A stretch of DNA of 64,000 bases from a virus, in the IMG/VR virus record IMGVR_UViG_3300046330_000229, positions 1 through 64,000 of that record; one strand, given 5' to 3'. This document shows positions 1 through 64,000 of the stretch, one piece after another; within the stretch, counting starts at the first letter, position 1; the number at the start of each line of letters is the position of its first letter. The translations under genes and the position numbers were made by a program. The notes under the pieces were generated by a model. It saw only the letters and a program-made list of their open reading frames with translations, searched no databases and had not been told where the DNA came from.

Positions 1-479
1 GCTTTACTTCCACCAGCCATAGCGTGACCAAAAGCATTACCAGCATCTAGCCACAAAGCTTTCTTCAACATACTGTCACGGTCGTCTTGTGCCGCAACTA
101 AAGAAGGGTCAACTGTACCACTAGCTGTAAGCTTAGAAAGAATTTCTTCCATAGAAGGTTGCTTTTGTACAGGAGCTTCTTCTTTTGGTAGTTCTAAAGG
201 TTTATCTTTAAATGCAAATGGTAGTGACGGTTTAATTTTAGAAGGCTGAGGTATTACATCAGCTTGTACGTTCAACGGCTGAGAAGAAAAGTCCAACGGT
301 TGCCCGCGTAAACGAGGAGATTCAATTAAATCAATAGCATTATTCATAGGTTCATCTGCTGCAATCTTATCTGAAGATAAGGCAGCTCCGACCATTTGAT
401 TCTCTTCTGGAGATTTAGAATAATCGTAGATAGCTTCTGGTGTTCCAGCTAATAGTTTTTTAATAAAATCGCTATTCAT
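1..479 (-). CDS. Partial ORF running off the window edge; probable internal virion/ejection protein
   Basis: ATG at 479 overlaps the TAA of the upstream gene (TAATG); reads MNSDFIKKLLAGTPEAIYDY...; follows two ejection-like genes. Confidence 0.6.
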   Translation of the reverse strand, partial: MNSDFIKKLLAGTPEAIYDYSKSPEENQMVGAALSSDKIAADEPMNNAIDLIESPRLRGQPLDFSSQPLNVQADVIPQPSKIKPSLPFAFKDKPLELPKEEAPVQKQPSMEEILSKLTASGTVDPSLVAAQDDRDSMLKKALWLDAGNAFGHAMAGGSK

Positions 480-1516
480 TATGTCACCGGTTTCTTTTTC
501 TTGTCATCAGGATTATTAGCAATGTATGCAGCGGCACCTTTAGAAATACCATCAAAAACACCAGCAGTCATGGCGTTATCACGAGCTTGATTTTGAATTT
601 GATTGTTAGCAAAATTAACATTAGAATTAGTCATTCCACCAAGCTTAGTAACTTGATTACCAAATGCTGTATTTTTAGCGTTAGCATTTGCGTTTTGTTG
701 AGAATGCTGCATATTAGTGTTGTTATTTAAATTAGCTTGTCTATTGGTATTATTGTACTGTAAAGCGTTGTTGAATCTATCAACATTAGAATTACTAACA
801 TTAGCACGTTGTGATAAGTTGTTTAATTCTCTTGTATTTTTAGCGTTAGCTAAGTCAGCTTGTCTAGCATAGTCTGTATTTTCATATTGATTAGCCAATA
901 CGCCACCTTGTGATATAGCATCAAGAGAACGTTTAAGACCTTGTGCTTGCATGTCACGAGCTGCTTGTCCAGATGAATTTGCTGCACCTTGTGCGGCCAT
1001 CATACGTTGAGCAAGGGCCATATCAGAGTTACCAACTCCACGCATATCTTGGTTTTGTTGTAATTGTTTTAATTTAGAAGTCAAATCCGCTTCTGAAGAA
1101 GAACGTTGATTTTGTAAATCATTTAATTCATTAGCTGTAAATCCACCAGACGCTATTTTTTGTAACGTTTCTAGTGCTGACGTTTTAGCTTGTGCTAAAC
1201 GTGGATCTAAATTTACATTCTCGAGATTATCAGTCATAGATAATTGTTGAGCTTCGTCTTCTCTGTTAGCTATATCACCCGCATAATCGTATCTATTATA
1301 ATTAACCGCTAAATCATCAGCCGTAGGAGCAGTTAAAGCTGCCCATAGAGCTTGATTCTTGGCTAATTCTTCCGAACCGTCCTTATCGTCTCCGCCAGCT
1401 AGCCCGCCGAGTCCGCCTAAAACGCCACCAATAGCAGCGCCCCAAGGTCCAAATGCGGCACCAGTTGATGCTCCTGACGCAGCTCCCGCCATAGCTTTTT
1501 GTTCTTTTTTAGCCAT
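479..1516 (-). CDS. Internal virion / DNA pilot (ejection) protein
   Basis: N-terminal Gly/Ala-rich GAAFGPWGAAIGGVLGGLGG segment, Q/N-rich helical body, position after the tail nozzle gene. Confidence 0.65.
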   Translation of the reverse strand: MAKKEQKAMAGAASGASTGAAFGPWGAAIGGVLGGLGGLAGGDDKDGSEELAKNQALWAALTAPTADDLAVNYNRYDYAGDIANREDEAQQLSMTDNLENVNLDPRLAQAKTSALETLQKIASGGFTANELNDLQNQRSSSEADLTSKLKQLQQNQDMRGVGNSDMALAQRMMAAQGAANSSGQAARDMQAQGLKRSLDAISQGGVLANQYENTDYARQADLANAKNTRELNNLSQRANVSNSNVDRFNNALQYNNTNRQANLNNNTNMQHSQQNANANAKNTAFGNQVTKLGGMTNSNVNFANNQIQNQARDNAMTAGVFDGISKGAAAYIANNPDDKKKKPVT

Positions 1517-3236
1517 TAGTATTTCCTTTTAAAATTCTTAATAAATTGTTATATCCGATATTATTTGCATATTGATTAGCTTGATCTAAAACTTGAGAAC
1601 GGGCTTGATTTTCTGCTCTAGAGGCTACGCGACCGATTTCATTACCCCAATCGTTATTTATATTAGTGTTTGCATCGGACGCAGTATACGCAGCATTGTT
1701 TAAATTAGCAGCCACTTCATTTCTCAATCCGCTTGCTGATCCTCTTTGTTCTCCAGCGGACGTTCTTCTATTGATTAAATTGGAATTTAATATATCAGCT
1801 AAAGAAGCTTGTGCTTCCGAACCACTTACGGCCATTCCATCTGCGTTGTGACCAAAACCGTTCCAGCGCGAAAGCGTTTCATCCGCGCCGCCACTACCGA
1901 TAAATGATGATAATAAATCTTTTGTTCTAAAGTCTTCAGCTCTTTGTTTCAATGCGTCAGTTAAATATTGTTGACCAACTTGTTCTCCAGAAAATTTACT
2001 AGTTTGTCTTTCTACATTTTGATTTCCTAGTAATTTAGCTAGATCAGAGTATGCGTTTATATCAGACTGATTTAACACTTGACTTCTATCGTTAGCAGCT
2101 TCTTCTAGTAAACTGACATCCAGACCTTTATTCAAAGCTGAATACTCCGGCGCTCTAACTGTATTGAATAGTCTAACTCCGGAATAAGGATCAGTAGCGT
2201 CTACGGGTTGATTGTAAGCATTGGCATTGGCAGCACCTACGGTGTCTAGTCCCAAAAGGTTAGCAAATTCTGCTGTAGCACTATTTTCATCACGGAGAGT
2301 ATTGTATTGTGTATTTAAATCAGCAACACGCGCCTGTTTAGCAGTATTAAGATCCATAACTCGTTGATCTAAAACACTATCACGTTCTGCTTGCATAGCA
2401 TTCAAGCGGTCGTTCAAACTTTTCTCGTTTTGTAATTGAGTTTGAGTAAGTCCACCAATTTGATTTTGTATGTCAGCAGTTCTAGTTTTATCAGCTTGTA
2501 AACCGCTAACTTGTTCTTGTAAATTTCGGTTTACTTGATTTAGTGTACCAGATCTATCTTGCGACAATAAGGCATTGTCTAAATTCTTAACACCTAACCG
2601 TTGATTTTGTGTATTTAAAGCTTTCTCTAAAAGCTGTCCACGCTCACTAAAATTATTAACATTTTGTTGACGTTGTTTGTTTGTATCATAAGCTTTATAC
2701 GAAGCTTTTAAAGCATCTTGTGCTTCTTTTTCTGATTGCTCTTTTGTTTTCTGAGCTGTAGTGCTAAGAGATGTTCCAGCACTTTGTCCGGCATCAGCTA
2801 CGCCACGAAATTCATTTAATTTATTTTCATCAGCAGCTAAGGTTTGAGCGTAATTTTGTCCAGCTAAATTTGCTGAATACTGATTAACGTCATAAGCTTT
2901 TGCTGTAGGTGTAACAACTTGCGTTGTACCGCCATTTAAATTACTAGTGTAGTCTGCTGTTTTCGTGTTAAGTTGACCAAAGTTAGTATTAGCATCTGTA
3001 GCTTGTTTTACTTCGTTCTCTGTGTTACCTTTTAAACCTAAAGCTTCATTGCTTACAGTAGTTCCAACAGCATTAGCTAAACGTTGACCCGAACCTTTAT
3101 TTGCATTAAGATATTTTTGTAACGTTGACATATTAGAGCTTGACGCGACAGGTTGTGTCGTCTGTTGTGTCTGCTGTGGTGTAACATTACCACTGGAAAC
3201 ATTTCGATTTGCGTCTGCATTTGTGACTGTAGCCAA
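1509..3236 (-). CDS. Internal virion / ejection protein
   Basis: 575 aa Q/N/A-rich coiled-coil-like protein; TTG start with GAGG RBS and late-promoter motif upstream. Confidence 0.55.
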   Translation of the reverse strand: MATVTNADANRNVSSGNVTPQQTQQTTQPVASSSNMSTLQKYLNANKGSGQRLANAVGTTVSNEALGLKGNTENEVKQATDANTNFGQLNTKTADYTSNLNGGTTQVVTPTAKAYDVNQYSANLAGQNYAQTLAADENKLNEFRGVADAGQSAGTSLSTTAQKTKEQSEKEAQDALKASYKAYDTNKQRQQNVNNFSERGQLLEKALNTQNQRLGVKNLDNALLSQDRSGTLNQVNRNLQEQVSGLQADKTRTADIQNQIGGLTQTQLQNEKSLNDRLNAMQAERDSVLDQRVMDLNTAKQARVADLNTQYNTLRDENSATAEFANLLGLDTVGAANANAYNQPVDATDPYSGVRLFNTVRAPEYSALNKGLDVSLLEEAANDRSQVLNQSDINAYSDLAKLLGNQNVERQTSKFSGEQVGQQYLTDALKQRAEDFRTKDLLSSFIGSGGADETLSRWNGFGHNADGMAVSGSEAQASLADILNSNLINRRTSAGEQRGSASGLRNEVAANLNNAAYTASDANTNINNDWGNEIGRVASRAENQARSQVLDQANQYANNIGYNNLLRILKGNTNG

Positions 3237-3264
3237 GTTATACCTCTATATAATATATGTTAAA

Positions 3265-3672
3265 TTAGGAGCCATAAAACACAATAGAAAGGTTATATTC
3301 TACATTAGGTAATAACCCTGTTATCTGCTTTATTGTTATAATATTACCACTCAAAGAATAGACTAAAAAGGGAGCACCCGCAAGCAAGGAATTGTCTCTA
3401 CTGGTCGCTGACAACACCTGTGCTCCGCTAAGACGACTTTTAAGGGTGTACTTTATCTGTCCACTAGTTATAGGTTGACCTAGAGCATCGACTTTAATAG
3501 TTATACTTGTAGTCATGGCTGATAAATTTTCAGCCAAAGTTATATTGTTATTAAATCCGCTATAAACTTGTTCTTGAAACAAATTGAACACAGTAGCTAG
3601 TTTTTCAATCAAAGGTTGTTGATCTACATCAAAATCTTCTTTAACTAGACGTTTAAAGGCTGTTATTTTCAT
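3265..3672 (-). CDS. Virion (tail-associated) protein
   Basis: Directly follows the nozzle gene in the tail operon. Confidence 0.45.
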   Translation of the reverse strand: MKITAFKRLVKEDFDVDQQPLIEKLATVFNLFQEQVYSGFNNNITLAENLSAMTTSITIKVDALGQPITSGQIKYTLKSRLSGAQVLSATSRDNSLLAGAPFLVYSLSGNIITIKQITGLLPNVEYNLSIVFYGS

Positions 3673-3674
3673 AA

Positions 3675-6600
3675 TTACCTTCTGTAAGCCCTGTTACTAG
3701 TGACTTCATATTCATAACTGATACCTAATATATTAAATTTCATAAAACAACTAGACTGGTAAACCCTAGCTCTAATATGACGACATCGCTGCTTTTGTCT
3801 AGGAATTAAAGTTCTTAGTGGGTAAGCTGTGCCATTACCGCCAAAAGCCGTATTACCAAACAAAGATCTACCAAAAGATCCGTCTCCGTCTAGTGTATAC
3901 TCCGTATTTTCAAAGTCTCCAGAAAGGTCCGAAGCATACCCTATAGTTAATTTATTAAGACTGTTTTGTTCAATCATAACAGATCCACCACTGACATGTT
4001 TTAGTAGAGAAGGGTCACCTAAAGTGTAAAACGACCAAATTATCTCAGACTTTATGCTCTTATAATGAACAAGGCTGCCGATGTAAAAGGGAGCTTTGTA
4101 TTGAATGTTTACAAAATTTTGAGAATAGTCAACATAGGTAATAATCATATCTAATTCTATCATACCTTCGGACTTAGTGTAATTAGAAAAGAACACTCCG
4201 TTAGAATTATTTAATGAATCAACTATAAGATTAAACTGAGTTTGCATGTCAAAATTAACACTAGAGTTATCGTAATAGTACTCTTCAGATAAAGTACCGT
4301 TGCCTGTGGATAATAAATCTACGACATCAGTTTTAAGTTGGAAAGAATTAGAAGTTACGTTTGTAATTCTATAAGTAACACCATCAACCAGTTCATTTGG
4401 AGCTATAGGAGCATTAGGTGCTGGTAGATTAACCGTATTAAAAGTTACAACATCACCATTAACAAATCCATGCTGTACAAAATTAATATAAGACGTGTTA
4501 AAATCTATATCCAATGCTAAATTAAAAGTGGCAACTTTAGCGCCTTTAGTTAATGTAGCTAATCCTATAGTTCCGCCCATTGGTTGCGTTAGAGCAAGAG
4601 GAGCTAGAGTTGTTAACTGGAAGCGATTAAGGGTATTATCTATGTTAGTTACTTGATAGTACTGTCCTGATGTTAAACCTGTAATCGGCGGCACACCAGC
4701 AGTATATTTAACCACTTCATTGTCATATAAATAATCGTTTAATCCTGGGTTGTATGTGATGTAATTAAGAGCAACGTTTACATCTGCTGGAGTTACAGCG
4801 ACGTTAACCTTGGACAAATCTTTAGTATTTAATTCTGTAACTAATTGAGATAGAGCGTTAATAAAGTCTGCTCCACCTACATCAGTCAATTTAGGAAATG
4901 TTTGACTAAAGTTAAGTTGTGGATCAAGTTTTAATCTTGAAACTAAATTATTATACTGAACAACAGTTAAATATTGCTCCTGCACCAAAGCGTCGCCTAT
5001 TTCCATATCAACAGAGTTATCAACGTACACTCGGTTTTGAGAAATACCCGCAGTAGCTCTGTCGTAAGATCTATCGGCGTAATCACGAGAAGTAAGCTTC
5101 TTTCGTTCTTGTTCCACAGCAGGAATGTCGTCAGTACCTAGATATAATTTATTTTGAGCACTAACAATACCACACACGGCTGATTTATCGAAAGATGTCC
5201 ATGTTTGAGTAAAAGTGTTGTATCTGTATGCAACTTTGGCTGTAACATTGTTTTCGGTTGTTACAACAAATATAAGATAAGATCTATCCGCTTCGTAACT
5301 AACACCAAACGTTGCTGTTGAAAAGTTCGTAAAATTCTCACTAGTAACACGGTTAAGTATGTTTTCAATAGGTCTAGAAATTACACCAACACCGGTCTCG
5401 GATATTGTAGACACACCTTGTGTTGTTAAACAGTATATCTGATTGTTCAATACAACAGCACTGTCGGGTGCTATAATTGTAGCTGAGTTATCAATTAAAT
5501 TTACAGTAAATGTCTGCTCATTTTCGCCAGTAAGACGATACACGCCTTCTTCTTTTAAAATGAATAAACTATCTTGCAAACCGATAATACGTTTGATCGC
5601 CTTATCTTGTGGACCAATTCTGAAAGCATTAACTGTAGGGACCGCTTCAGGTTGTTGTTCTTTAGAGAACATAAGCACATTGTTTCCAACATTATTAGTA
5701 GAACTTTGAGCAGAATCTAAGCTCGGATTAAAAGAGGGATTAGGAATAATAAATCCTGTACCTGTTATAACAAAAGGTGAATTAGAAAAGTTCTTCTCTT
5801 CTAAAAAGAATTGTCCAGGTAAACTAGTATCAGTAGATAGATAATAAGCATTCACTGCTGAAGACGGTGTAAATGTGATAGTTTTAACTAACGATTTAGC
5901 TGTATCTTCAATAGCAGCAGCAGGAGATGCGTAACTAGAAAGTCTAACAAAACCTAAAGCTGGATTTTCACCAAAACCATCTTGTGCTTTAAAAATACTA
6001 GTAAGAGAAGTACCTACTTGTGTAGCTGAAACAACGTCTGTTACGGCTCCACTTGTTGCTGTTGTAACAATTATTTCACTTGTTGGAATAGTAACAAAAC
6101 CATCTATACAACCGAAATCTCCAGTTAAATTAATAGCATCTTTGATCTTTTCTCTAACACTACTAGAGGTAGCTCCTGGAGAAAGGGCGGTCAAGTCTAT
6201 TTTAAATAGAACACGACCTGGAACAATAGGAGTAATATCTGCTATGTTTTTATTAAACCAAAAAGAATATTTAATTTTATCATCAATAGATGTTAAGTTG
6301 AAGTAGTCACCAGCAGTAACGTTGTCGTATTCTTTGTTAACTATATTAGTTATTTCAGGCTTACCAACAAAAAAGTATCTATTTATTTGTGAAGATTTAG
6401 TTACGGTAATATACGATCTGTACACAACGTAGTTTAATCCGAATAAAGCACTGTCAGCAGCTATCGTAACCGTTGTTGTTGTAATAGCTGTAACTTGATA
6501 CTGCCCGTCAACAGAAGTAGTATTAGCTAATGCTATATATTGACCCACAGTGACTCCATGACCTAATCCTAGTGTTATGGTTGCGGGATTACCCGAAGCT

Positions 6601-7844
6601 GCTGGAGCATCGATACCCGACTTAAATCCATCAAATCCAAGAAAAGTCATGTCTAATTTTTGTGTTGTTTTAGTATTAGCAAACCAAGCTCTGTTTTTAA
6701 ATTGACAAATGTCTTGTGATACTGGAGGACGACTATTGGCTTGTAATATTCCTTCGCCAGAAAATTCATTTGTGTAAAGTGGCACACCTGTGTCACGGAT
6801 GACTTCAGGAGTACTGTCTGTAACAGTAATTACAGTAGAGTAACCGTCATAAGGTACTTCTAAAACTAGACGCATCTCGTCGCCAGAACCGTTTACAACT
6901 TGAACATTAGTTCTATATACTTGATAAAAATAATCCGTAGTAATACCAGAAGGGACACCAAAAGATATATCAACATCAGCGTTAATCTGTGTTATGTTTT
7001 GAATTACAGCTCGTTCACTTGGAACACCTAATATAAGATTTTTATTAAAATCCTTAGTGCCCCATACTATTCGGTAAGCAACTTCAACATCATTGGCAGT
7101 AGGAGGGATAGGTCCCAAGAATCCACCAGATCCAGTGAAGTTTAAAGATAAATCCATACCTAGAGCTTGGATACCACCAGCATCAGATATAGCAAAATTA
7201 TTAAGCTGTGATACTTTTTTAATTCCAGTAGCCGTGGTCAAATACATGTTACTATTAAGCTCTATTGACTTAATACGTAAACGATCAACAACTTCATTAA
7301 CAGAATACTCACTAACTAAAGTAGCTCTACCGATACCTAGATTAATGGCAGGATTAGATAGAGAAGTAGCTATTTCAAACTCGTCTTTGTTTATTACATT
7401 TAATACAACAAATTCAGAAACTTCATTTATACCAGAAGGAAACGGGTAGAATTGTACACCAGACAAAGAGTAATCTCTTGTCTTAGTGAAAAATAATTTA
7501 GTACCAACAGCAAAACCATGGTCTACAATGTTAATATTAGTAGAAGGTGAAGCCAATTGAAAAAGTTTAGTACCCTTCATAATAGTAACATTTGCTGGAG
7601 TATTTAAATCCAAGAAACCTAAACTATTATCAAAATGAACAAACACTCTATCTTTATAGCTTAAAAGAGATTTAGCAAAATCAGGAAGGTCAGCAATTAC
7701 CCGCATACCGCGACGAGGCTCTAGTATATTGTCTCTATCTATAATAGTGTTAGAAGCAACGGTAAGGCTACCCTCTGGTGCGCTGGAGATGTAATTGGGA
7801 AAAGTCGAGAGACCTTTTGTTGTATTAATAGAGCTAGTAGCCAT
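3675..7844 (-). CDS. Tail nozzle / tail tubular protein B-like, with large beta-rich insertions
   Basis: 1389 aa; N-terminal GL..F..S.APEG.L..A.N..ID......PRRG pattern and beta-propeller-like blocks typical of podovirus stabilisation/nozzle proteins; downstream of the adaptor. Confidence 0.65.
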   Translation of the reverse strand: MATSSINTTKGLSTFPNYISSAPEGSLTVASNTIIDRDNILEPRRGMRVIADLPDFAKSLLSYKDRVFVHFDNSLGFLDLNTPANVTIMKGTKLFQLASPSTNINIVDHGFAVGTKLFFTKTRDYSLSGVQFYPFPSGINEVSEFVVLNVINKDEFEIATSLSNPAINLGIGRATLVSEYSVNEVVDRLRIKSIELNSNMYLTTATGIKKVSQLNNFAISDAGGIQALGMDLSLNFTGSGGFLGPIPPTANDVEVAYRIVWGTKDFNKNLILGVPSERAVIQNITQINADVDISFGVPSGITTDYFYQVYRTNVQVVNGSGDEMRLVLEVPYDGYSTVITVTDSTPEVIRDTGVPLYTNEFSGEGILQANSRPPVSQDICQFKNRAWFANTKTTQKLDMTFLGFDGFKSGIDAPAASGNPATITLGLGHGVTVGQYIALANTTSVDGQYQVTAITTTTVTIAADSALFGLNYVVYRSYITVTKSSQINRYFFVGKPEITNIVNKEYDNVTAGDYFNLTSIDDKIKYSFWFNKNIADITPIVPGRVLFKIDLTALSPGATSSSVREKIKDAINLTGDFGCIDGFVTIPTSEIIVTTATSGAVTDVVSATQVGTSLTSIFKAQDGFGENPALGFVRLSSYASPAAAIEDTAKSLVKTITFTPSSAVNAYYLSTDTSLPGQFFLEEKNFSNSPFVITGTGFIIPNPSFNPSLDSAQSSTNNVGNNVLMFSKEQQPEAVPTVNAFRIGPQDKAIKRIIGLQDSLFILKEEGVYRLTGENEQTFTVNLIDNSATIIAPDSAVVLNNQIYCLTTQGVSTISETGVGVISRPIENILNRVTSENFTNFSTATFGVSYEADRSYLIFVVTTENNVTAKVAYRYNTFTQTWTSFDKSAVCGIVSAQNKLYLGTDDIPAVEQERKKLTSRDYADRSYDRATAGISQNRVYVDNSVDMEIGDALVQEQYLTVVQYNNLVSRLKLDPQLNFSQTFPKLTDVGGADFINALSQLVTELNTKDLSKVNVAVTPADVNVALNYITYNPGLNDYLYDNEVVKYTAGVPPITGLTSGQYYQVTNIDNTLNRFQLTTLAPLALTQPMGGTIGLATLTKGAKVATFNLALDIDFNTSYINFVQHGFVNGDVVTFNTVNLPAPNAPIAPNELVDGVTYRITNVTSNSFQLKTDVVDLLSTGNGTLSEEYYYDNSSVNFDMQTQFNLIVDSLNNSNGVFFSNYTKSEGMIELDMIITYVDYSQNFVNIQYKAPFYIGSLVHYKSIKSEIIWSFYTLGDPSLLKHVSGGSVMIEQNSLNKLTIGYASDLSGDFENTEYTLDGDGSFGRSLFGNTAFGGNGTAYPLRTLIPRQKQRCRHIRARVYQSSCFMKFNILGISYEYEVTSNRAYRR

Positions 7845-7846
7845 GA

Positions 7847-9181
7847 CTATCTCCCTCGATAGATGTTGTTTTGTGTTCTCGTTATAAGCCCGTGTCTTGG
7901 TACAACCTTTAACGGAGAAGACTCTACGCGATTATCTATAAGACTTGCTGTCTTTGCTTCCATATCAGCAAGCTTAGCTGCTGCTGCTTGAAGACCCGTA
8001 TTGTCACCTAGAGACTCAAGACATCGCATTGCTGCACGTTGTGCTAGCATTGAGTGTAGTTCTATCGGTATTTGTGGTATAGTTGTTTCTTCGGGTAAAG
8101 CTATTACATCATTAATTTGTAATTTAGCTGGAATAGTAATAGTTCCAGCCTGATCAACTACCTGAATTACTGGTATAGTGTTAGTGATAGTAAAGTTATC
8201 GCCTACAGAAATACCAATACCGCCATTTTCGATAGCAAAACTATCCGAAGTTACTGCGGTCATGATTAGACGATTGTCCACGAAAGTACTATTGAATAGA
8301 TTAGATAAAGCGGTAATCACGTCAGCGTTAGAAGTGGCTGTTGTACAATTAACTCTGTAAATATTAGCATTAGGTACAATTGGTGCAGCAGAGGCAGTTA
8401 AGTCAATCCAGAAAACATTAAGTGTGTTTAGTCCGTTTGAATTATCTGTAACTGTAATATAAGAAGATGAAACTAAAGATGAAAATAAAGGTAAAGTTGA
8501 AGTTATCTTTTTAATAGTGCCGAATGTATAATTTAGGTTAGTGTCAGAAATATAGCCGTCTGGTGTAATTTCTTTAGCTACTAAACGGAAAGCTGATTTA
8601 CTTGATGTAATATCAAAATTCAACACATTTAAAAAACTCTCAGGCACTTTATCAACGGTAACTAGTCCGTTGTTTTTGTTAACATTAGTAACTACAGCAG
8701 CGTTGTTCTCGCTTACCATAGTGTTTGGTCGCATATAGTATGAAACAACAATAAAACCAGGAGCAGCCGAAACTGAACCAGATAAAACGATTTCATCGCC
8801 TTCTAAATAAAACGCACGTAATCCACCATTACCAATAAAACTATTGTAGTATGAATCTGAAATATCTTCTACAGCAATACGAGTCATTTCGTATTGATTT
8901 ACACCGTCAGAATATGAAACATCTCGTAATTTATTACCGATAGCACGACTAGGTATTTGGTAACGAGTAACGTTCTCTGATACAGGTATACGTTCTGTAA
9001 ATAGGAAATAGTCTTCATGATATTGCATGACATGCGGGACTACACCGAGATCCATTTCTTCATTAATAAAATAAAGAAAATCCTCTTCAAGAAAGGTATT
9101 TGTACTTTGTGGAATTGCGGCACGAAGTTTAATCGAATGGATTAACTTATTCGTACTTAACGTTTTATTATTGGTAGCCAT
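7847..9181 (-). CDS. Head-tail adaptor / tail tubular protein A-like, with insertion
   Basis: Helical N-terminus (LIHSIKLRAAIP...FINEE) and C-terminus (PQIPIELHSMLAQRAAMRCL) typical of adaptors; synteny. Confidence 0.6.
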   Translation of the reverse strand: MATNNKTLSTNKLIHSIKLRAAIPQSTNTFLEEDFLYFINEEMDLGVVPHVMQYHEDYFLFTERIPVSENVTRYQIPSRAIGNKLRDVSYSDGVNQYEMTRIAVEDISDSYYNSFIGNGGLRAFYLEGDEIVLSGSVSAAPGFIVVSYYMRPNTMVSENNAAVVTNVNKNNGLVTVDKVPESFLNVLNFDITSSKSAFRLVAKEITPDGYISDTNLNYTFGTIKKITSTLPLFSSLVSSSYITVTDNSNGLNTLNVFWIDLTASAAPIVPNANIYRVNCTTATSNADVITALSNLFNSTFVDNRLIMTAVTSDSFAIENGGIGISVGDNFTITNTIPVIQVVDQAGTITIPAKLQINDVIALPEETTIPQIPIELHSMLAQRAAMRCLESLGDNTGLQAAAAKLADMEAKTASLIDNRVESSPLKVVPRHGLITRTQNNIYRGR

Positions 9182-9183
9182 TA

Positions 9184-9525
9184 CTACTCCTTAGCAAGAG
9201 TAGCTTTTTTCTCCGCTAATTTTGCCATTAATGCGTCAATTTCTTCAGGTGTTTCTACTGATTCTACGATGTCTTCTAGAGAATCTTCTGACTCTTCCAT
9301 TTCTTCCATCGGATTTTCAGCAACAACTTCCTGTGCCTTCTCTAGACCAGCTTCTAACGAAGCGTCATCGGGAGCAGATACAGTTACCTTCTTCATAGAC
9401 TTAACGTCATCAGACATTAAATCTCCGGCCATTTTACGCATATCTTTAATAGCTTTAAGCTTAGCTTCCTTTTCAATCGGATCTATGCTCTTTTTAGCTC
9501 CTAATATAGCTTTTAAATCGTTCAT
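9184..9525 (-). CDS. Acidic hypothetical protein, late
   Basis: ORF with GGAG RBS and late-promoter motif upstream. Confidence 0.6.
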   Translation of the reverse strand: MNDLKAILGAKKSIDPIEKEAKLKAIKDMRKMAGDLMSDDVKSMKKVTVSAPDDASLEAGLEKAQEVVAENPMEEMEESEDSLEDIVESVETPEEIDALMAKLAEKKATLAKE

Positions 9526-9557
9526 CGTGCGGTCTCCTATATATAATATATGTTAAA

Positions 9558-9785
9558 TTAAGGTTGTTTCTTGTATATGTCTTTGCCGATAGTAATACCG
9601 CCAATATAACGTCTTAGTTTAGCTAATGTGCCAGCTTCATCAAACGCTTTGTCTACAGCATGTGTGCGAGCTTCTGGTTCTAAGTTATTGATTTCATTAG
9701 CTATAACAGGATCAAGTAATTCAGTAGGGTCGTATTTAGGATTAAAGTAGTCCTCTACGGTAGCTAGTTTTCGTTTTGAGTCCAT
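9558..9785 (-). CDS. Hypothetical protein
   Basis: ORF coupled to neighbouring genes. Confidence 0.5.
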   Translation of the reverse strand: MDSKRKLATVEDYFNPKYDPTELLDPVIANEINNLEPEARTHAVDKAFDEAGTLAKLRRYIGGITIGKDIYKKQP

Positions 9786-10081
9786 TATATAACTCCTGTA
9801 AATTTTAAGACTAAAGTTAATAACAATATACCGCAGATGCCTGTCATATTATATAGTCTATCAATCAGTTGTTGATTTAAAGGTTCAATCACAGTTTTTT
9901 CAACAATTTTGTCAATATACTGAATTTCTGCTGGTTTTTCGATGTATACAATCTTTTCAACTTCTACAGTTTGAATAGTAGGAACTTCAACAATCTTATC
10001 AATATACACTATTTTCTCAACAACTGCGTGTTGCTGTTTTAGTTCTGATTTTTTATGAATGCCCGATACCATCTTTGCCAT
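9785..10081 (-). CDS. Small membrane-anchored protein with VEKIVY-type repeats
   Basis: Repeats EKIVYIDKIVEVP / EKIVYIEKP / YIDKIVEK plus a C-terminal hydrophobic helix. Confidence 0.55.
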   Translation of the reverse strand: MAKMVSGIHKKSELKQQHAVVEKIVYIDKIVEVPTIQTVEVEKIVYIEKPAEIQYIDKIVEKTVIEPLNQQLIDRLYNMTGICGILLLTLVLKFTGVI

Positions 10082-10085
10082 AATA

Positions 10086-11327
10086 CTAGTACAATCTTCT
10101 GGCAGTTATACCAACTGTTAGACGAGCGTTAGCTGGTACAGTCATACCCATATAAGGCACAGCAAATACAGTAGTAGCTGAAGTTACGTTTACTATGATA
10201 GGCCCAACGTGCCCCATAGGATTAAATAGCGCAGATGATCCCAGGTAATATTGTACACCTAAAACACCTAAAACTATATTGTGAGAAATAATAGTTAAAT
10301 TTGGTGTTGCAGATAATAAAGTGGGAACCGTAGCATTGTCGGCACCGTTTGTACCAAAGATACCAAGACCTACTTCAGCGTATCCTGGACCAGTGCCATT
10401 ATTACCACCATCTACAGAAGCAAATAACTCCCAAGTACCTATAGGTAAAGTTATGGAATTACTAGTCATTTGAGAAAATACATTTGAAGCGGTTACAGCT
10501 TTAACGGCACTAGTATTGGTTACGATTACAGCTCCATCATTAGCGTAACTAACATCCCAAGGAGCGGCAGTAGTGTCCAAAGTACTTGTTTTTAATGTTA
10601 ACTGCATACTTGAATTTGGAGCCATAGCTTTAATTAAATTACCGCCGCTAGAGTTAACAGTTACAACTCCAGTACTTCTATTTTTAATCCACCACTGCAT
10701 ACCCGTTTGTATAGTGTTGTTAGCTGGCATAACTAAAGTTTGATTCGAAGTTCCGCTGAAAGTTTGTGTACCAAAGCTTGCGTTTGTTAACGTAGTCGTG
10801 ACACCAGAGGTCACCGTAGGGTTAATTTGAGGCGCAAAGTATCTGGCTACTAGCCCCGCCGTACCATTACGAGCGGCTACTGAAGATGCGTTGGCATTAG
10901 CTTGTGGAGTTATCCAAGTGGGCGCAGAACTTCCGTTAGCTTGTAAAATGTCACCATTATTACCTGAAGGAATACGAGACGGAGCACCTGCGGCAGCACC
11001 ATAGATCATATCGCCGATAGTAGTCATAGGATTTGTCATTTTAGCGTTTAATTGTGTTTGAATAGCAGAAGTTACTCCACTCAAGTACGCCAATTCTGTG
11101 TCGGTAGTCGCTGACACTGTAATAGTGCCCGAACCGTCAGAAGCTAAAGCTCTATTTGCTGTAAACGTAGGCAGTACTGAATCGTTAACCCACGCACCGT
11201 TAACGTATTTTTGAAAATTATTAACAGAAGTGTTATAAATAATCTCACCATTTTGTGGATTAGCTGGCTGACTAGATACAGCCGTTATAACTAACGACTG
11301 TTTTACTTTAAAGGAATTTTTTGACAT
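10086..11327 (-). CDS. Tail fibre / spike protein
   Basis: Fibre motifs: NGEIIYNT, TDTELAYLSGVTSAIQTQLN, NPMTTIGDMIY; T/S/G-rich. Confidence 0.75.
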   Translation of the reverse strand: MSKNSFKVKQSLVITAVSSQPANPQNGEIIYNTSVNNFQKYVNGAWVNDSVLPTFTANRALASDGSGTITVSATTDTELAYLSGVTSAIQTQLNAKMTNPMTTIGDMIYGAAAGAPSRIPSGNNGDILQANGSSAPTWITPQANANASSVAARNGTAGLVARYFAPQINPTVTSGVTTTLTNASFGTQTFSGTSNQTLVMPANNTIQTGMQWWIKNRSTGVVTVNSSGGNLIKAMAPNSSMQLTLKTSTLDTTAAPWDVSYANDGAVIVTNTSAVKAVTASNVFSQMTSNSITLPIGTWELFASVDGGNNGTGPGYAEVGLGIFGTNGADNATVPTLLSATPNLTIISHNIVLGVLGVQYYLGSSALFNPMGHVGPIIVNVTSATTVFAVPYMGMTVPANARLTVGITARRLY

Positions 11328-11364
11328 ATATCTTCATTCTCCAATATATATTTAATTTAGTTAA

Positions 11365-13017
11365 TTACAGTTGGTGAATTTCATATCGTAAATCAACCGA
11401 ATATGCTGTGCTATTGGTGATCTCTAAATTACCGCTGGCATTGATAGCAAAAGTTAAATCATCCATAGACACGTTAGTAGCTACGTATGTATCATTGATC
11501 GCAGCATTAGTGTTGTTACCGGCCGCTTCTTTAGCAATATGTAACGTTCCAACTTTACAATCATTTCCACCTGAAGCTCTAGAAGCTCTGTATTTAATTA
11601 CATAAAATCTACTTGAAGTAATCGACACAGTAGCAACGCCAGCAGCAGCTAAAGCTGTTGTACGATTAGACGTTAATAGTGCATTTAAATTTGTACCCGT
11701 GGCTAATTGAATATTACCTAGTCCAGCGATACGACCATTGTTTGCATTAACAGCGTCATATAAATCTAAACCAATACTATCCCAGTTTGCTGAAATAAAA
11801 GTGCCTTGTTGTAATTGTCTATTTTCAAAATCTACAGTTAATTGTCCCGAACTATTAGCAATAGTACCAGCAACCATATCAACAACCGCACTGCCGTTTG
11901 TAAGTGTCGCAGCGTGAACGTCTTTAATTTTATTAGCAGAACTACCAACATCTCTAGTGTTATTAGAACCAGGGATTAAATCTTGGTTAAACGCTACAGG
12001 AGAAGTTAAATTTGATAAAGTTACGTTTGCACCAGAACCTATACTAGCAATTTCACTTTGTACGAAAGCTGTTGTTGCTATTTGTGTTGTATTAGTAGCA
12101 GGAGCCGCTGTAGGGGCTGTAGGTGTGCCTGTTAAAGCCGGAGACGCAATATTAGCCTTCAAAGCTAGAGCTGTGTCTGTGTAATCTTTAGTAGCAGCAT
12201 CTTGTGCCGCAGTAGGATTAGTGACGTTAATAATTTTATTACTGTTAGCGTTAAAGTTGGCAGTCATCGCCACTGTGCCGTCAGCTTTTAAATACGGAGA
12301 CAAATCAACAGCAGATATTGCTCTAGCATTAGTAAAATAAAGGTTAGTCGCACCTTCGGCTAAATCATCTGTAGTTTTTGTTGCAAGCGTCGTGTTAAAT
12401 CTAGCTGTAGTGTAGTAAAAGTTAGTACCACCTTCAGCGATGTCATCTGTATCTAAAACAACAACACCAGTAAGTCCGTTTACAGACATTACAGCATTAG
12501 AATTAGAAGATTTTTGCCAAATAGCTCCGCTATACACAACCCAGTCGCCTACACTAAATACTTGAGATCCTGAACCTAAATCTTGTGTACCAGCAGTGTT
12601 AACGCGATAAACGTCACCAGCATTACCTGTGCCATCTGCTAAAGTAGGTGTATTAGTAGCAGCATCCCAGTTGCCTTTGTAATCCATAACAGAATTAGGT
12701 AATTGAGCAGCAGGAACTTTACCGCCAGCATCTAGAGTTGCAACACCGAGTGCCGCAGCTTTTTCAGATGTAGGAATGTAATTGGCTAAAGCCGCACTAG
12801 TGCTAACTAAAGCCCAGTTTGTCGTACTACCGTTATCTTGTTTGATGTATACGTTTTGCGTACCATCCTGCATATACATAGAACCGCTGACAGCATCAAC
12901 AGCCGATACGGTTGGATCAGCGTTGTTACCAGTTATGATCTGGATGTCAGACTCCTGAAAACGTAAAATCTTTTTTAAAAGTTTTACAGCACCTAAGTTA
13001 AAAATTGTACTAGCCAT
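11365..13017 (-). CDS. Tail fibre protein
   Basis: GVATLDAGGKVPAAQLP, YKGNWDAATNTP, TTDDLAEGATNLYFT, ASPALTGTPTAPT...TQIATTAFV fibre motifs. Confidence 0.8.
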   Translation of the reverse strand: MASTIFNLGAVKLLKKILRFQESDIQIITGNNADPTVSAVDAVSGSMYMQDGTQNVYIKQDNGSTTNWALVSTSAALANYIPTSEKAAALGVATLDAGGKVPAAQLPNSVMDYKGNWDAATNTPTLADGTGNAGDVYRVNTAGTQDLGSGSQVFSVGDWVVYSGAIWQKSSNSNAVMSVNGLTGVVVLDTDDIAEGGTNFYYTTARFNTTLATKTTDDLAEGATNLYFTNARAISAVDLSPYLKADGTVAMTANFNANSNKIINVTNPTAAQDAATKDYTDTALALKANIASPALTGTPTAPTAAPATNTTQIATTAFVQSEIASIGSGANVTLSNLTSPVAFNQDLIPGSNNTRDVGSSANKIKDVHAATLTNGSAVVDMVAGTIANSSGQLTVDFENRQLQQGTFISANWDSIGLDLYDAVNANNGRIAGLGNIQLATGTNLNALLTSNRTTALAAAGVATVSITSSRFYVIKYRASRASGGNDCKVGTLHIAKEAAGNNTNAAINDTYVATNVSMDDLTFAINASGNLEITNSTAYSVDLRYEIHQL

Positions 13018-13036
13018 CGTGAGATTCTCCTATGTA

Positions 13037-13540
13037 TTAAATGTTGCCTAAAGCGTTTATAATTAATTTACCATTTGAAATTGTGTTGACTAATGAACGA
13101 ACTGATACCCGAGATCCGGATAAAATAGTAATTTCTACCTCACCACCACCCAGCGGCAATGCGGCTACGTTCACTTCAGATCCAGGTGCGCCAACGCATA
13201 ACACCATATATTCTCCTATGTCTTCTATAATTTGCACTTTATATATAGTGCTAGACAAAGATGAAAATATCTGTACCGGAGTAGCTACAGTAATATTAGT
13301 TGCGGATGTATCAACTAGCGCCGATATTTGCTTTACTGTAATTGGTGTGGAACTAGACGACGCGGTATTAGATTCTATTTGAGTAAGAAGCGTGATTTGT
13401 GTATCTTGTTTCGCTTCAGTGGCCGCACCCACGGGAGGTGGAACGACAATAGAACCAGTAATTCGTAATGAATTAGTTACTTCATCAAAGACCTTTTTGA
13501 TGATATTTTCTTGATTTAGTAATGCTCCTGGTACGCTCAT
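13037..13540 (-). CDS. Virion structural protein sharing an N-terminal domain with 24543..26831
   Basis: ENIIKKVFD N-terminus; GAATEAKQD motif. Confidence 0.55.
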   Translation of the reverse strand: MSVPGALLNQENIIKKVFDEVTNSLRITGSIVVPPPVGAATEAKQDTQITLLTQIESNTASSSSTPITVKQISALVDTSATNITVATPVQIFSSLSSTIYKVQIIEDIGEYMVLCVGAPGSEVNVAALPLGGGEVEITILSGSRVSVRSLVNTISNGKLIINALGNI

Positions 13541-13552
13541 GTTTTTGTTTCC

Positions 13553-15637
13553 TTATATATAATCTGGTAAAACTTTAATAATGTAGGTGACCGATGAATT
13601 GCTTGGTCTGGTTTCTAACACACCAGTAGAGCTAGTTGCACCTAAACTGCCACCACTAGCATCAATATTATCAGCATTACCAGGATTTACACCCTGGTTT
13701 GGAAATCCTAGCACGTTGTGAGTATGTGCTTGTATTGCTTGACTTTGGATAGATCCTACGAAAGTGTTTAATTCTGTAGATGGGTAGGAAACTGAATTAC
13801 CGTAACGTATTGATGTATATAAATCTGTTTCTAATGTAATAGTAATCGCTCCTGCTACCGTAAACAACACCGCGCCTACATTAGAGTAACATGCGTCCAG
13901 TGTATTAAATACAGAAAACTGTCCGAGATTTGTTGTAACATCAATAAAATAGTATCCATTAAGTCCGCCGCCTTGTACAAAAACTCTGTCACCAGTTTTC
14001 ACATTAGTCCAAGCGTTTACACCAACGCCACCGATAGCTTGTGAAGGTATTGCTGTTGGTAAAGAAAAACCAAAAGCTATACCTTGAACCGCGTAATACT
14101 CCGTACCGCCGCGTAGAAATTGTCCACGAAGATCAGGAAGTAGAACTTTTCCTACAGGTACAACTTGATTGTATTTTTTCCAATTTGTGCCAACTTTTTC
14201 ATTGTATATAGGAAAATCAGCAATATCTAATTCTCTACCATTACAATATTTATAGTCAGAAGGGATTTGAGATAGATCTCCAGCAAACGATTCTATCATA
14301 CCAACACGACTGATGTCAACTTTACCCATTAGTACAATTCGAGTAAACCCACCAATTAGAACCATTTGAAACTGAATCATTTTACCAGAAGCTAGAACAT
14401 AATCGTAATCACCAGGAACAGCTATTTCAAAGTCAGTTGTTGCACCGTTTGCGAAATTAACTAAAACAACATCTGCACCGGAATTATTATACAACGTTGC
14501 GGTGGTATTTAAATGCCCAGTATTAATAGATTTAACAACACCCGATAAAGCCGTTGTGATCGTATTTACGGGAGACGTACATGTTAGAGTAAAATCTACT
14601 AAGGTATATACGGCCTCTGATTGTAATTGTTCTAGAGGTTTAGTTAACGTTTTTATGGATGTTATAGTCTGATCATTGCCTGTAGTTAAAATTTCACTCT
14701 CAGCAGATAAGGGTCCTACTTTAAATTTAGAAGACAAAGCTGAGTCGTAAACCAAAGAACCGTAAGTTCCGGTACGTTCGACGGTAATACCGGCACCTTG
14801 TGAAGTAAGATCATTTCCACCATGATTTACAATAATATTAGGATCTTCTACTGTGAGATTTTGTGTGTTGATTGTTGTAGTTGTTCCGTTAACAGTAAGA
14901 TCGCCTTGTAATACAGTGTCTCCGTCAACAGTAAGATCATTACCTATAGTTGCGTCGTTAGTTACATCTAAATCGTTACCAATATTAACATTGTTAGTAG
15001 CTTCTACAAAGTTAACATTTAAAGTGTTGTATCGTAAAATAGCACTACCTAAATCGACATTAAGATCTATTCCTGGTAACAAATCTTCGTTTATAGCAGT
15101 AGGAGAAACTAAATTAGATAGTGTGACGTTAGCTGCTCCAGTGGCAACAATTAGTTCTACGTATGTACCGGCTTGGTTAATCCAAAATGTACTTGTAGTT
15201 GTATTGTAAATAATATCTCCAGCATTACCAGCCGGAGGAGTAAGTACTGGAAACGTTTTAACTGGAACACGAATAGAATTACCGTTGATGACTAACTCTT
15301 TTGTACCTAAGTCTAGCGTTGTCGCTGATACGTTAGTTGTGTGTGTAATTGAGGAGTCTACTATTTTATGAGTAGAAGCTTCTGATAATAATAATTTATT
15401 GTCCGTGGTATTTGTAAGTGAAACAGTTTTATTTGTTAGTACTTGAGGAGAGTCAGTGTCAATAAGAGTTGTAGTAGCATCGGGTAAAGTAATGACACGG
15501 TTAGCAGTTTGTGAAGATTGTAATACAGTATTAGTGTTAGATGTAGCACTATTAGAAACTGAAAGTTCTATAGACTTAGATTGATCTACTTCGTTAATTA
15601 TTCGTATTGCTTTTAAAAATCTCTTAATGCTTAACAT
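13553..15637 (-). CDS. Tail fibre protein with tail-collar domain
   Basis: GDLTVNGTTTTIN motif; C-terminal collar motifs CNG...LPDLRGQFLRG and Q..HTH...ETRPSN...YIIK. Confidence 0.8.
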   Translation of the reverse strand: MLSIKRFLKAIRIINEVDQSKSIELSVSNSATSNTNTVLQSSQTANRVITLPDATTTLIDTDSPQVLTNKTVSLTNTTDNKLLLSEASTHKIVDSSITHTTNVSATTLDLGTKELVINGNSIRVPVKTFPVLTPPAGNAGDIIYNTTTSTFWINQAGTYVELIVATGAANVTLSNLVSPTAINEDLLPGIDLNVDLGSAILRYNTLNVNFVEATNNVNIGNDLDVTNDATIGNDLTVDGDTVLQGDLTVNGTTTTINTQNLTVEDPNIIVNHGGNDLTSQGAGITVERTGTYGSLVYDSALSSKFKVGPLSAESEILTTGNDQTITSIKTLTKPLEQLQSEAVYTLVDFTLTCTSPVNTITTALSGVVKSINTGHLNTTATLYNNSGADVVLVNFANGATTDFEIAVPGDYDYVLASGKMIQFQMVLIGGFTRIVLMGKVDISRVGMIESFAGDLSQIPSDYKYCNGRELDIADFPIYNEKVGTNWKKYNQVVPVGKVLLPDLRGQFLRGGTEYYAVQGIAFGFSLPTAIPSQAIGGVGVNAWTNVKTGDRVFVQGGGLNGYYFIDVTTNLGQFSVFNTLDACYSNVGAVLFTVAGAITITLETDLYTSIRYGNSVSYPSTELNTFVGSIQSQAIQAHTHNVLGFPNQGVNPGNADNIDASGGSLGATSSTGVLETRPSNSSVTYIIKVLPDYI

Positions 15638-15643
15638 TTATAC

Positions 15644-16159
15644 CTACCGAATAATACTTGTTGTTTTAAATCTGATGTAACCTTCGTAATTAGAATCGCC
15701 TGGACCAGAAAGCTTATCACTGCTGTAGTATTTAACTTGTCCAGAATTATCAACATCAAAATACACTAAAGTTGGAACATCATTTACATCCGCAACGTTA
15801 GTTATTTCTCTAGTAATAGACCATTTATTTAAAGGATTAACTTCACTGTAATATAGAGTTAAAATACCATCTTCAGATGACTCACTAGTTAAAGCTGTTT
15901 TTCTATAGATGCGGTAAACTACTGTAGCCACTCGACAAAGTGTTTTATTAAAAATAAGACCTAAAACTGATTTAGCGTTAACTGAAGAAATGTTATTTTC
16001 AATTACAGATTGAGTTTCTGTTAGCGTACCAAGACCAGCAAAGCTGTCTAAAACTATAGTTACTTCTCTTGCCCAGTTAGTTACTTCTGATGCCCAATTT
16101 GGTTCCTTACCTGGATCGGGATAAGCAAAAATTTTAGAGTTAACTTTTAAATCACTCAT
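15644..16159 (-). CDS. Virion (tail) protein
   Basis: First gene after a late promoter, upstream of the fibre genes. Confidence 0.5.
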   Translation of the reverse strand: MSDLKVNSKIFAYPDPGKEPNWASEVTNWAREVTIVLDSFAGLGTLTETQSVIENNISSVNAKSVLGLIFNKTLCRVATVVYRIYRKTALTSESSEDGILTLYYSEVNPLNKWSITREITNVADVNDVPTLVYFDVDNSGQVKYYSSDKLSGPGDSNYEGYIRFKTTSIIR

Positions 16160-16224
16160 AGTACTCCTATATAATATATATGTTAAATCGGCACTATCTT
16201 TATATAGCTAAATACTCGAGGTTA

Positions 16225-16626
16225 TTATGGATTAAACCAGATTGTTCCCTTGGGTTTATAAGACCCAAAAGCCTCTATCTGGAAGTGTTGCCAGCCACCT
16301 TGACGCGTTTCTAGCCATACACCAATAGATCTAAGCCATTCTTCGTTTTCCTTACACCAAGCATTGAGCTTACCGTCAGCATCAGCTACGTCGGCAGCTA
16401 GAGCACGTAAATGCTTAGATTTCATAGGTATTTTCTTTTTGTCTGTAATACCTTTTTCGCGATAAATCCGTAAGTGCTCGGATTCACTACGGAATCCTGA
16501 AGTTATACGCATAATCTTGCCATATTTAGCTCTAATTAAATTCATAATCTCTAATAATTTCAATAAGTTAGCTTCATACTCTTTTGGAATTTCAGCACCT
16601 TTTGTGATTTCTTCTCTAGTAATCAT
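16225..16626 (-). CDS. Endolysin, peptidase M15 family
   Basis: ITSGFRS, SKH...AAD and WQH zinc D-Ala-D-Ala peptidase motifs. Confidence 0.8.
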   Translation of the reverse strand: MITREEITKGAEIPKEYEANLLKLLEIMNLIRAKYGKIMRITSGFRSESEHLRIYREKGITDKKKIPMKSKHLRALAADVADADGKLNAWCKENEEWLRSIGVWLETRQGGWQHFQIEAFGSYKPKGTIWFNP

Positions 16627-16668
16627 ATTATCCTTGACTCCCTATATAATATATGTTATATTGTAAGA

Positions 16669-16896
16669 ATGGCACATAAAGGTAAATTTATAGGTGTGTA
16701 TACGTATAACAAACAGAAAAACAGATATATGGCATACTTAACTGAGGGCGAAACCGTCAAAATGTATTATGCTAGAGGTGAGGGTGTTACTATACATCTA
16801 AAAGTTTTAGAAAGTGGAACTTTGGTTACAACAAACTTAGATGTAGCAGTATTATACATGTTTGTTACAACGGGAGAGTTGTTTGATGCTGGATAA
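16669..16896 (+). CDS. Small paralog family A, member 1
   Basis: C-terminal LVTTNLDVAVLYMFVTTG. Confidence 0.6.
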   Translation: MAHKGKFIGVYTYNKQKNRYMAYLTEGETVKMYYARGEGVTIHLKVLESGTLVTTNLDVAVLYMFVTTGELFDAG

Positions 16897-17122
16897 AAAT
16901 AAGACATATTATGGTTGTTATATTAAAAAAAGGTATTATAAGGTGTTTTTTGAAAGAGGTACGTGGCACTCTCACGATACACAGTATACTGCATCTGAAA
17001 AAATAGACGAAGATGTTTTGGAACATAGTGTGACAACTAATCACTTTGTGATAATAACAAGCGATGAAAAGGTTTGGCGCACTTATATAGACGTTTTAGG
17101 AATCAAGTGCAAATGGTATTGA
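16886..17122 (+). CDS. Small paralog family A, member 2
   Basis: C-terminal IITSDEKVWRTYIDVLG; ATG at 16886 preferred to the ORF-track start at 16862. Confidence 0.55.
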   Translation: MLDKNKTYYGCYIKKRYYKVFFERGTWHSHDTQYTASEKIDEDVLEHSVTTNHFVIITSDEKVWRTYIDVLGIKCKWY

Positions 17123-17334
17123 TGCGAATAAACAGAGGTCACAACTATGAGTATATAATAGATGATATAGATATAAATTATAACTATATACAGAGATATT
17201 ATGCTCTTACTGGTACACAGCGAAAATTACCGTATGACTTTTTTGCTATGGACTCTAAAAGATTTGAAATAGTAACAGAAGATGATAATGTTATTCGTAT
17301 AATGTGGTGGGTTATGACTGGTAAAATACTATGA
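17116..17334 (+). CDS. Small paralog family A, member 3
   Basis: C-terminal IVTEDDNVIRIMWWVMTG; start uncertain (ORF track 17074; in-frame ATGs at 17113 and 17122). Confidence 0.5.
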   Translation, partial: VLMRINRGHNYEYIIDDIDINYNYIQRYYALTGTQRKLPYDFFAMDSKRFEIVTEDDNVIRIMWWVMTGKIL

Positions 17335-17522
17335 TATTGTATAGATATATTGACGAGTTTTGGGTTGACGTTCAATGGGGCGAAGATTATAGCATGCGTT
17401 ACTACCAAGACGGCAAACACGTCCCTATCCATGTCAGCAATGTAACTTTGGCCGATTATAGTTGTGACAACAGGGATGTAATACGTAAATTTTGGAAAAT
17501 GTGGACAGGTAATGACATATAA
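17331..17522 (+). CDS. Small paralog family A, member 4
   Basis: C-terminal SCDNRDVIRKFWKMWTG. Confidence 0.6.
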   Translation: MILYRYIDEFWVDVQWGEDYSMRYYQDGKHVPIHVSNVTLADYSCDNRDVIRKFWKMWTGNDI

Positions 17523-17733
17523 AATGTATAGAATTAATAATATTTTGTATGTAACATTACATGAAAATTCTGGTATGCACTCTATAGTTTGTTGTGTTCC
17601 AGGAAGTGTTCACTACAATCGTATCCAATTTGAATACCCAGATTATTTGTTAGAAAACGACGATTTAGTCAGCGAAGATCAGCCTAGTATAATTAAATAT
17701 ATAAAGTTATTTGGTAGAACTGATTTACTATAA
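17512..17733 (+). CDS. Small paralog family A, member 5
   Basis: C-terminal LVSEDQPSIIKYIKLFG. Confidence 0.6.
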   Translation: MTYKMYRINNILYVTLHENSGMHSIVCCVPGSVHYNRIQFEYPDYLLENDDLVSEDQPSIIKYIKLFGRTDLL

Positions 17734-17804
17734 CACTGGCTCAATTAGACACAATTTTAATAAATATATTGACAAGTGGTGATACTTTGTGGTAAGCTAA
17801 GTGT

Positions 17805-18683
17805 ATGAAAACGTGTACAGTATGCAAAGAAACAAAAGAATTAGATCAATTTCAAAAAAGATCTCATACAGGTAGGCATAGAACTGAGTGTAAAACTTGC
17901 AGAGATGCTTACAATAATACACGTAGAGCTAAGATTGCAGCTTCACCAAAGTTAGCCGTAGATTACAAATTATGCCCTTGTTGTAACACTACAAAGAATG
18001 CTAGTGAATTTGGTAAAGATAAAGCTAAGCTTGATGGACTGTCGCCCGTGTGTAAAATTTGTAGAAAGCCGCAAAGTAAGAAATACTATGAAAAACATAA
18101 AGATGTTATTCTTCCTAAACAAAAAGTGTACCATGAAAAAAACAGAGACAAACAATTGAAAACCCAGAAACTATATAGAATAAACAATGCTGAAGAAATA
18201 TCACTTAAAAAAAGTGTAAAAAGTAAAACTCCCGAATACAAAGCTAAGCAGAATAAGTATACAAAACACAGAAAAGCTACAGACCCCTTCTTTAAATGGA
18301 AGAAATTAATTAGAGGGTCAGTCGGATCAGCGTTACATGCTTACAAAAAACACGGAACTATGTCGTGCGTAAAGGATTTAGGGTGTGACATAGCTACTTT
18401 CGACAAACACATAGCAGATCAATACACTGCTGGTATGACTAAAGATCTACACGGTCGAGGTAGAGGTAAAATACATCTGGATCATATAATTCCTTTAGAC
18501 TTTCTAAAAGGAAAAGAAACTGACGAAGAAGCACATTTAGTTGTTTTAAATTATAGAAACTACAGGCCTCTATGGTGGAATGAAAATCAAGCAAAAAAGA
18601 ATAACATGCCTCAAAACTGGAAGTCTCTTTATGATACAATTTTAAAAGAATTAAAAAAAGACTTGACAAAAAAACAAAAATAA
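17805..18683 (+). CDS. HNH homing-endonuclease-like protein with two N-terminal CxxC zinc-ribbon repeats
   Basis: KTCTVCKETK...CKTC and KLCPCCNTTK...CKIC; C-terminal HLDHIIP...NYRPLWWNENQAK. Confidence 0.8.
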   Translation: MKTCTVCKETKELDQFQKRSHTGRHRTECKTCRDAYNNTRRAKIAASPKLAVDYKLCPCCNTTKNASEFGKDKAKLDGLSPVCKICRKPQSKKYYEKHKDVILPKQKVYHEKNRDKQLKTQKLYRINNAEEISLKKSVKSKTPEYKAKQNKYTKHRKATDPFFKWKKLIRGSVGSALHAYKKHGTMSCVKDLGCDIATFDKHIADQYTAGMTKDLHGRGRGKIHLDHIIPLDFLKGKETDEEAHLVVLNYRNYRPLWWNENQAKKNNMPQNWKSLYDTILKELKKDLTKKQK

Positions 18684-18697
18684 GGTAGTATAATATT

Positions 18698-19015
18698 ATG
18701 AATAAAAAAGATAAAAAACAAATTATGAAGAAATTAGAAGCTAACTTACTAGAGTTACAAAAAAAAGTAGAGAACGTTGCTTGGGATCAGGCTAAAGCTA
18801 AAAGCAATCCTTACACTATAGGTAGAGAACTTTTTGACGAAGTTGAATCGATGATTTATTCTATGATAGAAAAAAATGAAAAACTTAATTCACCAATTGA
18901 AGACATAAATATGTTGATGTTGGGTTTTATGGACGAAGCGTTAGAGTGTTATATTGATATTCATGAAGAAGAAGACACACTAGCTAACGTGGCGGAGTAT
19001 ATTAAACAGAAATAA
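18698..19015 (+). CDS. Hypothetical protein
   Basis: ORF immediately after a sigma70-like promoter (possibly leaderless). Confidence 0.55.
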   Translation: MNKKDKKQIMKKLEANLLELQKKVENVAWDQAKAKSNPYTIGRELFDEVESMIYSMIEKNEKLNSPIEDINMLMLGFMDEALECYIDIHEEEDTLANVAEYIKQK

Positions 19016-19043
19016 AAAAAGGAGCCTTTCGGCTCCCCTTTTA
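19012..19043. terminator. Bidirectional intrinsic terminator between convergent genes
   Basis: A-tract, GGAGCC-TTTC-GGCTCC hairpin (19021-19036), T-tract; lies downstream of the major capsid gene. Confidence 0.85.
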
Positions 19044-19064
19044 CTAATATCATCTTAATTAAAA

Positions 19065-20297
19065 TTAAGAAACAACTAGATTTGTTACTAAGATCTGGCG
19101 ACCTGGCTTTATGCAAAGTACAGCTTGATCAGTATAAGCACGTAATTCAACACCAGCGTGTGAACTAAGCTCAAGTAAATACTTGTCAGCTTGTCCAGGG
19201 CGTTTGAAAGTTACGTCAGTAGAACCGATACGTCTCCAGTCATCTTTACAGATGATGAAAGCGTGACCTTGTTTAACGTGGATGTAAGGAACGATTTCAA
19301 CCATACCATTTTGTGAATGGAATTTGATTGTACGTGCTCCGTTTTCAGCTACGTTAGTTGAGTATGAACTGTCGTACATACGTAAAGCAGCTTGCTCAGT
19401 TAACAAGTCATCCCAGTGACCAGGATTACAAAGAACAGTTACGTCTTTATCTAATCCTTTTTCAACACCTTTAGTAATCGCTTGTTGGATTACAGAAAAT
19501 GACAATACATCTGGAGATGGTAAAGCGAATTGCGTACCTTCCCACAATTCATATTGTGCAGCATCGATACCGAACATTAATCCAGTATTTTCCATGATTT
19601 TCTTCATACCTAACATTTGCTTACCAAATGCACCTTGTGGGTACAATTTGTGACCAGCCGCGATACCAACGATACCAAGACCTTGAAGTGTTACGATCTT
19701 AGTGTTAAGATCTACACGTTGAATTGAGGCTGTACCAACAAGAGTTACACCATTGTACGCGTCAACTTTCATACCACGAGATCCAGCAAAAATACCAGCA
19801 GCAAATTCTGCATCAGTAATTTTGAATGAAGTCGCTGTAGGAGCTGGAGCAGCATCAACGATACCGATTCCATCTTGTCCGTATAGTAATTCTACTTCTA
19901 ATTTCTTATAAAGTGAATCCATCATGTTTTGAACAACAAACTTAGTTGTTTCTTCAAAAGCTTGCTCATCACCTTCAGAACGGAAAATAGATTCATACGA
20001 CATAGCCGCACGTAATACTAATTGGTAACCTTGAATAGTTGCTTGACGTACTTGTCCCGCTACTGCATCATTAAGAGCAAAAGCTCCGTCTTGTGAACCA
20101 GCGTATGTAATACCTTGTTCTAAGCCTAAAATGATGGCTTGGTTATATGATTCGCCTGTTTTTTTCTTTGGTAAGAAAGGAATCATTTCTGCTACTTTTT
20201 TGCCTACTGGGATAATGTTTTCTAAACGCTCCGCGTAAACTTTTTTGAAAAGACCATTAAACGTGTTAATGTCTCCTGCTCCTGGAAAATCTGCCAT
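19065..20297 (-). CDS. Major capsid protein
   Basis: 410 aa after the scaffold gene; LFKKVYAE N-terminus, C-terminal ELRAY...CIKPGRQILV; strong codon bias; followed by a terminator. Confidence 0.85.
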   Translation of the reverse strand: MADFPGAGDINTFNGLFKKVYAERLENIIPVGKKVAEMIPFLPKKKTGESYNQAIILGLEQGITYAGSQDGAFALNDAVAGQVRQATIQGYQLVLRAAMSYESIFRSEGDEQAFEETTKFVVQNMMDSLYKKLEVELLYGQDGIGIVDAAPAPTATSFKITDAEFAAGIFAGSRGMKVDAYNGVTLVGTASIQRVDLNTKIVTLQGLGIVGIAAGHKLYPQGAFGKQMLGMKKIMENTGLMFGIDAAQYELWEGTQFALPSPDVLSFSVIQQAITKGVEKGLDKDVTVLCNPGHWDDLLTEQAALRMYDSSYSTNVAENGARTIKFHSQNGMVEIVPYIHVKQGHAFIICKDDWRRIGSTDVTFKRPGQADKYLLELSSHAGVELRAYTDQAVLCIKPGRQILVTNLVVS

Positions 20298-20486
20298 TTT
20301 AAATCCTTATTTCTGTGTCTATGACACTATATTTTTATTTGTTTATTTAGGTATATGTACTATTTATACGCTTAGTGTTCTCTTGGTATCTCAGAGGCTA
20401 GTGCTTGTCCGAAAGCCGAAAAATATGACGTATTATTTTATACTATATATCTACTATATATGTTAAATCTTAGTAAAAAGAGGGGT

Positions 20487-21452
20487 TTACCACCCCCCAA
20501 TGTCCTCAATCTTCACTTTTTTAGCTACAGGCTTAACTTCCGGCACTACTGCTTTAGCTACGCTATTCGTTGCTGCGTTAGCTGAAGTAGGTACTTTTTT
20601 AACCTTAGAGATCTTATGTTTACGATATTTATCTAAACGATCTTTACCTAAAAGCTTCTCTAATTTCTCTGGATCGCTGTGTTTATCTAGTAAACCCTTG
20701 AAATCATTATGTAATTTTGATTCTACGTAAGGCATAATGTCTTCAATTGTACAATCTTCCCAACCACCTTCAATAGCCGCTGACCAGATGTCGCTAACTC
20801 GACGCACAAAATACGGCTCTGCTGGAAAAGAACTAGCTTCTAGTGCTGTAATCATCTTAGTTTGGATCTCTTCGTAATTGCGACGTGTTGCCTCTTCTAG
20901 ACGAGCTTTACGAGTCTCTTCTTCCTTAGTCTTCTCTGATTCTTCGTAAGCTTTAAGTTTACGCTCATATTCTTCAATTTTCTTTTGTTCTGGAGTCTTA
21001 GACTCTTCTTCTAGATCTTGTAATAAGATTTGTTCAGCTAACTTACGAACATCGTGACCTAGTGCTGGATTACGTAAAACCTTCAAAGGGTCTTCTTGTA
21101 ACATCTTAACTAGTTGATCAGCTTGTGCTCGATATTGTTTAGCTTCTGAGAACTTCTCTTCTGAGGCCATAGCTTTTTGTACGTAAGACTTGATAGATTC
21201 TTCGTCATTCATATCAATTTCAACGGTTTTAGATTTACCGTTTACTTTAACTTCTAGAGATTTAATTGCTTTTTTAATCTCTTTAGCTTCTTCTTTACTG
21301 ACATCTTCTAGATCAATAGCTTCTAATTCAGCTAGATCCGCTTCTGCTGTAGCATTTGCCGGAGCTGTATTATTTGTTGATGTTTCTACTGGGGCGGGAG
21401 CGTTTGTAGCTGCTTGAGGCGTAGCTGTACCTTGACTGTTGTCTTCTGACAT
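20487..21452 (-). CDS. Capsid scaffolding protein
   Basis: Acidic/charged coiled-coil with a VKVNG motif, directly upstream of the capsid gene. Confidence 0.75.
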   Translation of the reverse strand: MSEDNSQGTATPQAATNAPAPVETSTNNTAPANATAEADLAELEAIDLEDVSKEEAKEIKKAIKSLEVKVNGKSKTVEIDMNDEESIKSYVQKAMASEEKFSEAKQYRAQADQLVKMLQEDPLKVLRNPALGHDVRKLAEQILLQDLEEESKTPEQKKIEEYERKLKAYEESEKTKEEETRKARLEEATRRNYEEIQTKMITALEASSFPAEPYFVRRVSDIWSAAIEGGWEDCTIEDIMPYVESKLHNDFKGLLDKHSDPEKLEKLLGKDRLDKYRKHKISKVKKVPTSANAATNSVAKAVVPEVKPVAKKVKIEDIGGW

Positions 21453-21556
21453 TGTATTTTCCTTTGTTCGTTCCTATACTTGATAGGGTACGGGTTTAAA
21501 GTGAGCATCCACAAAATGCGGGTAGTCTCATAAATATATGTTAATTTACTTTCAAT

Positions 21557-22684
21557 TTAGTGTAGATCAATCCAAATAGATCCATCGTATACTTGTAATT
21601 TTGTAACTGTAGTGTTGAAAATAATCATACCACTTACTGCTGTTAGAGCATCTCTCACTAAGGTAGTCATATTGGGAGCAAGAAACGGTTTAGTATCTAT
21701 GTAATTTTTAGTAGCCGCGTCTTGCGGGTCTACCGGATTTGCCATATTCTTAATATTTTGATTATCTAAAGTTATTACATCTGAGAAAAAAGTAACACTA
21801 TTTGAAGCATTAAATTCAATATCACCATTTGGATAAATGCTAAAATCTGATGAAGTACTATTTACACTATCTAAAGAAAATGCAGCAACTTGAGTTAAAT
21901 CTACACTAAGACCTGAACTTAATCCGGTTCCAACAGTCGCTAAACTGATAGAACTAGGAGCATTTAAAATAGTACCAGTGTTAGCTCCATTAACAGATTG
22001 TAAAGAAATGGTATCAGAGCTATCGATATTCACATCACCGTTAGCATATATAGTTGTAGATGCAGAATTAGAGTTTACATCGTCAAATATATACATTGAC
22101 TGTTCTGTGGTAGTTGAATAATAACCAGACGCTCTTTGTAAAACAGTATTATTTGTCTCATGCTCTACAGTTGTAGGCTTTACATTAAAAAAAGTCGTAT
22201 CAGTTAAATCGGTCCTACCAATATTAACTTCTGTAGCATTTGTAGTACCTATTTGCAAAGGTGCTGCTGTAGATGAGTCTAAATCAGCGGACAGTAACAC
22301 GTCATTTAAAAATGTTTTTGCACCAGCAAGCTCTTGAGCGCCAGTAGTTACATAGCCTTCATCAGTCGCCGAAGCAGGAGTCATGCTAATATTAGGAGTT
22401 GTTGTTCCGTCAGTAACATTTACAGGTAGCGTAGCCGTGACTTCCGATACTGTACCAGAACCGCCCCCACCCGCACCGACTTCTTCCCAGTTTAAATCTA
22501 CATCGTCAGTAAGTTTTTTATATACATTACCGTCAGTTTTACACAAATATAACGAACCCTTTTTAGCTACAATAACTTCGTCTGTTGGAATTTTAATACC
22601 ACTTTCAATAGATAAATTAGTATCTTTAAATGTAAGCTGCCCTTTAATATTTGATATTTTTTTGTTAAATAAATTTTCTGACAT
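21557..22684 (-). CDS. Fibre / head-decoration-like structural protein
   Basis: GSLYL...VYKK, GTVSEV, NMANPVDPQDAATKNYID, GMIIFNTT...LQVYDGSIW motifs. Confidence 0.65.
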   Translation of the reverse strand: MSENLFNKKISNIKGQLTFKDTNLSIESGIKIPTDEVIVAKKGSLYLCKTDGNVYKKLTDDVDLNWEEVGAGGGGSGTVSEVTATLPVNVTDGTTTPNISMTPASATDEGYVTTGAQELAGAKTFLNDVLLSADLDSSTAAPLQIGTTNATEVNIGRTDLTDTTFFNVKPTTVEHETNNTVLQRASGYYSTTTEQSMYIFDDVNSNSASTTIYANGDVNIDSSDTISLQSVNGANTGTILNAPSSISLATVGTGLSSGLSVDLTQVAAFSLDSVNSTSSDFSIYPNGDIEFNASNSVTFFSDVITLDNQNIKNMANPVDPQDAATKNYIDTKPFLAPNMTTLVRDALTAVSGMIIFNTTVTKLQVYDGSIWIDLH

Positions 22685-22686
22685 AA

Positions 22687-23403
22687 TTAGTTTCCTTTTA
22701 TAAATGATTTTAGTTTTTCAAATCCAATAGGATTGTACACTTGATCGGCTACATCTTCTACTTGATCGTTGCCTATAAAATGTCCGCGATTGTAATATTC
22801 TGACACTTTAGGAAAATCATTATTAAGTATAGCTTCTTCTACCTGACCCGCGTCTACGTTAAATGTATTTTCTAAATGAGCTTTAACGGAAGGCGTGTCA
22901 GGATAAGGAATTTTAGTTTGTTCTCTAGGTAAAGTCATCTTATTTATATTATTAAGTAGAGGAGACAAACCCTTTTTACTATCACTAGCATGCTTCATTT
23001 CATGAATTACAGTAGATAACTGTTGATCTCTATTTAAGTCGGAATTAATACTTAGTGTGTCATTTTTGGGATCATACTCACCCATGCGAGTGTTACTTGA
23101 CATTTCTTTATATACAGGAGGCGATATATCAGCTTTTTTTGATAACATTTGAACTAATTTTTGATTAGTTGTGTTCGGATTTCTATCGTTAATTAATGCT
23201 TTTTGTAAATTATCCACACGAGAATTATAATAATCACTAGCTTTTCTATTCACAGCGTCCGCGTATATGTCGTCATTTAATGGAGTAGGCACTCTTTGTG
23301 GATTAAAATCCTTTTGTCTTTCGCCTAGACGCACTTTTAGAGCTTCTGTGTCCAACTGATCGTAATCCTCTCCTAATAATTCTTTAAGCATTTTATCTTG
23401 CAT
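22687..23403 (-). CDS. Zincin-like metallopeptidase-domain protein in the structural module
   Basis: GEYDP..DTLSIN...STVIHEMKHASD (HExxH); start set at MQDKML (ORF track starts 23445). Confidence 0.6.
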   Translation of the reverse strand: MQDKMLKELLGEDYDQLDTEALKVRLGERQKDFNPQRVPTPLNDDIYADAVNRKASDYYNSRVDNLQKALINDRNPNTTNQKLVQMLSKKADISPPVYKEMSSNTRMGEYDPKNDTLSINSDLNRDQQLSTVIHEMKHASDSKKGLSPLLNNINKMTLPREQTKIPYPDTPSVKAHLENTFNVDAGQVEEAILNNDFPKVSEYYNRGHFIGNDQVEDVADQVYNPIGFEKLKSFIKGN

Positions 23404-23404
23404 A

Positions 23405-23629
23405 TTATTCAGCCTTGTTGTCTTTTTCAGCAAAACTTTGAGCAACCTTGCCAGTAAATGCCGCGCCTAAAAATACAGAAACTACTCCAACAACACTATC
23501 AACAGGTTGTTGTCTGTAAAGACATACTACGGTAATAAGACACGCAGATAGTACACAAACTAGACTTAAAAATCTAGTCATACTTAAATTTCCAGTATCC
23601 GACATAAGTGCTAAGAAGAAATTTTTCAT
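23405..23629 (-). CDS. Holin-like two-TM membrane protein
   Basis: G.LSMTRFL motif, two hydrophobic helices, GKVAQSFAEK charged tail. Confidence 0.6.
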   Translation of the reverse strand: MKNFFLALMSDTGNLSMTRFLSLVCVLSACLITVVCLYRQQPVDSVVGVVSVFLGAAFTGKVAQSFAEKDNKAE

Positions 23630-23630
23630 A

Positions 23631-23831
23631 CTAAACTGTTACAGTCATTCCCATTATTTGAGACAACTTCGTACATATAGTATTGATACCCCAGTGAGTA
23701 TCTATGGAAAGTAAATCTAATGATAAGACTTCTACTTTTAAATCTACAGATTTGCCTTGTACTGTATAGGTAACTTCGCAAGTTAGTTTGTTTGAGGACA
23801 CGACGTGTGTATATTTTGTTAATTTTCCCAT
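23631..23831 (-). CDS. Hypothetical protein
   Basis: ORF with AAGGA RBS. Confidence 0.5.
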   Translation of the reverse strand: MGKLTKYTHVVSSNKLTCEVTYTVQGKSVDLKVEVLSLDLLSIDTHWGINTICTKLSQIMGMTVTV

Positions 23832-23848
23832 TTTTAATTTCCTTTGTA

Positions 23849-24373
23849 TTAAGTTGTTATTAAGTAGTAATCACCCTGATTGGCGCATTGCAAGTTGTTA
23901 TCGCTATATCTGTTACAAAGAGATGTAATAATAAAATCACAATCTAGACCTTGATTAAATGCGTAAAAGTATTTACTTTGAAATGCGTATCTTTGATCAA
24001 CTTTTACTTTAATAATTTTATTACTAAAAAGCTCTACACACTCTTCATACAAATCAACTAAATCGTAGGACGCTTGTATTCTACTAGTATTATCTCCACC
24101 AAAAGGTGCCGAAGGATTTTGGTCAATTACATACCTATCTATTGCATTACTTACTGGCTCCGGTTGTTGTGTAATACCTAAACTTGCTGTAGACAATAAA
24201 TCTTTTAAAATATCTATGATTTGTGTGTTTTGAATTGATTGTAAATACTCTGTGTAATAAAATAGAACGTCCCCTGGGTTTAGTGTACCCTCTTCCATTC
24301 TAGTTTTAATGTCCTCGTACATTTTAACAGCGTCTTTGTGATATTGGTATAATTCTCTCGGTTGTGCTGCCAT
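23849..24373 (-). CDS. Hypothetical protein
   Basis: ORF with GAGGG RBS in the late operon. Confidence 0.55.
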   Translation of the reverse strand: MAAQPRELYQYHKDAVKMYEDIKTRMEEGTLNPGDVLFYYTEYLQSIQNTQIIDILKDLLSTASLGITQQPEPVSNAIDRYVIDQNPSAPFGGDNTSRIQASYDLVDLYEECVELFSNKIIKVKVDQRYAFQSKYFYAFNQGLDCDFIITSLCNRYSDNNLQCANQGDYYLITT

Positions 24374-24541
24374 CTAAATACCCTCTTCTTCTTGTAAAAT
24401 TATAGTACTAAAACCATCAAAGTGTTCTATAGAATATTCAACTTCTTCTATTTTTGTAAAAGAATCTAAAGCTTCTCTATTCACAGAACTCATTAATAAA
24501 ACCCTATCACCATTTGGTAAAACTTCAAATAAACTATACAT
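24374..24541 (-). CDS. Small 55-aa ORF not in the track (possible fibre-assembly helper)
   Basis: MYSLFEVLPNGDRVLLMSSVNREAL...QEEEGI*; fills the gap exactly between neighbouring genes. Confidence 0.55.
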   Translation of the reverse strand: MYSLFEVLPNGDRVLLMSSVNREALDSFTKIEEVEYSIEHFDGFSTIILQEEEGI

Positions 24542-24542
24542 A

Positions 24543-26831
24543 TTAAAACCCTTTCAGTAAAACATAACCAGGAGTAACTCCGACACCGGCAGTACTTACT
24601 CTTGCTCTAATTAATTGTGTTTGAACGTCGACTATAGTAACCTGTACTGTACTAGACGCCACAGCAGTTAGCGGCGTGCCTAGAACGTACCAAGAAGCGC
24701 CCATATCGTCAGAACCTTCGAGTTGTAGCTCTGGTGGCGTTGTTACAATCGCACCTACGTTAAAAACCAACTGAACATTAGACGCATTGTGAACTCTTAG
24801 TGAAGGAGTTGTAGCATTTGGTGTAGTTAAAACAACGCTTCTGTTTATTATTTGGCTTATTCTACTAGAAAGGGAACCGCTGCCTTGTAGTCTTTGAATT
24901 TGTCGAGTAAAAGAAGGTGTAGTACCGCTGATAGTCTGAACATATCTGACCTGACCTACAGCCGCGAACTCGGGAGTAAAATACTGACCGGTAGTAGTAA
25001 TTCTAGGCATGTCGTATATTCTAGTCCAAGAAACCCCGCCATCATAAGACTGCTCTATACCTAAATCATAGGTAGGTAAAGTCCCCGATACTGCGGAAAT
25101 ATTTAATACTAATTGGAAAGTAGTACCGAACGTAGGTGTAACGCCTGCGGTAGTTGTCGTGGTAGTGACAGCAGCAAGTGTTGTGTCCTGTATTCTACCA
25201 GGTATAGCCAGATTCGCAGCAGTAACACCTGTCACAGAAGACACGGTAGTAATAGTACCGGAAGCAACCGTTACGGTAGAGGAACCTCCGCCAACAAACA
25301 CGCTATTTGTAGTGAAGGGAGCTTGTTTTGTTATAGTTCTAGTGTTTACTGTACCAGTAGAAGCCGAAGCCATTCTAATTCTAAAATACTGAGCCATTAT
25401 AGGAAAATTGTATATAGTTTCTGTAGTACCTATACCGATAGCGCTAACTGACGTTGCAAGCGACGTAGATGCTGAGTTTTGAACGGGTAAAACTATACCA
25501 GAAGTTTGAGCCGGATCTCCGGTTTGTTCTACAGCAAATGTCCCAGATGCGACGCTACCTCTAATGCTAAAACTTACAGAGTTCATACCCTTAGCATCAA
25601 TCCATCCAGTAGTCGATACTACACCTGTCATCAAATTTGTGTTTATAGCGGGAGTAGCTAATGTTTGTGTAAATAATTGTCCGTCTTCTGTTTTTGTTGG
25701 TATTGTTGATTGATTTGAAGCAATAACAACTGGAGTAGAAGTTATCATAGGCGCTTGGCCTAAGTTTGGAGTTTTAATATCAATACTATTTACAGAGGTG
25801 GCGGTATTTGAAGTATTTGTTGCTATTCCACTGGATATAGAAGCATTAGTACTGTCAGAAACAACCAACGCTTCTCCGTTAAAAACAGCCTCTCTGTACT
25901 CATTATTATCTACGTCAAACCCTCCAATTTTAACAAAGTCTACGCCAGGGTCAGGACCAATAGTACCGGTAGTAGCGGTGACCGTAGGCATAACGGTAGG
26001 TTGAACGTCTAACGGCTTAATTTCATCTATAGTATCTTGTGTTAAACTAAATTCACCAGTTAGAGAATTAGACACTTCAACAATTTGATGACCTTTGGAA
26101 TTTAAAATAATCTCAGATTGATCTCCATCAGTTAAAGTTGGCGGAGTTTGTTTATACACACCACCTACTAATTGATCCACGGATGCTGCCCCTATATTCG
26201 TACCCGCTGCTGCAATTGTAGAGTATGTAGTCCCTGATACAACTTGAGTATAAGATTCTATAGTAGTTAGAATATTAGTTTGAGCTTGTTGTTCAGTTAA
26301 AGTTGCTGCACCTGTTGGTAACGGCAAAGATGTTGTTGATACGGGGACCGGAGTGGCTCTTAGTTGTGTATTAGTTAAAGGTCCTGTTACAGCAATCGGC
26401 GAAGTTAACTTTGAATCAATGGAAGCCAGTGAAGCGTTTCCAGTTGTTTGTAGTGCTGAAGTAGATGCGCCTATCGGTAGAGGTAAAGATAATGCTGATA
26501 TAGGAATAGGATTTCCCGAGTCATTCCCAATTTCAACTTCACCAGGAATTGTTACTGGACCCGTGATGTTCACAACGGCAGCGCCTAGATCTACAGGTAT
26601 TCTACCTAGTACGGGAGTAACGCCCATAATATTTGTGTTAATAGATCCATCAGGATTAACAGTCATTAAGTCGCCGGTGATTCTGTCACCAATAGCAATA
26701 CTATCATCCGAGGCGTCAATTGTTACAGTAAAAGCTCCTCCTGAAGTAGTACGAAGTGAGTCAGTAGTATGATCAAACACCTTTTTTATGATGTTTTCCA
26801 TATTTAACATTGATCCTGGTATTGAAGCCAT
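24543..26831 (-). CDS. Large beta-rich virion fibre/spike protein
   Basis: T/S/G-rich; LPLPIGASTSALQTTGNASLASIDSK repeats; C-terminal jelly-roll-like repeats. Confidence 0.7.
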   Translation of the reverse strand: MASIPGSMLNMENIIKKVFDHTTDSLRTTSGGAFTVTIDASDDSIAIGDRITGDLMTVNPDGSINTNIMGVTPVLGRIPVDLGAAVVNITGPVTIPGEVEIGNDSGNPIPISALSLPLPIGASTSALQTTGNASLASIDSKLTSPIAVTGPLTNTQLRATPVPVSTTSLPLPTGAATLTEQQAQTNILTTIESYTQVVSGTTYSTIAAAGTNIGAASVDQLVGGVYKQTPPTLTDGDQSEIILNSKGHQIVEVSNSLTGEFSLTQDTIDEIKPLDVQPTVMPTVTATTGTIGPDPGVDFVKIGGFDVDNNEYREAVFNGEALVVSDSTNASISSGIATNTSNTATSVNSIDIKTPNLGQAPMITSTPVVIASNQSTIPTKTEDGQLFTQTLATPAINTNLMTGVVSTTGWIDAKGMNSVSFSIRGSVASGTFAVEQTGDPAQTSGIVLPVQNSASTSLATSVSAIGIGTTETIYNFPIMAQYFRIRMASASTGTVNTRTITKQAPFTTNSVFVGGGSSTVTVASGTITTVSSVTGVTAANLAIPGRIQDTTLAAVTTTTTTAGVTPTFGTTFQLVLNISAVSGTLPTYDLGIEQSYDGGVSWTRIYDMPRITTTGQYFTPEFAAVGQVRYVQTISGTTPSFTRQIQRLQGSGSLSSRISQIINRSVVLTTPNATTPSLRVHNASNVQLVFNVGAIVTTPPELQLEGSDDMGASWYVLGTPLTAVASSTVQVTIVDVQTQLIRARVSTAGVGVTPGYVLLKGF

Positions 26832-26844
26832 TTATATCTCCTGA

Positions 26845-28815
26845 TTACTGTCTTGGTGGTTGGATGTTAGGATTCATCTGTAAAGATGGATCTACTGCCG
26901 GAGCTTCTGGTACAGGTCCGGTGTTATCTGGTTCACTCATTGGTCCAGCTTCAGGAGACATTTGTCCCTGTACGTTCTGACCACCCTGTTCCGGTGGAGG
27001 TTGCATGCCAGCAAGACTAGGGATTTTTAAAATACTTAACAATCCTGGGTCTGTTGTTTTCATAAGATCGACATGCTCTAAAATATGTTGATAAACTAAA
27101 TCAGCAACTTCACCTTCGCGTAAATCTGGATCAGCAATCACAGCTTGATGTTCTAAAATATGCTGTACGTGATCATCTAAGGCAATAGCTCTAACTGGAA
27201 CACCTAACATCATCTTTTCATTTTCAGATAAAGCTAAAATAGTATGACGTTGAGTTGGATCGATCATTACATCTAGTCTTCCTGATGTAAGTACCGTTAA
27301 ATAGTCAGCAGGATTTTTGATGATACCGTATTGCAACATATCTGTAGCAATTTGAGCACGTCCTGCGTGAGTTTGAGACAACGGATTGGCAACTTCAACA
27401 GTGACGCGATTGATTTTATCTAGATCGTCACCAACAAATTGTTTCTCAATATAATTTTTATTAGCTAATCCACCAAGCATAACGATGCGAGGAGTGTTTG
27501 CAAATGTTTTCAATAAATTAATTACACCAGTTCCAACATCTTCCATCAAACGTATATATTGTTGCTGAAGACCTGACATGTATTGTAAAGATGTAGATTG
27601 AACTAGAGCTAAAGCTGTACCTGAACGTAAAGATGCTTCTGGATTTCCTCTGGTTACAGAAGATACTCCAGAGATTGTTTCCATTTGTGTCTCTAACGTT
27701 TTAGCGAAATTAAATACTTCTGCTGGAGTGTTAGTGAAGTTGATAGGAACTGGAGCTTCGTTACCTTCAATGATGTTTAATCCACCTTCTAAAGATTTAG
27801 GCATAATATCAGATCCGCGTTTAACGAAAATACTTTGCACAGCAAATGCTGATTGATTAGAAAGAATAGCAGAGTATGTAGCATTTAACGCATCTTGAAT
27901 TTGTAGTAAAGGAAACATCGGAGAGTAACCAAAAGATGTACCCATAACGTCACGAGCTGCAACACGGTAAATTGGTAAACCTGGATACGGATTAGCCATG
28001 TCCATTAACGTTGTTGTATCATCTACGAACAATAAATAACGACCATCAGGCATAGCGTCTGTTTTTTTATGAATAAATTCATATACAGCAATGTCATCTG
28101 TTCTATTTTCAGAGAATAAGTCCATACCATAATTAAAGTAATCGTCTGCTGGACGAACGTTCTTAATTTTCTCAGCTTGATCAGGGTATTTAGCCATTAG
28201 GTCATATTTGTTTTTAAATGTACGGCATAAAACCCAGTCGTGTTCTTCTGACGAACGATTAACATCAAACATAACATTGAAAGGTGTAATATTACGAAAT
28301 TCAATATCACCTTCTTTAGTTTCAACGCCAGTTTCATCATCAATATCATAAACAGCACCAAGTGTAGCATTCCATTCCATTTTAATGTAACCAGTACCTA
28401 AAATAAGAGCAGATTCAACAGCCTTAGACAAATACTTCTCTAAGTTTTTTTCTCTCATGTAATATTCAAGAAGAGAGGCAGCTAATTTGGATTGAATAAT
28501 AGATTTACTGTCAGAATTAGAAGCTTTAGCAGCAAATGCCGGCTTATTAGCTGTAATCATGACGTGCATGTGTTGAGCAATATTACAATAGTGATTAATG
28601 TCTATTTTAGTAAGCTCGCCTTGTTCGCCACCAAAAGAAATTTTGTGTCCGTCTGAACCACTAAACATTCCATGATAAGCTAAATACGAACGTTGTATTG
28701 TATCGAAGTAGTTATTAGAATATAACCCTTTGTACCAGTCATTAGCTCGACGAAGCAAATCCGATGCTGTCGTATCCGAGTCCTGGGCTGCGAAGTACTT
28801 GTTTGAATCTGACAT
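26845..28815 (-). CDS. Portal protein
   Basis: 656 aa after the terminase; G.GYIK..W, METISGVSSVTRG, SGTALAL motifs; P/Q-rich tail. Confidence 0.85.
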   Translation of the reverse strand: MSDSNKYFAAQDSDTTASDLLRRANDWYKGLYSNNYFDTIQRSYLAYHGMFSGSDGHKISFGGEQGELTKIDINHYCNIAQHMHVMITANKPAFAAKASNSDSKSIIQSKLAASLLEYYMREKNLEKYLSKAVESALILGTGYIKMEWNATLGAVYDIDDETGVETKEGDIEFRNITPFNVMFDVNRSSEEHDWVLCRTFKNKYDLMAKYPDQAEKIKNVRPADDYFNYGMDLFSENRTDDIAVYEFIHKKTDAMPDGRYLLFVDDTTTLMDMANPYPGLPIYRVAARDVMGTSFGYSPMFPLLQIQDALNATYSAILSNQSAFAVQSIFVKRGSDIMPKSLEGGLNIIEGNEAPVPINFTNTPAEVFNFAKTLETQMETISGVSSVTRGNPEASLRSGTALALVQSTSLQYMSGLQQQYIRLMEDVGTGVINLLKTFANTPRIVMLGGLANKNYIEKQFVGDDLDKINRVTVEVANPLSQTHAGRAQIATDMLQYGIIKNPADYLTVLTSGRLDVMIDPTQRHTILALSENEKMMLGVPVRAIALDDHVQHILEHQAVIADPDLREGEVADLVYQHILEHVDLMKTTDPGLLSILKIPSLAGMQPPPEQGGQNVQGQMSPEAGPMSEPDNTGPVPEAPAVDPSLQMNPNIQPPRQ

Positions 28816-28849
28816 ATATACACATCCTTATATTATATATGTTAAATTA

Positions 28850-30373
28850 CTAGCGTTTACGGCCTCTAAGTTTAGGGGTAAACAGCTCCTTGGCAAAAGT
28901 CTCAAATGGGGTCTTATTTGCGTCTTGCGGGTTCTGATTATAGAAGTAATTAGAGTTATAACCTTCTGATGGGTTAGGGTTTTTCTGAAAATTGACGTTA
29001 CGACACAAGTACATAAGTGCAGCTATACCATCGTAGTGACCTTTATCGGGACTACGAGAGAAACTAGTCTTGGCTTTGTTCCAAGTACCTGATTTTAAAT
29101 GCTTTATTAGGTTTACACACTTAGGATCTATGATGATTTTCTCCGATTTTATCAACATTCGCATGTTATTAAGGGCACCATCGAAGTTATCCTTGGCTGT
29201 AGGCATAAAAGTAAGATTGTGCTTTACTGACAAATCTTGTAATAAGATCAAATTATTGTTATCCGCCACTCTCAAATGTGGTTTATTGGGTTCACCTAGC
29301 TGAAAGTTGAAATAACTAGCTAGTTCCTTGTTTTTAACCTCTAAGGCTAAATTATCAGTAAGCATTGACTTTCCTGATAGCACTAGTTCGTCTTTTATAA
29401 CTAGTTTTGCATTTTGGAAATCATATAAAGCGAAAATAACAAAAGTTAAATCTTTAAAACCAATATCCATAGATACGTAACCATCATAGTGCTGAGGGTT
29501 AATCCACGGTTTGATAATTTTATCTCGTAAAGCTTCGTTTGTAAACTCAGGCACAACGCAATTATCTTCATCGACAACAATGTTACACAAATACTCTCGT
29601 TGAAAAGAAGAAGACTCTAAACCACCAATAGGTGCTGCTATTTCTTTAGCAATATACTCGCGTGTGTCTGTGTAACCGCTATCGATAGCATCGTTATCCA
29701 TACGTTCATTGTCGTAAATAGTATATTTAATTAGTTTATCATTAAATTCGTAATCATTCATGTACTTAATGAAATCATGATCATTAGTTTTAGATGGAGT
29801 TGAAGCCATTAGGATTTTTTTACCCTTTGTACCTGTACCTCGAGTGATAGTTGGTAGCAAAATAGACTTGATGATGTATTCTAAGTCATGACAGAAGCCC
29901 GCCTCATCAACGATACACAGATCTGCGGAGATACCACGTACCTTTTCAGCATTACCCTTTTCAGTACCAGCCAGATGTATCTCCGAACCATTCATTTCAA
30001 AGACAATCTTACCTTCATTAGCTTTATATTTAATTTTATCACGAATATTCTTTGGACAGTCTTCCAAAATAGCTCTGAAATTAGGCAAAACTACGGTCTT
30101 AAGATCTTTTGCTGTAGGAGCAAGGTATTTAACAATAGCGTTAGGTTTTTTTAGACACAATTCAATAGCTGTAGTCAATAAAGCGAAGGTTTTACCCCAT
30201 GCACGAGAACAAGCAACTACCATAATCTTATCGGTGCTATTATGTAGCTTATTGTACATATCTTTTTGTGTTCTATGCAATTTATAAGTTAAATTAGGAA
30301 TAGCCCAAAGCTTAGCAATTGCTGCTGCCTTAGAAATAGCAGGACTATTCTTTTCTGGTGGCTGCTGCGACAA
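28850..30373 (-). CDS. terL: Terminase large subunit
   Basis: Walker A SRAWGKT, Walker B IVDEAG, ASTP motif III, FQREYL, RNase H-like MDIG, C-terminal HYDGIAALMY. Confidence 0.92.
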   Translation of the reverse strand: MSQQPPEKNSPAISKAAAIAKLWAIPNLTYKLHRTQKDMYNKLHNSTDKIMVVACSRAWGKTFALLTTAIELCLKKPNAIVKYLAPTAKDLKTVVLPNFRAILEDCPKNIRDKIKYKANEGKIVFEMNGSEIHLAGTEKGNAEKVRGISADLCIVDEAGFCHDLEYIIKSILLPTITRGTGTKGKKILMASTPSKTNDHDFIKYMNDYEFNDKLIKYTIYDNERMDNDAIDSGYTDTREYIAKEIAAPIGGLESSSFQREYLCNIVVDEDNCVVPEFTNEALRDKIIKPWINPQHYDGYVSMDIGFKDLTFVIFALYDFQNAKLVIKDELVLSGKSMLTDNLALEVKNKELASYFNFQLGEPNKPHLRVADNNNLILLQDLSVKHNLTFMPTAKDNFDGALNNMRMLIKSEKIIIDPKCVNLIKHLKSGTWNKAKTSFSRSPDKGHYDGIAALMYLCRNVNFQKNPNPSEGYNSNYFYNQNPQDANKTPFETFAKELFTPKLRGRKR

Positions 30374-30758
30374 GATCTACCTCACTGACATCACGAAAAT
30401 CAACGTTAGTTGTGTTTTCTGTGGGTTGAGAACGAATCAATCTTAAATTCTTAATCAATAAATCTAATTTTTTAACATCATTGATGTCTAGTTCTCTAGT
30501 TTTAGACCGTTCTTTAAGAATACCAATTTGTTCTACACAAATTAGTTCTTCTTCGTTACCGTGTCCACCAATAATTAATGATGGGTTGTTTTTTAATAAA
30601 TCATTTGCGTGTTCTAATTGCTTTTTTAACTGTTCGCATTCACGCATAAACTTTTCAAGCAGCTCTTGTTGTTTTTGTACAAACTCTTTCACGTCTTTAG
30701 GTTTAGATTTTTCGAGAAACTCCTTACGAAGTTCTTCGATACTAATTATATTAGACAT
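30345..30758 (-). CDS. Putative terminase small subunit
   Basis: Helical 137-aa ORF overlapping the TerL start; called on position only. Confidence 0.45.
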   Translation of the reverse strand: MSNIISIEELRKEFLEKSKPKDVKEFVQKQQELLEKFMRECEQLKKQLEHANDLLKNNPSLIIGGHGNEEELICVEQIGILKERSKTRELDINDVKKLDLLIKNLRLIRSQPTENTTNVDFRDVSEVDLVAAATRKE

Positions 30759-31036
30759 TAGAAGTACCGTTGATTCTCTTTAGGTAGCGGTTTTAAGTTA
30801 TTTTTTACAGCAATACCACTAAGAGTGTCTCGCATTTGCTCTAACTCAGCCTTAACTTGTTGATCTAACGGTTTAATAGCTTTACTGTCTAAGTATTTAC
30901 TATAAGCGTAAAGTCCTGTAAGGCTTATACCAAATATAGCCATAGGGAACGATGCGTCAGCAAACAACATACGTATAGAAATTAGACAAATCAAAGCCAA
31001 AGATACATTAATTTTTTTAATATGATCCATAAACAT
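30758..31036 (-). CDS. Two-TM membrane protein
   Basis: Two hydrophobic segments followed by a coiled-coil; first gene of the late operon. Confidence 0.55.
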   Translation of the reverse strand: MFMDHIKKINVSLALICLISIRMLFADASFPMAIFGISLTGLYAYSKYLDSKAIKPLDQQVKAELEQMRDTLSGIAVKNNLKPLPKENQRYF

Positions 31037-31212
31037 CCTTATTTTTAGATAACATGAACTTTTCGTGCGTCTATATTGCTTATAAGCATTGTGATAACGT
31101 CACATTACGCGTACTTCGTCTTCTACTATCTACTATATATGTTAAATAAACACTTGACAAAGCTTAAATTATATGATACAGTGTAATAAACATAAAACAA
31201 GGAGATGGAATT

Positions 31213-32031
31213 TTGAACAAAGCTATTATTATCGGAGTATTAGGAGTAACGTTACTCGCGGGCACTGTTGTAGTCAGTGGAAACTCGTCAACACCAGAAG
31301 TATCAACAACATTAATTAATGTACCGCAGTTAGGTGGAACTGAAACTTCCAGCAAGCCTGGATCACAAGAGGGAACTGTAGTACCAACCACAGTAAGCGT
31401 TACAAAAATTAGCGTGGATTCATCAGCGGTGTTGAAATTTAATGTCCCAGTCGTAACTGAATCAGTAGATATTGCTATTGACTTCTTATCCAAGTCAACT
31501 GCTGATAAGATCTATTTAGAATTAGACAGTCCTGGCGGTAGTGTGGTTGACGGTGCACGTTTAATTGAGTACATTAAACATTCTAAAAAGAATATCTACA
31601 CGGTGTGTAACAATTTTTGCGCGTCTATGGCGTTTCATATTTTTCAAACAGGCAAAGAGCGTCTTTTAGTTGACAAAGCTATTTTGATGGCGCATCCTGC
31701 GTCTGGTGGCGCACAGGGTACTTTAGAAAATATGAGTGAACAGTTAAAAATGTTCCGACTATACGTTGATCGGATGGACGCTGATGTTGCTAAGCGTGCT
31801 AAAATTGACTACAGTGTATTTAAAACTATGGTGGCTAACAATTTATGGGTAGAAACTCCTGAAGCTCTTGCTCTATCTCTTGCTGACAAAGTTGTACACT
31901 TAGAAGTTAATTATTCTGGATTTTCTGGAGATCGAGAATCGGTAACGGATGTTATGCAGATTATGCGCGATAAAAAATTATGGAATGATCGCATTTCTAA
32001 TATTAAAGGTTATCAGTTCATTTTAAAATAG
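31213..32031 (+). CDS. ClpP/S14-like serine protease with N-terminal signal/TM segment
   Basis: LDSPGGSV, CASMA (catalytic Ser), MAHP (His); hydrophobic N-terminus and T/S-rich linker. Confidence 0.8.
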   Translation: MNKAIIIGVLGVTLLAGTVVVSGNSSTPEVSTTLINVPQLGGTETSSKPGSQEGTVVPTTVSVTKISVDSSAVLKFNVPVVTESVDIAIDFLSKSTADKIYLELDSPGGSVVDGARLIEYIKHSKKNIYTVCNNFCASMAFHIFQTGKERLLVDKAILMAHPASGGAQGTLENMSEQLKMFRLYVDRMDADVAKRAKIDYSVFKTMVANNLWVETPEALALSLADKVVHLEVNYSGFSGDRESVTDVMQIMRDKKLWNDRISNIKGYQFILK

Positions 32032-32294
32032 TTTTTGACGGGATGTGATCGTGAACATAGCTGGTAATGTAAATAAATTAAAAGCGATATCTGAAAAACT
32101 CAACATGATAGACATCTCTCTATCATGTCCCGTTGTTACCTCACAAGCATATAGAACGCAAGTGTCATTACAGTATGATTACTTTATGGAATTTATAGGA
32201 TTGTACGAAGATACGCAAAATTATCTAGACGAACAAGAACAGACGTTGGATATTCGTAGATATAAAAAAGAATTAAATCAATTTTGGAGAATGT

Positions 32295-32819
32295 ATGAAA
32301 TTTAAAGTTGGAGACGTTGTTACAGCAAAGGACTACGGCATTGAAGCTGGGTATGTTTTGACTTCTTTCATGGACGGTTCATCTGAAGTTTATGAAATTA
32401 AAACTACTAACGGGTCTATGTATTTTGATGGCAACACCTTAAGTCTATACACTCCTCCTATGATAGAAATCACAGATACGAACACTTCTGAAGGTGTTAA
32501 ATTTGACCAAGGTAAGCCTGATTTAACCGACATTCCTTTAGAGGCTATGTGGGAAATGGGAAAAGCTTTTACCTACGGTCAGAAAAAGTACGGCAAATCA
32601 AACTATCGCAAAGGTATGTTGGTTTCTAGACAACTTGCTGCAGCAATACGACATGTGTATCAGCACTTAGACGGAGAGACTATTGATCCCGAATCTTCTG
32701 CTTTTCATCTCGGGCACGCGTTGGCTAGTATTTCAATGGCTATTTATAATTTAAAAAACAACCCACATTTAGACGACAGGTTTCCTGGGGATTTGAAAAA
32801 ACATGAAACAAGTAAATAA
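32295..32819 (+). CDS. dATP/dGTP diphosphohydrolase (DUF5664 family) with extra N-terminal domain
   Basis: GVKFDQGKP, TYGQKKYG..NYRKG, AAIRH, DPES..HLGHA motifs. Confidence 0.8.
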   Translation: MKFKVGDVVTAKDYGIEAGYVLTSFMDGSSEVYEIKTTNGSMYFDGNTLSLYTPPMIEITDTNTSEGVKFDQGKPDLTDIPLEAMWEMGKAFTYGQKKYGKSNYRKGMLVSRQLAAAIRHVYQHLDGETIDPESSAFHLGHALASISMAIYNLKNNPHLDDRFPGDLKKHETSK

Positions 32820-34620
32820 ATTTATTAAGTTCTGGAACGTTGTTCTGTTATTTATCCCATTTTACTTAGCATTTGCTGTACATAGTCCTACCAAAGTTGC
32901 ATACATTAACAATACGATATGTTCATATCTTTATGTTATAAGTGCTTTTATTTTAAATGAAGTAATTCTTAATATAGCATTATCAATTAGGAGTATTTTT
33001 GGATCTTAAAGGTAAATTCATTAAACACGAACTGAGTATGGACGTTTGTTACAAAGTACTTAACGATGATGAAAACGACGTACTGGTTGACGCATGGAAT
33101 ATGGGTCAAACATCAGCGTATCCTATTGGTGAAACTTTTACACTAGTGAAGAATTTGCTTGACAAAAAATGGTTTGTGTGTGATAATGATAAGTATATAT
33201 TAGATAATAATCTTTCTTTTTCGGAGGCAAAATGGACGCGATTAGGTACGTAGCTATTAAACTTGAAACAGGACTTAACGGTTTTGTTGATACTATTCAA
33301 AACACTTTATGTGATATGATGGGTATTAACGAGACGCCTGTAATAGATAATGAAATTAAAAAAACATACAGATTGAATCGTATTATTTCTTATTTTAAAG
33401 GTAACATTGATTCTCAGTACATTCTTAAAACGGATAAGGACGAAGCAACGTTATACACTAGCGAACTAGATACATCTTGGTGGAAAGCAAAAACTCCTTT
33501 AATGAAAGTAAAATCTAACGGAAATGGCATTACCGTAACACATAGACCTGGAGATGTTAGAAGTAAATTTAAAAAATTCGAACTAAATTATGCTGACGCT
33601 GAATATCTATTAATTCTGTTAAAATCTTTAGATTATGGTCAACACACTAAGCACAGAAAGATCGAGTACTAGTATGAAGTTCGAGATAAATAAGATGTAT
33701 AAAAATCTTTATAAAGATGAAAAAATGGCATTCATTGTTGACGAAGTTTTAGGTCAAGGTGCTAACGGATCAGATCTAGTAGTGACGTGGTATCAACAAA
33801 CTGATAACGGTAGATACATTAGCATAGGTATTGATGGAGAATTTCATATTCCCAAAGATAGCGTTATGTATTATATGGAAATTTAATGTTTAATAATAAG
33901 CGGTTTATACAAACAGTAGTTGATTTTATTAAAGCACATCCGCTTTCTTTATCTATGTATGCAGAAGATGTTACTAGAGACGGCATAAAAAATGAAAATA
34001 CAAAAATTAGAATTTTATCAAACGATGACGATAGAGACCTCTACATAATACTAACCGTAGATTTTTCAGGTAACATAGTACAGGTCAACGGGGTGGATAT
34101 TGACTTACAATTTGTGACAGAACTTCAGTCATTAATAGAAGAGTCTGTTATAAATAAATACCAAGTAATTGAGAAACTTAATAGAATAGGAGCTTTAGAA
34201 TGAAATGCACAGCTTTTGATAGATTTAAAAAAAGACTACAAATTGAAGTATTAGACGGCGCAGAAGAGACCGTTATCACACAAACTGTAGGCGGGCGCGA
34301 TTACAACGTTACATTTATTCTTCAGTTTTACGATATGAAACAAAAGCCTATTTACGTAGAAAAAAAACGAGAACCTGCGGACGGACAGAAAGACAAAAAT
34401 GATTAAATATACATTAATTTTTACTTTACTTTATAGTAACCACTCTACGGCTGAAACGTGGAATTATAAAAACGGCATGAGCATTACAGCAAAAGATTAT
34501 AAATCTGCCGCAAAAGAGTGCTACAGAAAACTTACTGGCGGTAAATACGTAGGCGAAGAAGCTTCGCTAAATATTATCGATTTGTGTGTAAACCCTAAAT
34601 CCTTTCAAGGAGTAAAGTAA
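32803..34620 (+). other. Run of seven small overlapping hypothetical CDSs
   Basis: ORF track shows translationally coupled 68-146 aa ORFs. Confidence 0.55.
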
Positions 34621-34621
34621 C

Positions 34622-35584
34622 ATGTCTAGTGTATTTCAAAAACATTCCGGTAAATATTTATTGGCTAGCAAATCTGAGATATTTGAGGAACTTCCATCTG
34701 ACGTATATACCGTACAAAACACACGTGAAGGTGTATTCTTTACACCATTAAAAATTCAAAAAGATTCTTTAATCCGCGTACCAAATTCTATCACTGATGA
34801 AGTTGTGTCTTTTATTGAAAACTTTACAAAACAAGAAACAAAAGAACGATATAAACAGTGTAAAATTACACACAAAACTGCGGTATTGTTACACGGAACT
34901 GCTGGATCAGGTAAGTCTGGAACATTAAATCTAATTATAGATGATATAGTAAGAACCGGCGGCATTGTTCTTTTTGACACTGATCCTAAGTTAGTTGCAG
35001 CCATTTTACCCGCTTTACGCGAACAAAATCCTGAAAAACTTATTTGTGTGGTGTATGAAGAGTTTGATGAATGGTTGCAGTCAAGTCAATCCACTATTAA
35101 TTCTTTTCTTGACGGACAATTAAGCGTTAATAATATGGTAGTGTTAGCCACTACAAATTATTTATCGCGCATTCCTAGTAGGATTAAAAATAGACCATCG
35201 CGATTTCAACTAGTGAAAGAAATTGGCGTACCGTCTGCTGAATTTAGACAAGAATGGTTATCTCGCAAGCTAGAAGAAATTGGTCAATCTGATAAGTTGG
35301 CGGAAATGGTACAAGTATCTGACGGTATGGTTGTGGATCAAATGAAAGATTTAATTGTATCACACATCGCTTTGCAGATTCCTTTGCACGAGGTGGTGAA
35401 AAAGTTACAGGACATGTCTTCTAACGCAGCAGGCATGGACGACTACAATGACTTCGAAACGCAGAAGCATATAAATGCTTCAAATGAACGTTTTAAGCTA
35501 GAAAAGGTTTTTAAAGCTCTTTCTGTACCTAATATAGTGTCTTTGTCATCTCAAAATGAACCAGAAGAGCCTACGGATTGGTAG
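34622..35584 (+). CDS. AAA+ ATPase
   Basis: LLHGTAGSGKS, VYEEFD, LATTNY, RIKNRPSRF. Confidence 0.85.
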   Translation: MSSVFQKHSGKYLLASKSEIFEELPSDVYTVQNTREGVFFTPLKIQKDSLIRVPNSITDEVVSFIENFTKQETKERYKQCKITHKTAVLLHGTAGSGKSGTLNLIIDDIVRTGGIVLFDTDPKLVAAILPALREQNPEKLICVVYEEFDEWLQSSQSTINSFLDGQLSVNNMVVLATTNYLSRIPSRIKNRPSRFQLVKEIGVPSAEFRQEWLSRKLEEIGQSDKLAEMVQVSDGMVVDQMKDLIVSHIALQIPLHEVVKKLQDMSSNAAGMDDYNDFETQKHINASNERFKLEKVFKALSVPNIVSLSSQNEPEEPTDW

Positions 35585-35662
35585 AATTAAAAATAATACT
35601 TGACAAACCATAAAAAGTAGTTTATTCTAAGTTAAACAAACAAAGAAGTAGGAGTACCTTCG

Positions 35663-36730
35663 ATGAATATTAAAGAATTAAAACAGTTTTTACCATACGC
35701 ATTAACAGTGAAAGCTTCCGTTATGATTAACGGTTTACACGGCATTGGTAAGTCTCAGCTAGTAAAACAATTTGCTGACGAGAATGGATTAGATTTTATC
35801 GACATCCGATTATCACAAATTGATGCTACAGATTTGATCGGTTTACCTGATGTGTCAGGTGAAACTACTAAATTCAAGCCGCCAGCTTGGTTACCTCAAG
35901 ACCCAAATTCTAAAGGTATTTTATTTCTAGACGAATTATTTCGCGGTCGTCGTGACGTATTACAGGCTGTCTTTCAATTAGTACTAGACAGAAAGACCGC
36001 TTCTTATTGTCTACCTGAAGGATGGCACGTTGTGTCAGCGAACAATCCCTCGACTGACGACTACGACGTAACTAACGTATTTGACGCTGCACTATTAGAC
36101 CGTTTCTTACATATTAAACTTGAGCCAACAAAAGCTGAATGGTTTGATTACGTAAAGAAAGATGAATCAGTTGATCAGATGTTTGTTGAATACCTACAAA
36201 CACAAGAAGGTATGATTGAAGACTCCACACTAAAAGCTGCTGACTTTAAACGTAAACCTTCACGCCGATCTAATCACTTGGCTGGGCGCTTATTAAAAAC
36301 AGGACTACCTTCAAATCTAATGATCGAAGCTATTGCCGGACTTGTTGGTATCGAATCAGCCATCGCTTTTGATGCTTATAAAAAAGATAACGAAACTGCC
36401 CCGTTTAAACCAGAAGAAATCTTAACTAAACTTAAAGATATTAAAGATAAAGTAGTTAAGTATGCTGACATGGAAAAGGGTAGACATGACGTACTAACTG
36501 TGTCTTTAGACAACTTACGTATGGCTATTGAACAAAAGCAGCCTACAGTTAAACAAACCGACAATCTAGTTGTTTTCTTAAAACTTATTCCTAAAGATAT
36601 GTCTGTTGGATTTGTTCGAACACTTGCTGTAAGTAATATTAAAGAAGTTACGGCATACTGTTTAGAAGTATTGTTCAAACACCCAGACATTGATGAAGCA
36701 TTAGGTTTACCAGCAAAAGAGAAAGCTTAG
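35663..36730 (+). CDS. MoxR-like AAA+ ATPase
   Basis: GLHGIGKS, DIRLSQ, DLIGLP, ILFLDEL, SANNP, DAALLDRF, PSRRS. Confidence 0.88.
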   Translation: MNIKELKQFLPYALTVKASVMINGLHGIGKSQLVKQFADENGLDFIDIRLSQIDATDLIGLPDVSGETTKFKPPAWLPQDPNSKGILFLDELFRGRRDVLQAVFQLVLDRKTASYCLPEGWHVVSANNPSTDDYDVTNVFDAALLDRFLHIKLEPTKAEWFDYVKKDESVDQMFVEYLQTQEGMIEDSTLKAADFKRKPSRRSNHLAGRLLKTGLPSNLMIEAIAGLVGIESAIAFDAYKKDNETAPFKPEEILTKLKDIKDKVVKYADMEKGRHDVLTVSLDNLRMAIEQKQPTVKQTDNLVVFLKLIPKDMSVGFVRTLAVSNIKEVTAYCLEVLFKHPDIDEALGLPAKEKA

Positions 36731-36738
36731 TACTTAAT

Positions 36739-37917
36739 ATGAAAAATAATCCATTAACTGACACAGTGTCGTCTATGTTATCCGAATTTCCATACTACGC
36801 ACAACTGCTGTTGTGTATGGATAGACGATTAACAGACCAAGTACCGATTGCTGGAGTATCCTTCAAACACGGTCGAGTTACTTTACACATTAACCCTAAT
36901 ACGTTTAATACGCTAACACCGTCACAACGTAAAGGGGTTTTATTACACGAATGTTGTCATATTATTTATAATCATTTCGGTAGATTTGAATTAAATAACA
37001 AAACTAACATTGCTACTGATCGCGTAATTAATGAAATAGTTAATAAGGTGTACTACGATAGTATTCCCGATGTATTAAATGTAGAAGGTATTGGTGACGT
37101 TAGACCGATTACGCCGCTTAATTTTAAAAGCTATTTAAAACCTAATACTCCAGTTCTTGAATTTCAACCAGCAGAGTATTATTTAAGTCTTCTTAATACA
37201 GAAGGTAACGGTAAAGCTGACGAGCCTCAAGAATTTAATTTTGATGATCATTCTGGTATGGATTCAGAAGGTGACGGAGCGGGATCAGCAAATGAAGTGA
37301 TTAAACAACAAATTCGTGCTATTTTAAATAAAGCTAAGGAAAAAACTAAAGCTATGGCTGGCAATATTCCTTCAGATGTTCTACTAGCCTTAGATGCTAT
37401 GAATAATGATACGCTGCCGTGGAATGCTGTACTACGTAAATTTATTGATAAAGCTACAGACGTTGTTCTTGATGGATCTAGAAAAAAAAGAAATAGACGC
37501 ACAGGCTTACTAGCTCCAGGAATTATTAAAGAGCCTAAGTTAAAAATTGGTGTAGCTATGGATACATCTGGTAGTGTTAGTGACGATTTTATTTCTGCAT
37601 TTTTAGGAGAACTAGATAAAATTTACGGTACAGGTATTACTGATATCCGTGTAACTTTTGGTGATACAGTACCGAACGATGTTGTACAATATAAGCCTAG
37701 AACTAAAATGAACATGTCTGGACGTGGCGGTACGTTATTTCAACCATTCTTGGATAAGTTAAATGACGAAGATGTTGATGTAATTGTTTACTTCACTGAT
37801 GGCGATAATTATGATACTATTCAAACAAAAATTCCCGTGTTATGGTGTCTATGTCCTAACTATTCAATACCTAAAGGCGCTAAAGAGCGCGACTGTGTGA
37901 AGATGAAACTTGGCTAG
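36739..37917 (+). CDS. Metallopeptidase-vWA protein (DUF2201-like), MoxR partner
   Basis: LLHECCH (HExxH), NIATD..IN, MIDAS DTSGS, GRGGT, YFTDG. Confidence 0.85.
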   Translation: MKNNPLTDTVSSMLSEFPYYAQLLLCMDRRLTDQVPIAGVSFKHGRVTLHINPNTFNTLTPSQRKGVLLHECCHIIYNHFGRFELNNKTNIATDRVINEIVNKVYYDSIPDVLNVEGIGDVRPITPLNFKSYLKPNTPVLEFQPAEYYLSLLNTEGNGKADEPQEFNFDDHSGMDSEGDGAGSANEVIKQQIRAILNKAKEKTKAMAGNIPSDVLLALDAMNNDTLPWNAVLRKFIDKATDVVLDGSRKKRNRRTGLLAPGIIKEPKLKIGVAMDTSGSVSDDFISAFLGELDKIYGTGITDIRVTFGDTVPNDVVQYKPRTKMNMSGRGGTLFQPFLDKLNDEDVDVIVYFTDGDNYDTIQTKIPVLWCLCPNYSIPKGAKERDCVKMKLG

Positions 37918-38068
37918 TGATACATCTTTACATTTTTATGTACAACAGATAGGTGTTACGCCTATGTCCGAATTATTAGAGCAAATTAAAAGATACCGAC
38001 TATGGAGAGAAGGTATGTCAAAGATTACTTCTTTGTATTTTACTGACGGAAGGTTTAAAAATGAATAG
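37910..38068 (+). CDS. Family B micro-paralog (IGxxP), not in the ORF track
   Basis: TTG start; MASDTSLHFYVQQIGVTPMSELLEQ...; 52 aa; overlaps both neighbours. Confidence 0.55.
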   Translation: MASDTSLHFYVQQIGVTPMSELLEQIKRYRLWREGMSKITSLYFTDGRFKNE

Positions 38069-38389
38069 TACAACAACGGCTATATGTAGTAAAATTGAAG
38101 AGATTATCGGTACATTTAAAAGTAAAATCCGAACAGCAGAAGCTTTAATGAAAGTGTTGGAGACGTTATCTCTTTATGAAGTTGGGATTGATAAAAATTC
38201 ACACAGACTATATCATTTTAAATATAAACTTATTAATGACGTGAGTAGTAATGAAGTACAATTTAAGATTGTAGCATTTCCTATTGACGCTTTAATGGGA
38301 GAACAAGATAGAGTATTATCAGTTGATGACTTACAAAATAATTACTTACCCTACTCTGTTAGTACAAGACAGGTGTTACCGGATAAAAA

Positions 38390-39498
38390 ATGAAAATAGA
38401 CCTTGGAGTACTGGACACACCTTATATATACATAATTCCTTATATGTTAGGTAAAACTTCTATTACTTGGTGTTTTATTTACCAAAACGCTATTATAAAG
38501 GCTAACACAGATGTGTGTGTTTCTAGTACAAGATTCTGGCGCTTAACTGAGATACTGTCTAAAAGATTTGGAATTGTTATATAATGAGACATTGGACAAG
38601 TAGATTCTTGCATAGAGAAAATAGTGCTAGCCACGTTTTTATATTTAAAATTCTATGTTTTTATTTAGGCAAAGTTCCTTTAAAATATTTGTCTGTGTAC
38701 ATAGAGATGTTGTGTAGAATAAGTTTTTCACAAGAAGTGGAATTTCTTAGGTATAGTAAAATAGACCAATACCTAGATAAAAGGCTTGTTAGACAATACG
38801 GGAGACATAATGTTTAAGGTGGGTAAGTGGACAAAGTACGCAACACAGCCTGATATCATTACCACACACGTACTAGGTAACTTAACTAAACACATAGGCA
38901 TTATGCCGATGGTAACTTTAACTAAATATGTAGAATTTATGTACCGTATAAAATTCGATAGGACTGTTTCAGCAGCTAGATACTACCGTCTTCGCCCTTA
39001 CTTACTAAGACGAATTACTAGACAATACGGAGTAATTCGGTGAATAATTTGAATAATTATACCTACGCTACGTTTTTTAATAGAAACTACCTATGTATAG
39101 CTTTGATGAAAAGAATCGGACAAATGCCCATGCGTTTTATACTACTATATACAAAAGCTTTGTATCATTCATGGAATAACTATATGTATTTAAAAACTGG
39201 TCCAGTTGGTAAGTATGACCGTTTATGTGAATGGTTAATGAAACGATATAACATAAGGTTTAGATAAATGGTCAGGTACGAATTTTTTATAGAAAGTGAA
39301 TTTACTGTACGACACCTTCGGACCGCAGTGGGTGTGATTCCTTGTAGAGTTATAGCCTTTTGGATTAATCTTATATGGAACACTTATTGCGATAGCTCAA
39401 GACAAATGACATACTTGAGATATAATAAATTGTGCGACCGAGTGATTAAACGTTATCCGCAAATTTTTGTTGACAAACCTACCTATTCTATGATATAG
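38390..39498 (+). other. Five family B micro-paralog CDSs (38390, 38584, ~38810, 39040, 39268)
   Basis: MLGKTS, YLGKVP, HIGIMP, RIGQMP, AVGVIP; shared C-terminal Y..L...L..RY/F pattern. Confidence 0.65.
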
Positions 39499-39523
39499 TG
39501 ATAGTATACCGCAAGGAGTTATA

Positions 39524-39898
39524 GTGAAAGATTTAGTGATGCCTAGGCTGTTAAAAGTTGTCGATATTTCAGCACCAGATAGACGTAACAGGATATATAC
39601 AAAAGTGCACATGTTCATGATGGACAGCGACCATTTTTTACGCCTAGCTAACTCGTTTAACTATGGTGAAATTTCAGCACTGGAGTGCCGAGTGGGTGTG
39701 TGCGTTAAACATCCCGACGATGACCATAATCCCAATTATAGCCAAGAGTTGGCCGAGTCTAGGTATAAGAAAATCTTATCTCGCATATTACATATCCTTA
39801 GTACCCCGAGCGAAGTTGTTATACAAACCGAGCATTACAGAATCGAGTATAGCCGGCTCGATCACTCATTATTCGTATCAGCTACCTCGCCATTATGA
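39524..39898 (+). CDS. Hypothetical protein
   Basis: AAGGAG RBS and sigma70-like promoter upstream. Confidence 0.55.
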   Translation: MKDLVMPRLLKVVDISAPDRRNRIYTKVHMFMMDSDHFLRLANSFNYGEISALECRVGVCVKHPDDDHNPNYSQELAESRYKKILSRILHILSTPSEVVIQTEHYRIEYSRLDHSLFVSATSPL

Positions 39899-40131
39899 GT
39901 GGCCGCCCTCGTTAAAATTTGACGCAATACAGGCCGCTCTAATAATAACTTTTCGTCTACAAAACATAATACTCTAACACATATCTAAGGTTATTAGTTT
40001 TAGGGCATTAATAACCAAAAATGACTATTAACTTTTGCCTTACAGGATATATAAATAGTGCTTCAAATCGAATATAACAGCAACAGAAGAAAAGACTTGA
40101 CTTTATACTCTGTGTGTGGTATTGTTATTAT

Positions 40132-42024
40132 ATGAGCGCGTACAATATACCAAAAGCTGTGTTAGAACGGGTACTTAGCGGATTAGGGGTGGCCCCTTCT
40201 GCAAATATTGCACGCCTTTTATGTGCTTTGGAATGTTACTATACAACCTCTTACGAGTCGGATTCTGAGTTATTTGATGAAGTGGCTACCCTCAATATTA
40301 AAGAAAGACTAAGAAAGTTCTACCCAACAAAGGACTATTCTCAGATTTACTATTACGAAGAAGCTCGGGTTACAAAACTTAACATAGAAAAGTTATTAGA
40401 TGAAGCAGCCGTATGATGCTATTGTCAAACAGGCCTTCACTGACTATATAGGAGTGGCTCCTATGTCTGCTATTTTAGCCTACATAGACGATTATTTAAT
40501 AGTTACATGGAAACATTTCGGCTGGGTTACTGTTGAAAATCCCACACCAAGCTTATATAAGGCAGCGTCGGCAGTGTCTAGACATATAGACATACACGGT
40601 ATAGAACATCGATATGACGCAACCAACGCTAAGTGGATAGCTTATATTAGACAGGAGCAGATATGACGTACGAATTGAATCATGAAGCCCGTCGAATAAT
40701 ACTATCTCTTATTGGAGTAGCTCCTATGGAAGTTATTAATTTACATTTATCAAATCTTGAAACTAGGACACCAGCACGAAGTTATCGATGGGCACTTATA
40801 CGTGAATATGACCATATTAGGATGTACCCAACTATTGATAATGTTTGTCTTTTAGGTGATGACGGCAGATGTTATTATTACAATAAATATCAAGAGTATA
40901 TGACTGTATGGGAAGCTACAATATGACAGTGAGACACCACATATCATCCTTTATCGGTATTGTACCCATGGAACTGATAACGAAGTCATTACTTCATTAC
41001 GGAGGGTGCCATTATGACATCGGGGCCGCGTGGGTGCTACATCCTAAAAATAAGACCGTTAAGCTCTATAGAGCAGCCAATAGCGATTTACACTTAAGTA
41101 CTGACGGTGAGATATACATAAGTGATAGATGGGCCTTATTTAGATTAAACAGGATTTCTTTATGAATAAAGATATAGGCTATCTAGTTGAAAACATTGGT
41201 ATAATACCTACAAAGGTTATTACATTAGCTATTAAAAAAGAACTACGGCGTTGTGACACAAATCGTGGACATTGGTCGGAAACAGCAGAACCGAGTACAT
41301 ATTGGCCCGTTATGTACTCAGAAGAGATATATTACATTGACGAACAAGGTGAGTTCTATTATACAGCATTTGATGGGTCATGGCAGATATGGAGAGAGTC
41401 TCGTGACTAAAGAAGAGTTTGTAGAACTAGTGGGTATTATGCCTTCAAACGAGCTATTACTGTGCTGGGAGCGTTCTACTGACGAACGGAATGAAAGACT
41501 ACGCACAGGCAGGTCTACCGGCTACGCGTGGACTGAAATGGACGGACTACCTATGTGTACGTTATATCGAGTTAATCGTAACTGGTTGTACGGATCTGAT
41601 GGTAATTGCTATATATTAGATGTATCAGAAGAGGTAGGCCTGGAAGTGTGGCATATATGGGAGAAAGTGTCATGACAATAGCTCAAACTATAATGCAAGG
41701 ACTGGGAATTATGCCTACAAAGGTTATAGCTAATCTATTAAAAGAATACAAGGGTGTTGGTGACTACAAAGTACACACCGTATTATGGAGGCGTGCTGGT
41801 AGTAAAAATAACAAACATAAATTCTTATGTAAAGGACATAGTACTAGTTATTACCACGATGTGTATACAAATGGTAAGAGATTGTATTTAGACACAACTG
41901 GAGGAATGTTCCTTATTCCTAATACGGAGAAACAAGCCTAATGACAATACGAGATGTGATAGCTTCCAGCATAGGGGTTATACCCGCCCACAATGTTAAA
42001 GAGTTATTAGCTTATAATGATTGA
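40132..42024 (+). other. Eight family B micro-paralog CDSs (40132, 40400, 40663, ~40923, 41162, ~41403, 41672, and a short 27-aa one at 41941)
   Basis: GLGVAP, YIGVAP, LIGVAP, FIGIVP, NIGIIP, LVGIMP, GLGIMP, SIGVIP near each N-terminus. Confidence 0.7.
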
Positions 42025-42110
42025 ACTGAGGTTATTAGTTATATAGTGCTTAGCGAGCTAGTGAGACTGTCACCACGGCCCATCGCGTATACACCTCCTA
42101 CCCCCCTATA

Positions 42111-42380
42111 TGCAAACTACATGCCAACTCTCCCCTTGCAAGAACTATACCAACGTATTGTTTTGATACATGGTATGATACTTGCACTCTTCAATATTCA
42201 TGCCTACTATATTTATATACATCCAGCATTGTATGTGCATTGACCATTGTCAGTGTCCTATAGACGTATAGCGACTCTATCTACAGAGGAGCTATATGTT
42301 TGTGTATGTATCTATTATCTTTTAACTATAGACTTATTACAGCGTGTAATGATGTTGTGCATTCTGGTATATATATTGCA
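42111..42380. promoter_or_regulatory. Cluster of sigma54 (-24/-12) boxes
   Basis: Minus strand: TGGCATGTAGTTTGCA (42111-42126) and TGGTATAGTTCTTGCA (42137-42152); plus strand: TGGTATGATACTTGCA (42171-42186) and TGGTATATATATTGCA (42365-42380); all GG-N10-GC. Confidence 0.75.
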
Positions 42381-42655
42381 GAGTGTGTATTCTTTATGTG
42401 TTATATATTCGATATGGTTGTGTTAGATCGTATATGTTTGTTATAAGGCGTGTTTGTGTGTCTATTCATTTATACCTACATATAACCACTATCTATCTAT
42501 ATCTTGTCAACCTTTATTTATTTTGGATACACCTCTAGATTATTAGGAGTCAATCCGTTTATTACAATGTATCTTTTGGATATCAAGGTTGTACATAAGG
42601 TACGATATACTTCAGATATTCGATACGATATTCTAATAATACGCATCTTATATAT

Positions 42656-42800
42656 ACTAGAGTAGTTGTCCGCCTGTCCCTTATTTACAGCTAGGGATTA
42701 GGTGCTCTCTGTTAGCTTAGTCCGATCTTAGCCTTGATTTTTACTCTTAGCCTCAAATAGTTCTTATCGTATTGTTTACGGTCTAGCTCTAGTTATCTTG
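42656..42800 (-). ncRNA. Candidate late-expressed structured RNA or leader
   Basis: Downstream of a late-promoter motif; closing stem ACUAGAGCUAG / CUACUCUAGU; internal UCCCU/AGGGA stem. Confidence 0.45.
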
Positions 42801-42814
42801 TCTTACTATATATG

Positions 42815-43024
42815 TTAACCGTGCTTAGTTACATGGATTATGTAATGTCTAGCTGCGGATAAAATATCTTTTGGATATCCTTTTTTATTATTTGAATGTT
42901 CAGCAATGTGCGGTGCGAGCTTTAAGCAAAATTCTATATCGTTTCTTAATAACGCTAACTCAAAAGCTTGATCTACATTAGTCTGTATTTTTCTATTCTT
43001 ATATCGTTTTCTTTTTACTGTCAT
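42815..43024 (-). CDS. Small basic hypothetical protein
   Basis: MTVKRKRYKNRK...; own TTGACA-17-TATAGT promoter (43062-43034). Confidence 0.5.
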   Translation of the reverse strand: MTVKRKRYKNRKIQTNVDQAFELALLRNDIEFCLKLAPHIAEHSNNKKGYPKDILSAARHYIIHVTKHG

Positions 43025-43058
43025 AATCTCATTACTATACACTATATTTTGTACACTG

Positions 43059-43086
43059 TCAAGTAAATAATCACTAATGCCGATAA
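43059..43086 (+). promoter_or_regulatory. sigma28 (FliA)-type promoter
   Basis: TCAAGTAA-N12-GCCGATAA. Confidence 0.7.
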
Positions 43087-43188
43087 GTGAATAACTACAT
43101 TATGTTAGCCGTTTTCTAATATCTTTATTTAAAATATATGCTTATAAGTTTTACACTGTCAGATAGCCGCTTGTGCTTTAAATTACAC

Positions 43189-43217
43189 TTGACACGGCAC
43201 TACGATTGCAATACACT
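43189..43217 (+). promoter_or_regulatory. Nested sigma70 and sigma54 promoter
   Basis: TTGACA-N17-TACACT, with CGGCACTACGATTGCA (43195-43210) occupying the spacer. Confidence 0.75.
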
Positions 43218-43254
43218 TAATCAAGATGCTCAAACATAACAAAAGGATAAAACA

Positions 43255-43710
43255 ATGAAATATTACTCAAGATCAAATATGTACAAGTCAGGTCAGAACT
43301 TAGTCCTAAACATGAATAACATGGTTGCAACGTCTTACGAATGGTATACATTAGCTAAGCAATTGAATAATGGCACAATGCTATTAAATATTTATAACTA
43401 TTCAAGTACAACGGTAAGACATTATTACAAGATGCGTAAACAGTTAACGAGCTTAGGTCTTGACATAATTGAGATTGAAGCGCCAAAAGGTCTACAAGAC
43501 TTAACTAGTGCTGTCAACTTATACAAGCGTTATATCACTGACTTGGAATCTGCCATTGATAAAAAGGGTAGCCGGTCGAGCACTAACGCAGTGCGTAGCG
43601 AGCTTATAAAGACATACAAGGAAAAAATACACTTTATTACTAGCATTCAATTTATGGAATCTAAACCCTCGCCAATTGAACGAGTTATGTATAACATGGA
43701 CGGTAAGTAA
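43255..43710 (+). CDS. Putative first early gene, hypothetical
   Basis: AAAGGA RBS; preceded by three promoter types; YSSTTVRH motif. Confidence 0.65.
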   Translation: MKYYSRSNMYKSGQNLVLNMNNMVATSYEWYTLAKQLNNGTMLLNIYNYSSTTVRHYYKMRKQLTSLGLDIIEIEAPKGLQDLTSAVNLYKRYITDLESAIDKKGSRSSTNAVRSELIKTYKEKIHFITSIQFMESKPSPIERVMYNMDGK

Positions 43711-43945
43711 CATGAGAAAACTATATAAATACAGTGAATTAGATCAGCGAGGTAAAGCTCGAGCCGCGCAATGTTATCAACACGGCTTAAAAGAGAACAA
43801 GTTCTTTTCTGATGATGACATACCGGATATATTAGTGTGCTACGAATTATGTCTCGACACTGACGAGGTGTCAGCTTATGATGTAAATGGTGAACTATTA
43901 GAATTAACTGAAGCTGAAGAAACAATATTTTTTAAGGACTAGGTT

Positions 43946-44434
43946 ATGAAACGACTAGCTTTAATTTTGATTGCAGCATTGCCTTTGTCACTGTCTTATA
44001 TTGATACACCGTCACAGCCTCGCAGTAACGAGTATGACATTATTCGAGAGCTTGTCTTGTCTCAATCTATGACACCGCATGACGAGGCTATTAAGGCCAT
44101 AGTTAAGGCCTCTAAAATATACAGCCTTGACAGTCGTGAGCTTACTGCCATTGCTGTCATTGAAAGTAGTTTCAATCCTAGAGTACGTACTATGACGAAT
44201 CATAATGGTACACAAGACGTAGGTATGTTTCAAATAAACACTATCAATCATGTTACTTGTAAAGGTCTAGATCTGTCAGACGTTAGCGACAATGCTTTAT
44301 GTGCTGCGAAGCTTTTATCTAAACACAAGGAAAGTCGTTCTGACTACTTAGGCGTTTATCATTCTAAGACACAAGATAAAAAAATGAAATATATTCAAAA
44401 AATAACTAAAGTACTTGCTAACACTAGCCGATAG
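43946..44434 (+). CDS. Secreted lytic transglycosylase (SLT family)
   Basis: Signal peptide; IAVIESSFNP (catalytic Glu), DVGMFQIN, GVYHS. Confidence 0.88.
   Translation: MKRLALILIAALPLSLSYIDTPSQPRSNEYDIIRELVLSQSMTPHDEAIKAIVKASKIYSLDSRELTAIAVIESSFNPRVRTMTNHNGTQDVGMFQINTINHVTCKGLDLSDVSDNALCAAKLLSKHKESRSDYLGVYHSKTQDKKMKYIQKITKVLANTSR
44407..44434 (+). promoter_or_regulatory. sigma28 (FliA)-type promoter
   Basis: TAAAGTAC-N12-GCCGATAG. Confidence 0.65.
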
Positions 44435-45129
44435 GTATAGTATAACAGTAACAAAGGACGCTTAAATGAAAAAAGACTTAGAATTAGAATATAACTCATT
44501 CAAATATGATACAGACCGAGGTGAAATGTTAGTCATTGACGTTTTAAATAATGATGGTAAATTCAGCGAGTACGCTCTTAATCGTCACACTGGACTAAAA
44601 ATCATATTAAGTCAATATGTATCATCTAGAGACTACAACGACATTATGATTATGGCTGAAAAATTTGAATATGAGTCGGGCGATAAAGATTATTTTGACA
44701 AACACGGATAATAGTAATATACTAATAAAAAAGGAATAAAAAATGGAATACTTACCACTAGCATTATTTTTAGCACTAGCGCCTATCTTGTGGATAGCAA
44801 TGATTTTAAATGAAGCTGATATCAAGCGACAAGATGATGAATTGAATAAAATCAATGGCTGGGCTGAATAATGATAAAACTACTTATATGCGGCGGCTTA
44901 TTATTTTACGGCCATTGGATCATTGCCTTAATAGTATTATTTTTTGTAACAATTGACTAATTAACAAAGGACTAGAAAATGAAATATGTAATTAAAGACA
45001 GAAACGATAAACAAGTGTTTGACGTAACATTCACCGACTTCAATCTTGCTGAAATATTTTTATGTGACACTTTAAAGCATAATTACGAGCGCACTAGATC
45101 ATGGTACTTTATCGTTGAGGCTGCCTAGT

Positions 45130-45510
45130 ATGACTCATATAACATACAGCGAGCAATATGGTCGAGAGGTAACGAGTCTTAAGCTTATTCCAAAGGGCAC
45201 TATCGTTGCCTTGTGTGAGCTTTTGGTCTTGTCTGAACAAGATACAAAAACGGTAGACAGTACAGATCTTAAGTATTACGTTTTTAAATATAACGAGACA
45301 CAAGATTGCTTAGTTATGGGCGAAGGTGAAATATTCAATCATAGTGATACGCCTAACACTGAATACAAACTTGTCCAGCATGAGGGCAGATCTAAAATGC
45401 AATTTACTGCACTAGATGATATTCCAGCCGGCACTCAACTATTTACGGACTACAATGCTGATATTAAGGTCAATACAAACGACTATGTACAAAAGAATAT
45501 GGTCGGATAG
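45130..45510 (+). CDS. SET-domain lysine methyltransferase
   Basis: IFNHSDTPN and FTALDDIPAGTQLFTDY SET signatures; ATG at 45130 after the stop of an upstream 49-aa ORF (44979-45128). Confidence 0.85.
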   Translation: MTHITYSEQYGREVTSLKLIPKGTIVALCELLVLSEQDTKTVDSTDLKYYVFKYNETQDCLVMGEGEIFNHSDTPNTEYKLVQHEGRSKMQFTALDDIPAGTQLFTDYNADIKVNTNDYVQKNMVG

Positions 45511-45800
45511 TCGTGTACAGTGTTATTATTTTTGCAATCTTTACAGGGGCTAGTATTGTTTTAGTCCCCTTGTGTCTTTTAGACGAGTCTTACAAGTGGG
45601 CTTTTTTGTTTTCCGTATCATTTTTAGTCAGTTTATTTATTACTTGCTTCGAGCTGTCTAGGCTCTAGTCATTCATACAAAAGTTCTACATAGTCATAAC
45701 GGCTTGAATTTATTAATGTTTTACTACTAAAGCCTTTTTTCGTATATAAGTTTTACACTCAAATATTTTTAGTTTTCAATGTTTTCAAGTACTTAGGCTA

Positions 45801-45816
45801 TGGCATACCGACTGCA
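45801..45816 (+). promoter_or_regulatory. sigma54 promoter with adjacent IHF-like site
   Basis: TGGCATACCGACTGCA; TTTCAAGTACTTA immediately upstream resembles IHF WATCAANNNNTTR; AAAGGA RBS and ORF 45853 downstream. Confidence 0.7.
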
Positions 45817-46665
45817 TATAGTATATGTATCAACTAAACAAAGGACTAAAAAATGCAAATAATTCAAATAAGTTTTATAAAAAATGGTGTGTGGTTAGCT
45901 TCACACTATACTACTAATAAACATGATATGTCGTTGACTCCTGATAAGTCGTTGATAAGTCTTTTTGGTACGCATTCATTACCGACTCCGTATCCTGACT
46001 ACACTTGCCCGCACGAGGTTGCTGAAATGATTCAGAATAAAAACCCACAAGCTATAGTTGAGGTTGTCTAATATGAGAAAATACGCTAATACAGAAAAAT
46101 CAAGTGACAATATCGAGACTGTAATCGGACTTAAAGAAGCTCTAGAGGAGTTCATGGACTCCGTAAAAGAAAATGTCAATCCTTTTAGTGACGCATTCAC
46201 TAATGAAGTGAATGAACTGCCTTGGGAGTCTTGCAGCGGCTTCATAGCACATAATCATAACAGGGGCGGTCTTGACTTTATATCAATCGAAAGTATTGAC
46301 CGACTTGTAGGCAGCGGCGAGCACATGGGATTGAAAATCTCAAACTGGGTCAATGAACAATACGACGAGACTTATAAAAACGTAGTTACTGAAAACCCTT
46401 CATTAGAAACTGACAGCAATGCGTTTTACGAGGCCTTAGACTCTAGTTTTTGTTCTGATTATGATACAGTAGCATTCCGTGTACGCGCTATGTATGAGGG
46501 CAGCGGTTTACTTGTGGTGCATGTTGGATATGACAAGGACGCACCTTATTTTCGATGGTCTTGTAAAGCGCATCAAGAGATTGAAATTAAATTCAAGACA
46601 ATTGCTGGACTTAAAAGAAAATTAAAGGCTTTAATAAAAAAGATTGAAGTTTAGTAAAATAAAAC

Positions 46666-46692
46666 TAAAGTATTTTAAAACGTAGCCGATAA
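46666..46692 (+). promoter_or_regulatory. sigma28 (FliA)-type promoter
   Basis: TAAAGTAT-N11-GCCGATAA, near-consensus, intergenic, followed by GAGG RBS and ATG at 46713. Confidence 0.8.
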
Positions 46693-48594
46693 GTATATCA
46701 AGAGGTAAAAAAATGAAAATTTCAAAAGAATTACAAACTGAATATAAAAGACTAACAAGACTCAATAAAGCTATGATTAAAGCCGTTTTAAATTTTAATG
46801 ATTTTGATTCTTATGTTTTAAGTATCAAGGATAGTCTAGAGCGTATTGAACAGATTAAAAAAGGAGTAAAATAATATGTATAAAATTGAGACAAACTTAA
46901 CTGAAACACCTTACGTCAATCAAATATGTGTAAGACTTAACGCTTTAAAAGGCATATACGGATTATGTCAACTAGAATCTTGTCTTGCTGTAATCCTAGC
47001 CGGTCAATCGTCTAAACAAGTAATTTTAGCAAGACATATACATAACCTTGTGTTAAGCTATGACAAGACAGATATAAACGACGCACTATATATCATGTGC
47101 TTATTACAAAATACACAAGAGGTTGCATAGTTATGTACAAAAGAAAAACACAAGACGAATATATTTTATTAGGTAACTACGGCTACGGTCATGGTTATGA
47201 GGAGTTAACTGCGGAAAGTAGTCGCATTGAAATTAGACAGCGCCTAAAAGAATATAAAGAAAACGACTCTTATGCTTTAGACTTTAAAATAATTAAAAAA
47301 CGCGTGAAAATTGAAACTAATGAGGTAACTTAACATGAAAACAGCATATGATTTTTTAATGAAACTGTACGATGATATGACTAATGACGAAAATAGAGAC
47401 GAGCAGCTTTATTCAGAATTAGAATCAACACTAGTCACACTTAAAAATGAAATGGACGGACTTTAATATGGAAAAACAATTTTATACAAAAACCGGTCAA
47501 CTAACAGACTACGCACTAGCGTGCGGATATATGCAGACCTTTGAAGCATTAGACGAGCGCCTTTGTTTATATAAAGAACACAATGCGTATCATGTAAAAA
47601 TGACAAGCAATGTATCAAGAGTCTGGGAGGTGTTCGACACGTTAACAGAGGCTAGACAGTTTTATAAAAAAGAATATCTAAAGCTTGAACTAGCAAGATT
47701 AAATTCAAGACTAGGCTTTACAGCAAATTGTGACTTGTTATATAAAAAGATTGATAAAATAGAAAAAACTTTAAAAGGAATGAACTAGTATGATGAAATA
47801 TCAAGTAGATATTGAATTTAGGTATACGACAAAAAATGATGACGACGAAACTGATTATCATTTTAAAACTTGTGTTATAGGCATATACAACACACTAGAC
47901 GATGCTGTACAAGCTGGAAACATTATGCTTGAGTCACAACTAGAGACTAGGTTTAAATTAAATGAACATTGGAACGTAAAGGAACGGTTTTCTAAAAATA
48001 ATGTCTTAATAAGTGAACTAGCATATTTAAGGACACCATTTCAATTTTTTGCTAGAATTAAGCCGTTACACTTTACAGATGTTGGTGAAGCTGTTGAAAA
48101 TATACTAGGACTTAAATAGTATGATGAAATATGCAATATACTTCTATGACAAAAAAGGTAACAATATAAAAATCATATCGAGACATAAAACTATTTCAAG
48201 CGCAATGAAAAAACGAGCAAAAGGCGGCTCTAGACTTGAGGATATTGCAGCATCTATGGTAGGTCTTGAATATGTATTTTTTAAAATAGACACAATGCAA
48301 GATTTATTAGAAAAACCTTATAACATAACTTATTTTAGAGGAGTGAAGTAATATGTCAAAATTGCAATGGAATATGCGGACTTCTGTCAGCGATCAGATT
48401 CCTTTTTTTGTTAACAACGACTATCTAGTGCCCTATATTATTCGTCTTAACTCAAACAATACATATACAGTATACGACACGCGTCGCTATGGCTCGCGTC
48501 AAGACTTTAATTTTTTTGGATACAGCGTTGTGTCTGTACATAAAAGTCTAGTTCAAGCTAAACGTAAGGTTAGCATTTTAAATAAAGGCTAGTC

Positions 48595-49041
48595 ATGTTT
48601 TACTATGTAACAAACACTATGCTATTTATATCAGGATTGATCTTGATATCACAAGGTTGCGCAAAAAAAGAGCCTGAAATGTTCGATCAATATCTTGTGA
48701 CTTTCCAAGTCGAGGCCATAAACAGAGGCATTGATATTCAGCGCATGAGACTGCCTACTATGCACATATACGACCGCTTTCCTGACAGTCTAGGCAATAC
48801 GCTAGGATATTGTAGGCGAGGGGACGGCGTGCCCTCTGTACATATAAGCTTGTATCAATGGAATAAAATGACAGCCGGCTGTAAAGAACGACATATTTTT
48901 CATGAACTAGGTCATTGCGTGCTGAACAAAGGTCATACAGAGGGCGGCTTTTCAATCATGACTACATATCAGCAATGGAATTGTTCATTTTACGAAAATA
49001 ATAGAACGGCGAGCCTAGATGATTTATTTGAGAGGAAATAG
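48595..49041 (+). CDS. Putative lipoprotein zinc metallopeptidase (zincin/matrixin-like)
   Basis: Lipobox-like SQGC; HELGHCVLNKGH and SIM Met-turn. Confidence 0.75.
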   Translation: MFYYVTNTMLFISGLILISQGCAKKEPEMFDQYLVTFQVEAINRGIDIQRMRLPTMHIYDRFPDSLGNTLGYCRRGDGVPSVHISLYQWNKMTAGCKERHIFHELGHCVLNKGHTEGGFSIMTTYQQWNCSFYENNRTASLDDLFERK

Positions 49042-49639
49042 ATAAGATGAAATTTAAAAATATAAATGAACTATATGACAGATACGAATATTTAAAAGTT
49101 ATGGCAGACAGAAAATCAGCGTGGAATAAGGAATCAATATCTTATGATCTTAATATTCAAAAACTAAGACAGTACGCTTTTGAGTTACGCTGTACACTTA
49201 AAGACTTAACACCTAGCGAGCAAGTTTTATTGGTCAACATAACAGAAAGTAATAGGTAGTATAATGAATCATATACAGTGGCTTTATTCGCAATTAAAAG
49301 ATCATGGTCAAGCGACGCAACGTGACTATCTGAATCATGTACCCGAGTCAATATCACGCAACGACGCTCTGCTATGGTTGTATAAACTAGAAAAGAAAAG
49401 ACTAGTTATGATTGACTATACTAAGAAAAATCCAGTGTTCTATCTACGCGAATACACTGGGGAATATTCAAATTAACGCGTAAAGGGGTCTTGCGGAATT
49501 TTAAATTTTGGGGTATACTTAACCATACCCTCGAAATAAAAAACTTTTTACCTCTAAGAGACTTTTATATTTTGAAAGTGAAAATCAAAGCCAGAAATTA
49601 CGAATTGACCCTAAGTCCCCCATATACAAAGGATGCAGC

Positions 49640-50662
49640 ATGAAAATAGTTAAGTGTAAAGAATCAGCGAAAAGCCACTACGGAAGATCGGTTTTGTTTT
49701 ACAATCCAACAAAAGGTTTGTATAGTTTTAATTCTGGTATAAAATTGGCCGTCTTGCAAGTAAACACAACCCAATTGATCAGTTTACGATCTGGAGAAGA
49801 TCAATACTTAGACCAAATAAGTAAAGAGTTAGGGGTAGACAGAAGCAATTTTATTATTGAAGAACAATTTGTTGAAGACGTGTCAGTTAATCACGCAGGT
49901 GAACACACTCATTTAGTTAGTGTAATTAAAACGGAGAACACTTCACTACCTTTTGGTACATATAAGCTTGTAACTATTAATCATACCGATTATTTGAAGC
50001 CTATTAAAATGGATAGTACTATTATTAAAGTTGGTGACAATCGTATTCACAACGAGGTGGCGGGATTCTTTAAAGATGCGCCAGTAGGACGCAGAAACAA
50101 AAAGGGTATCCTTGCTTATGGTAGGCCAGGCAACGGTAAGACCAGCGACATCATGCAGTTAGACGCATTAGCTAAGACTGAAGGGTTCTACGTTCTTATT
50201 CCACAAGATATGATTATTTTACAAGACTTTGCTGAAGTGTTTAAGAATAAAAATACTGTAGTCATTTTAGAAGAGACTACACAAATGCTGGAACGCGGGG
50301 CTTTAGAGAGCATTCTTAGCTTCCTTGACGGTGAGTATTCATGGGACAACTGTGTTACAGTGTGTACAACCAACTATCCTGATGACTTCCCTTCTAATAT
50401 TATCGATAGACCTGGACGCATTGATACGTTTATTGAGTATAAGAATCCAAGCAGCGAGGAAATTACAGCATTGGTACTGAAGTTCGGATTACCTGCTGAC
50501 GACGCATTACCGCTTCAAGGTAAAGACTTGTCCTTTGATTACGTGTCACATGTGTGTAGTATAGCTAAACAAACTGGTGAGCCTGTCAGCAAGGTTTACA
50601 ATGATATGAAAGATCGTCGTAAGTTCTTATCTGAAACATTCAAAGGGAAGATGGGTTTATAA
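49640..50662 (+). CDS. AAA+ ATPase
   Basis: ILAYGRPGNGKT, VILEE, CTTNYP, IIDRPGRID. Confidence 0.85.
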   Translation: MKIVKCKESAKSHYGRSVLFYNPTKGLYSFNSGIKLAVLQVNTTQLISLRSGEDQYLDQISKELGVDRSNFIIEEQFVEDVSVNHAGEHTHLVSVIKTENTSLPFGTYKLVTINHTDYLKPIKMDSTIIKVGDNRIHNEVAGFFKDAPVGRRNKKGILAYGRPGNGKTSDIMQLDALAKTEGFYVLIPQDMIILQDFAEVFKNKNTVVILEETTQMLERGALESILSFLDGEYSWDNCVTVCTTNYPDDFPSNIIDRPGRIDTFIEYKNPSSEEITALVLKFGLPADDALPLQGKDLSFDYVSHVCSIAKQTGEPVSKVYNDMKDRRKFLSETFKGKMGL

Positions 50663-50663
50663 T

Positions 50664-51005
50664 ATGAAGCTAACTGAAAAAGAACAACAAGAAGTGTCGG
50701 CTATTCTACGCAACACACAATCGGTATCACCTATCGTAACAAGTATGTACGACGAAACAATTGAATGCAATCCCGAGCTTAGACTATTACGTAAGAAGTT
50801 GTACAAGGCTATTGCGTTTAGTAAGCCAACGTATGGGAGACATACCAACCATTTCCGTAACGTTGACATGACCCTGGACTACATCTTTAACGATATGAAA
50901 TATTATGAACTGAGTAAGAAGTACAAAGTATGCCGGACTTTAGTTAGCGTTACAATAGCTAGAACTGTATCTGACTTAAAGAAAGAAATACTTGAGCACA
51001 TTTAA
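50664..51005 (+). CDS. Possible HTH DNA-binding protein
   Basis: C-terminal MKYYELSKKYKVCRTLVS resembles a sigma region 4-type HTH. Confidence 0.4.
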   Translation: MKLTEKEQQEVSAILRNTQSVSPIVTSMYDETIECNPELRLLRKKLYKAIAFSKPTYGRHTNHFRNVDMTLDYIFNDMKYYELSKKYKVCRTLVSVTIARTVSDLKKEILEHI

Positions 51006-51552
51006 TCTATACAAAATTATAGCTAGAACAAGTGCTAATCATCCTCTGATTAAAAAATTCATCAGCAAACATCACTATATCGGTACTCTTAGTCGCGGTA
51101 ATCAGTATGTGTATTGTTTGGGTATAGGTAACAAATTAGTAGGGGTGGCTATCTACGGTACTCCGGTTGGAACATATTGTAGTCAAAAATACGGAAACGT
51201 AATAGAACTTAAACGCTTCGCATTGTCTCCGGAATGTCCTAAGAACACAGGCTCGTGGTTTCTAGCTAAATGTCATAAGCTATTACCCAAAGGTCTGTCA
51301 GTTCTATCGTACTGTGATCCTAGCGCCGGACACGAAGGCACCCTATATCGTGCGGCTAACTTTATGTATCTAGGTAAACAAAAACACCCATCTTTTATGA
51401 TTAAAGTAAAAGGAGAGAAAAAACTATACCCAGCTAGTGTTATGTACAGATCAAAGAAAACAGGAGCTAGACTTAAACTATTGAAACAGCAAGGATTAGC
51501 CAAACAAGTTACAGCACCCTCTAAACACATATTCATATACAAAAGAACTTAG
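50992..51552 (+). CDS. Mom-family (GNAT-fold) DNA adenine modification enzyme
   Basis: KHHY, LVGVAIYG, IELKRF, NTGSWFL, SYCDP..GHEGTLYRAANF motifs. Confidence 0.8.
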   Translation: MSTFNLYKIIARTSANHPLIKKFISKHHYIGTLSRGNQYVYCLGIGNKLVGVAIYGTPVGTYCSQKYGNVIELKRFALSPECPKNTGSWFLAKCHKLLPKGLSVLSYCDPSAGHEGTLYRAANFMYLGKQKHPSFMIKVKGEKKLYPASVMYRSKKTGARLKLLKQQGLAKQVTAPSKHIFIYKRT

Positions 51553-51919
51553 ACGATACACCGAGCAATCCATAACATAACACTGGTTACATTAGGAGTC
51601 TTCTTGTGTAGCTATTCTTTCCCAGTGTTTACTTCAGCTAGCCATAAGTCTTTGTGCATTACAGCACCATAGATTAATGTCTTCTCGTCTTTGCTATCTC
51701 GTTACGTTACCCTATTTAAGTTCGGGCACTTCTCTTGACCTAGCAAGCTCACACTCGTATATCGTCTGAACGTTGTCTCTTGATTTGTTCTCGGTATTAT
51801 CGATAGCACAAACCCAGGTTTTCATTTCCTGCCATATACTGAAACAACTTCCATGCGCTTATCGTTACATAAGCCGTGCCTTGTTTAAAGAGCGGTAGGC
51901 GTTGCATGCTCTGTGTATC
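51551..51919 (-). ncRNA. Candidate large structured ncRNA (~365 nt)
   Basis: No ORF of 60 aa or more; own TTGACA-17-TATATT promoter (51948-51920); many complementary segments (see findings). Confidence 0.7.
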
Positions 51920-51994
51920 AATATAACACAAAATGTAGCAATTGTCAAATAAAATCTTGACATTACGTTAAATCTATGTTAAAATGGATAAATT

Positions 51995-52591
51995 ATGGAG
52001 TTAAACCAAATGACAATACAATTACCAAGTCCGTATATATGGGTTACAGAGTTTAACGATCAAGCTGTTCAAAAGTTCTTTGACCAGTTTACACAAATGG
52101 AATCAGATCCTACCATTGAGGTCATCACCGTTGTGATAGATAGTTTTGGCGGACAAGCTTACTCTATGTTTGCTATGCGCGATTTAATCAAAACTAGTAA
52201 GAAGCCGGTTTCAACTGTAGCTCTAGGTAAGGCCATGAGCTGCGGGGCGTGGTTGTTAGCTGCCGGTACAAAAGGACTACGTTACATTTCACCTAGTACT
52301 CATGTCATGATTCACCAGATCTCTTCAGGTGCGGCTGGTAAACTAGAGGACATGAAAGTGGATTTAAATCACAGCACAGATTTGAGTGTGCAAGCTTTTA
52401 ATTTGTTAGCCAGTGATATTGGTATGCCGGTCAATAAACTTAAAGCTTTAGTTAAGGGTGAAACTAATTCCGATCTTTACTTAACACCTAAAGAGTGCTT
52501 GAAGATGAAGATTGTTGATTTTATAGATATACCTCGTATGGCATTTATTCCACCTATGCAAACATTAACCACTAATGTTAAGAGACGATAA
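51995..52591 (+). CDS. clpP: ClpP-like protease (cytoplasmic)
   Basis: IDSFGG, GKAMSCG (Ser), VMIHQ (His), DLYLTPKEC. Confidence 0.88.
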   Translation: MELNQMTIQLPSPYIWVTEFNDQAVQKFFDQFTQMESDPTIEVITVVIDSFGGQAYSMFAMRDLIKTSKKPVSTVALGKAMSCGAWLLAAGTKGLRYISPSTHVMIHQISSGAAGKLEDMKVDLNHSTDLSVQAFNLLASDIGMPVNKLKALVKGETNSDLYLTPKECLKMKIVDFIDIPRMAFIPPMQTLTTNVKRR

Positions 52592-53454
52592 TGGATAGAC
52601 CTTGGGTACATATTAAAAATACCCAAGATACATACCGAACTTTATACAGGCTTTTGTACTTGGGGTTTGATGTTGTTGTTGAGTATACGATGAAACATAA
52701 TAGCAAAGGACACCTTTTTAATTTTTATTGTAACTACCATTGTATTTCCGGCCGAGTTAGAATGGTTGCTAATGTTAAAGTTTACTCTGAGGATTTTGAT
52801 AGTTTTAATGAAGATGTATATAGTAGTTTTATAAGAAAAGAATCAGATAGACTCCATCCAGAAGGTGCGATAGTTTGTTAAATTTAAGGTACACCAGAAC
52901 TAATGAAAAACTCATACCTTGGTTGTTTAAACTAGGGTGCGATGATATACATTTACATTTTACTACACATACTATAAATTTTACTGTATGTTTACACATA
53001 CACGACACCGATTCTAGTATGATGTTTAAAGATACTTTTAGAGTAAAAAATCCGGATACGGCAGTTAGCGATGCTTTAAAGCACATGACAAGGATTTATA
53101 TATTTTTATCAATTGATGACATAAAATATTGCGATGAATAAATATATATCAATTACTTATCAAAACGAACATACAATTAACACAATCAGGCTGTTACATT
53201 ATGTAGGTATTGATAAAATTGAGCTATGCTTTTATATAAAAAATAGCAACACAAGAGTTTATATAGAAACTAGACGACTAACCTCGGAAATATATCCGTT
53301 TGGCTTTGAAGCTCACGGCGGCGAGCTTATTGGATGTCGGGGCACAGAAGTCGATTTTAAGAATTGTGCGTATGACACTATAACTAAAACTACCCGCATG
53401 TCTCCATCAAACTTCGACGAACTGGTTCAAACTGATCCGATTTTTCTTTTATAA
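52591..53454 (+). other. Three family C micro-paralog CDSs (52591, 52875, 53134)
   Basis: RLLYLGFDVV, WLFKLGCDDI, RLLHYVGIDKI. Confidence 0.6.
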
Positions 53455-53514
53455 TAAAATAAGTATTGACATATTAATTCTTTTATGTTAAACTGTATAC
53501 AACAAGGAGACAAT

Positions 53515-54501
53515 ATGAAATATATGTATATGATTCTAACTTTAGCTATTGCGGGATGTTCTGTGGAGCGTTCATTAGAGGCTACGGTAACAGCAGTTAA
53601 CGGTACGTCTTGTTCTGTGGCACCAGAATACGCCGTAGATGAAAGCGAAGAAGTTACTTCAACTTCATTAAAACAAATCGGAGCCAGAATTTCCTGTACA
53701 GACGGAAGTTACTCCATCGTTTTAAACGGAGAAAAGGGTGTTGACGGTATTCAAGGTGAAGCCGGACAAAGCTGTCAAGCTTCACGTAGCAGAGGATCTA
53801 ATCACGTAACCCTTCAATGTCCCAATCAGCGCCCATTACACATTTCTGATGGAGAAGATGGTACTAGTTGTTCTTCTGTAAGATTACGTAATTCGGTACA
53901 GATTAAATGCGGTAATCGTATTACTTATGTATACGATGGTGACGACGGGCACTCTGTTGTGACACAAACTCAACCAGCATCTACTAGAGAATGTCTAACA
54001 AGCGGTACGAGATTAGATTTATACATGGATCGAGACGACAGTTTATCAGTTACACGCTCGGATTCTTATTTAAGTTCTGTAATTACTTGTAACGGACTAA
54101 ACGGCCTTCAAGGTGTAGCTGGTCCCATTGGGCCGCAAGGATTGACTGGTTCTGTCGGCGCTACAGGGACAACTGGTGCTGTTGGACCTCAAGGTTTGAC
54201 TGGAACCGCTGGACCGGTTGGCCCTCAAGGTCCCATTGGACCACAGGGCATTCAAGGTCCTTCTGGTACAAACTCAGGAGCCACCATAACAAATTACGGA
54301 TCAAATTCGTGTACTAGGATTACTGGAACAAACAGTTATGTAAAACCGACTGGATCTAATAATATAGGATTATACACAACTTCTAATTGTGCGTCAAATT
54401 CTAAATTTGCTGAAGTATCTCAAGGTGAAGCGTATTGGGTGTCGTCTACGTCTTTAGGTACTTGGGTTGACGGTTGTTTACGAGTAATCACTTTTAACTA
54501 A
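53515..54501 (+). CDS. Collagen-like Cys-rich lipoprotein
   Basis: AAGGAG RBS before ATG 53515; lipobox IAGC; DG.SC repeats; about 20 Gly-X-Y triplets. Confidence 0.8.
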   Translation: MKYMYMILTLAIAGCSVERSLEATVTAVNGTSCSVAPEYAVDESEEVTSTSLKQIGARISCTDGSYSIVLNGEKGVDGIQGEAGQSCQASRSRGSNHVTLQCPNQRPLHISDGEDGTSCSSVRLRNSVQIKCGNRITYVYDGDDGHSVVTQTQPASTRECLTSGTRLDLYMDRDDSLSVTRSDSYLSSVITCNGLNGLQGVAGPIGPQGLTGSVGATGTTGAVGPQGLTGTAGPVGPQGPIGPQGIQGPSGTNSGATITNYGSNSCTRITGTNSYVKPTGSNNIGLYTTSNCASNSKFAEVSQGEAYWVSSTSLGTWVDGCLRVITFN

Positions 54502-54512
54502 TAGGGGTATAT

Positions 54513-55025
54513 ATGAATAAATATTTAATTACAACACTAACTTTAACAGCGGCAGCTTTAATCTTACTTGTGGGAGCAACCTCTTCAGCAGCTTCATGCG
54601 AATATGACCGAAAGATGGTAACAGAGCCAGTAGAATATTCGGTAAACAAAGGACTACCTTCACATTTAAAGGGAGCGACGATCACTATTACATTATCTGA
54701 CGGTAAAAGTTCAACGGTCTCGGCTGAAAAGTTTATGGTAGTACCGCGAGTACAACGTACAATAGTAGGTGAGAATAAGCTTATTATTGTTAAAAAAACA
54801 TGTCAAGATGATTTAAATAAGAACACCCTTATGATTGAAGGTCGTCACGACATTAAGAATGTTGTTACAGAGAAGCAAGGACTATCGGCACACACTTACG
54901 CTGAAAAAGAACTAATTCCTGGAATTGACTACTATCGTCGTCAGATTTTAGACACACCCATCGGCGCTGGAATCGGCATAGATACTAATGCTACACCTAA
55001 AGTGTTTTTAGGCATTGATTTCTAA
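54513..55025 (+). CDS. Exported hypothetical protein
   Basis: Signal peptide; C-terminal amphipathic strands ending in Phe. Confidence 0.55.
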   Translation: MNKYLITTLTLTAAALILLVGATSSAASCEYDRKMVTEPVEYSVNKGLPSHLKGATITITLSDGKSSTVSAEKFMVVPRVQRTIVGENKLIIVKKTCQDDLNKNTLMIEGRHDIKNVVTEKQGLSAHTYAEKELIPGIDYYRRQILDTPIGAGIGIDTNATPKVFLGIDF

Positions 55026-55030
55026 TATTT

Positions 55031-55098
55031 GCGGGAGTCATCAACAAATAGACTGAATATGTTGCGGAACACGTTCTCTAGATGGCTCTCGCTTTTTC
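55031..55098 (+). terminator. Long hairpin followed by T-tract (terminator or small RNA)
   Basis: GCGGGAGTCATC ... GATGGCTCTCGC TTTTT. Confidence 0.55.
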
Positions 55099-56201
55099 TT
55101 AAATATCACTTGACAATAGTGCGGTTTTGTGTTATCTTTAATTAACAAAGAGGAACTATGAAAAAATTAATGTACAACGTTGAGTTTGATCAGATGGGTA
55201 TTTTAATTAAACGACACGGCATGTGGTTAATTGACATAGGATTTGTTACAGGCAATAGAGCCTACACGCCTAAGTGGATTGAAATAGGGGTATTATGATT
55301 GTTGAATTATTGTTATTTTATATGTGCTTAGTAATGACAGGAGCACTTTCTATCTATCTGAGAAACAAAGCCCCTTCCCCCTGTAGTGAATGCGGAGACA
55401 CAGTAAAAACAACAGGTTACGACAATATTAATGGAACTACCATTAAAGTTAAAGTGTGTAGAAACTGCAAAAAGAGGCAATAATGAAATTTAAAGGCGTA
55501 TTGATTACTGACATTGACGGCACTAAATTAATTAGACAATACACAAAAGATGGCGAATTTATAGATTATAAGATTAATAACAGCAGTCTTATTATTGAAG
55601 TTAACGATAAGACCGCTACTACTAGAGTGGATGAAGACGGTCAGCATTGGATTGAAGAGTTAATATAAATAGTTCTTGACAATAGAGGTAGTTTAGTGTA
55701 TACTGATAATATGACTAATGATGATTTGTACTACATAGCTCGGCATCTTGTTGATAATATGGACACTTTGTTTTCTAACTACGTGGAAGCTAAAACACCC
55801 GTTGGAATAAAAGAGTACATTCAAGCACGGACTGCTACGGACTTAAACCACAAATATACTAGTCGTCAAATTCAAGAAGCTTTTGAAAGTACTAAAATAA
55901 AAACTCTAATGGAGTTCTACCTAATGGAAGATGATTATGACAAAAAGAATAGTATACATTAAAAACCAAGATGGATCTTTAAAATCCAAAGGTGAAATTA
56001 GAAACAAGTTTGGTCACGGTTTTGTTGTGGCTGTAATTTCTACAGGCAGAGCAGCAGTGATTACCAGTTCTGACAGCACTATTACACAGCTAACGCTTAC
56101 TGCTACTAGTTTCCATAAAATTAAAATCAAGATCAAAAAGACTCTAACCGAACTTGGTTGTGAGTTTGAGCCTGAAGTTAGAAAACCTAGAAAATAATGT
56201 T

Positions 56202-56395
56202 TGCGAGAGCCGTGTGGAAAGCTGTGGCGCGTGCGGACGAAAGTCTACGAACCACTAGAGACATACATACTTAGATTGAGCTAAGTAGCAATGGGTTTAC
56301 GTAACAACGGCTCGTAATACGTTGTTTATGAGTACAGGGTAAGAGGCTGTACACCTTTACTGCAAGTCATAGTAGCGTATGACCTCTCACTTTTT
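56202..56395 (+). ncRNA. Candidate structured RNA upstream of the RNR operon
   Basis: Closing GAGAG/CTCTC stem, at least five internal stems, terminal GTCATA-GTAGCG-TATGAC hairpin, T-tract. Confidence 0.65.
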
Positions 56396-56410
56396 TAAAC
56401 AAAGGACACC

Positions 56411-57364
56411 ATGTTAAGAGACACCAGAGAAGAATTTAGACCCTTTGAATATCCAGAATTTGAAGCAATACATACAAAACTTATGTCTGGATTTTGGCAC
56501 CCTTTTGAAATTACTTTAAGTGACGACGTGTCTGATTATAAAACTAAACTATCCAATGATGAACGTGAAATTATCAATAGAATTTTAAAGAATTTTGTTC
56601 AGGCAGAAATTCACATTTCTAATTTTTGGGGAGATCGAGTAGCTGAGAATTTTAAAAAGCCCGAAATACAAAATGTAGCTAGATATATTGCGGGCCAAGA
56701 AACCATTCACGCCGTAGGGTACGACTTATTAAACACAACGTTAGGACTTCAGGATTATGATAAATTAAAAGAAGACAAAGCGTTGTATGCTAGAATTGCA
56801 ATTTTAATCAATAAAAGAGCGAAGACAAACGACAACATACTGAAAGAACTATTTTTATACTCTGTAATGGGAGAAGGTGTTTCCCTTTTCAGCAGCTTTC
56901 TCACTATTTTTGCTTTTACTAAAAAGAACATGCTCAAAGGTGTAGGACAAATTGTAAGCTGGAGCACGTTAGACGAACAGGCTCATGCGGACGTAGGTTG
57001 TTTACTGTTCAATACATTTAAAAAAGAGTACAATTTATTTACCGCTGAAATGAAAGAAGAGTTGTACGCTTTATCTAAAGAAGTGGTTCAAATTGAATTG
57101 AATTTAGTTGACAGAGTGTTTGACGGAGTTACTACTGATGTCATCAATCCTACTCATATTAAAAATTATATTCACGATAAAGCTAATAAACAATTAAAAA
57201 AAGTAGGCCTTAATAAAACATTCAAAGTGGATAAAGAAATGTTGAAAGAAACTGAATTTTTTGATATAGTGATTAACGGAGCCTCTGTACAGGACTTTTT
57301 TTCTAGCAAAGAAACGAATTACTCTAAAGGAATTTTAACATTTAACGATGACACCTGGAAATAA
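56411..57364 (+). CDS. nrdB: Ribonucleotide reductase class I beta subunit
   Basis: FRPFEYP, FWHP.E, QAE, ETIHAVGY, EGVSLFSSF, DEQAH, DFF. Confidence 0.93.
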   Translation: MLRDTREEFRPFEYPEFEAIHTKLMSGFWHPFEITLSDDVSDYKTKLSNDEREIINRILKNFVQAEIHISNFWGDRVAENFKKPEIQNVARYIAGQETIHAVGYDLLNTTLGLQDYDKLKEDKALYARIAILINKRAKTNDNILKELFLYSVMGEGVSLFSSFLTIFAFTKKNMLKGVGQIVSWSTLDEQAHADVGCLLFNTFKKEYNLFTAEMKEELYALSKEVVQIELNLVDRVFDGVTTDVINPTHIKNYIHDKANKQLKKVGLNKTFKVDKEMLKETEFFDIVINGASVQDFFSSKETNYSKGILTFNDDTWK

Positions 57365-57365
57365 C

Positions 57366-59069
57366 ATGACACTACAAGAACTAAAAGATAAAGACTTGGC
57401 TCCTCAATTTATGACAGAAGAGTCATATAATACATTACGTAACGGTTATCTGTTAGATGAAGAAACTCCTCGCGATATGTACCAAAGAGTTGCTGACTTT
57501 TCAGCTAAGAACTATAAAAATCCAAAAGATTATGCGAAAGATTTCTTTGATGCTATGTGGAACAACTGGTTATGCGCAGCAACTCCGGTGTTAAGTAACG
57601 CAAACACAAAGAATTTACAAATATCCTGCTACTCAGGAACTTCAGCAAATAAAATGTCCGGTATAATGAATCATCTTAAAGAAGCAGCTATGCTTACAAA
57701 ATATGGTGGAGGTTGTGGTAGCAGCTTCGATTTATTAAAACCCGAAGGTGGAGACATAGTACCGTTCTTAAAGATGCTAGAGTCGGTTGTCGATGGAGTT
57801 AAGCAAGGAAAAGCTCGTCGAGGCGCGGTAGCAAGCTATTTAAATATTACACACGTAGACGCTGAACAATTCATCAATATTAGAAGTCAAACTGGAGACT
57901 TATCTAGAAAATGTCATTCAGTAGCATTTCATAACGCTATCACCATTGACGATCAGATTATGAATGAAATTACAACCAGTAGCGGAAAATATAGAAATAT
58001 GTGGAACCAGATAATGACACAGAGATCTGAAACTGGTGAACCTTACATCATGTTTACCGGTAATGCAAATAAAAATTGCCCAGATGAATATGAAGGAACT
58101 ATTACTCAAAGCAATTTATGTAGTGAGATTATGGCTCCAGTAAGTCCGGAAGAAACGTTTGTATGCTGCTTGTCTTCTTTAAACTTAGCCAGATATGACG
58201 AATGGAAGTCTCATAAGTTTTTAAATACAAGTCTATCTTTAGTTGAGTTGTCTATTTATTTCTTAGATAGTGTCATTACTAATTTTGTAAAGCAAACTGA
58301 AAATATGGAAGGTTTAGAAAATGCTCGACGTTTTGCCGAACGACACAGAATGTTAGGACTAGGGGTCCTTGGGTGGCATACGCTACTTCAGTCTAAATTA
58401 ATTCCTTTCGAGTCATTTCAAGCTATGCAATTAAATAATGAAGTGTTTAAAATGATTAGAGAACAAGCATATAAAGCTAGTGACGATTTAGCTATAATGT
58501 TCGAACCGTGCATCGTTAACGGTAAACGTCGCAATACAGCACTGTTAGCTATCGCACCAACTATGAGTAATAGTCTTATATCCGGCGGAGTGTCTCAAGG
58601 TATAGAACCTTTAACAGCTAATCTATTTAGCCAAAAAGCATCAAAAGGAACGTTCATCAAAAAGAACCGGCAGTTATTGGGTATTCTACAATCAAAAGGA
58701 TTAGACACTACTGAAGTATGGGAGCAGATAAATAAAGATCGCGGTAGTGTAAAAAACGTAAAACAATTGAGTGATGAAGAAAAGCAAGTATTTCTAACAG
58801 CGAGAGAGATTAATCAGTACGCTCTGGTACAACAAGCCTCACAACGTCAAAAATACATAGATCAGGCTCAAAGTCTTAATTTATTTTTTAGCACACCGAC
58901 TAACGCTACAGAAGGCAAACTTGTGGCTAAGTATATCAACGACGTACATTTAGAGGCGTGGCGGTCTGGCGTTAAAAGTCTGTATTACTTAAAAACCGAA
59001 AGCCCGCTCAAAGGTGACACCGTGTTTATTGATAAAGAAGATGGTAGCTGTAAAGCGTGTGAAGGTTGA
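57366..59069 (+). CDS. nrdA: Ribonucleotide reductase class I alpha subunit, no ATP cone
   Basis: ATPVLSN, ISCY, GGGCG, RRGA, TGEPY, SNLCSEI, VCCLSSLNL, AIAPT, KSLYY, C-terminal CKACEG; ATG 57366 preferred. Confidence 0.93.
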   Translation: MTLQELKDKDLAPQFMTEESYNTLRNGYLLDEETPRDMYQRVADFSAKNYKNPKDYAKDFFDAMWNNWLCAATPVLSNANTKNLQISCYSGTSANKMSGIMNHLKEAAMLTKYGGGCGSSFDLLKPEGGDIVPFLKMLESVVDGVKQGKARRGAVASYLNITHVDAEQFINIRSQTGDLSRKCHSVAFHNAITIDDQIMNEITTSSGKYRNMWNQIMTQRSETGEPYIMFTGNANKNCPDEYEGTITQSNLCSEIMAPVSPEETFVCCLSSLNLARYDEWKSHKFLNTSLSLVELSIYFLDSVITNFVKQTENMEGLENARRFAERHRMLGLGVLGWHTLLQSKLIPFESFQAMQLNNEVFKMIREQAYKASDDLAIMFEPCIVNGKRRNTALLAIAPTMSNSLISGGVSQGIEPLTANLFSQKASKGTFIKKNRQLLGILQSKGLDTTEVWEQINKDRGSVKNVKQLSDEEKQVFLTAREINQYALVQQASQRQKYIDQAQSLNLFFSTPTNATEGKLVAKYINDVHLEAWRSGVKSLYYLKTESPLKGDTVFIDKEDGSCKACEG

Positions 59070-59305
59070 TGAAAATATCTGTTGACTTTATTTAAATTGT
59101 GTGTAATACTCTATAAAAGAGGTAAATATGCAATATGCTAGATACAATACATACAATCTATTAGAGTCTCAATATGGTATTAAGATTACCAAAAGACGAT
59201 ATATCAAAGATAAGAGTTTGATAGTAGCGTTCTTTTTTAATACAAAAAGTTACGTTTTTACATTTAACGCTTGACAATAACCCGAACATGTGATATGGTA
59301 TATAA

Positions 59306-59989
59306 ATGAAGTTATTTTTATTATTATTAATGACCCCTATGGTGTGTTTTACTCAAGCACAGTATGAACTTGTGTATAATAAAAAAGCATCTATCAGATT
59401 AGCTGTTCTAGATAGTGGCGTGGATCATAATTACTTATCGGGTGTAAAGTTGTGCGATAATCCTTTTCAAGATATGACGGGATCAGGCATTCGGGATGAA
59501 TTTGGTCACGGATCTAATATTCTAAAGTTAGCAACTAAAGATTTAGAAAATGTAGATTATTGTGTTACAATTATAAAGATTTTTACAAAGTCTACCGACA
59601 ACAGTATTTATTCCATCATAAAAGGTTTAATATACGCTAGAAATAATAATTTTACAGTAGCCAACCTTTCTTTTGGTGGTGTAAATAGCGAAATTGATTT
59701 AGAAAAACAGTTGATAACAGAAATGCTAGACTTAGGTGTTAAACTATTTGTAGCCGCCGGTAATGAGCGTACTAACTTAAGTAAAACGCATTGTAACTAC
59801 TTTCCAGCATGTTATGACGATCGAATTATTTCCGTAGGAAGCACAACCGGAACATACAGTAATTACGGTCCTTATATAAAAGCATGGAACGACGGAACTG
59901 ACATCACAGCCGGCGGTCATAAAATGAGCGGAACTTCACAGGCAACGGCTATAGAGACAAATAAGTTTCTTAAGTCGTTTGGGAGATAG
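59306..59989 (+). CDS. Secreted subtilisin-like (S8) serine protease, minimal
   Basis: AVLDSG (Asp), GHGS (His), NLSFGG, AAGN, SGTSQAT (Ser); signal peptide. Confidence 0.88.
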   Translation: MKLFLLLLMTPMVCFTQAQYELVYNKKASIRLAVLDSGVDHNYLSGVKLCDNPFQDMTGSGIRDEFGHGSNILKLATKDLENVDYCVTIIKIFTKSTDNSIYSIIKGLIYARNNNFTVANLSFGGVNSEIDLEKQLITEMLDLGVKLFVAAGNERTNLSKTHCNYFPACYDDRIISVGSTTGTYSNYGPYIKAWNDGTDITAGGHKMSGTSQATAIETNKFLKSFGR

Positions 59990-59991
59990 TC

Positions 59992-61077
59992 ATGAGAATG
60001 AGTCACAGTTCCCGTGGTAAATATGCAACGTGTCCATATTCTTACTATTTACACTATATTAAAAAAATTCGTCCAAACTGGACATCTTCAGCACTTCTGT
60101 TTGGCGATGCTTTAGATAAAGCTATTAATGAACTACTTTTAAAAACAGACAACCTTCCCTATGAAACATTCTTGAAAGGATGGACTAATGGATTTATCAA
60201 CAAAAAGCCCGTCTATCTACCAACGAGCGAAAGCCTTTTATACGCAAATAAAGATTACAATTCTAACTTACTTACAAAAGACGATTACGACGAAATTGAT
60301 AAAAGAGTTAAGAGCGGAGAACTTGAGGATCATGAATACGGAGAACTTGTTGACAGAAAAAAACAATTCGGTTGGGAAAAGTTAAGCACCCAACAAAAAC
60401 GTTACTTTAATTTTGTAAATTGGCTGTGTATGAAAAACAAAGCAAAATACATATTAGAAGGTTATGAAAAACAGATTCTACCGAAACTAACAAAGATCCA
60501 TGCTGTACAAAAAGAGTTTAACGTTGACAATGGTCAAGGTGACTCATTAACTGGATTTATAGATCTTATAGCTGACGTAGAAGGTCATGGAACGGTAATA
60601 CTAGACAACAAATCATCGGCGCGGCTGTATGACTGGGATTCGCCTAGCAAAAGCCCGCAGCTAGCCTTATATGAGCACATTGAAGGATCAACATACCAAA
60701 CGTCTAAGGTCGGCTTCATCGTAATGTTGAAGCAATTAAAAGACAATAAACAGAAGACGTGCAAATCGTGCGGTCATGTAGGACAAGGTACGCATAAAAC
60801 TTGCGATAACGTAGTCAATACAAAACGATGCGGCGGCGAGTGGGATGAAGTTATTAAACTAGAAGCTGACTTTCAGTTCTTAGTTCAAGAAGTAGATAAA
60901 TCTTTTGGTAATATGACTATGGAAAGTATGGACGAAACGGCACAAGCAATTAACGCTAATATTTTTCCTAAAAACTTAAGCAGTTGTTACGATTCTTTTG
61001 GATCAGACTGTATCTATCTAAAGTATTGCTTATCTTCGTGTAAAAATAAAACAGGATTAACAGAGGAAACAGAATGA
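59992..61077 (+). CDS. PD-(D/E)XK exonuclease (Cas4/RecB-like) with zinc-ribbon insertion
   Basis: SHS...CP, GFIDL, ILDNKS, QLALY, C-terminal Cys cluster; CKSC...TCD...RCGG insertion. Confidence 0.8.
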   Translation: MRMSHSSRGKYATCPYSYYLHYIKKIRPNWTSSALLFGDALDKAINELLLKTDNLPYETFLKGWTNGFINKKPVYLPTSESLLYANKDYNSNLLTKDDYDEIDKRVKSGELEDHEYGELVDRKKQFGWEKLSTQQKRYFNFVNWLCMKNKAKYILEGYEKQILPKLTKIHAVQKEFNVDNGQGDSLTGFIDLIADVEGHGTVILDNKSSARLYDWDSPSKSPQLALYEHIEGSTYQTSKVGFIVMLKQLKDNKQKTCKSCGHVGQGTHKTCDNVVNTKRCGGEWDEVIKLEADFQFLVQEVDKSFGNMTMESMDETAQAINANIFPKNLSSCYDSFGSDCIYLKYCLSSCKNKTGLTEETE

Positions 61078-62156
61078 AGTACGAATATTCAACGCCTATG
61101 AAAACAATCGAATACGATTTATTATCTCAAAAAGAACAACAAAGTCCTGCTATTATACTTAATAGTGGTAGTATTTATAGTATAGATGCTTCTCTTGATA
61201 CAAGTTGGCTTGATAATATCTCTGGTAAAATTATAGAGGATGCAGTAAAAAAATTCGAAGAACGTATGAAAGGTGGTAATTCGTGGGATCGATAGGATTA
61301 TTAACAATAATGGCAATGCTTACGGCACAAGGTGAGCCTTGGCCTGAAACACTAAAAACTAACTCAGTCACTATTGTGTGTAAAGATATAAAAGCTGTTG
61401 TAAGTAAAACCGGATATAAATACTCAGGTGTAATGGTTAAACAAGACGTGTATATGACTGAATTAAACTCTGATGAACTATCAGATTTAATAGTAAAGCG
61501 TTGTTATTAGTGCAAGAGTTGTTAGTTATTTTTTCTTGTATGAACAACGTAGGATGCCAAGAGGCGTACTCCGCATATTACCAGTACAATCCTCAAGTTA
61601 TTGCTGACATTAAACTGCTGGAGAAAAGTTATAAAGATGCTGCGGGTCCAGTGATTACTAATTACGGACTACCCGTTGTGTCAGCACTAATTACTAACAA
61701 AATTAATTTAAGTCTTGACAAAAACTTATTTTTAGAGTATAATCAAGAAAACTATAAAATTATATTTAGGAGATCCTTTTAATGGCTAACAAAAAAGAAA
61801 CAGACGAATTACTACGATTACTAGAAGAACAAAAAGAGTTGGAGATCTTAAAGAAATCTAAATCTCTAAAAGAAACTATTGATAAAGCTGAAAAAGAAGC
61901 TAAACAAACCGTTAAATTTACTGGAGTAATGGTTGGTAAAACTGAGAAAACTATTAAAAGTAACGTCACGGACGAATTAGTTAACATTAAAAAATACGAA
62001 GTGTACGAATTAACAATTGATGGTAACGATAAAATTACAAGCAAACAACTGATTCATTCGGAATCAAACGAAGCGGTTGCGTTTAGTAAAGCTACACAAC
62101 ATTTAACAAGCTCTTACATGAAGGGCACAAAATTTAAAACAAAGAAGGAACAATAA
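61074..62156 (+). other. Four small hypothetical CDSs
   Basis: Coupled ORFs 61074, 61283, 61501 and 61782. Confidence 0.5.
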
Positions 62157-62157
62157 A

Positions 62158-62700
62158 GTGTTAAAACCTTCCGGTCGCCCCAGATCCTTTAATAAATGGG
62201 AAATTTCTGGAGATACAGCATACGCTAGTCTTAGACACGGTGTCGTTGTTATTTCTAAAGCTTCCCTTGATTTGGTTCAGGCTTATAGATGGTTCACTAA
62301 ACTAGCTAAACCGTCAAACGCGGCTTATGTTTACACGCACCTTTACGGAAATAAAAAAACAACAATTCATAGAATGATTATGGGAATAACGGATTCTAAA
62401 ATTTTAGTGGATCATAAAAATAGAAACACTTTAGATAATACTATAGAAAATCTAAGAATTGCTTCTAAAGCTCAGAATAACATAAATACTAAAAAACGTA
62501 AAAATTGTAGAAGTATATATAAAGGTGTCACGATTAGACCTTCGGGTAGATACGGATGTTATATTTCGTTTGATAAGAAAATGATCTGTCTTGGTACTTT
62601 TGATCTAGAAGAGGACGCAGCTTTAGCTTATAATATAAAAGCTGAAGAGTTATACGGTGAATACGCAAATTTAAATAAAATAAAAAGGAGAACTAAATGA
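62158..62700 (+). CDS. HNH-AP2 homing endonuclease
   Basis: IHRMI, VDHKNRNTLDN..ENLR, SIYKGV, LGTF..EEDAALAYN. Confidence 0.9.
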   Translation: MLKPSGRPRSFNKWEISGDTAYASLRHGVVVISKASLDLVQAYRWFTKLAKPSNAAYVYTHLYGNKKTTIHRMIMGITDSKILVDHKNRNTLDNTIENLRIASKAQNNINTKKRKNCRSIYKGVTIRPSGRYGCYISFDKKMICLGTFDLEEDAALAYNIKAEELYGEYANLNKIKRRTK

Positions 62701-63248
62701 TTAAATTGTTACAAAAACTAAGCAAAGTAAAAGCGAAAATGGGTGCGGTAGCTAAAACCTCGGATAATCCATATTTCAAGAGTAAATATGCCGACCTCAA
62801 TTCACATCTAGAAGCAATCGAGCCTCTACTACAGGAAAATGGTTTGTTTTTAACACAACCTTGTGAAATTGTTGGTGGAAAGAACGTAGTTTCTACTCGG
62901 GTGTATGATGTCGAAACCGGCGAATCTATCAGTTCTTCTTTAGAACTTCTAGTTAAAGATGTGGACATGCAGAAATTAGGATCGGCAGTTACTTATGCCC
63001 GTCGATACACGCTTTCTGCTATTTTTGGAATGAAAGCTGAAGACGATGACGCAAATGTTGTGTCAGGCAAAGTTACACAAAAACAACCTTCATCGTTCAT
63101 CACTAAAGTTAAAACAGAATTACAGCCTATTTCTGCGGTTGAGAACGTAACAGTTTCACACAGCAGTCCTCCAGCTAAAACTACAATGGGATCATTTAAG
63201 CGTCCAGCTCCAGCAGCGAAAGTTGCTACTAGCGGAGATGAGTTATAA
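62697..63248 (+). CDS. ERF-family ssDNA annealing protein
   Basis: NPYFKSKYADL, QKLGSAVTYARRY.L.AIFG...EDDD. Confidence 0.9.
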   Translation: MIKLLQKLSKVKAKMGAVAKTSDNPYFKSKYADLNSHLEAIEPLLQENGLFLTQPCEIVGGKNVVSTRVYDVETGESISSSLELLVKDVDMQKLGSAVTYARRYTLSAIFGMKAEDDDANVVSGKVTQKQPSSFITKVKTELQPISAVENVTVSHSSPPAKTTMGSFKRPAPAAKVATSGDEL

Positions 63249-63410
63249 TGACTGAATTTTCATTGGGAGTATTTATATCACTAATTACGTTTGTGTTAAT
63301 TAGTTTAACCTCCGCAGCTACTTCTGCCTTAATATTTCAGGTATTAGCCGGCGTAGCTGTAGGACACTTGAGTGTTAAACTTTCTAAAACTATTTTAAAA
63401 AGGACAAAAA

Positions 63411-63812
63411 ATGAGCGAAAATAATCCAAAGTTAGAAGTGACAGATGAAGAAATTGAAGCAGTAAGCGGTATTGACGAAGATACAGCAGATCTGTACGCA
63501 GCAGCAATGATGTATAATGGCGGTACAGTAGAAAAGGCTTTGATTCAAATCAACAAACTACAGGCTCCACAAGGCGGCGTGGAACAGTTAAACATTATGT
63601 TAAAATCTCTGTTGTGTGCTTTAATCACAGACGAGACGTTTAATTATAATAAGTTTAAAAATGTTAAATTAAAAGAGTTACACAAAACTATGTTTGACTT
63701 ACTAAAAGCAAAAGCAATCATTAGCGCTGACATTCGTAAGCGTGTTCGTTCAGGTGATACAGCGGAGCCTATTAGTCAAGAAGAAAAAGAAAGTATTTTA
63801 AAGAGGATTTAA
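63411..63812 (+). CDS. Hypothetical protein
   Basis: AAGGA RBS, 133-aa ORF. Confidence 0.55.
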   Translation: MSENNPKLEVTDEEIEAVSGIDEDTADLYAAAMMYNGGTVEKALIQINKLQAPQGGVEQLNIMLKSLLCALITDETFNYNKFKNVKLKELHKTMFDLLKAKAIISADIRKRVRSGDTAEPISQEEKESILKRI

Positions 63813-64000
63813 TGGTTAATATCACTAAATATTTAAAAGGTAGTGTTCCACATTTCGAGAGAGTATTAATTGATGCACAAAATGCTCTTTCATCACAGGA
63901 AGTACCAGAAGAAGTTCGATTGGAATTAGCAGAAACAGTAGTTTTTGTTAATAATATTTTAAAAGAAATTGCGGAATTACCCGCACAAGAAACAAACGGA

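Follow-up and report, generated by a model that had tools for sequence, protein, structure and literature searches.

Strongly diverged tandem copies of a small-protein family with an N-terminal G-x-x-P motif in an uncultured freshwater phage

Tandem arrays of small paralogous genes are known from several viruses, including the MGF110, MGF360 and MGF505 families of ASFV, the gene accordions of poxviruses, and the small-paralog arrays of jumbo phages. In such arrays, adjacent same-strand genes are coupled, the copies are highly diverged around one constant segment, neighbours are more alike than distant copies, and the accessory region that holds them varies between relatives. A further precedent is provided by the T4 internal proteins IPI, IPII and IPIII, which are encoded in a hyperplastic locus and carry a conserved N-terminal capsid-targeting sequence ahead of variable bodies; at least IPI has a counter-defence role. 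The phage locus described here has the features listed above for viral multigene arrays, with variation between relatives judged from a single syntenic genome and no copy-number variation evident between strains. It encodes a different protein family, for which no search returned a homologue, its constant part is N-terminal, and this part is combined with two structurally different tail classes spread over three module junctions.

The window analysed is a 64,000-nucleotide stretch (positions 1 to 64,000) of IMG/VR record IMGVR_UViG_3300046330_000229, an uncultured freshwater virus with a phage genome of 82,265 bp and 35% G+C. The phage encodes two ClpP-like proteases, and the cultured phage with the closest portal has Silvanigrella as its host. 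On the + strand, a conserved upstream module comprises an AAA ATPase (34622..35584; Pfam AAA, E 1.6e-6), which has a homologue at the equivalent relative position in L083, the nearest relative compared; a MoxR-like AAA+ ATPase (35663..36730; Pfam AAA_5, E 4.7e-7); and a metallopeptidase-vWA protein with DUF2201_N and DUF2201 domains (36739..37917; Pfam E 2e-15 and 2e-10). Homologues of the vWA protein occur in N4-like and other phages at 25–28% identity, and its closest metagenomic relatives are 67% and about 40–43% identical. The array continues from this gene, as an earlier note on the same DNA had stated: it lies on the same strand, and member 1 starts before the stop codon of the vWA gene has been passed.

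Between 37910 and 42024, 13 or 14 small-protein genes are arranged back to back on the + strand as strongly diverged copies of one family. Because they are tightly packed on one strand and their frames are open far beyond shuffled expectation, these ORFs are real genes. Thirteen of the 15 gene junctions overlap by 1–17 nt or abut, and stop-free frames of 60 codons or more cover 93.6% of the + strand, whereas 1,000 shuffles gave 14% on average and never more than 42%; most starts are preceded by a Shine-Dalgarno-like sequence. A six-frame scan of the whole genome placed [ILV]G-x-x-P in the frame of consecutive + strand ORFs at 13 sites (37949–41971), against 0.21 hits expected in the 1,077 member residues at the rate outside the array (Poisson P = 2.5e-19). 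The motif count never exceeded four in 20,000 residue shuffles, so the motif is clearly enriched over shuffled ORFs. The earlier count of about 14 tandem motif paralogs thus stands for 13 of them; the remaining gene, at 38390, lacks the proline and is a probable degenerate member only.

All genes of the array are read from the + strand. Member 1 (37910..38068, 52 aa) joins an IGVTPM hairpin to a short tail of the B type that contains W and TDG-x-F (N-block HMM 33.9 bits; leave-one-out E 0.0015). A conserved non-member gene follows (38061..38393, 110 aa, no motif; L083 orthologue, BLASTP E 3e-11; no match in Pfam or PHROGs). Subfamily A comprises five basic proteins: the probable degenerate member with LGKTS and no Pro (38390..38584, 64 aa; Z 5.2 to 38584 and 3.5 to 38786; leave-one-out E 0.11), and members with LGKVPL (38584..38817, 77 aa; BLASTP E 5e-9 to 38786; leave-one-out E 4e-8), IGIMPM (38810..39043, 77 aa from ATG 38810 with GGAG upstream, or 85 aa from TTG 38786; leave-one-out E 2e-8), IGQMPM (39040..39267, 75 aa; leave-one-out E 1e-5) and VGVIPC (39268..39498, 76 aa; leave-one-out E 3.5e-4). 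After the second interspersed non-member gene (39524..39898, 124 aa; L083 orthologue, BLASTP E 2e-14), a member with an LGVAPS hairpin carries its own acidic tail (40132..40416, 94 aa, or 100 aa from GTG 40114; N-block HMM 23.7 bits; Z 8.1 to 41672 and 6.2 to 41941).

Subfamily B, with eight or nine proteins, includes two IGVAPM members (40400..40666, 88 aa, leave-one-out E 5e-5; and 40663..40926, 87 aa, leave-one-out E 8e-7), followed by members with IGIVPM (40923..41165, 80 aa, or 85 aa from ATG 40908; leave-one-out E 4e-8), IGIIPT (41162..41410, 82 aa; leave-one-out E 2e-5), VGIMPS (41403..41675, 90 aa from GTG 41403, downstream of GGAGAGAG; leave-one-out E 0.02) and LGIMPT (41672..41941, 89 aa; leave-one-out E 9e-5), the last joined to the preceding stop by an ATGA overlap. 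For the VGIMPS and LGIMPT genes, GTG 41403 and ATG 41672 are better starts than those of the original 140-aa and 111-aa ORFs. The final member (41941..42024, 27 aa) consists of the hairpin only, with IGVIPA (N-block HMM 29.7 bits; leave-one-out E 0.0055; TAATG overlap, GGAG upstream).

By profile comparison, the array is a family of demonstrably homologous paralogs. Leave-one-out HMMs recover members inside each subfamily (E 4e-8 to 0.03), and an HMM built from the N-terminal block gives a clean separation, scoring each of the 13 members at 23.7 bits or more and no other ORF in the genome above 9.3 bits. The 38390 gene is not found by the N-block HMM; its likeness to 38584 and 38786 lies in the tail, and on sequence grounds it is probably a degenerate family member. 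What links the two subfamilies is a match over 22 columns (hhalign P 6e-4, probability 29%). Neighbouring genes resemble each other more than non-adjacent ones do (Z 4.7 versus 1.9; Spearman -0.33, p 0.0013), and because similarity falls with distance along the array, the family appears to have arisen by stepwise tandem duplication in an old expansion. The age and strong divergence proposed previously agree with pairwise identities of 20–33%. The companion claim that DNA similarity is not obvious is right for most of the sequence, as likeness between copies is mostly absent, but 19–31 nt at the motif do retain it. Four natural populations are near-identical, i.e., nearly clonal, and show no trace of diversification still under way.

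Clonality with no sign of current turnover, together with extreme divergence and the presence of one member cut to 27 aa and another without Pro, could also point to mostly functionless, drifting remnants of an old duplication burst. This is improbable, as all 14 frames are open and coupled in a 35% G+C genome, and the invariant G and P and the hydrophobic periodicity indicate purifying selection.

The motif DNA is near-palindromic (ATAGGnn-NNN-nnCCTAT), the reverse strand reads IGxxP at seven sites, and motif residues 3 and 4 covary (V with A/T, I with M/I/V), which corresponds to G:C versus A:T at stem position 7:11. A selected DNA or RNA hairpin serving as a promoter, processing or recombination site, with the protein motif as a by-product, would account for these features, yet it is the least probable of the readings considered. 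Pairing does not exceed that obtained by synonymous-codon resampling of the same peptides (p 0.12–0.29), conservation has an evident 3-base periodicity in which third positions are almost unconstrained, and the sites lie 10–40 codons inside ORFs rather than between genes. Moreover, no Rfam match was obtained, and the genome has no giant virion RNA polymerase gene and no ORF longer than 1,389 aa. The covariation follows gene neighbourhood and is therefore explained by shared ancestry. An N4-type DNA-hairpin promoter or structured repeat is thus largely refuted by codon resampling, periodicity and location within ORFs. Information content at codon positions 1, 2 and 3 is 10.4, 15.7 and 5.9 bits; because conservation sits in the first two positions, the motif is a protein feature, and its conservation acts on the protein. 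The coding sequence accounts in full for the hairpin-like look of the motif DNA. A general caution follows: wherever a G-x-x-P peptide is conserved, its DNA automatically reads as a near-palindromic GG...CC word, which looks like a hairpin repeat.

At the protein level, the common part is N-terminal and about 26 residues long, consisting of an amphipathic helix, a G-x-x-P turn and a second amphipathic helix, with hydrophobic columns at -8, -4, 0, +8 and +12 around the invariant G and P. The bodies that follow diverge, in agreement with the earlier description of a constant N-terminal module with divergent C-terminal bodies. The division into helical basic and W/Y-rich beta tails is likewise borne out by leave-one-out HMMs, AlphaFold2 models and tail composition. 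Subfamily A tails have a pI of 9.1–10.3. The W/Y-rich tails of subfamily B carry the landmarks W, LY and DG-x-[YF] and range in pI from 4.6 to 9.8, with half of the subfamily acidic. Confidence in the AlphaFold2 models is moderate to low. For subfamily A, an all-helical structure is predicted (38810 member, helices 5–11, 16–28, 34–46 and 54–73; pLDDT 63, 5 sequences), and fold searches with this model returned generic helical matches only (Z ≤5.9). For subfamily B (40663 member), two helices (7–16 and 22–33) and five strands are predicted (pLDDT 69, 9 sequences); the five-strand domain is weakly suggestive of an SH3/Tudor-like fold.

Helix-turn-helix (HTH) turns follow the pattern h-x-x-h-G-[VI]-S-P-x-T-[VI], and the hydrophobic columns around the family Gly resemble it. 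Like HTH domains of the Xis or HTH_17 type, the family has a helix, a Gly-containing turn and a second helix with similar hydrophobic spacing; subfamily A is basic, with three or four predicted helices, and the DG-x-Y/W segment of subfamily B recalls, if loosely, the wing of excisionase-type domains. The proteins, above all those of subfamily A, might therefore be DNA-binding transcription regulators or nucleoid binders. We consider this unlikely: nine members matched no Pfam HTH family at E up to 10 (ten members at up to 1), no PDB sequence was matched, and fold searches retrieved no HTH proteins. Unlike in HTH domains, the Pro at G+3 is invariant, the register is shifted by one residue from the canonical motif, and the second helix is largely hydrophobic. 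The acidic half of subfamily B also fits poorly, and 35–45 residues are inserted between the hairpin and the 'wing'. As for tri-helical HTH geometry, the subfamily A model is helical, at the pLDDT and with the generic matches given above, and subfamily B has two helices before the beta domain.

Outside this phage, the family has not been found. Apart from the phage's own proteins, no homologue was detected in Pfam, PHROGs or PDB, among 5.8 billion clustered proteins, or among 1.84 billion representative sequences searched exhaustively with a profile; the members match no known family and no solved structure. On these searches, the family appears confined to this phage lineage. L083 (vWA protein 41% identical) has retained the whole AAA-MoxR-vWA module as well as the two non-member genes, the orthologues of 38061 and 39524 being adjacent there. 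Member 1 has no counterpart in L083, and the next gene directly overlaps the vWA stop. No family member was found in this one syntenic relative, which has its own unrelated tandem pair at the corresponding place. These differences mark the locus as a variable accessory region, and because L083 retains the module and both non-member genes without any member, the family occupies three junctions within a module whose genes are otherwise conserved.

These comparisons bear on the relationship with the neighbouring ATPase and peptidase. The array stands downstream of a MoxR AAA+/vWA pair, a kind of system that includes RavA-ViaA and the phage DUF2201 pairs, and shares its strand, with member 1 overlapping the vWA stop; it offers a constant handle with variable bodies, and a hairpin-only 27-aa member exists. 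That the proteins form a repertoire of adaptors or substrates serving the adjacent MoxR AAA+/vWA-metallopeptidase, in which the hairpin docks and the tails bring targets, is nevertheless doubtful. Other MoxR/vWA pairs are not known to have an associated small-paralog array, and here the association is not conserved: the module of L083 lacks members, the N4-like phage nACB1 has replication genes after MoxR-vWA and no member, and none occurs in 160 other MoxR-vWA loci (80 from IMG/VR and 80 from metagenomes). Two unrelated conserved genes are also interspersed in the array. The suggestion in the earlier note that the motif is a docking element, possibly feeding the peptidase, finds no support here. 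A broader version, by analogy with F-box or PRANC adaptor families, would make the hairpin a docking handle for either the AAA/MoxR/vWA-metallopeptidase module or one of the two ClpP-like proteases, with the 13–14 proteins as a programmable adaptor set delivering different host proteins for remodelling or degradation; such a phage analogue is distinctly unlikely.

The T4 internal proteins suggest another role for a short conserved N-terminal segment with variable bodies. By this analogy only, the hairpin would be a virion-targeting signal sending the proteins into the capsid for injection with the DNA, which is quite improbable. The array lies in the non-structural arm, with virion genes on the opposite strand, and outside the family the genome has no ORF with the hairpin, whether structural or not. 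Alignments reveal no consistent cleavage motif after the hairpin. Unlike the T4 proteins, to which they have no sequence similarity, the family members carry a 26-residue helix hairpin instead of a 10-residue leader.

We tentatively favour a lineage-specific multigene family of small non-structural proteins that arose by tandem duplication and long divergence and serves as a binder repertoire for host targets; this account falls somewhat short of being probable as a whole. Repeated duplication followed by long divergence would have produced the array, each protein having an N-terminal alpha-hairpin of about 26 residues with an [ILV]-G-[VI]-x-P turn, then a divergent C-terminal module: a basic helical tail in subfamily A or a small, W/Y-rich, five-stranded beta domain in subfamily B. 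The tails may confer specificity, with the hairpin perhaps acting as an inherited core for folding or oligomerisation, such that small binders made in the non-structural programme would handle different host targets in takeover or counter-defence. Judged from architecture and genomic context only, the family is probably a host-handling toolkit, and the anti-defence repertoire proposed earlier may be called a reasonable guess.

Arrays of diverged small paralogs make up some 5% of the genome of this phage, and annotation misses them, as each member is an orphan. Comparison with L083 marks the region behind the AAA-MoxR-vWA module as a hotspot in which lineages expand different small families. 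If the tails do bind different host targets, the array would represent a ready-made panel of natural small binders on one scaffold, and such a panel could help in the search for targets of host defence or takeover in a group of hosts about which little is known.

Family B, the set of 13-14 small tandem paralogs at window 37910-42024 (plus strand) sharing the motif [ILV]G-x-x-P, is a real, protein-coding and orphan family that has expanded in tandem and combines a constant N-terminal helix hairpin with two kinds of tail. When the complete genome was read in all six frames, [ILV]G..P was located in frame with consecutive plus-strand ORFs at 13 positions (37949-41971); the background rate predicts 0.21 matches in the members' 1,077 residues (P = 2.5e-19). 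Residue shuffles (n = 20,000) never gave more than four matches; thus, the tandem motif array of the earlier note was borne out, including its enrichment over shuffled sequences. Open frames of 60 codons or more cover 93.6% of the plus strand, compared with 14% on average and 42% at most in shuffles. At the array junctions, 13 of 15 overlap by 1-17 nt or abut, and most starts are preceded by Shine-Dalgarno-like words. Independent gene calls in a public protein collection contain the same array proteins. A start at the Met directly following the motif Pro was rejected, as such a Met occurs in only six of the 13 members and the helix upstream of the motif is conserved at the protein level; Shine-Dalgarno-like AGGAG or AGGTG lies within the motif at three sites.

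The conserved block spans ~26 residues, in which G and P are invariant. Counting from the [ILV] before the Gly as position 0 and the Gly as +1, hydrophobic columns fall at -8, -4, 0, +8 and +12, and the block is predicted to form two amphipathic helices joined by a G-x-x-P turn. AlphaFold2 likewise predicted this arrangement in both subfamilies. With a profile of this N-terminal block, 13 members scored 23.7-34.4 bits and all other ORFs of the genome 9.3 bits or less. The profile did not recognize the ORF at 42504-42665, which was therefore rejected as a further member, its LLGVNP being a chance occurrence. The pattern around the Gly would fit a DNA-binding role of the helix-turn-helix type, as would the basic tails of one subfamily, but this reading failed every profile test.

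The two subfamilies proposed in the earlier note were recovered by within-subfamily leave-one-out profiles (E 4e-8 to 0.03). Subfamily A comprises the plus-strand ORFs starting at 38584, 38786/38810, 39040, 39268 and, questionably, 38390, which carry a basic helical tail of the form [RK][YF]x[RK][LI]...L.[KR]R and have pI values of 9.1-10.3. The ORF at 38390 is borderline, with a leave-one-out E of 0.11, yet it reaches Z 5.2 against its neighbor. Subfamily B consists of the plus-strand ORFs at 40400, 40663, 40908/40923, 41162, 41403 and 41672, whose tails share the landmarks W, LY and DG-x-[YF] and are predicted as five strands (pLDDT 69). Of three further plus-strand ORFs, 40132 joins the hairpin to an acidic tail of its own, 37910 is a miniature B-type protein, and the 27-aa product of 41941 consists of nothing but the hairpin. 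Subfamilies A and B are linked only via the hairpin (hhalign P 6e-4, 22 columns). Neighboring genes are more similar than distant ones (Z 4.7 vs 1.9, p 0.0013), as stepwise tandem duplication predicts. Similarity between copies at the DNA level is restricted to 19-31 nt at the motif; the copies are therefore old, in agreement with the old expansion and scant DNA similarity put forward previously.

The motif DNA is itself near-palindromic (ATAGGnn-NNN-nnCCTAT), and IGxxP can be read on the opposite strand at seven sites, raising the question of whether a repeated nucleic-acid hairpin is the selected feature. This explanation has little support. The spacing of Gly and Pro by itself forces GG...CC in the DNA, and synonymous-codon resampling of the same peptides reaches the observed pairing (p 0.12-0.29). 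Around the motif, codon position 1 holds 10.4 bits of information, position 2 holds 15.7 and position 3 holds 5.9, a pattern that indicates selection on the protein. Furthermore, Rfam gave no match, and the genome has no gene for an N4-type giant virion RNA polymerase. Residues 3 and 4 of the motif seem to covary, but this tracks gene neighborhood and is thus explained by shared descent. The best-paired copy (window 40446-40466, plus strand), which has a stem of 9 bp with a T-rich run behind it and lies inside the 40400 gene, was flagged by a terminator scan and is taken to result from the codons for IGVAPM; overall, promoter and terminator scans did not rise above shuffles. A near-identical 15-mer (CTRAGGTTATTAGTT) occurs on the plus strand at window 39985-39999, behind the interspersed non-member gene 39524, and at 42026-42040, directly behind the last array member. 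This placement hints at a terminator or promoter element common to the two blocks, but 19 of 100 shuffles also reach two matches, and the sharing is not significant. Directly 3' of the array, window 42046-43250 is a gene-poor stretch of 1.2 kb with skewed, repetitive composition and a single short minus-strand ORF (42815-43042).

Searches at the levels of sequence, profile and structure returned no known family in the databases covered. Pfam and PHROGs were empty for the members, PDB sequences gave no match, the array had no nucleotide match among cultured phages, and tblastn with one member yielded chance matches only (E at least 1). Word-seeded profiles of both subfamilies, run against 5.8 billion clustered proteins, retrieved nothing beyond proteins of this phage and near-identical variants of them. 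When 1.84 billion representatives were searched exhaustively with HMMER profiles, the phage's own proteins came back together with P0009, P0010 and P0012, three long proteins of Ig, PKD or repeat type whose matches were broken into six to seven short stretches and were judged spurious. Foldseek searches of PDB and BFVD had no match with an E of 0.001 or lower. With VIA-align, the best Z was 3.9 for the B tail (Tudor, SH3 and integrase C-terminal domain-like folds) and 5.9 for the A model (generic helical matches), both below the tool's stated noise level; the modeled B tail weakly resembles Tudor/SH3-like barrels. ESM Atlas offered no usable feature match, only low-TM structural neighbors, and literature searches turned up no account of family B or of arrays behind MoxR-vWA.

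The virus record, a circular assembly from freshwater metagenomes with a 24-nt repeat at its ends, totals 82,265 bp, of which the window is the first 64 kb. Its virion genes, including a P22/SU10-like portal and a T4-type terminase, lie on the minus strand; the closest cultured portal, from a Silvanigrella phage, is 27% identical. Within this module, the ORF list contains five tandem small aromatic-rich plus-strand ORFs (window 16669-17733), termed family A in the earlier note. A capsid-targeting role of the family B hairpin has little support. Non-structural genes occupy the plus strand from 31.2 kb to 78.5 kb. Upstream of the array, this arm encodes a ClpP-like protease (window 31213-32031, plus strand) and a 174-aa MazZ-like dNTP diphosphohydrolase (32295-32819, plus strand; PF18909 N-terminal domain, E 2.7e-24). 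MazZ-type dATP/dGTP diphosphohydrolases are known from phages with 2-aminoadenine genomes. A search of the whole genome revealed no PurZ-like adenylosuccinate synthase, so the protein may serve another dNTP-pool function. Immediately upstream of the array are genes for an AAA ATPase, a MoxR-like AAA_5 ATPase and a DUF2201 metallopeptidase-vWA protein. A second ClpP-like protease gene (51995-52591, plus strand) precedes three small paralogs, family C, whose kinship with family B was rejected (hhalign P 0.73).

The earlier note also raised the possibility that the family, with its constant N-terminal part as a docking motif, feeds the adjacent MoxR-vWA peptidase. Comparison contigs came from JGI and IMG/VR. 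Used singly as queries, vWA and MoxR found no close relative in IMG/VR; metagenomic vWA relatives are 67% (P0013), 43% and ~40% identical (P0018, 40%; P0027, 37%), with contigs of 13.6 kb for P0013, 81 kb for P0018 and 83 kb for P0027. One relative's contig, L083, retains the AAA ATPase, MoxR and vWA genes (vWA 41% identical) and, directly behind them, orthologues of the interspersed genes 38061 (E 3e-11) and 39524 (E 2e-14), mutually adjacent and coupled to the vWA stop. No family B member was found on this contig, so the 1, 5 and 8 copies of the family sit in three junctions of what is otherwise a conserved module. Farther downstream, in the region equivalent to the array, L083 has a tandem pair of small paralogs of its own (L083:5821-6340, JGI contig Ga0163144_10063201; 53% identical, E 9e-33), unrelated to family B and, being at the contig end, possibly part of a longer array. 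The region behind the module is thus a place where different lineages expand different small genes. No member was found in 160 other MoxR-vWA loci (the first 80 alone covering ~1 Mb), and in the N4-like phage nACB1 replication genes come after the MoxR-vWA pair. As the association is not shared by these genomes, docking loses weight and is a minor possibility; of the earlier interpretation, the constant N-terminal part with divergent tails is supported and the feeding of MoxR-vWA is not. DNA runs from four natural populations gave essentially identical sequence, and the array showed neither joints nor indels.

The family's position at a hotspot for accessory genes in the non-structural arm, together with similar arrays in other phages, fits a repertoire of small binding proteins, a reading to which we give slightly less than an even chance. 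The hairpin would then be the inherited core of these putative binders, which might act in host takeover or counter-defence. Family B is a previously undescribed orphan family of a known sort, namely a lineage-specific tandem multigene family of phages.

Follow-up and report, generated by a model that had tools for sequence, protein, structure and literature searches.

Clustered putative sigma-54 boxes in gene-free DNA of an uncultured freshwater phage: a possible docking array for host RNA polymerase

INTRODUCTION

What use might a phage have for several sigma-54 boxes packed closely together in DNA that carries no convincing gene? To our knowledge, sigma-54 is unique among bacterial sigma factors in its stable binding to DNA without transcription, and phage use of sigma-54 is known to us from one phage, YuA. 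The boxes considered here lie at 42111-42380 of a 64,000-nucleotide stretch of viral DNA (the window), positions 1 to 64,000 of an 82,265-bp IMG/VR record. The original prediction, made from the letters of the window, was that these boxes may form a decoy, a roadblock or a loading platform for host sigma-54 polymerase, or else that they mark a DNA end, and that no phage element like this has been described. The last point agrees with our search of the full-text literature, which yielded no account of arrays of sigma-54 sites, or of decoys or sponges for sigma-54, in phages and no natural sigma-54 decoy array.

RESULTS

Source genome and setting of the locus

The record represents an uncultured freshwater phage of ~35% GC, and ~100% identical copies of the phage are present in many freshwater metagenomes (Logan contigs); no RNA data set is listed among the sequencing runs that contain it. 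Its closest cultured terminase is that of a Silvanigrella phage, with 29% identity, and those of T5-like phages are next. A BLAST comparison of the region with cultured phages gave no match, and the array fragments from other contigs gave nothing useful. The minus strand from position 1 to ~31 kb carries the structural genes, including those for the portal (26845-28815) and TerL (28850-30373), and 31 to 78 kb is filled by rightward genes. Within the structural module, a 1,389-aa protein encoded at 3675-7844 (minus strand) has no PHROG or Pfam match and is 62% identical to its counterpart in the relative described below. The phage's own promoters are canonical sigma-70 promoters (cTTGACAa-N14-TGn-TAnnnT), which indicates that the host uses standard sigma-70 signals. 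No RNA polymerase or sigma factor gene was recognized in a scan of a few large proteins.

To the left of the boxes, the region from 38000 to 42024 contains ~12 tandem micro-paralog genes (27 to 100 aa) with the common motif I-G-[VI]-x-P-[MT]. No homology was detected between these micro-paralogs and the small genes at the corresponding position in the relative. The features at and around the boxes are as follows, from left to right.

41941-42024, plus strand: last tandem micro-paralog gene (27 aa, called from sequence), which closes the rightward early block
42028-42110, plus strand: conserved C-rich, G-poor leader, rut-like for rightward RNA, which abuts box 1
42111-42126, minus strand: putative sigma-54 box 1, TGGCATGTAGTTTGCA (pattern match; the orthologue in the relative is at 5949(-))
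42137-42152, minus strand: putative sigma-54 box 2, TGGTATAGTTCTTGCA, 26 nt from box 1 (pattern match)
42171-42186, plus strand: putative sigma-54 box 3, TGGTATGATACTTGCA, divergent with box 2, 34 nt start to start
42190-42205, minus strand: degenerate box, AGGCATGAATATTGAA, convergent with box 3, 19 nt start to start
42206-42807, no strand: spacer without ORFs, whose sequence is not conserved with the relative
42365-42380, plus strand: putative sigma-54 box 4, TGGTATATATATTGCA, within a short palindrome (pattern match)
42381-42458, minus strand: tract with G over C on the plus strand, C-rich and G-poor for leftward RNA and rut-like (rank 5 of 8,219)
42808-42818, minus strand: late-type motif TTAACATATAT, which points leftward at the array (exact copy)
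42815-43062, minus strand: small leftward gene for a 68-aa protein (start codon ATG at 43021), with sigma-70 promoter TTGACA-17-TATAGT at 43062-43034
43189-43217, plus strand: sigma-70 promoter TTGACA-17-TACACT of the first rightward gene past the gap (43255)

Density of the boxes

Both strands of the 64-kb window and of the whole 82,265-bp genome were searched for the pattern TGGYAY-N5-TTGCW. There are four exact boxes in the window and the same four in the whole genome, and all of them lie at 42111-42380. The expected number is 0.31 per window based on shuffled sequences (none of 100 shuffles reached four) and 0.3 per genome based on Markov controls, and the Poisson estimate of the probability that at least four matches would all lie inside 270 bp is ~3e-11. 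The four boxes within 270 bp, two per strand, that had been predicted are therefore found, at 42111(-), 42137(-), 42171(+) and 42365(+), and three of them lie within 76 bp, with the degenerate box at 42190-42205(-) beside them as claimed. The enrichment that would be expected of a real cluster is also present by this pattern search, in that four boxes against 0.3 to 0.4 expected in the whole genome is far over background.

The statement that no convincing gene lies downstream of these boxes holds as well. There is no ORF of more than 65 aa in 42030-42810, and the gap from 42025 to 43254 contains no ORF that is common to this phage and its relative. Scans of this gap for tRNAs and Rfam families found neither, no conserved RNA fold was detected downstream of any box, and no conserved inverted repeat stood out in the array region. 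The possibility that the leader encodes a conserved small RNA was not supported, since there is no fold signal on either strand (z scores of 0.08 and -0.33).

Sequence features of the boxes

The boxes are probably true sigma-54 (-24/-12) sites. They have the -24/-12 layout, TGGCAY plus TTGCW with the GG and the GC exactly ten bases apart, and T1, G2, G3, A5, T6 and T13-G-C-A are almost invariant among the boxes of the cluster. Sigma-54 recognition predicts this kind of pattern, in which two conserved blocks are separated by one helical turn and the 5 nt between them are free. For comparison, we used 168 non-redundant boxes from the arrays of unrelated viral contigs. Where the search pattern leaves the base free, these 168 boxes have T at -27 (52%), G at -20 (56%), a purine at -19 (73%) and T at -15 (85%), which at the sequence level matches the extended sigma-54 consensus (-27 Y, -20 G, -19 R, -15 T). 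The array-bearing viral contigs range from 27 to 64% GC, belong to ~20 groups and have no neighboring gene common to all of them. The presence of the same motif across such a range of GC content and in ~20 unrelated groups points to recognition by a universally conserved host factor. RpoN sites of Escherichia coli have the same consensus spacing and flanking preferences as the array boxes (PMC4591121). In contrast to bacterial sigma-54 sites, which are single or simple divergent pairs that each serve a gene with an activator, the array consists of five boxes on both strands, packed 19 to 34 nt apart, with neither a gene nor an activator.

Other interpretations of the motif were considered. Sigma-70 promoters with an extended -10 element (TGnTAnnnT) were rejected as an explanation of the boxes, since 5 of 11 boxes have the last T of the -10 element and no -35 element matches at more than 3 of 6 positions. 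The one-mismatch hits elsewhere, two in this phage (43195 and 76725) and three in its relative (17179, 29149 and 32000), were classified as sigma-70 promoters instead of sigma-54 sites. In these hits either the TGG is part of an extended -10 element or the "box" falls within a sigma-70 spacer, as it does for the one-mismatch match inside the spacer of the promoter at 43189-43217. G-runs after the -12 element were not supported as a further feature of the sites, being found downstream of 12 of the 168 boxes and upstream of 12 of the 168.

No recognizable activator is encoded by the phage. In the whole genome, Sigma54_activat (PF00158) gave no match above the cut-off; the sole match, in a MoxR-like ATPase, scored 9.9 bits, which is at the level of a shared Walker-A/P-loop. 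A GAFTGA-type loop is absent in this phage and in the relative. Sigma54_DBD also had no match above the cut-off in the genome, so that the phage encodes no recognized sigma-54.

Converging transcription and rut-like flanks

The rightward early operon meets leftward signals at this position and there is no hairpin terminator, which makes the array a point of converging transcription. No intrinsic terminator is predicted anywhere in 41500-43400. In addition to the promoter of the 68-aa gene, TTGACA at 42510(-) is a weaker possible sigma-70 promoter, directed leftward toward the array. The motif TTAACATATAT has eight exact copies, all on the minus strand (at 3253, 9546, 16176, 20456, 21534, 28835, 31135 and 42808), of which seven lie in gaps of the structural module and the eighth is isolated beside the sigma-54 array. 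It is a candidate phage-specific late promoter without a -35 element. The combination of this motif with a leftward sigma-70 promoter is also found at the syntenic place in the relative (motif at ~6478-6488). The 68-aa protein encoded at 42815-43021 belongs to no Pfam family. A separate repeat, TATCTTTTGGATATC, contains a short inverted repeat and is present in two exact copies 295 nt apart, at 42570-42584 and 42865-42879, with a looser third copy at 42516-42544. The small basic 68-aa protein might use this repeat as an operator.

Rut sites, at which Rho loads, are C-rich, G-poor and unstructured as RNA. The leader next to box 1 has this composition, being C-rich, G-poor and poorly structured. 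A 78-nt window at 42071 contains 42% C and 12% G and ranks first of ~8,200 windows for C over G, and the syntenic window in the relative likewise ranks first in that genome. The tract at 42381-42458, on the other side of the array, has the opposite skew, which makes it C-rich for leftward RNA; this right-hand rut-like tract is lacking in the relative. In the wider class of viral arrays described below, an inward C-rich flank (z > 2) accompanies 20 of 95 arrays, compared with ~4.6% expected, and the opposite sign is found in 5%. Rut-like composition is a weak predictor of Rho termination.

Conservation of the array in a diverged relative

Relatives of the phage were sought in viral and metagenome contigs by means of the neighboring 151-aa protein, TerL, the capsid protein and the MoxR ATPase. 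The search yielded one close relative (G001) plus fragments that are without the region or without the boxes. G001 is 81,942 bp in length and syntenic with this phage genome-wide, with 63% identity in TerL and 85% in the capsid protein. Boxes are found at the syntenic spot at 5949(-), 5972(+), 6005(-), 6031(-), 6069(-) and 6103(+), which are four exact copies of TGGCAT-N5-TTGCA and two copies with one mismatch. Thus, the cluster (six syntenic boxes) has been retained in a diverged relative, a conservation that rests on two genomes of the lineage.

The small genes that flank the array have no detectable homology between the two phages, and the only part of the gap that aligns is 42028-42212, which is 66% identical to G001 5869-6052. 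Since the array and leader align while the flanking genes do not, they appear to be a constrained segment of an otherwise hypervariable region. The two genomes also have the same pair geometry, with tandem pairs 26 nt apart and a divergent pair 34 nt apart (6069(-)/6103(+) in G001). The orientation of an individual box is not kept. A homologous TTGCAAG core is the -12 element of the minus-strand box at 42137 here and of the plus-strand box at 5972 in G001, and the former -24 element at the flipped box has decayed from ATACCA to ATATTA. The flip of a homologous box suggests that its presence is selected and that its direction is not.

A class of viral arrays

When viral contigs were scanned for divergent box pairs, 39 loci were found, and a scan with the same seed pattern of 596 Gb of bacterial genomes found 69 loci. 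Compared as counts, not densities, at least four boxes per 600 bp are present in 18 of 38 viral loci, one of which has 13, versus 2 of 69 bacterial loci; 58 of the 69 bacterial loci contain only the two seed boxes. For same-strand pairs, 164 non-redundant neighbor distances were collected from at least 119 viral loci, with even sampling between 16 and 46 nt. Among the same-strand pairs listed, 78 of 164 are separated by 26 to 28 nt, 25 by 35 to 37 nt and 11 by 41 nt, with almost none at 19 to 24 or 30 to 34 nt; the linkers vary while the pitch is kept. The class modes among the matches listed are 18 to 21 nt for convergent pairs and 26 nt for divergent pairs. A pitch of 26 to 28 nt puts the start of transcription (~12 nt past the GC) inside the next box, which argues against ordinary promoters that work independently of each other. 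This distance is also similar to the closed-complex footprint reported for sigma-54 holoenzyme, ~-34 to -5. Boxes 1 and 2 of the present array (26 nt) fall in the same-strand mode, and box 3 and the degenerate box (19 nt) in the convergent mode.

Both orientations are mixed in 70 of 107 arrays. One-strand arrays have no clear bias toward a downstream gene (19 versus 16, from crude ORF calls). There are 9 of 75 arrays at or within 1 kb of a contig end, where 3.8 are expected (~2.4-fold, p ~0.013), and in three nearly complete linear contigs the array is 24 to 950 bp from an end.

Several members of this class, and some loci outside it, have features of their own. Arrays in several unrelated viral contigs lie 0.3 to 3.5 kb upstream of genes for the terminase (the DUF5681 small subunit and TerL), frequently right at an end of the contig (L056 859-2527, L033 2393-4055, L029 9617-11393 and L149 3639-5171). 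An unrelated 82.6-kb phage group (L022 5077-7056 and G008:C1 375-4539) has divergent box pairs with a fixed 42-nt offset every 550 to 700 bp, one pair ahead of each of four to five consecutive small genes, and this looks like real per-gene promoter use. Two Bacteroidaceae MAGs carry one three-box unit with a 21-nt pitch on eight contigs (L072, L081, L093, L100, L102, L107, L111 and L112), which looks like a dispersed repeat that carries sigma-54 boxes. L108, positions 304001-312000 of a Chitinophagales MAG contig, has 14 exact boxes over ~5 kb, mostly on one strand, and may be a prophage region run by sigma-54 promoters.

DISCUSSION

Occupancy by parked polymerase

Our preferred reading, which we put forward tentatively, is that parked sigma-54 polymerase is a brake and/or a sink where transcription converges, and that it acts by occupancy and not by firing. 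Sigma-54 binding, the brake and the sink are all inferred from the DNA. Sigma-54 holoenzyme has been observed to bind promoters in a transcriptionally inactive state (PMC4591121). The five boxes would be docking sites for the sigma-54 RNA polymerase of the host and, since stable binding of the holoenzyme requires no activator and none is supplied by the phage, polymerases would remain parked along ~270 bp. Together, these closed complexes would act as a protein brake and assist Rho in ending transcription at the boundary. The effect would be greatest at low genome copy number. As sigma-54 is scarce, the brake might be tight at one copy and loosen as copies rise. A linked payoff would be a drain on the small sigma-54 pool as the genome copies multiply.

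An occupancy role is consistent with the position of all exact boxes at one locus, the orientation flip, the 26-nt packing, and the lack of an activator and of a downstream ORF or RNA. It is also consistent with rut-like flanks that face inward where there is no intrinsic terminator. Several observations argue against it. On the same reasoning from scarcity, a brake on a hundred genome copies would leak, and holoenzymes 19 to 26 bp apart may clash, which makes full occupancy uncertain. Other phages (L022 and G008) seem to put single boxes before genes in a promoter-like manner. In E. coli, in which 135 sigma-54 sites have been mapped and ~250 or more are estimated, most of them intragenic, single intragenic sites did not cause roadblock repression (PMC4591121). 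The proposal of a decoy, roadblock or platform is upheld in part: an occupancy role fits the flips, the 26-nt spacing and the lack of an activator and a gene, but promoter use is still a strong rival.

Working sigma-54 promoters

It is possible, although we consider it somewhat unlikely, that the boxes are promoters activated by an enhancer-binding protein of the host or by a phage activator that was not recognized, with the cluster acting as an antenna for scarce holoenzyme. The products would be non-coding or antisense RNA in both directions: leftward RNA would be antisense to the micro-paralogs or would encode a 14- to 16-aa peptide, and rightward RNA would run into the ORF-free spacer. Sites with -24/-12 elements are normally promoters, boxes are on both strands in both genomes, and a Shine-Dalgarno-like sequence and an ATG follow the first minus-strand box in both this phage and G001. 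The single plus-strand box 50 to 200 nt before each of several genes in L022 and G008 is promoter-like, and this keeps the promoter reading strong. However, neither an activator gene nor a GAFTGA motif is present in the phage, the DNA downstream contains no conserved ORF or RNA fold, and one homologous box has been flipped. The 19- to 26-nt pitch would place starts inside neighboring boxes, and the one-strand arrays of the class (19 versus 16) are without clear gene-side bias by the crude ORF calls.

The known case of phage dependence on sigma-54 is of a different form. YuA is reported to be strictly dependent on host sigma-54, and phage use of this factor is called "rare" but "not unprecedented" (PMC5053324); another report gives one mapped sigma-54-like start site for YuA (PMC10914365). 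Both cite Ceyssens et al. (2008) for the sigma-54-dependent promoters of YuA. The YuA record (NC_010116) has three separate same-strand -24/-12 promoter fragments before late structural genes, and a search of this genome with TGGYAY-N5-TTGCW found no canonical box and no array. The Silvanigrella phage, checked as a cultured example, has one canonical box. The phage studied here resembles YuA in that it would rely on host sigma-54 without encoding sigma-54. It differs in that its array is two-way, gene-free and in the early region, whereas the YuA fragments are single, on the same strand and associated with late genes.

A pure decoy

A decoy in which the array soaks up host sigma-54 as genomes multiply and thereby turns off the stress, motility and defense programs of the host, with its position irrelevant, strikes us as unlikely. 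The sites are close to consensus and of putative high affinity, and both the indifference to orientation and the lack of an activator are compatible with a sponge, as is the frequency of loci with at least four boxes per 600 bp (18 of 38 viral versus 2 of 69 bacterial). Since only ~250 sites are estimated for E. coli (PMC4591121), a few hundred extra phage sites could matter. Transcription factor decoys and sigma competition (PMC4591121) share with this proposal the idea of sites without output that buffer a regulator. Nevertheless, five sites per genome are a small sponge, and a pure decoy does not account for an array that stays at one syntenic junction beside the most rut-like tract, or for the modest tendency of arrays elsewhere toward contig ends and packaging genes. 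We are aware of no advantage that this phage would gain from a loss of sigma-54. Salmonella cells without rpoN were more resistant to two phages, through indirect metabolic routes (PMC8744999).

Another binding protein, or a genome end

It is equally unlikely, in our estimation, that the boxes are bound by another protein, such as a phage regulator, a replication initiator (at iterons), a packaging protein or a host protein that binds tandem repeats, in which case the resemblance to sigma-54 sites would be a coincidence. The box is a direct TKGCA repeat one helical turn apart, which winged-helix dimers might also read, and a spacing of 19 to 26 nt suits a protein smaller than RNA polymerase. 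Arrays that lie 0.3 to 3.5 kb upstream of terS/terL at contig ends in several phages would suit a packaging protein. Against such a protein, the motif, including positions -27, -20, -19 and -15, recurs in ~20 unrelated groups of 27 to 64% GC with no common neighboring gene family. On the same grounds, lineage-specific repeats such as iterons or cosB/pac were rejected, and sites for a DUF5681 small terminase were rejected because a DUF5681 TerS is missing in this phage and the array is 12 kb from TerL. Lambda cosB consists of terminase R sites plus the host factor IHF, and elsewhere in the class arrays likewise lie between a contig end and terS/terL. The present array differs from cosB in being 12 kb from the terminase genes and in having the consensus of a host factor, not of a phage-specific TerS site.

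It is very improbable that the array marks a genome end or origin, with sigma-54 as the host factor for the start of packaging, DNA entry, end protection or origin opening. In favor of this reading, the terminases most similar to TerL are those of T5-like phages, whose genomes have long terminal repeats, and of a Silvanigrella phage, and arrays in three nearly complete linear contigs are 24 to 950 bp from an end (9 of 75 arrays within 1 kb versus 3.8 expected). Against it, that enrichment is only ~2.4-fold, the 24-bp terminal repeat of this record is an assembly overlap distant from the array, contigs from four metagenomes run through the array with no common break, joint or loose end, and there is no turn in GC skew at 42 kb. 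The earlier suggestion of a DNA-end mark thus retains weak support for the class and none for this genome.

Implications

To return to parked polymerase, the regularities of the class suggest a broader version of the occupancy reading, which we consider rather doubtful and present as speculation. Arrays with a 26- to 28-bp pitch in many unrelated phages could be a copy-number-sensitive switch that works through parked, non-firing host polymerase. It is similarly speculative that the brake would be full at one copy and then released by titration, with sigma-54 being drained from the stress and motility programs of the host. The class offers three checkable regularities, namely, the 26- to 28-nt pitch, the turnover of orientation and the inward rut-like flanks, and the array studied here is a compact, conserved 270-bp test object with a diverged orthologue.

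If dense arrays without an activator do dock polymerase in dozens of unrelated phages, then phages would exploit sigma-54 far more often than has been thought. If the occupancy reading is true, it would point to a possible non-transcriptional use of sigma-54 by phages, as a brake, a timer or a sink, and the array would belong to a new class of phage cis-element in which a host sigma factor is a structural part.

Follow-up and report, generated by a model that had tools for sequence, protein, structure and literature searches.

Phage early promoters are generally thought to depend on the housekeeping sigma factor or on a phage polymerase, and in the T7 (A1–A3), T4, lambda and N4-type schemes they are read either via the housekeeping sigma factor or by a virion polymerase. 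The motile state has sigma-28 (FliA) and sigma-54 as its sigma factors, and at sigma-54 promoters an IHF site between enhancer and promoter is common, though not obligatory. The sigma-54 consensus is TGGCAC-N5-TTGCW with invariant GG-N10-GC; sigma-70 promoters have TTGACA and, 16–18 nt further on, a hexamer resembling TATAAT in which A2 and T6 are kept. No report of phage early promoters of the sigma-28 class was found in a literature search, and none is known to us.

In Bdellovibrio bacteriovorus the attack-phase consensus is TTAAG-N16-CCGATA, and the sigma-28 class controls 92 of the 140 mapped attack-phase promoters (Karunker et al. 2013, PMC3627812), in agreement with the statement of a first-pass annotation of the present DNA that FliA-type promoters dominate the attack phase. 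Bdellovibrio phage phi1422 carries a sigma-54-type regulator. Promoters of the sigma-54 and sigma-70 classes that overlap each other are known from glmY, where bound sigma-54 represses the sigma-70 one (Reichenbach et al. 2009; Gopel et al. 2011, PMC3045617). The lytic phage YuA, as described in 2008 and cited in PMC10914365, has no polymerase of its own and possesses a sigma-54-like promoter besides sigma-70 ones.

Here we describe motifs of all three classes in an uncultured, 82-kb freshwater phage, the window being the whole 64,000-nt stretch of DNA that was analysed. The motifs are present, their placement is non-random and they occur in related phages; from these observations we infer that the promoters fire, which sigma factors read them, in which host and at what time.

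Gene layout

The region was labelled early from its position alone and would represent the head of the phage's early region. The genes concerned are as follows.

42815–43024, minus strand: ORF
43255–44434, plus strand: first early operon, with ORFans of 151 and 76 aa and a 162-aa SLT-domain transglycosylase (Pfam SLT, E=3.6e-9)
45130–45510, plus strand: SET-domain protein of 126 aa within the early region (Pfam SET, E=2.3e-14)
46713–51552: long gene run headed by sigma-28-like site 3

All intergenic gaps in the run from 46713 were of at most 25 nt until 51553. About 60 % of the phage genes were without annotation, the early proteins had no close relatives in viral contigs or metagenome contigs, and megablast of 40–50 kb against phage records gave no match. 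Neither Rfam families nor tRNAs were found in the window. Four freshwater runs were nearly identical to the window, with one SNP in the TACACT −10 element (43214 C>A) but sigma-28 and sigma-54 boxes free of SNPs, and were therefore uninformative for footprinting. The phage was absent from the public RNA runs that were searched.

Sigma-28-like sites

Three sigma-28-like sites, all of them proposed in the first-pass annotation, were present.

43059–43086, plus strand: site 1, TCAAGT-N14-GCCGATAA
44407–44434, plus strand: site 2, TAAAGT-N14-GCCGATAG, 31 nt before the ATG at 44466
46666–46692, plus strand: site 3, TAAAGT-N13-GCCGATAA, 20 nt before the ATG at 46713

Sites 2 and 3 had zero to one mismatches to the FliA consensus (−35 TAAA(GTTT), −10 GCCGATAA, about 15 nt between), site 3 being a perfect E. 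coli-type match with zero mismatches. Site 2 overlaps the stop codon of the SLT gene and has a counterpart in the 82-kb contig M421, in which promoter and leader are homologous and the spacer has diverged. Among the three, site 1 is the weakest. Its −10 is perfect, whereas the −35 agrees with TAAAGT at five of six positions and, scored over five positions, at four. The ATG is 169 nt away, the −35 overlaps that of a leftward sigma-70-like promoter (43062–43034), and the site is missing from the homologous stretch of the closest relative, G001. Read as TCAAG-N16-CCGATA it fits the B. bacteriovorus attack-phase consensus, and together with a site in the related genome G009 it follows the Bdellovibrio form TTAAG/TCAAG-N15–16-CCGATA.

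The family scan for T[TAC]AAG-N15–16-CCGATA covered 20 related phage genomes (1.52 Mb) and used permuted controls. A position weight matrix scan had been suggested as a check; run as pattern scans, it gave chance-level counts for the loose pattern genome-wide (30 vs 26 in controls), whereas exact matches within 60 nt upstream of a same-strand start numbered six against a control mean of 0.28 and a maximum of two. The placement of the sigma-28 boxes is thus non-random, although simple counts over the whole genome do not rise above chance. In an alignment of ten sites from four phages, cTAAAGTTTT and (G)CCGATAA were kept while the spacers differed; all ten lay on the early-gene strand, most of them 20–35 nt ahead of an ATG with a ribosome-binding site.

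Sigma-28 boxes stood at the head of the early region in five genomes, including M421. At this stringency they were absent from G001 and 14 other family genomes, and the exact pattern occurred in none of the five nearest relatives; as the closest relative lacks the boxes, the wiring is not a fixed family trait. No gene was shared solely by the box-carrying genomes among the 12 viral-contig relatives compared. Sigma-28 and sigma-54 motifs recur at equivalent places in phages with only 45–50 % portal identity, and because such distant relatives carry the same sites, these look selected rather than accidental.

Sigma-54-type boxes and the nested promoter

Two sigma-54-type boxes and an associated repeat were located ahead of early genes.

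43189–43217, plus strand: sigma-70-type promoter with nested sigma-54 box, TTGACA-N17-TACACT, 10/12
45801–45822, plus strand: sigma-54-type box TGGCAT-N5-CTGCA (45801–45816) followed directly by TATAGT
43143–43157, plus strand: copy 1 of an exact 15-nt repeat, TATAAGTTTTACACT, located some 45 nt upstream of the sigma-54-like box
45745–45759, plus strand: copy 2 of this repeat, again some 45 nt upstream of a sigma-54-type box

The 17-bp spacer of the first promoter had been described as almost entirely a sigma-54 box, and positions 43195–43210 indeed read CGGCAC-N5-TTGCA, with one mismatch to the sigma-54 consensus. TACACT occurs five times in 43025–43254. As the sequence CTTGACACGGCA stands at the front of an ordinary sigma-70 promoter at 68924 as well, part of this first box may be a by-product. 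The 45801 box, also proposed earlier, has two mismatches with GG-N10-GC intact and lies 36 nt before the ATG at 45853, a gene with no sigma-70 match of at least 9/12. The IHF-like sequence reported with it did not match the IHF consensus WATCAANNNNTTR, which was found neither in 43025–43254 nor in 45669–45852.

The exact 15-nt repeat pair was not listed in the first-pass annotation; a related motif occupies the place equivalent to copy 1 in G001. The 15-mer was rejected as a sigma-70 or sigma-28 promoter because it has no fitting −35 or −10 partner.

In G001, TGGCAC-N5-ATGCA lies 27 nt ahead of the first early gene and TGGCCC-N5-CTGCA 35 nt ahead of an early gene, and GG-N10-GC is constant, with a variable spacer, in all four boxes that lie close to genes in G000 and G001. 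The loose sigma-54 pattern was no more frequent genome-wide than expected (22 vs 21.7). The sigma-54 core, searched in the family genomes, gave 114 matches against 26.5 in controls (12 vs 1.07 upstream of genes), and exact TGGCAY-N5-TTGCA was found 30 times in 10 relatives, compared with once in the control. Judged by sequence, the boxes at 43195 and 45801 are copies of a family-wide element, which recurs at equivalent early-gene positions in G001. Further sigma-54 boxes form a cluster in non-coding DNA just upstream (42111–42380). Apart from this cluster, the middle and late regions were free of sigma-54 sites as had been claimed, and pattern scans found them free of sigma-28 sites too.

Sigma-70-type promoters and other promoter classes

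Two further sigma-70-type promoters were found.

43034–43062, minus strand: TTGACA-N17-TATAGT, 11/12, preceding the minus-strand ORF 42815–43024
44695–44723, plus strand: TTGACA-N17-TATACT, 11/12, preceding the gene at 44743

Both are strong and had been missed in the first-pass annotation. The −35 of the leftward promoter (TGTCAA on the plus strand) is kept in G001. Sigma-70-like matches as a class barely exceeded shuffles (53 vs 43). Middle genes have clean TTGACA-N17-TAnnnT promoters and late genes a motif of their own, which leaves the sigma-28 and sigma-54 boxes restricted to the early end.

Candidate readers of the motifs

Profiles for Sigma70_r2, Sigma70_r4/Sigma70_r4_2 and RNA_pol gave no signal in the phage even at E≤1. 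Sigma54_activat gave nothing meaningful among the phage proteins; two classical AAA (AAA+) proteins of the phage are Cdc48/YjoB-like. No single-subunit RNA polymerase was detected, but this search was uninformative because its control gave no signal anywhere. A 1389-aa virion protein had no Pfam or PDB match and, as a lead only, appears muzzle-like rather than polymerase-like. The motifs are therefore most likely read by host holoenzymes, the searches having revealed neither a sigma factor nor a single-subunit RNA polymerase nor a sigma-54 activator of the phage's own.

A proposed host-dependent early region

On balance we lean towards reading the stretch as the head of an early region with working promoters of three classes, all served by host RNA polymerase. 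Two to three of these would be FliA promoters (44407, 46666 and, less surely, 43059). Sigma-54 promoters of the −24/−12 type would lie at 43195 and 45801, each in a repeated module with the conserved 15-mer about 45 nt upstream. Sigma-70 would have one promoter at 44695 and another at 43189, the latter overlapping the first sigma-54 box. As no polymerase or sigma factor of the phage's own was detected, expression at time zero would depend on the holoenzymes active in the host, and the phage may plausibly sense or exploit the host's life-cycle stage. Counted against this explanation were the distance of site 1 from its gene and its overlap with another promoter, the lack of sigma-28 boxes in G001 and 14 further family genomes, the chance-level loose counts, the possible by-product origin of part of the first sigma-54 box, the palindromic arrangement of many sigma-54 boxes in the upstream cluster and the lack of an IHF site. 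If the explanation is true, the first step of a phage can be coupled to one particular physiological condition of its host. The motifs also give a hint for predicting the hosts of these uncultured freshwater phages, which form a widespread group.

The host is probably a Bdellovibrio-like predatory bacterium. The only integrated relatives of the structural module that were found lie in one Bdellovibrio chromosome and in a 986-kb Pseudobdellovibrionaceae contig, with 34–41 % portal identity and seven to eight syntenic genes. A portal profile searched against 401 sampled Bdellovibrionota genomes detected a relative in two, both already known, indicating that prophage relatives are rare. Three candidate-clade genomes each had a full FliA match above the cut-off and possessed fliA, rpoN and 10–14 sigma-54 activators (enhancer-binding proteins). 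The sigma-28 pattern was enriched genome-wide in Bdellovibrio sp. HCB288 (29 vs 8) and weakly in two metagenome-assembled genomes (MAGs); the flagellin promoters of HCB288 gave loose CCGAT-type matches only. In protein best hits, another check that had been suggested, the portal pointed to a Silvanigrella phage (the best match among isolate phages) and the DNA polymerase to a Flavobacterium phage (43 %).

That DNA polymerase, the two portal relatives in 401 genomes and the finding that most matches in genome collections were complete phage contigs that had been assigned to MAGs of unrelated phyla would suit a different host, and it is possible, if less probable, that the promoters work as proposed in an ordinary flagellated freshwater bacterium that is not a predator. 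The infectable cells of a flagellum-dependent phage would be motile, so that sigma-28, and in polar flagellates also sigma-54, would already be active. The integrated relatives in Bdellovibrionota chromosomes, the Silvanigrella phage portal and the Bdellovibrio form of site 1 and the G009 site argue against such a host.

More speculative is the picture of a tailed-phage family that infects predatory Bdellovibrionota and whose programme is matched to the two phases of the predator's life. The early genes would fire via sigma-28 and sigma-54 in the swimming, non-growing attack-phase cell, which would be the only stage that the phage can reach; middle, replication-type genes would await sigma-70 promoters, active once the predator grows inside its prey; late genes would rely on the phage-specific motif; and the overlapping sigma-54/sigma-70 promoter could act as a hand-over switch. 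Were the host Bdellovibrio-like, the phage would offer a testable model of infecting a cell that is exposed only while not growing, as well as ready-made attack-phase promoters for engineering predators.

Other readings of the motifs

The sigma-28 boxes could be real promoters and the TGGCAY-N5-TTGCA boxes binding sites for another protein, which we consider rather unlikely. That protein might be a regulator encoded by phage or host, or else a factor for packaging, replication or partition; it would also bind the 42111–42380 cluster, and the early-gene boxes would be operators over sigma-70-type −10 elements (TACACT, TATAGT). Each gene-proximal box directly precedes a −10-like hexamer; the copies in the cluster lie in both orientations, often as tail-to-tail palindromes, an arrangement that would fit a DNA-binding dimer as well; the contigs of two relatives end within the cluster, suggesting nearness to genome ends; and neither an IHF site nor a phage activator was found. 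The boxes, however, match the sigma-54 consensus over its full length, their GG-N10-GC spacing is exact and many copies are free of mismatches; the gene-proximal ones are all oriented towards the gene at 27–59 nt from the ATG, and the gene at 45853 has no sigma-70 match that reaches 9/12.

Still less probable is a phage-made or virion-delivered factor, such as a divergent sigma factor or polymerase, that was missed by the profiles and reads the motifs, in which case the genes that follow would belong to the delayed-early or middle class and would not be sensors of host state. Pfam does miss many phage sigma factors and virion polymerases, the unannotated share of the genes is large, and the late genes clearly use a phage-specific motif without a known reader. 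Yet the profiles were silent even at the permissive threshold, no gene is exclusive to the genomes with sigma-28 boxes among the 12 relatives compared, the large virion protein looks muzzle-like, and the motifs correspond to a host consensus and not to a private one. Chance matches in AT-rich intergenic DNA are very improbable, for although loose pattern counts equal those of shuffles and sigma-70-like matches hardly surpass them, gene-proximal sigma-28 and sigma-54 matches far exceed permuted-word controls and recur at equivalent places in distant phages.

Comparison with known systems

If the stretch is a host-read early region, its sigma-28-like sites resemble the attack-phase FliA promoters of Bdellovibrio in their TAAAG/TTAAG and (G)CCGATA(A) blocks, 15–16 nt apart and a short distance upstream; unlike those, they are phage-borne and head presumed early operons, and their FliA dependence is putative. 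As in glmY, a −24/−12 box sits inside a sigma-70 promoter, between its −35 and its −10, the overlap here being one at the sequence level. The glmY locus is chromosomal and has mapped activator (GlrR) and IHF sites, neither of which was identified at the present locus, which belongs to a phage; in the glmY type the two promoters initiate at one site and interfere with each other, whereas in the phage it is the overlap of the elements that the sequence shows. The repression of the sigma-70 promoter by bound sigma-54 in glmY is a direct precedent for the switch proposed in the first-pass annotation. YuA, according to the cited account, likewise combines the lack of its own polymerase with a sigma-54-like promoter beside sigma-70 ones; it belongs to an unrelated family, its promoters were tested experimentally, and that account reports no sigma-28 class or box cluster. 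As in T7, T4, lambda and N4, the promoters are placed at the leading genome end beside a long non-coding region, where they would be read at time zero, and distinct middle and late promoter classes follow; unlike in those phages, alternative sigma factors tied to the state of the cell are predicted to act here alongside sigma-70.

Genome organization and promoter-like sites

The virus record comprises 82,265 bp with 36 % G+C, of which the window is the first 64 kb. Structural genes (terminase, portal, capsid-like protein, tail fibres and internal virion protein) are encoded on the minus strand, and those for replication and nucleotide metabolism (primase-helicase, family A DNA polymerase, NrdAB, an Erf-like protein and an exonuclease) on the plus strand. 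Two plus-strand blocks are separated by approximately 1.3 kb without credible genes (41942-43254), after which a run of small ORFans begins at 43255. From its position and gene content, we infer that this run is early. The promoter-like sites mark its head:

43059-43086: sigma-28-like site 1, TCAAGT + 14 nt + GCCGATAA
44407-44434: sigma-28-like site 2, TAAAGT + 14 nt + GCCGATAG
46666-46692: sigma-28-like site 3, TAAAGT + 13 nt + GCCGATAA
43189-43217: sigma-70-type promoter, TTGACA-N17-TACACT (10/12 match)
43195-43210: sigma-54-type box in the spacer of 43189-43217, CGGCAC-N5-TTGCA
45801-45816: sigma-54-type box, TGGCAT-N5-CTGCA, with TATAGT directly after
44695-44723: strong sigma-70-type promoter, TTGACA-N17-TATACT, absent from the first-pass annotation
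43062-43034, leftward: strong sigma-70-type promoter, TTGACA-N17-TATAGT, also absent from that annotation

Reading of the sequence bore out all three sigma-28 sites that had been proposed, site 3 having no mismatches to the FliA consensus and the -10 of site 2 sharing bases with the stop codon of an SLT-domain gene. The sigma-54-type box does occupy the sigma-70 spacer of the proposed nested promoter, and the sigma-54 site at 45801 is present; an IHF-like sequence said to accompany it was not recovered, WATCAANNNNTTR being found in neither early intergenic region. At the sequence level, the promoter-site observation is confirmed and extended.

The -35 of the leftward promoter overlaps that of site 1 and is kept in G001, the closest relative. 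This promoter precedes a 69-aa ORF (42815-43024, minus strand) divergent from the early genes, and the arrangement at 42815-43062 resembles a divergent control region. An uncalled hydrophobic ORF of 29 aa (44871-44960, plus strand), which overlaps the preceding stop codon (TAATG), probably encodes a small early-region membrane peptide.

Sigma-28-like boxes in related phages

Four phages with 48-50 % portal identity to the window phage carried sigma-28 boxes: two exact and one weaker in both G006 and G009, and one each in G007 and M421 (an 82-kb contig). All are on the same strand as the early genes, a short way downstream of the genome's own sigma-54 box cluster, and most relatives' boxes lie 20-35 nt ahead of an ATG with a ribosome-binding site. 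When ten sites from four genomes (the window phage, G006, G007 and G009) were aligned on the -10, cTAAAGTTTT and CCGATAA were kept whilst the spacers differed, a pattern characteristic of sigma-type promoters. Site 2 has its homologue in the M421 site, leader ...TATAACAGTAACAAAGGA included, and the M421 spacer has diverged. No sigma-28 site was found in G001 (78 % portal identity), which has a deletion where site 1 would align; sites of this class thus recur within the phage family without being fixed in it. The G001 early region has another element, AGTCTTAAGG…AGTAAAAYAAAGCCAGA, whose three copies (8827-8957, 10337-10470 and 11316-11363) occupy the positions of the window phage's sigma-28 boxes.

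Sigma-54 boxes and their module

Two early genes of G001 are preceded by sigma-54 boxes, TGGCAC-N5-ATGCA 27 nt ahead of the first early gene and TGGCCC-N5-CTGCA 35 nt ahead of another. GG-N10-GC is kept in all four gene-proximal boxes of the window phage and G001, whilst the five spacer bases vary. Each box lies within a repeated module starting with TATAAGTTTTACACT or a close variant; both window copies of this 15-mer (43143-43157 and 45745-45759) are exact and lie approximately 45 nt upstream of the box, and the G001 variants (about 6590-6605 and 7605-7616) have the same position. The 15-mer could be an activator site or operator. TACACT occurs five times in 43025-43254 (approximately 0.09 expected).

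The early boxes belong to a repeated element whose other copies, in both orientations, are clustered in the non-coding DNA immediately upstream (42111-42380), and most relatives also have such a cluster; exact TGGCAY-N5-TTGCA was found 30 times in ten relatives, compared with once in the control. A C-run (…CCTACCCCCCTATA) forms the left edge of the cluster in several relatives (42085-42110 in the window, 5925-5948 in G001), and the contigs of G004 and G002 break within the cluster; this edge may be near a physical genome end.

As the gene at 45853 had no usable sigma-70 match of at least 9/12, the box at 45801-45816 is its best promoter candidate. A caveat applies to the first box: an ordinary sigma-70 promoter at 68924, without a -12 element, likewise begins with CTTGACACGGCA, so part of this box may be a by-product of -35 context.

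Comparison with chance

Motif scans gave a divided answer, loose pattern counts being at chance level whereas placement exceeded controls. With up to two mismatches, the sigma-54 pattern occurred 22 times (21.7 expected), and a loose sigma-28 scan of 13 genomes gave 30 matches compared with 26 for the reversed pattern. GCCGATA is present nine times in the window (3.5 expected); only three copies have a -35 partner, all in the early stretch. The window phage and 19 relatives gathered via the portal protein (20 genomes, 1.52 Mb) contained 12 matches to T[TAC]AAG-N15-16-CCGATA, half of them (6/12) no more than 60 nt ahead of a gene start on the same strand; the corresponding controls averaged 0.28 for 60 permuted -35 words and 0.27 for 60 permuted -10 words (maximum 2). 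The sigma-54 core GGC[AC]-N6-[TCA]TGCA occurred 114 times in these genomes (controls 26.5, maximum 59), and 12 times 8-75 nt upstream of a start (controls 1.07).

Candidate readers and later signals

No Sigma70_r2, Sigma70_r4_2 or Sigma54_activat domain was found in the phage proteins, a weak Sigma54_activat match in one being just a P-loop; the three AAA+ proteins are Cdc48/YjoB-like (two) and MoxR-like (one). A search of the phage for a single-subunit RNA polymerase gave no match, although its control matched nowhere either. The 1389-aa virion protein had no family or PDB match, the sole lead being a crAss muzzle-like cluster, and comparison of 12 viral-contig relatives gave no gene that co-occurred with sigma-28 boxes. 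With no phage factor detected, host holoenzymes are the most economical readers.

Middle genes have clean CTTGACA-N17-TAnnnT promoters, and structural genes have a late motif directly ahead of their ribosome-binding sites, without a -35 partner:

3237-3264, 9526-9557, 16160-16224, 16627-16766 and 28816-28849, minus strand: late motif TTTAACATATATTATATAGGAG

Each of the three temporal blocks thus has its own signals. A 90-aa protein encoded beyond the window (L002 12431-12703; genome 76431-76703), without a family match, is kept in 7 of the 12 viral-contig relatives, and a consensus sigma-70 promoter comes after its gene; it is a candidate small regulator, for example of late transcription.

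Candidate host

The phage was found in freshwater metagenomes only. When 185,579 species genomes were scanned with a portal profile, 13 loci were obtained, most of them phage contigs of 70-90 kb that had been binned into MAGs from unrelated phyla. Only two were inside large host contigs, both Bdellovibrionota: the complete chromosome of Bdellovibrio sp. HCB288 and a 986-kb contig of a Pseudobdellovibrionaceae MAG (38 % G+C). Both integrated regions share 7-8 syntenic structural genes with the window phage (27-43 % identity). A third locus was in a Bdellovibrionales MAG, and HCB288 and the two MAGs each encode RpoN, FliA and 10-14 enhancer-binding proteins. The best isolate-phage portal match was a Silvanigrella aquatica phage. 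A portal relative was present in only 2 of 401 sampled Bdellovibrionota genomes. Among protein matches, suggested earlier as a route to the host, the DNA polymerase is closest to that of a Flavobacterium phage. Overall the evidence points to Bdellovibrionota as candidate host phylum, short of proof.

The HCB288 prophage region (L117-L121, chromosome about 2.668-2.684 Mb) is syntenic with the structural module, and its borders carry two FliA-type motifs (local 42750 and 67033), 8 nt ahead of small genes on the minus strand.

Proposed early programme

On entry, host E-sigma-28 would start at 44407 and 46666, perhaps also at 43059; the 46666 site heads approximately 5 kb of genes, up to a Mom-like gene. 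E-sigma-70 would act at 43189 and 44695. E-sigma-54 would dock at 43195 and 45801, firing once switched on by a host activator; until then it may keep the overlapping sigma-70 promoter repressed. Further control may be marked by the 15-mer and by the TACACT hexamers, of which 43025-43254 has five. First-gene expression would then depend on a motile, non-growing host state. This host-state reading, advanced in the first-pass annotation, is plausible and partly supported, with promoter function putative; judged from sequence, host-sigma-dependent early transcription is a plausible account of what the sites represent.

Comparison with known systems

In B. bacteriovorus, TTAAG-N16-CCGATA, assigned to FliA, is present in 92 of 140 mapped attack-phase promoters (PMC3627812), and expression from promoters with the FliA motif is strong in the attack phase (PMC12622784). 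This attack-phase form is matched by site 1 (TCAAG-N16-CCGATA) and by one site in G009 (TTAAG-N15-CCGATA); sites 2 and 3 fit it and the enteric FliA form alike. The nested arrangement has a counterpart in glmY, where a sigma-54 box overlaps a sigma-70 promoter and bound sigma-54 represses the latter (PMC3045617). Among phages, YuA reportedly uses sigma-54 in addition to sigma-70 (as cited in PMC10914365) and Bdellovibrio phage phi1422 carries a sigma-54-type regulator (PMC3391216). Our literature search found no report of sigma-28-class early promoters in phages. Varon and Levisohn (1972) reportedly described a Bdellovibrio phage whose multiplication takes place during growth of the predator inside its prey, which would suit a two-stage programme.

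Follow-up and report, generated by a model that had tools for sequence, protein, structure and literature searches.

A probable leftward transcription unit in the gap between the Mom-like and ClpP-like genes of a freshwater phage

The window analysed in this work is the first 64 kb (64,000 nucleotides) of the 82,265-bp IMG/VR virus record IMGVR_UViG_3300046330_000229. The "terminal repeat" of this record is a 24-bp assembly overlap only, and DNA of the same phage is present in many freshwater metagenome runs from different studies. Nearly all genes between 31 kb and 78 kb lie on the plus strand; among them, a Mom-like gene and a ClpP-like gene are separated by 442 bp, one of the three largest gaps of the genome. 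A first-pass annotation had described this gap as free of long open reading frames (ORFs), which is confirmed, as no ORF in it exceeds 44 aa and stop codons interrupt every frame. For comparison we used a phage genome of 81,942 bp (G006, hereafter the relative), found by a terminase search and the sole genome-level relative examined. The features considered are the following:

50992-51552, plus strand: Mom-like gene (PF25680, E 2e-24), with its stop codon at 51550-51552
51553-51994: gap between the Mom-like and ClpP-like genes, 442 bp
51551-51567, no strand assigned: repeat L, directly after the mom stop codon, complementary to repeats M and R
51553-51881, minus strand: body of the putative unit, ORF-free, GC ~0.42 against 0.363 for the genome, not alignable with the relative
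51754-51767, no strand assigned: repeat M, pairing over 14 bp with L (one bulge and, on the minus-strand RNA, one G-U; -17.0 kcal/mol)
51865-51963, minus strand (also given as 51868-51963): candidate 32-aa ORF, with the conserved 5' block at its C-terminal end
51894-51881, minus strand: boxA-like string, ~20 nt past the predicted start, followed by a 6-bp hairpin
51882-51907, minus strand: conserved 5' block of 26 nt, 20 of them identical in the relative, with the peptide motif CNAYRSLN
51907-51919, no strand assigned: repeat R, abutting the -10 hexamer of P(-), matching L at 12/13 and lying mostly upstream of the predicted start
51920-51948, minus strand: P(-), leftward promoter of sigma70 type (TTGACA at 51948-51943, 17-bp spacer, TATATT at 51925-51920)
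51957-51985, plus strand: P(+), rightward promoter for the clpP operon, in back-to-back arrangement with P(-)
51995-52591, plus strand: ClpP-like gene (PF00574), the first gene of the operon driven by P(+)

Both genes belong to an accessory island (49491-53454) which contains an AAA ATPase, a 113-aa protein, Mom, ClpP and three small paralogues; at this position the syntenic relative carries 2.7 kb of unrelated small genes, and its own Mom-like gene (28-30% identical) sits elsewhere, with a convergent 409-aa gene directly after it. The gap element is single-copy, with no second copy in the genome. No match was obtained by blastn against GenBank phages, in 166 loci surrounding relatives of ClpP and Mom (nhmmer, blastn and tblastx), or in the whole records of the five nearest ClpP relatives, and a 21-mer scan of IMG/VR, together with two scans for the inverted-repeat architecture, found no other copy. 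The best result of a metagenome scan with ClpP was a locus 32% identical, with nothing closer, and a GTDB scan with the Mom alignment gave matches all at or below 42% identity; the protein collection contains Mom relatives at 63-67% identity. Furthermore, a simple scan of both strands of 46000-51700 found no intrinsic-terminator-like site, against 2.4 expected from shuffles, and in 50500-53000 a simple scan found a single intrinsic terminator, inside clpP. Operon boundaries in 46000-53000 may rest on mechanisms other than intrinsic terminators.

The minus-strand TTGACA-17-TATATT promoter reported in the first pass is present at 51948-51920; it carries an extended -10 (TG at 51928-51927), matches the consensus at 11 of 12 positions, and its predicted start falls at ~51914-51912 (7 nt past the -10, i.e., ~51913). 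The -35 hexamers of P(-) and P(+) are 8 bp apart. Promoters matching at least 11/12 number 14 in the genome compared with 3.5 expected from shuffles, and those that also carry the extended TG number 6 compared with 0.2 (~30-fold). Because consensus sites are enriched in this way and the promoter pair is kept in the relative, P(-) is probably a real promoter, as judged from sequence. No convincing second copy of the promoter cassette was found in this genome or in the relative. On the other side of the pair, the -10 of P(+) ends 9 nt before the clpP ATG at 51995, and a start there would be almost leaderless; a second ATG lies at 52010, with GGAG 9 nt upstream. In the relative, the beginning of an unrelated gene of 99 aa aligns with the ATG at 51995 and the codons next to it, and the conserved cassette thus extends into the gene start.

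Other promoter-like sequences were observed elsewhere in the genome. A second leftward consensus promoter, at 43062-43034, lies inside the plus-strand region (42815-43062); an in-frame ATG at ~43024 nearly coincides with its predicted start, which suggests that a basic protein of ~69 aa is translated from a leaderless mRNA, and the ~1 kb to its left has a reversed purine skew and few credible ORFs. At 24324-24353 on the plus strand, a consensus promoter with extended -10 (TTAACA-18-TATAAT) is placed antisense in the minus-strand late region and is a candidate antisense start. The 11-mer TTAACATATAT occurs in 9 exact copies between 3253 and 42818, all on the minus strand, most of them just upstream of minus-strand late-region genes, with an AT-rich stretch and a Shine-Dalgarno sequence typically coming next; the relative also has 9 exact copies in the same orientation. 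This distribution supports TTAACATATAT as a putative phage-specific late promoter. A one-mismatch copy at 51982-51972, considered as a late promoter upstream of the 32-aa ORF, was rejected, being at chance level on both strands and absent in the relative.

The two phages have terminases 63% identical and 53 of 133 ORFs common in synteny, and synonymous sites are saturated between them. The island at 49.5-53.5 kb corresponds to 11.3-14.0 kb of the relative, with no protein match there, and the genes on either side of its promoter pair are not homologous to those of this phage. The leftward promoter of the relative (TTGACA-17-CATATT with TG, 12653-12625) has 14 of 15 bases identical around the -10; its rightward promoter is TTGACA-17-TAGAAT (12662-12690), and the -35 hexamers are again 8 bp apart (12648-12667). 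By blastn, 51882-52005 aligns with 12579-12717 of the relative (E 7e-6, in a small search space). Thus the start of the predicted leftward transcript, ~26-45 nt, is kept, and beyond ~45 nt the sequences do not align; the counterpart of the body (12289-12625, ~337 nt) is ORF-poor.

Strand composition sets the gap apart from its surroundings. Most other gaps have a GC content of 0.31-0.35. The minus strand of the gap is 58.6% purine, while the plus-strand genes here have a mean plus-strand purine fraction of 0.539, and no other gap flanked by plus-strand genes on both sides has a pyrimidine-rich plus strand; other reversals of the purine bias in the plus-gene region include the minus-strand genes at 78.5-82 kb and a stretch at 42-43 kb located left of another minus promoter. 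In the relative, the 337 nt to the left of the leftward promoter have a GC content of 0.398 vs. 0.355, and a plus-strand purine fraction of 0.466 vs. 0.55-0.62 in the neighbours. Since the GC rise and the purine reversal are repeated over these 337 nt, the predicted leftward unit is conserved in position, size, composition and promoter between the two phages. The first-pass proposal of an independently promoted minus-strand unit, probably non-coding, is in agreement with the promoter enrichment, the conservation in the relative, the reversed strand composition and the lack of a credible ORF; the promoter, its conservation and the composition signature are in silico observations, as is the lack of a conserved fold described below. 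Taken together, these results indicate that the leftward transcription unit is probably real and common to a related phage.

A strain comparison was also available from run X17; in the four DNA runs considered, interpretation was confined to the parts of the stretch under contig cover. Within 51556-51933 the X17 sequence shows 0-2 differences from the reference, and the following 50 nt show 6; in the X17 contig spanning 51770-52179, no reliable difference occurs before 51934 and nine are listed after it. The six substitutions in 51934-51983 all fall in spacers except one, which affects the least-conserved position of the P(+) -10, and P(-) carries three changes, all in its spacer and none in the hexamers. 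As 10 of the 11 differences in the X17 clpP are at third codon positions, neutral divergence amounts to several percent, and 0-2 changes in ~370 nt are therefore far too few for neutral DNA and few for most RNAs as well. For this near-identity of 51556-51933, a recently exchanged tract bounded at the promoter appears at least as likely as selection.

The reading that we favour, with a probability of about 0.4, is that the gap encodes a conserved, mostly unstructured leftward early transcript which runs convergently into the mom operon. P(-), a strong host-type promoter (sigma70), would fire against the direction of all neighbouring genes and give a purine-rich, weakly structured RNA without credible ORF or intrinsic terminator, whose first ~45 nt would be conserved and whose remaining ~300 nt would keep length and composition only. 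This RNA would converge on the 3' end of the upstream operon, whose last gene here is mom, and would enter the Mom-like gene in antisense; its overlap with mom is assumed, since the 3' end is undefined. Its function would most likely be exerted in cis: through transcriptional interference and antisense pairing, the convergent transcript would damp the mom operon or insulate it from that of clpP, in a terminator-poor stretch of the genome. We infer the production of the RNA, the position of its end and its function. Several findings speak against the cis-antisense model: antisense control does not require a spacer of 365 nt; the gene next to the unit is another one in the relative, so that any mom-specific role is not conserved; the codon-like substitutions and the three-copy repeat described below are not explained by it; and the near-identity between strains may be a recombination tract, with the comparison resting on one relative. 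The leftward transcript, if real, constitutes a conserved antisense-oriented early unit in a phage group known only from metagenomes, and would suggest how these genomes separate neighbouring operons, or restrain a potentially toxic DNA-modification gene, where a simple scan detects no intrinsic terminators.

The conserved 5' block calls for a coding alternative. Read in one minus-strand frame, none of its six differences from the relative changes an amino acid, and five of them fall in one codon phase; the eight residues CNAYRSLN are all identical (tblastn E 3e-4), and a one-codon gap extends the match to 12 residues. With six substitutions as the whole sample, the rough p of this codon-like pattern is 0.002-0.01. 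Since the promoter hexamers are kept base for base and the changes in the block are synonymous, the block looks peptide-constrained, which points to a different constraint on the two stretches. Hence, there might be a tiny minus-strand protein gene here, either the 32-aa ORF (51963-51865) or a shorter peptide ending in CNAYRSLN, in which case the RNA would serve as its mRNA, have a long 3' UTR and perhaps be held closed by 5'-3' pairing in the manner of hok-type mRNAs. The 32-aa ORF stays open in the X17 strain, but the three X17 changes within it are all non-synonymous, it is uncalled by gene callers, and its ATG is located upstream of P(-) and lacks a Shine-Dalgarno sequence, with no in-frame start available within the P(-) transcript instead. 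Moreover, the corresponding frame of the relative does not stay open: codon 9 is TAG, 8 nt are inserted, and a TAA directly precedes the block, so that 13 codons without a start codon are left, and no intact ORF over the block is common to the two phages. Within the P(-) transcript, no usable Shine-Dalgarno-led minus-strand ORF was found, and no ORF has a membrane-spanning segment by hand estimate. None of eight candidate small peptides is present in a collection of 15 billion proteins, the 37-aa and 44-aa ORFs had no tblastn match among phages, and the 36-aa ORF, which in the relative is AUG-UAA, had no hit among 1.8 billion representatives. We regard the protein gene as unlikely, although it is the best placed of the alternatives.

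The confinement of conservation to the first ~45 nt would also be expected of an RNA acting in trans, with the 5' stretch as a seed for phage or host mRNA, or as a protein site (nut/boxA-like), and a dispensable tail. The boxA-like string, one insertion from the E. coli consensus, is the best such match in the genome. Conversely, its core is not kept in the relative, where no site lies within 2 edits of the consensus; the RNA has no terminator or other defined 3' end, and no target was identified, as the rest of the genome offers no more complementary matches than chance would give. Action in trans thus seems a rather improbable account of the gap.

With the same rather low probability, uncultured freshwater phages of ~82 kb may possess a leftward early RNA that is conserved and represents a new kind of regulator, with a codon-constrained start of ~45 nt lacking a conventional ORF and a purine-rich free tail of ~300 nt. 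The tail, retaining length, composition and end-to-end complementarity, may belong, for example, to a micro-peptide mRNA locked by 5'-3' pairing or to a decoy RNA; an unusual micro-peptide could be the reason for a codon-like constraint where no ORF exists. Conservation of the end-to-end pairing in the relative was considered and rejected, its boundary repeat (12/15) being no better than other windows.

Slightly less probable still is a decayed former minus-strand gene, with a promoter still recognisable and no present function. The coding-like strand composition, the coding-like substitutions in one short block, the stops in every frame and the location in an accessory island whose content differs between relatives are what such a remnant would leave. 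Nevertheless, promoter geometry, size and composition are kept in the relative despite saturated synonymous sites, a divergence at which junk would have been lost or scrambled, and protein similarity was found for no frame.

The repeats L, M and R raise the question of an element acting at the DNA level. The first-pass annotation had reported a 12/13 inverted repeat at the boundaries and an internal pairing site, and both exist, as 51555-51567/51907-51919 and 51551-51561/51757-51767, respectively. A 12/13 repeat arises in 1.9% of 1000 dinucleotide shuffles and two repeats with a common arm in 0.2%; the three-way complementarity is not due to chance. Including the bases upstream of the predicted start, the boundary repeat reaches -20.4 kcal/mol, 4 sd from the mean, and otherwise -11.2 kcal/mol; an RNA begun at the predicted start would contain no more than 6-8 of the 13 bases that make up the 5' arm, and the 5'-3' duplex would weaken from -16.2 to ~-7 kcal/mol. 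That the repeat is strong only with these upstream bases, that R abuts the -10 hexamer and L the mom stop codon, and that the segment is near-identical between strains with differing flanks, as for an exchanged cassette, would all suit a DNA element rather than an RNA, in which L, M and R (11-15 bp) would be protein-binding or recombination sites: promoter-looping operators, a packaging or recombination site, or an inverted-repeat-bounded cassette. On the other hand, the genome contains the motif at no other place, a target-site duplication is lacking, no other copy was found in IMG/VR, and the boundary repeat of the relative is only 12/15; we judge such an element to be about as improbable as the decayed gene. 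Two narrower candidates were rejected, namely a genome-wide operator based on the L/M/R motif, given its single location, and a MITE-like element, for which inverted repeats are present but the flanks show no target-site duplication, the element is single-copy, and a pattern search of IMG/VR found none.

As a separate observation, rightward contigs in four DNA runs begin at 51771, 51771, 51770 and 51779, and two leftward contigs end at 51764 and 51775. These boundaries (51764-51779) adjoin repeat M and the palindromic AACGTT at 51769-51774, and may stem from a polymorphic site, from a fixed end of the DNA or from chance at low depth.

The first-pass annotation had proposed a structured RNA of ~365 nt with mutually exclusive long-range pairings, similar in complexity to ROOL and GOLLD, or else a ribozyme, a switch or a protein sponge. 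All ten of the stem motif pairs that it named were found in place, and its statement that tmRNA and tRNA are lacking agrees with ARAGORN, which finds no such gene in the window. The complementarities behind the exclusive pairings exist, but the fold shifts with the ends that are assumed, and the 5' arm lies mostly outside the RNA: with the 5' end set at 51919 the RNA ends pair with each other, with the 5' end at 51914 or 51912 the internal site becomes the partner of the 3' end, and when the 3' end is moved 150 nt further neither long-range pairing forms. The length of ~365 nt is merely the size of the gap, with no intrinsic terminator bounding it on either strand.

Measured against controls, the folding is unexceptional. 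The overall MFE z is -2.0 to -2.8, equal on both strands, and 4 of 44 values from 370-nt control windows of the same genome, taken on both strands, are at or below -2.3. In 100-nt windows z runs from +1.3 to -2.3, with a background 5th percentile of -2.17; since no such window stands out, the fold excess comes from the long-range repeats. The ensemble diversity of the gap RNA is in the lowest 5-7% of shuffles. The counterpart in the relative (z -0.49 and +0.25) folds like shuffled sequence, and for the conserved 5' part, compared in these two phages only, the consensus structure has -0.5 kcal/mol and no compensatory pair. Rfam 15 at gathering thresholds gave no hit in the 64 kb, no family being reached among all those searched, including ROOL, GOLLD, tmRNA, RNase P, self-cleaving ribozymes and Sok; at E <= 10, the only hits in 51200-52300 were three at chance level, which scored 15-22 bits where 50-56 are required, and nothing was found in the counterpart region of the relative. 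An RNA of ROOL/GOLLD type, a ribozyme or a switch is therefore not supported: the fold is at background level and strand-symmetric, depends on arbitrary ends and is not conserved in the relative. A Csr-type sponge was rejected, as there are only 4 GGA motifs.

Consequently, the view of the gap RNA as a large, intricately folded molecule does not hold, and it is not detectably structured. A folded ncRNA of ~365 nt, using alternative long-range pairings as a switch, ribozyme or scaffold, is the least probable of all the readings, and very unlikely: the low z, the narrow ensemble, the three-way complementarity, the single G-U pair of the L:M helix, which favours the minus strand, and the GC content, higher than in other gaps, are outweighed by the equal z of the opposite strand, the equally low genomic controls, the absence of a prominent local domain, the dependence on assumed ends, the position of the 5' arm, the lack of an Rfam hit, the z of about 0 and lack of shared structure in the relative, and a purine content that restricts the pairable share of the RNA. 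The gap feature is a modest regulatory element, not a new class of large structured RNA.

Among known systems, hok/sok-type mRNAs resemble the predicted transcript in their size of ~400 nt, their own promoter, the tiny overlapping ORFs near the 5' end, and the 5'-3' end complementarity with an alternative internal pairing. They differ in that no hydrophobic toxin ORF would be translatable from the P(-) transcript, no Rfam hit was obtained, and there is no clear antisense sRNA gene, the sole candidate being a 9/12 plus-strand promoter at 51773-51800; most of the 5' arm also lies outside the predicted RNA. The 5'-3' pairing is 12/13 at the DNA level and amounts to ~-7 kcal/mol from the predicted start. 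With lambda nut and rrn boxA sites the gap has in common a boxA-like string ~20 nt into an early transcript and then a short hairpin; here, in contrast, the string is not kept in the relative, no N-like protein was identified, and there are no downstream genes to antiterminate into.

The ROOL and GOLLD RNAs (Rfam; PMC12286853) are likewise non-coding, measure several hundred nt and come from phage or prophage DNA. The present gap differs from them in having no covariance-model match, a fold at background, no structure common with the relative, and a purine-rich sequence.

Lambda OOP, lambda paQ and P22 sar are phage cis-antisense RNAs, and the favoured model follows a logic akin to that of OOP or paQ. 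OOP measures 77 nt, ends at a defined terminator and has been proven to overlap cII, whereas here 365 nt precede the target gene, no defined short transcript with a terminator was found, and the neighbouring gene is not the same in the relative. OOP and cII are among the subjects discussed in PMC5869508. What the predicted unit does have in common with OOP, in silico, is a promoter convergent on a neighbouring gene: in both, a host-type promoter in the rightward early region fires leftward, and the non-coding transcript converges, or here would converge, on the 3' end of its neighbour.
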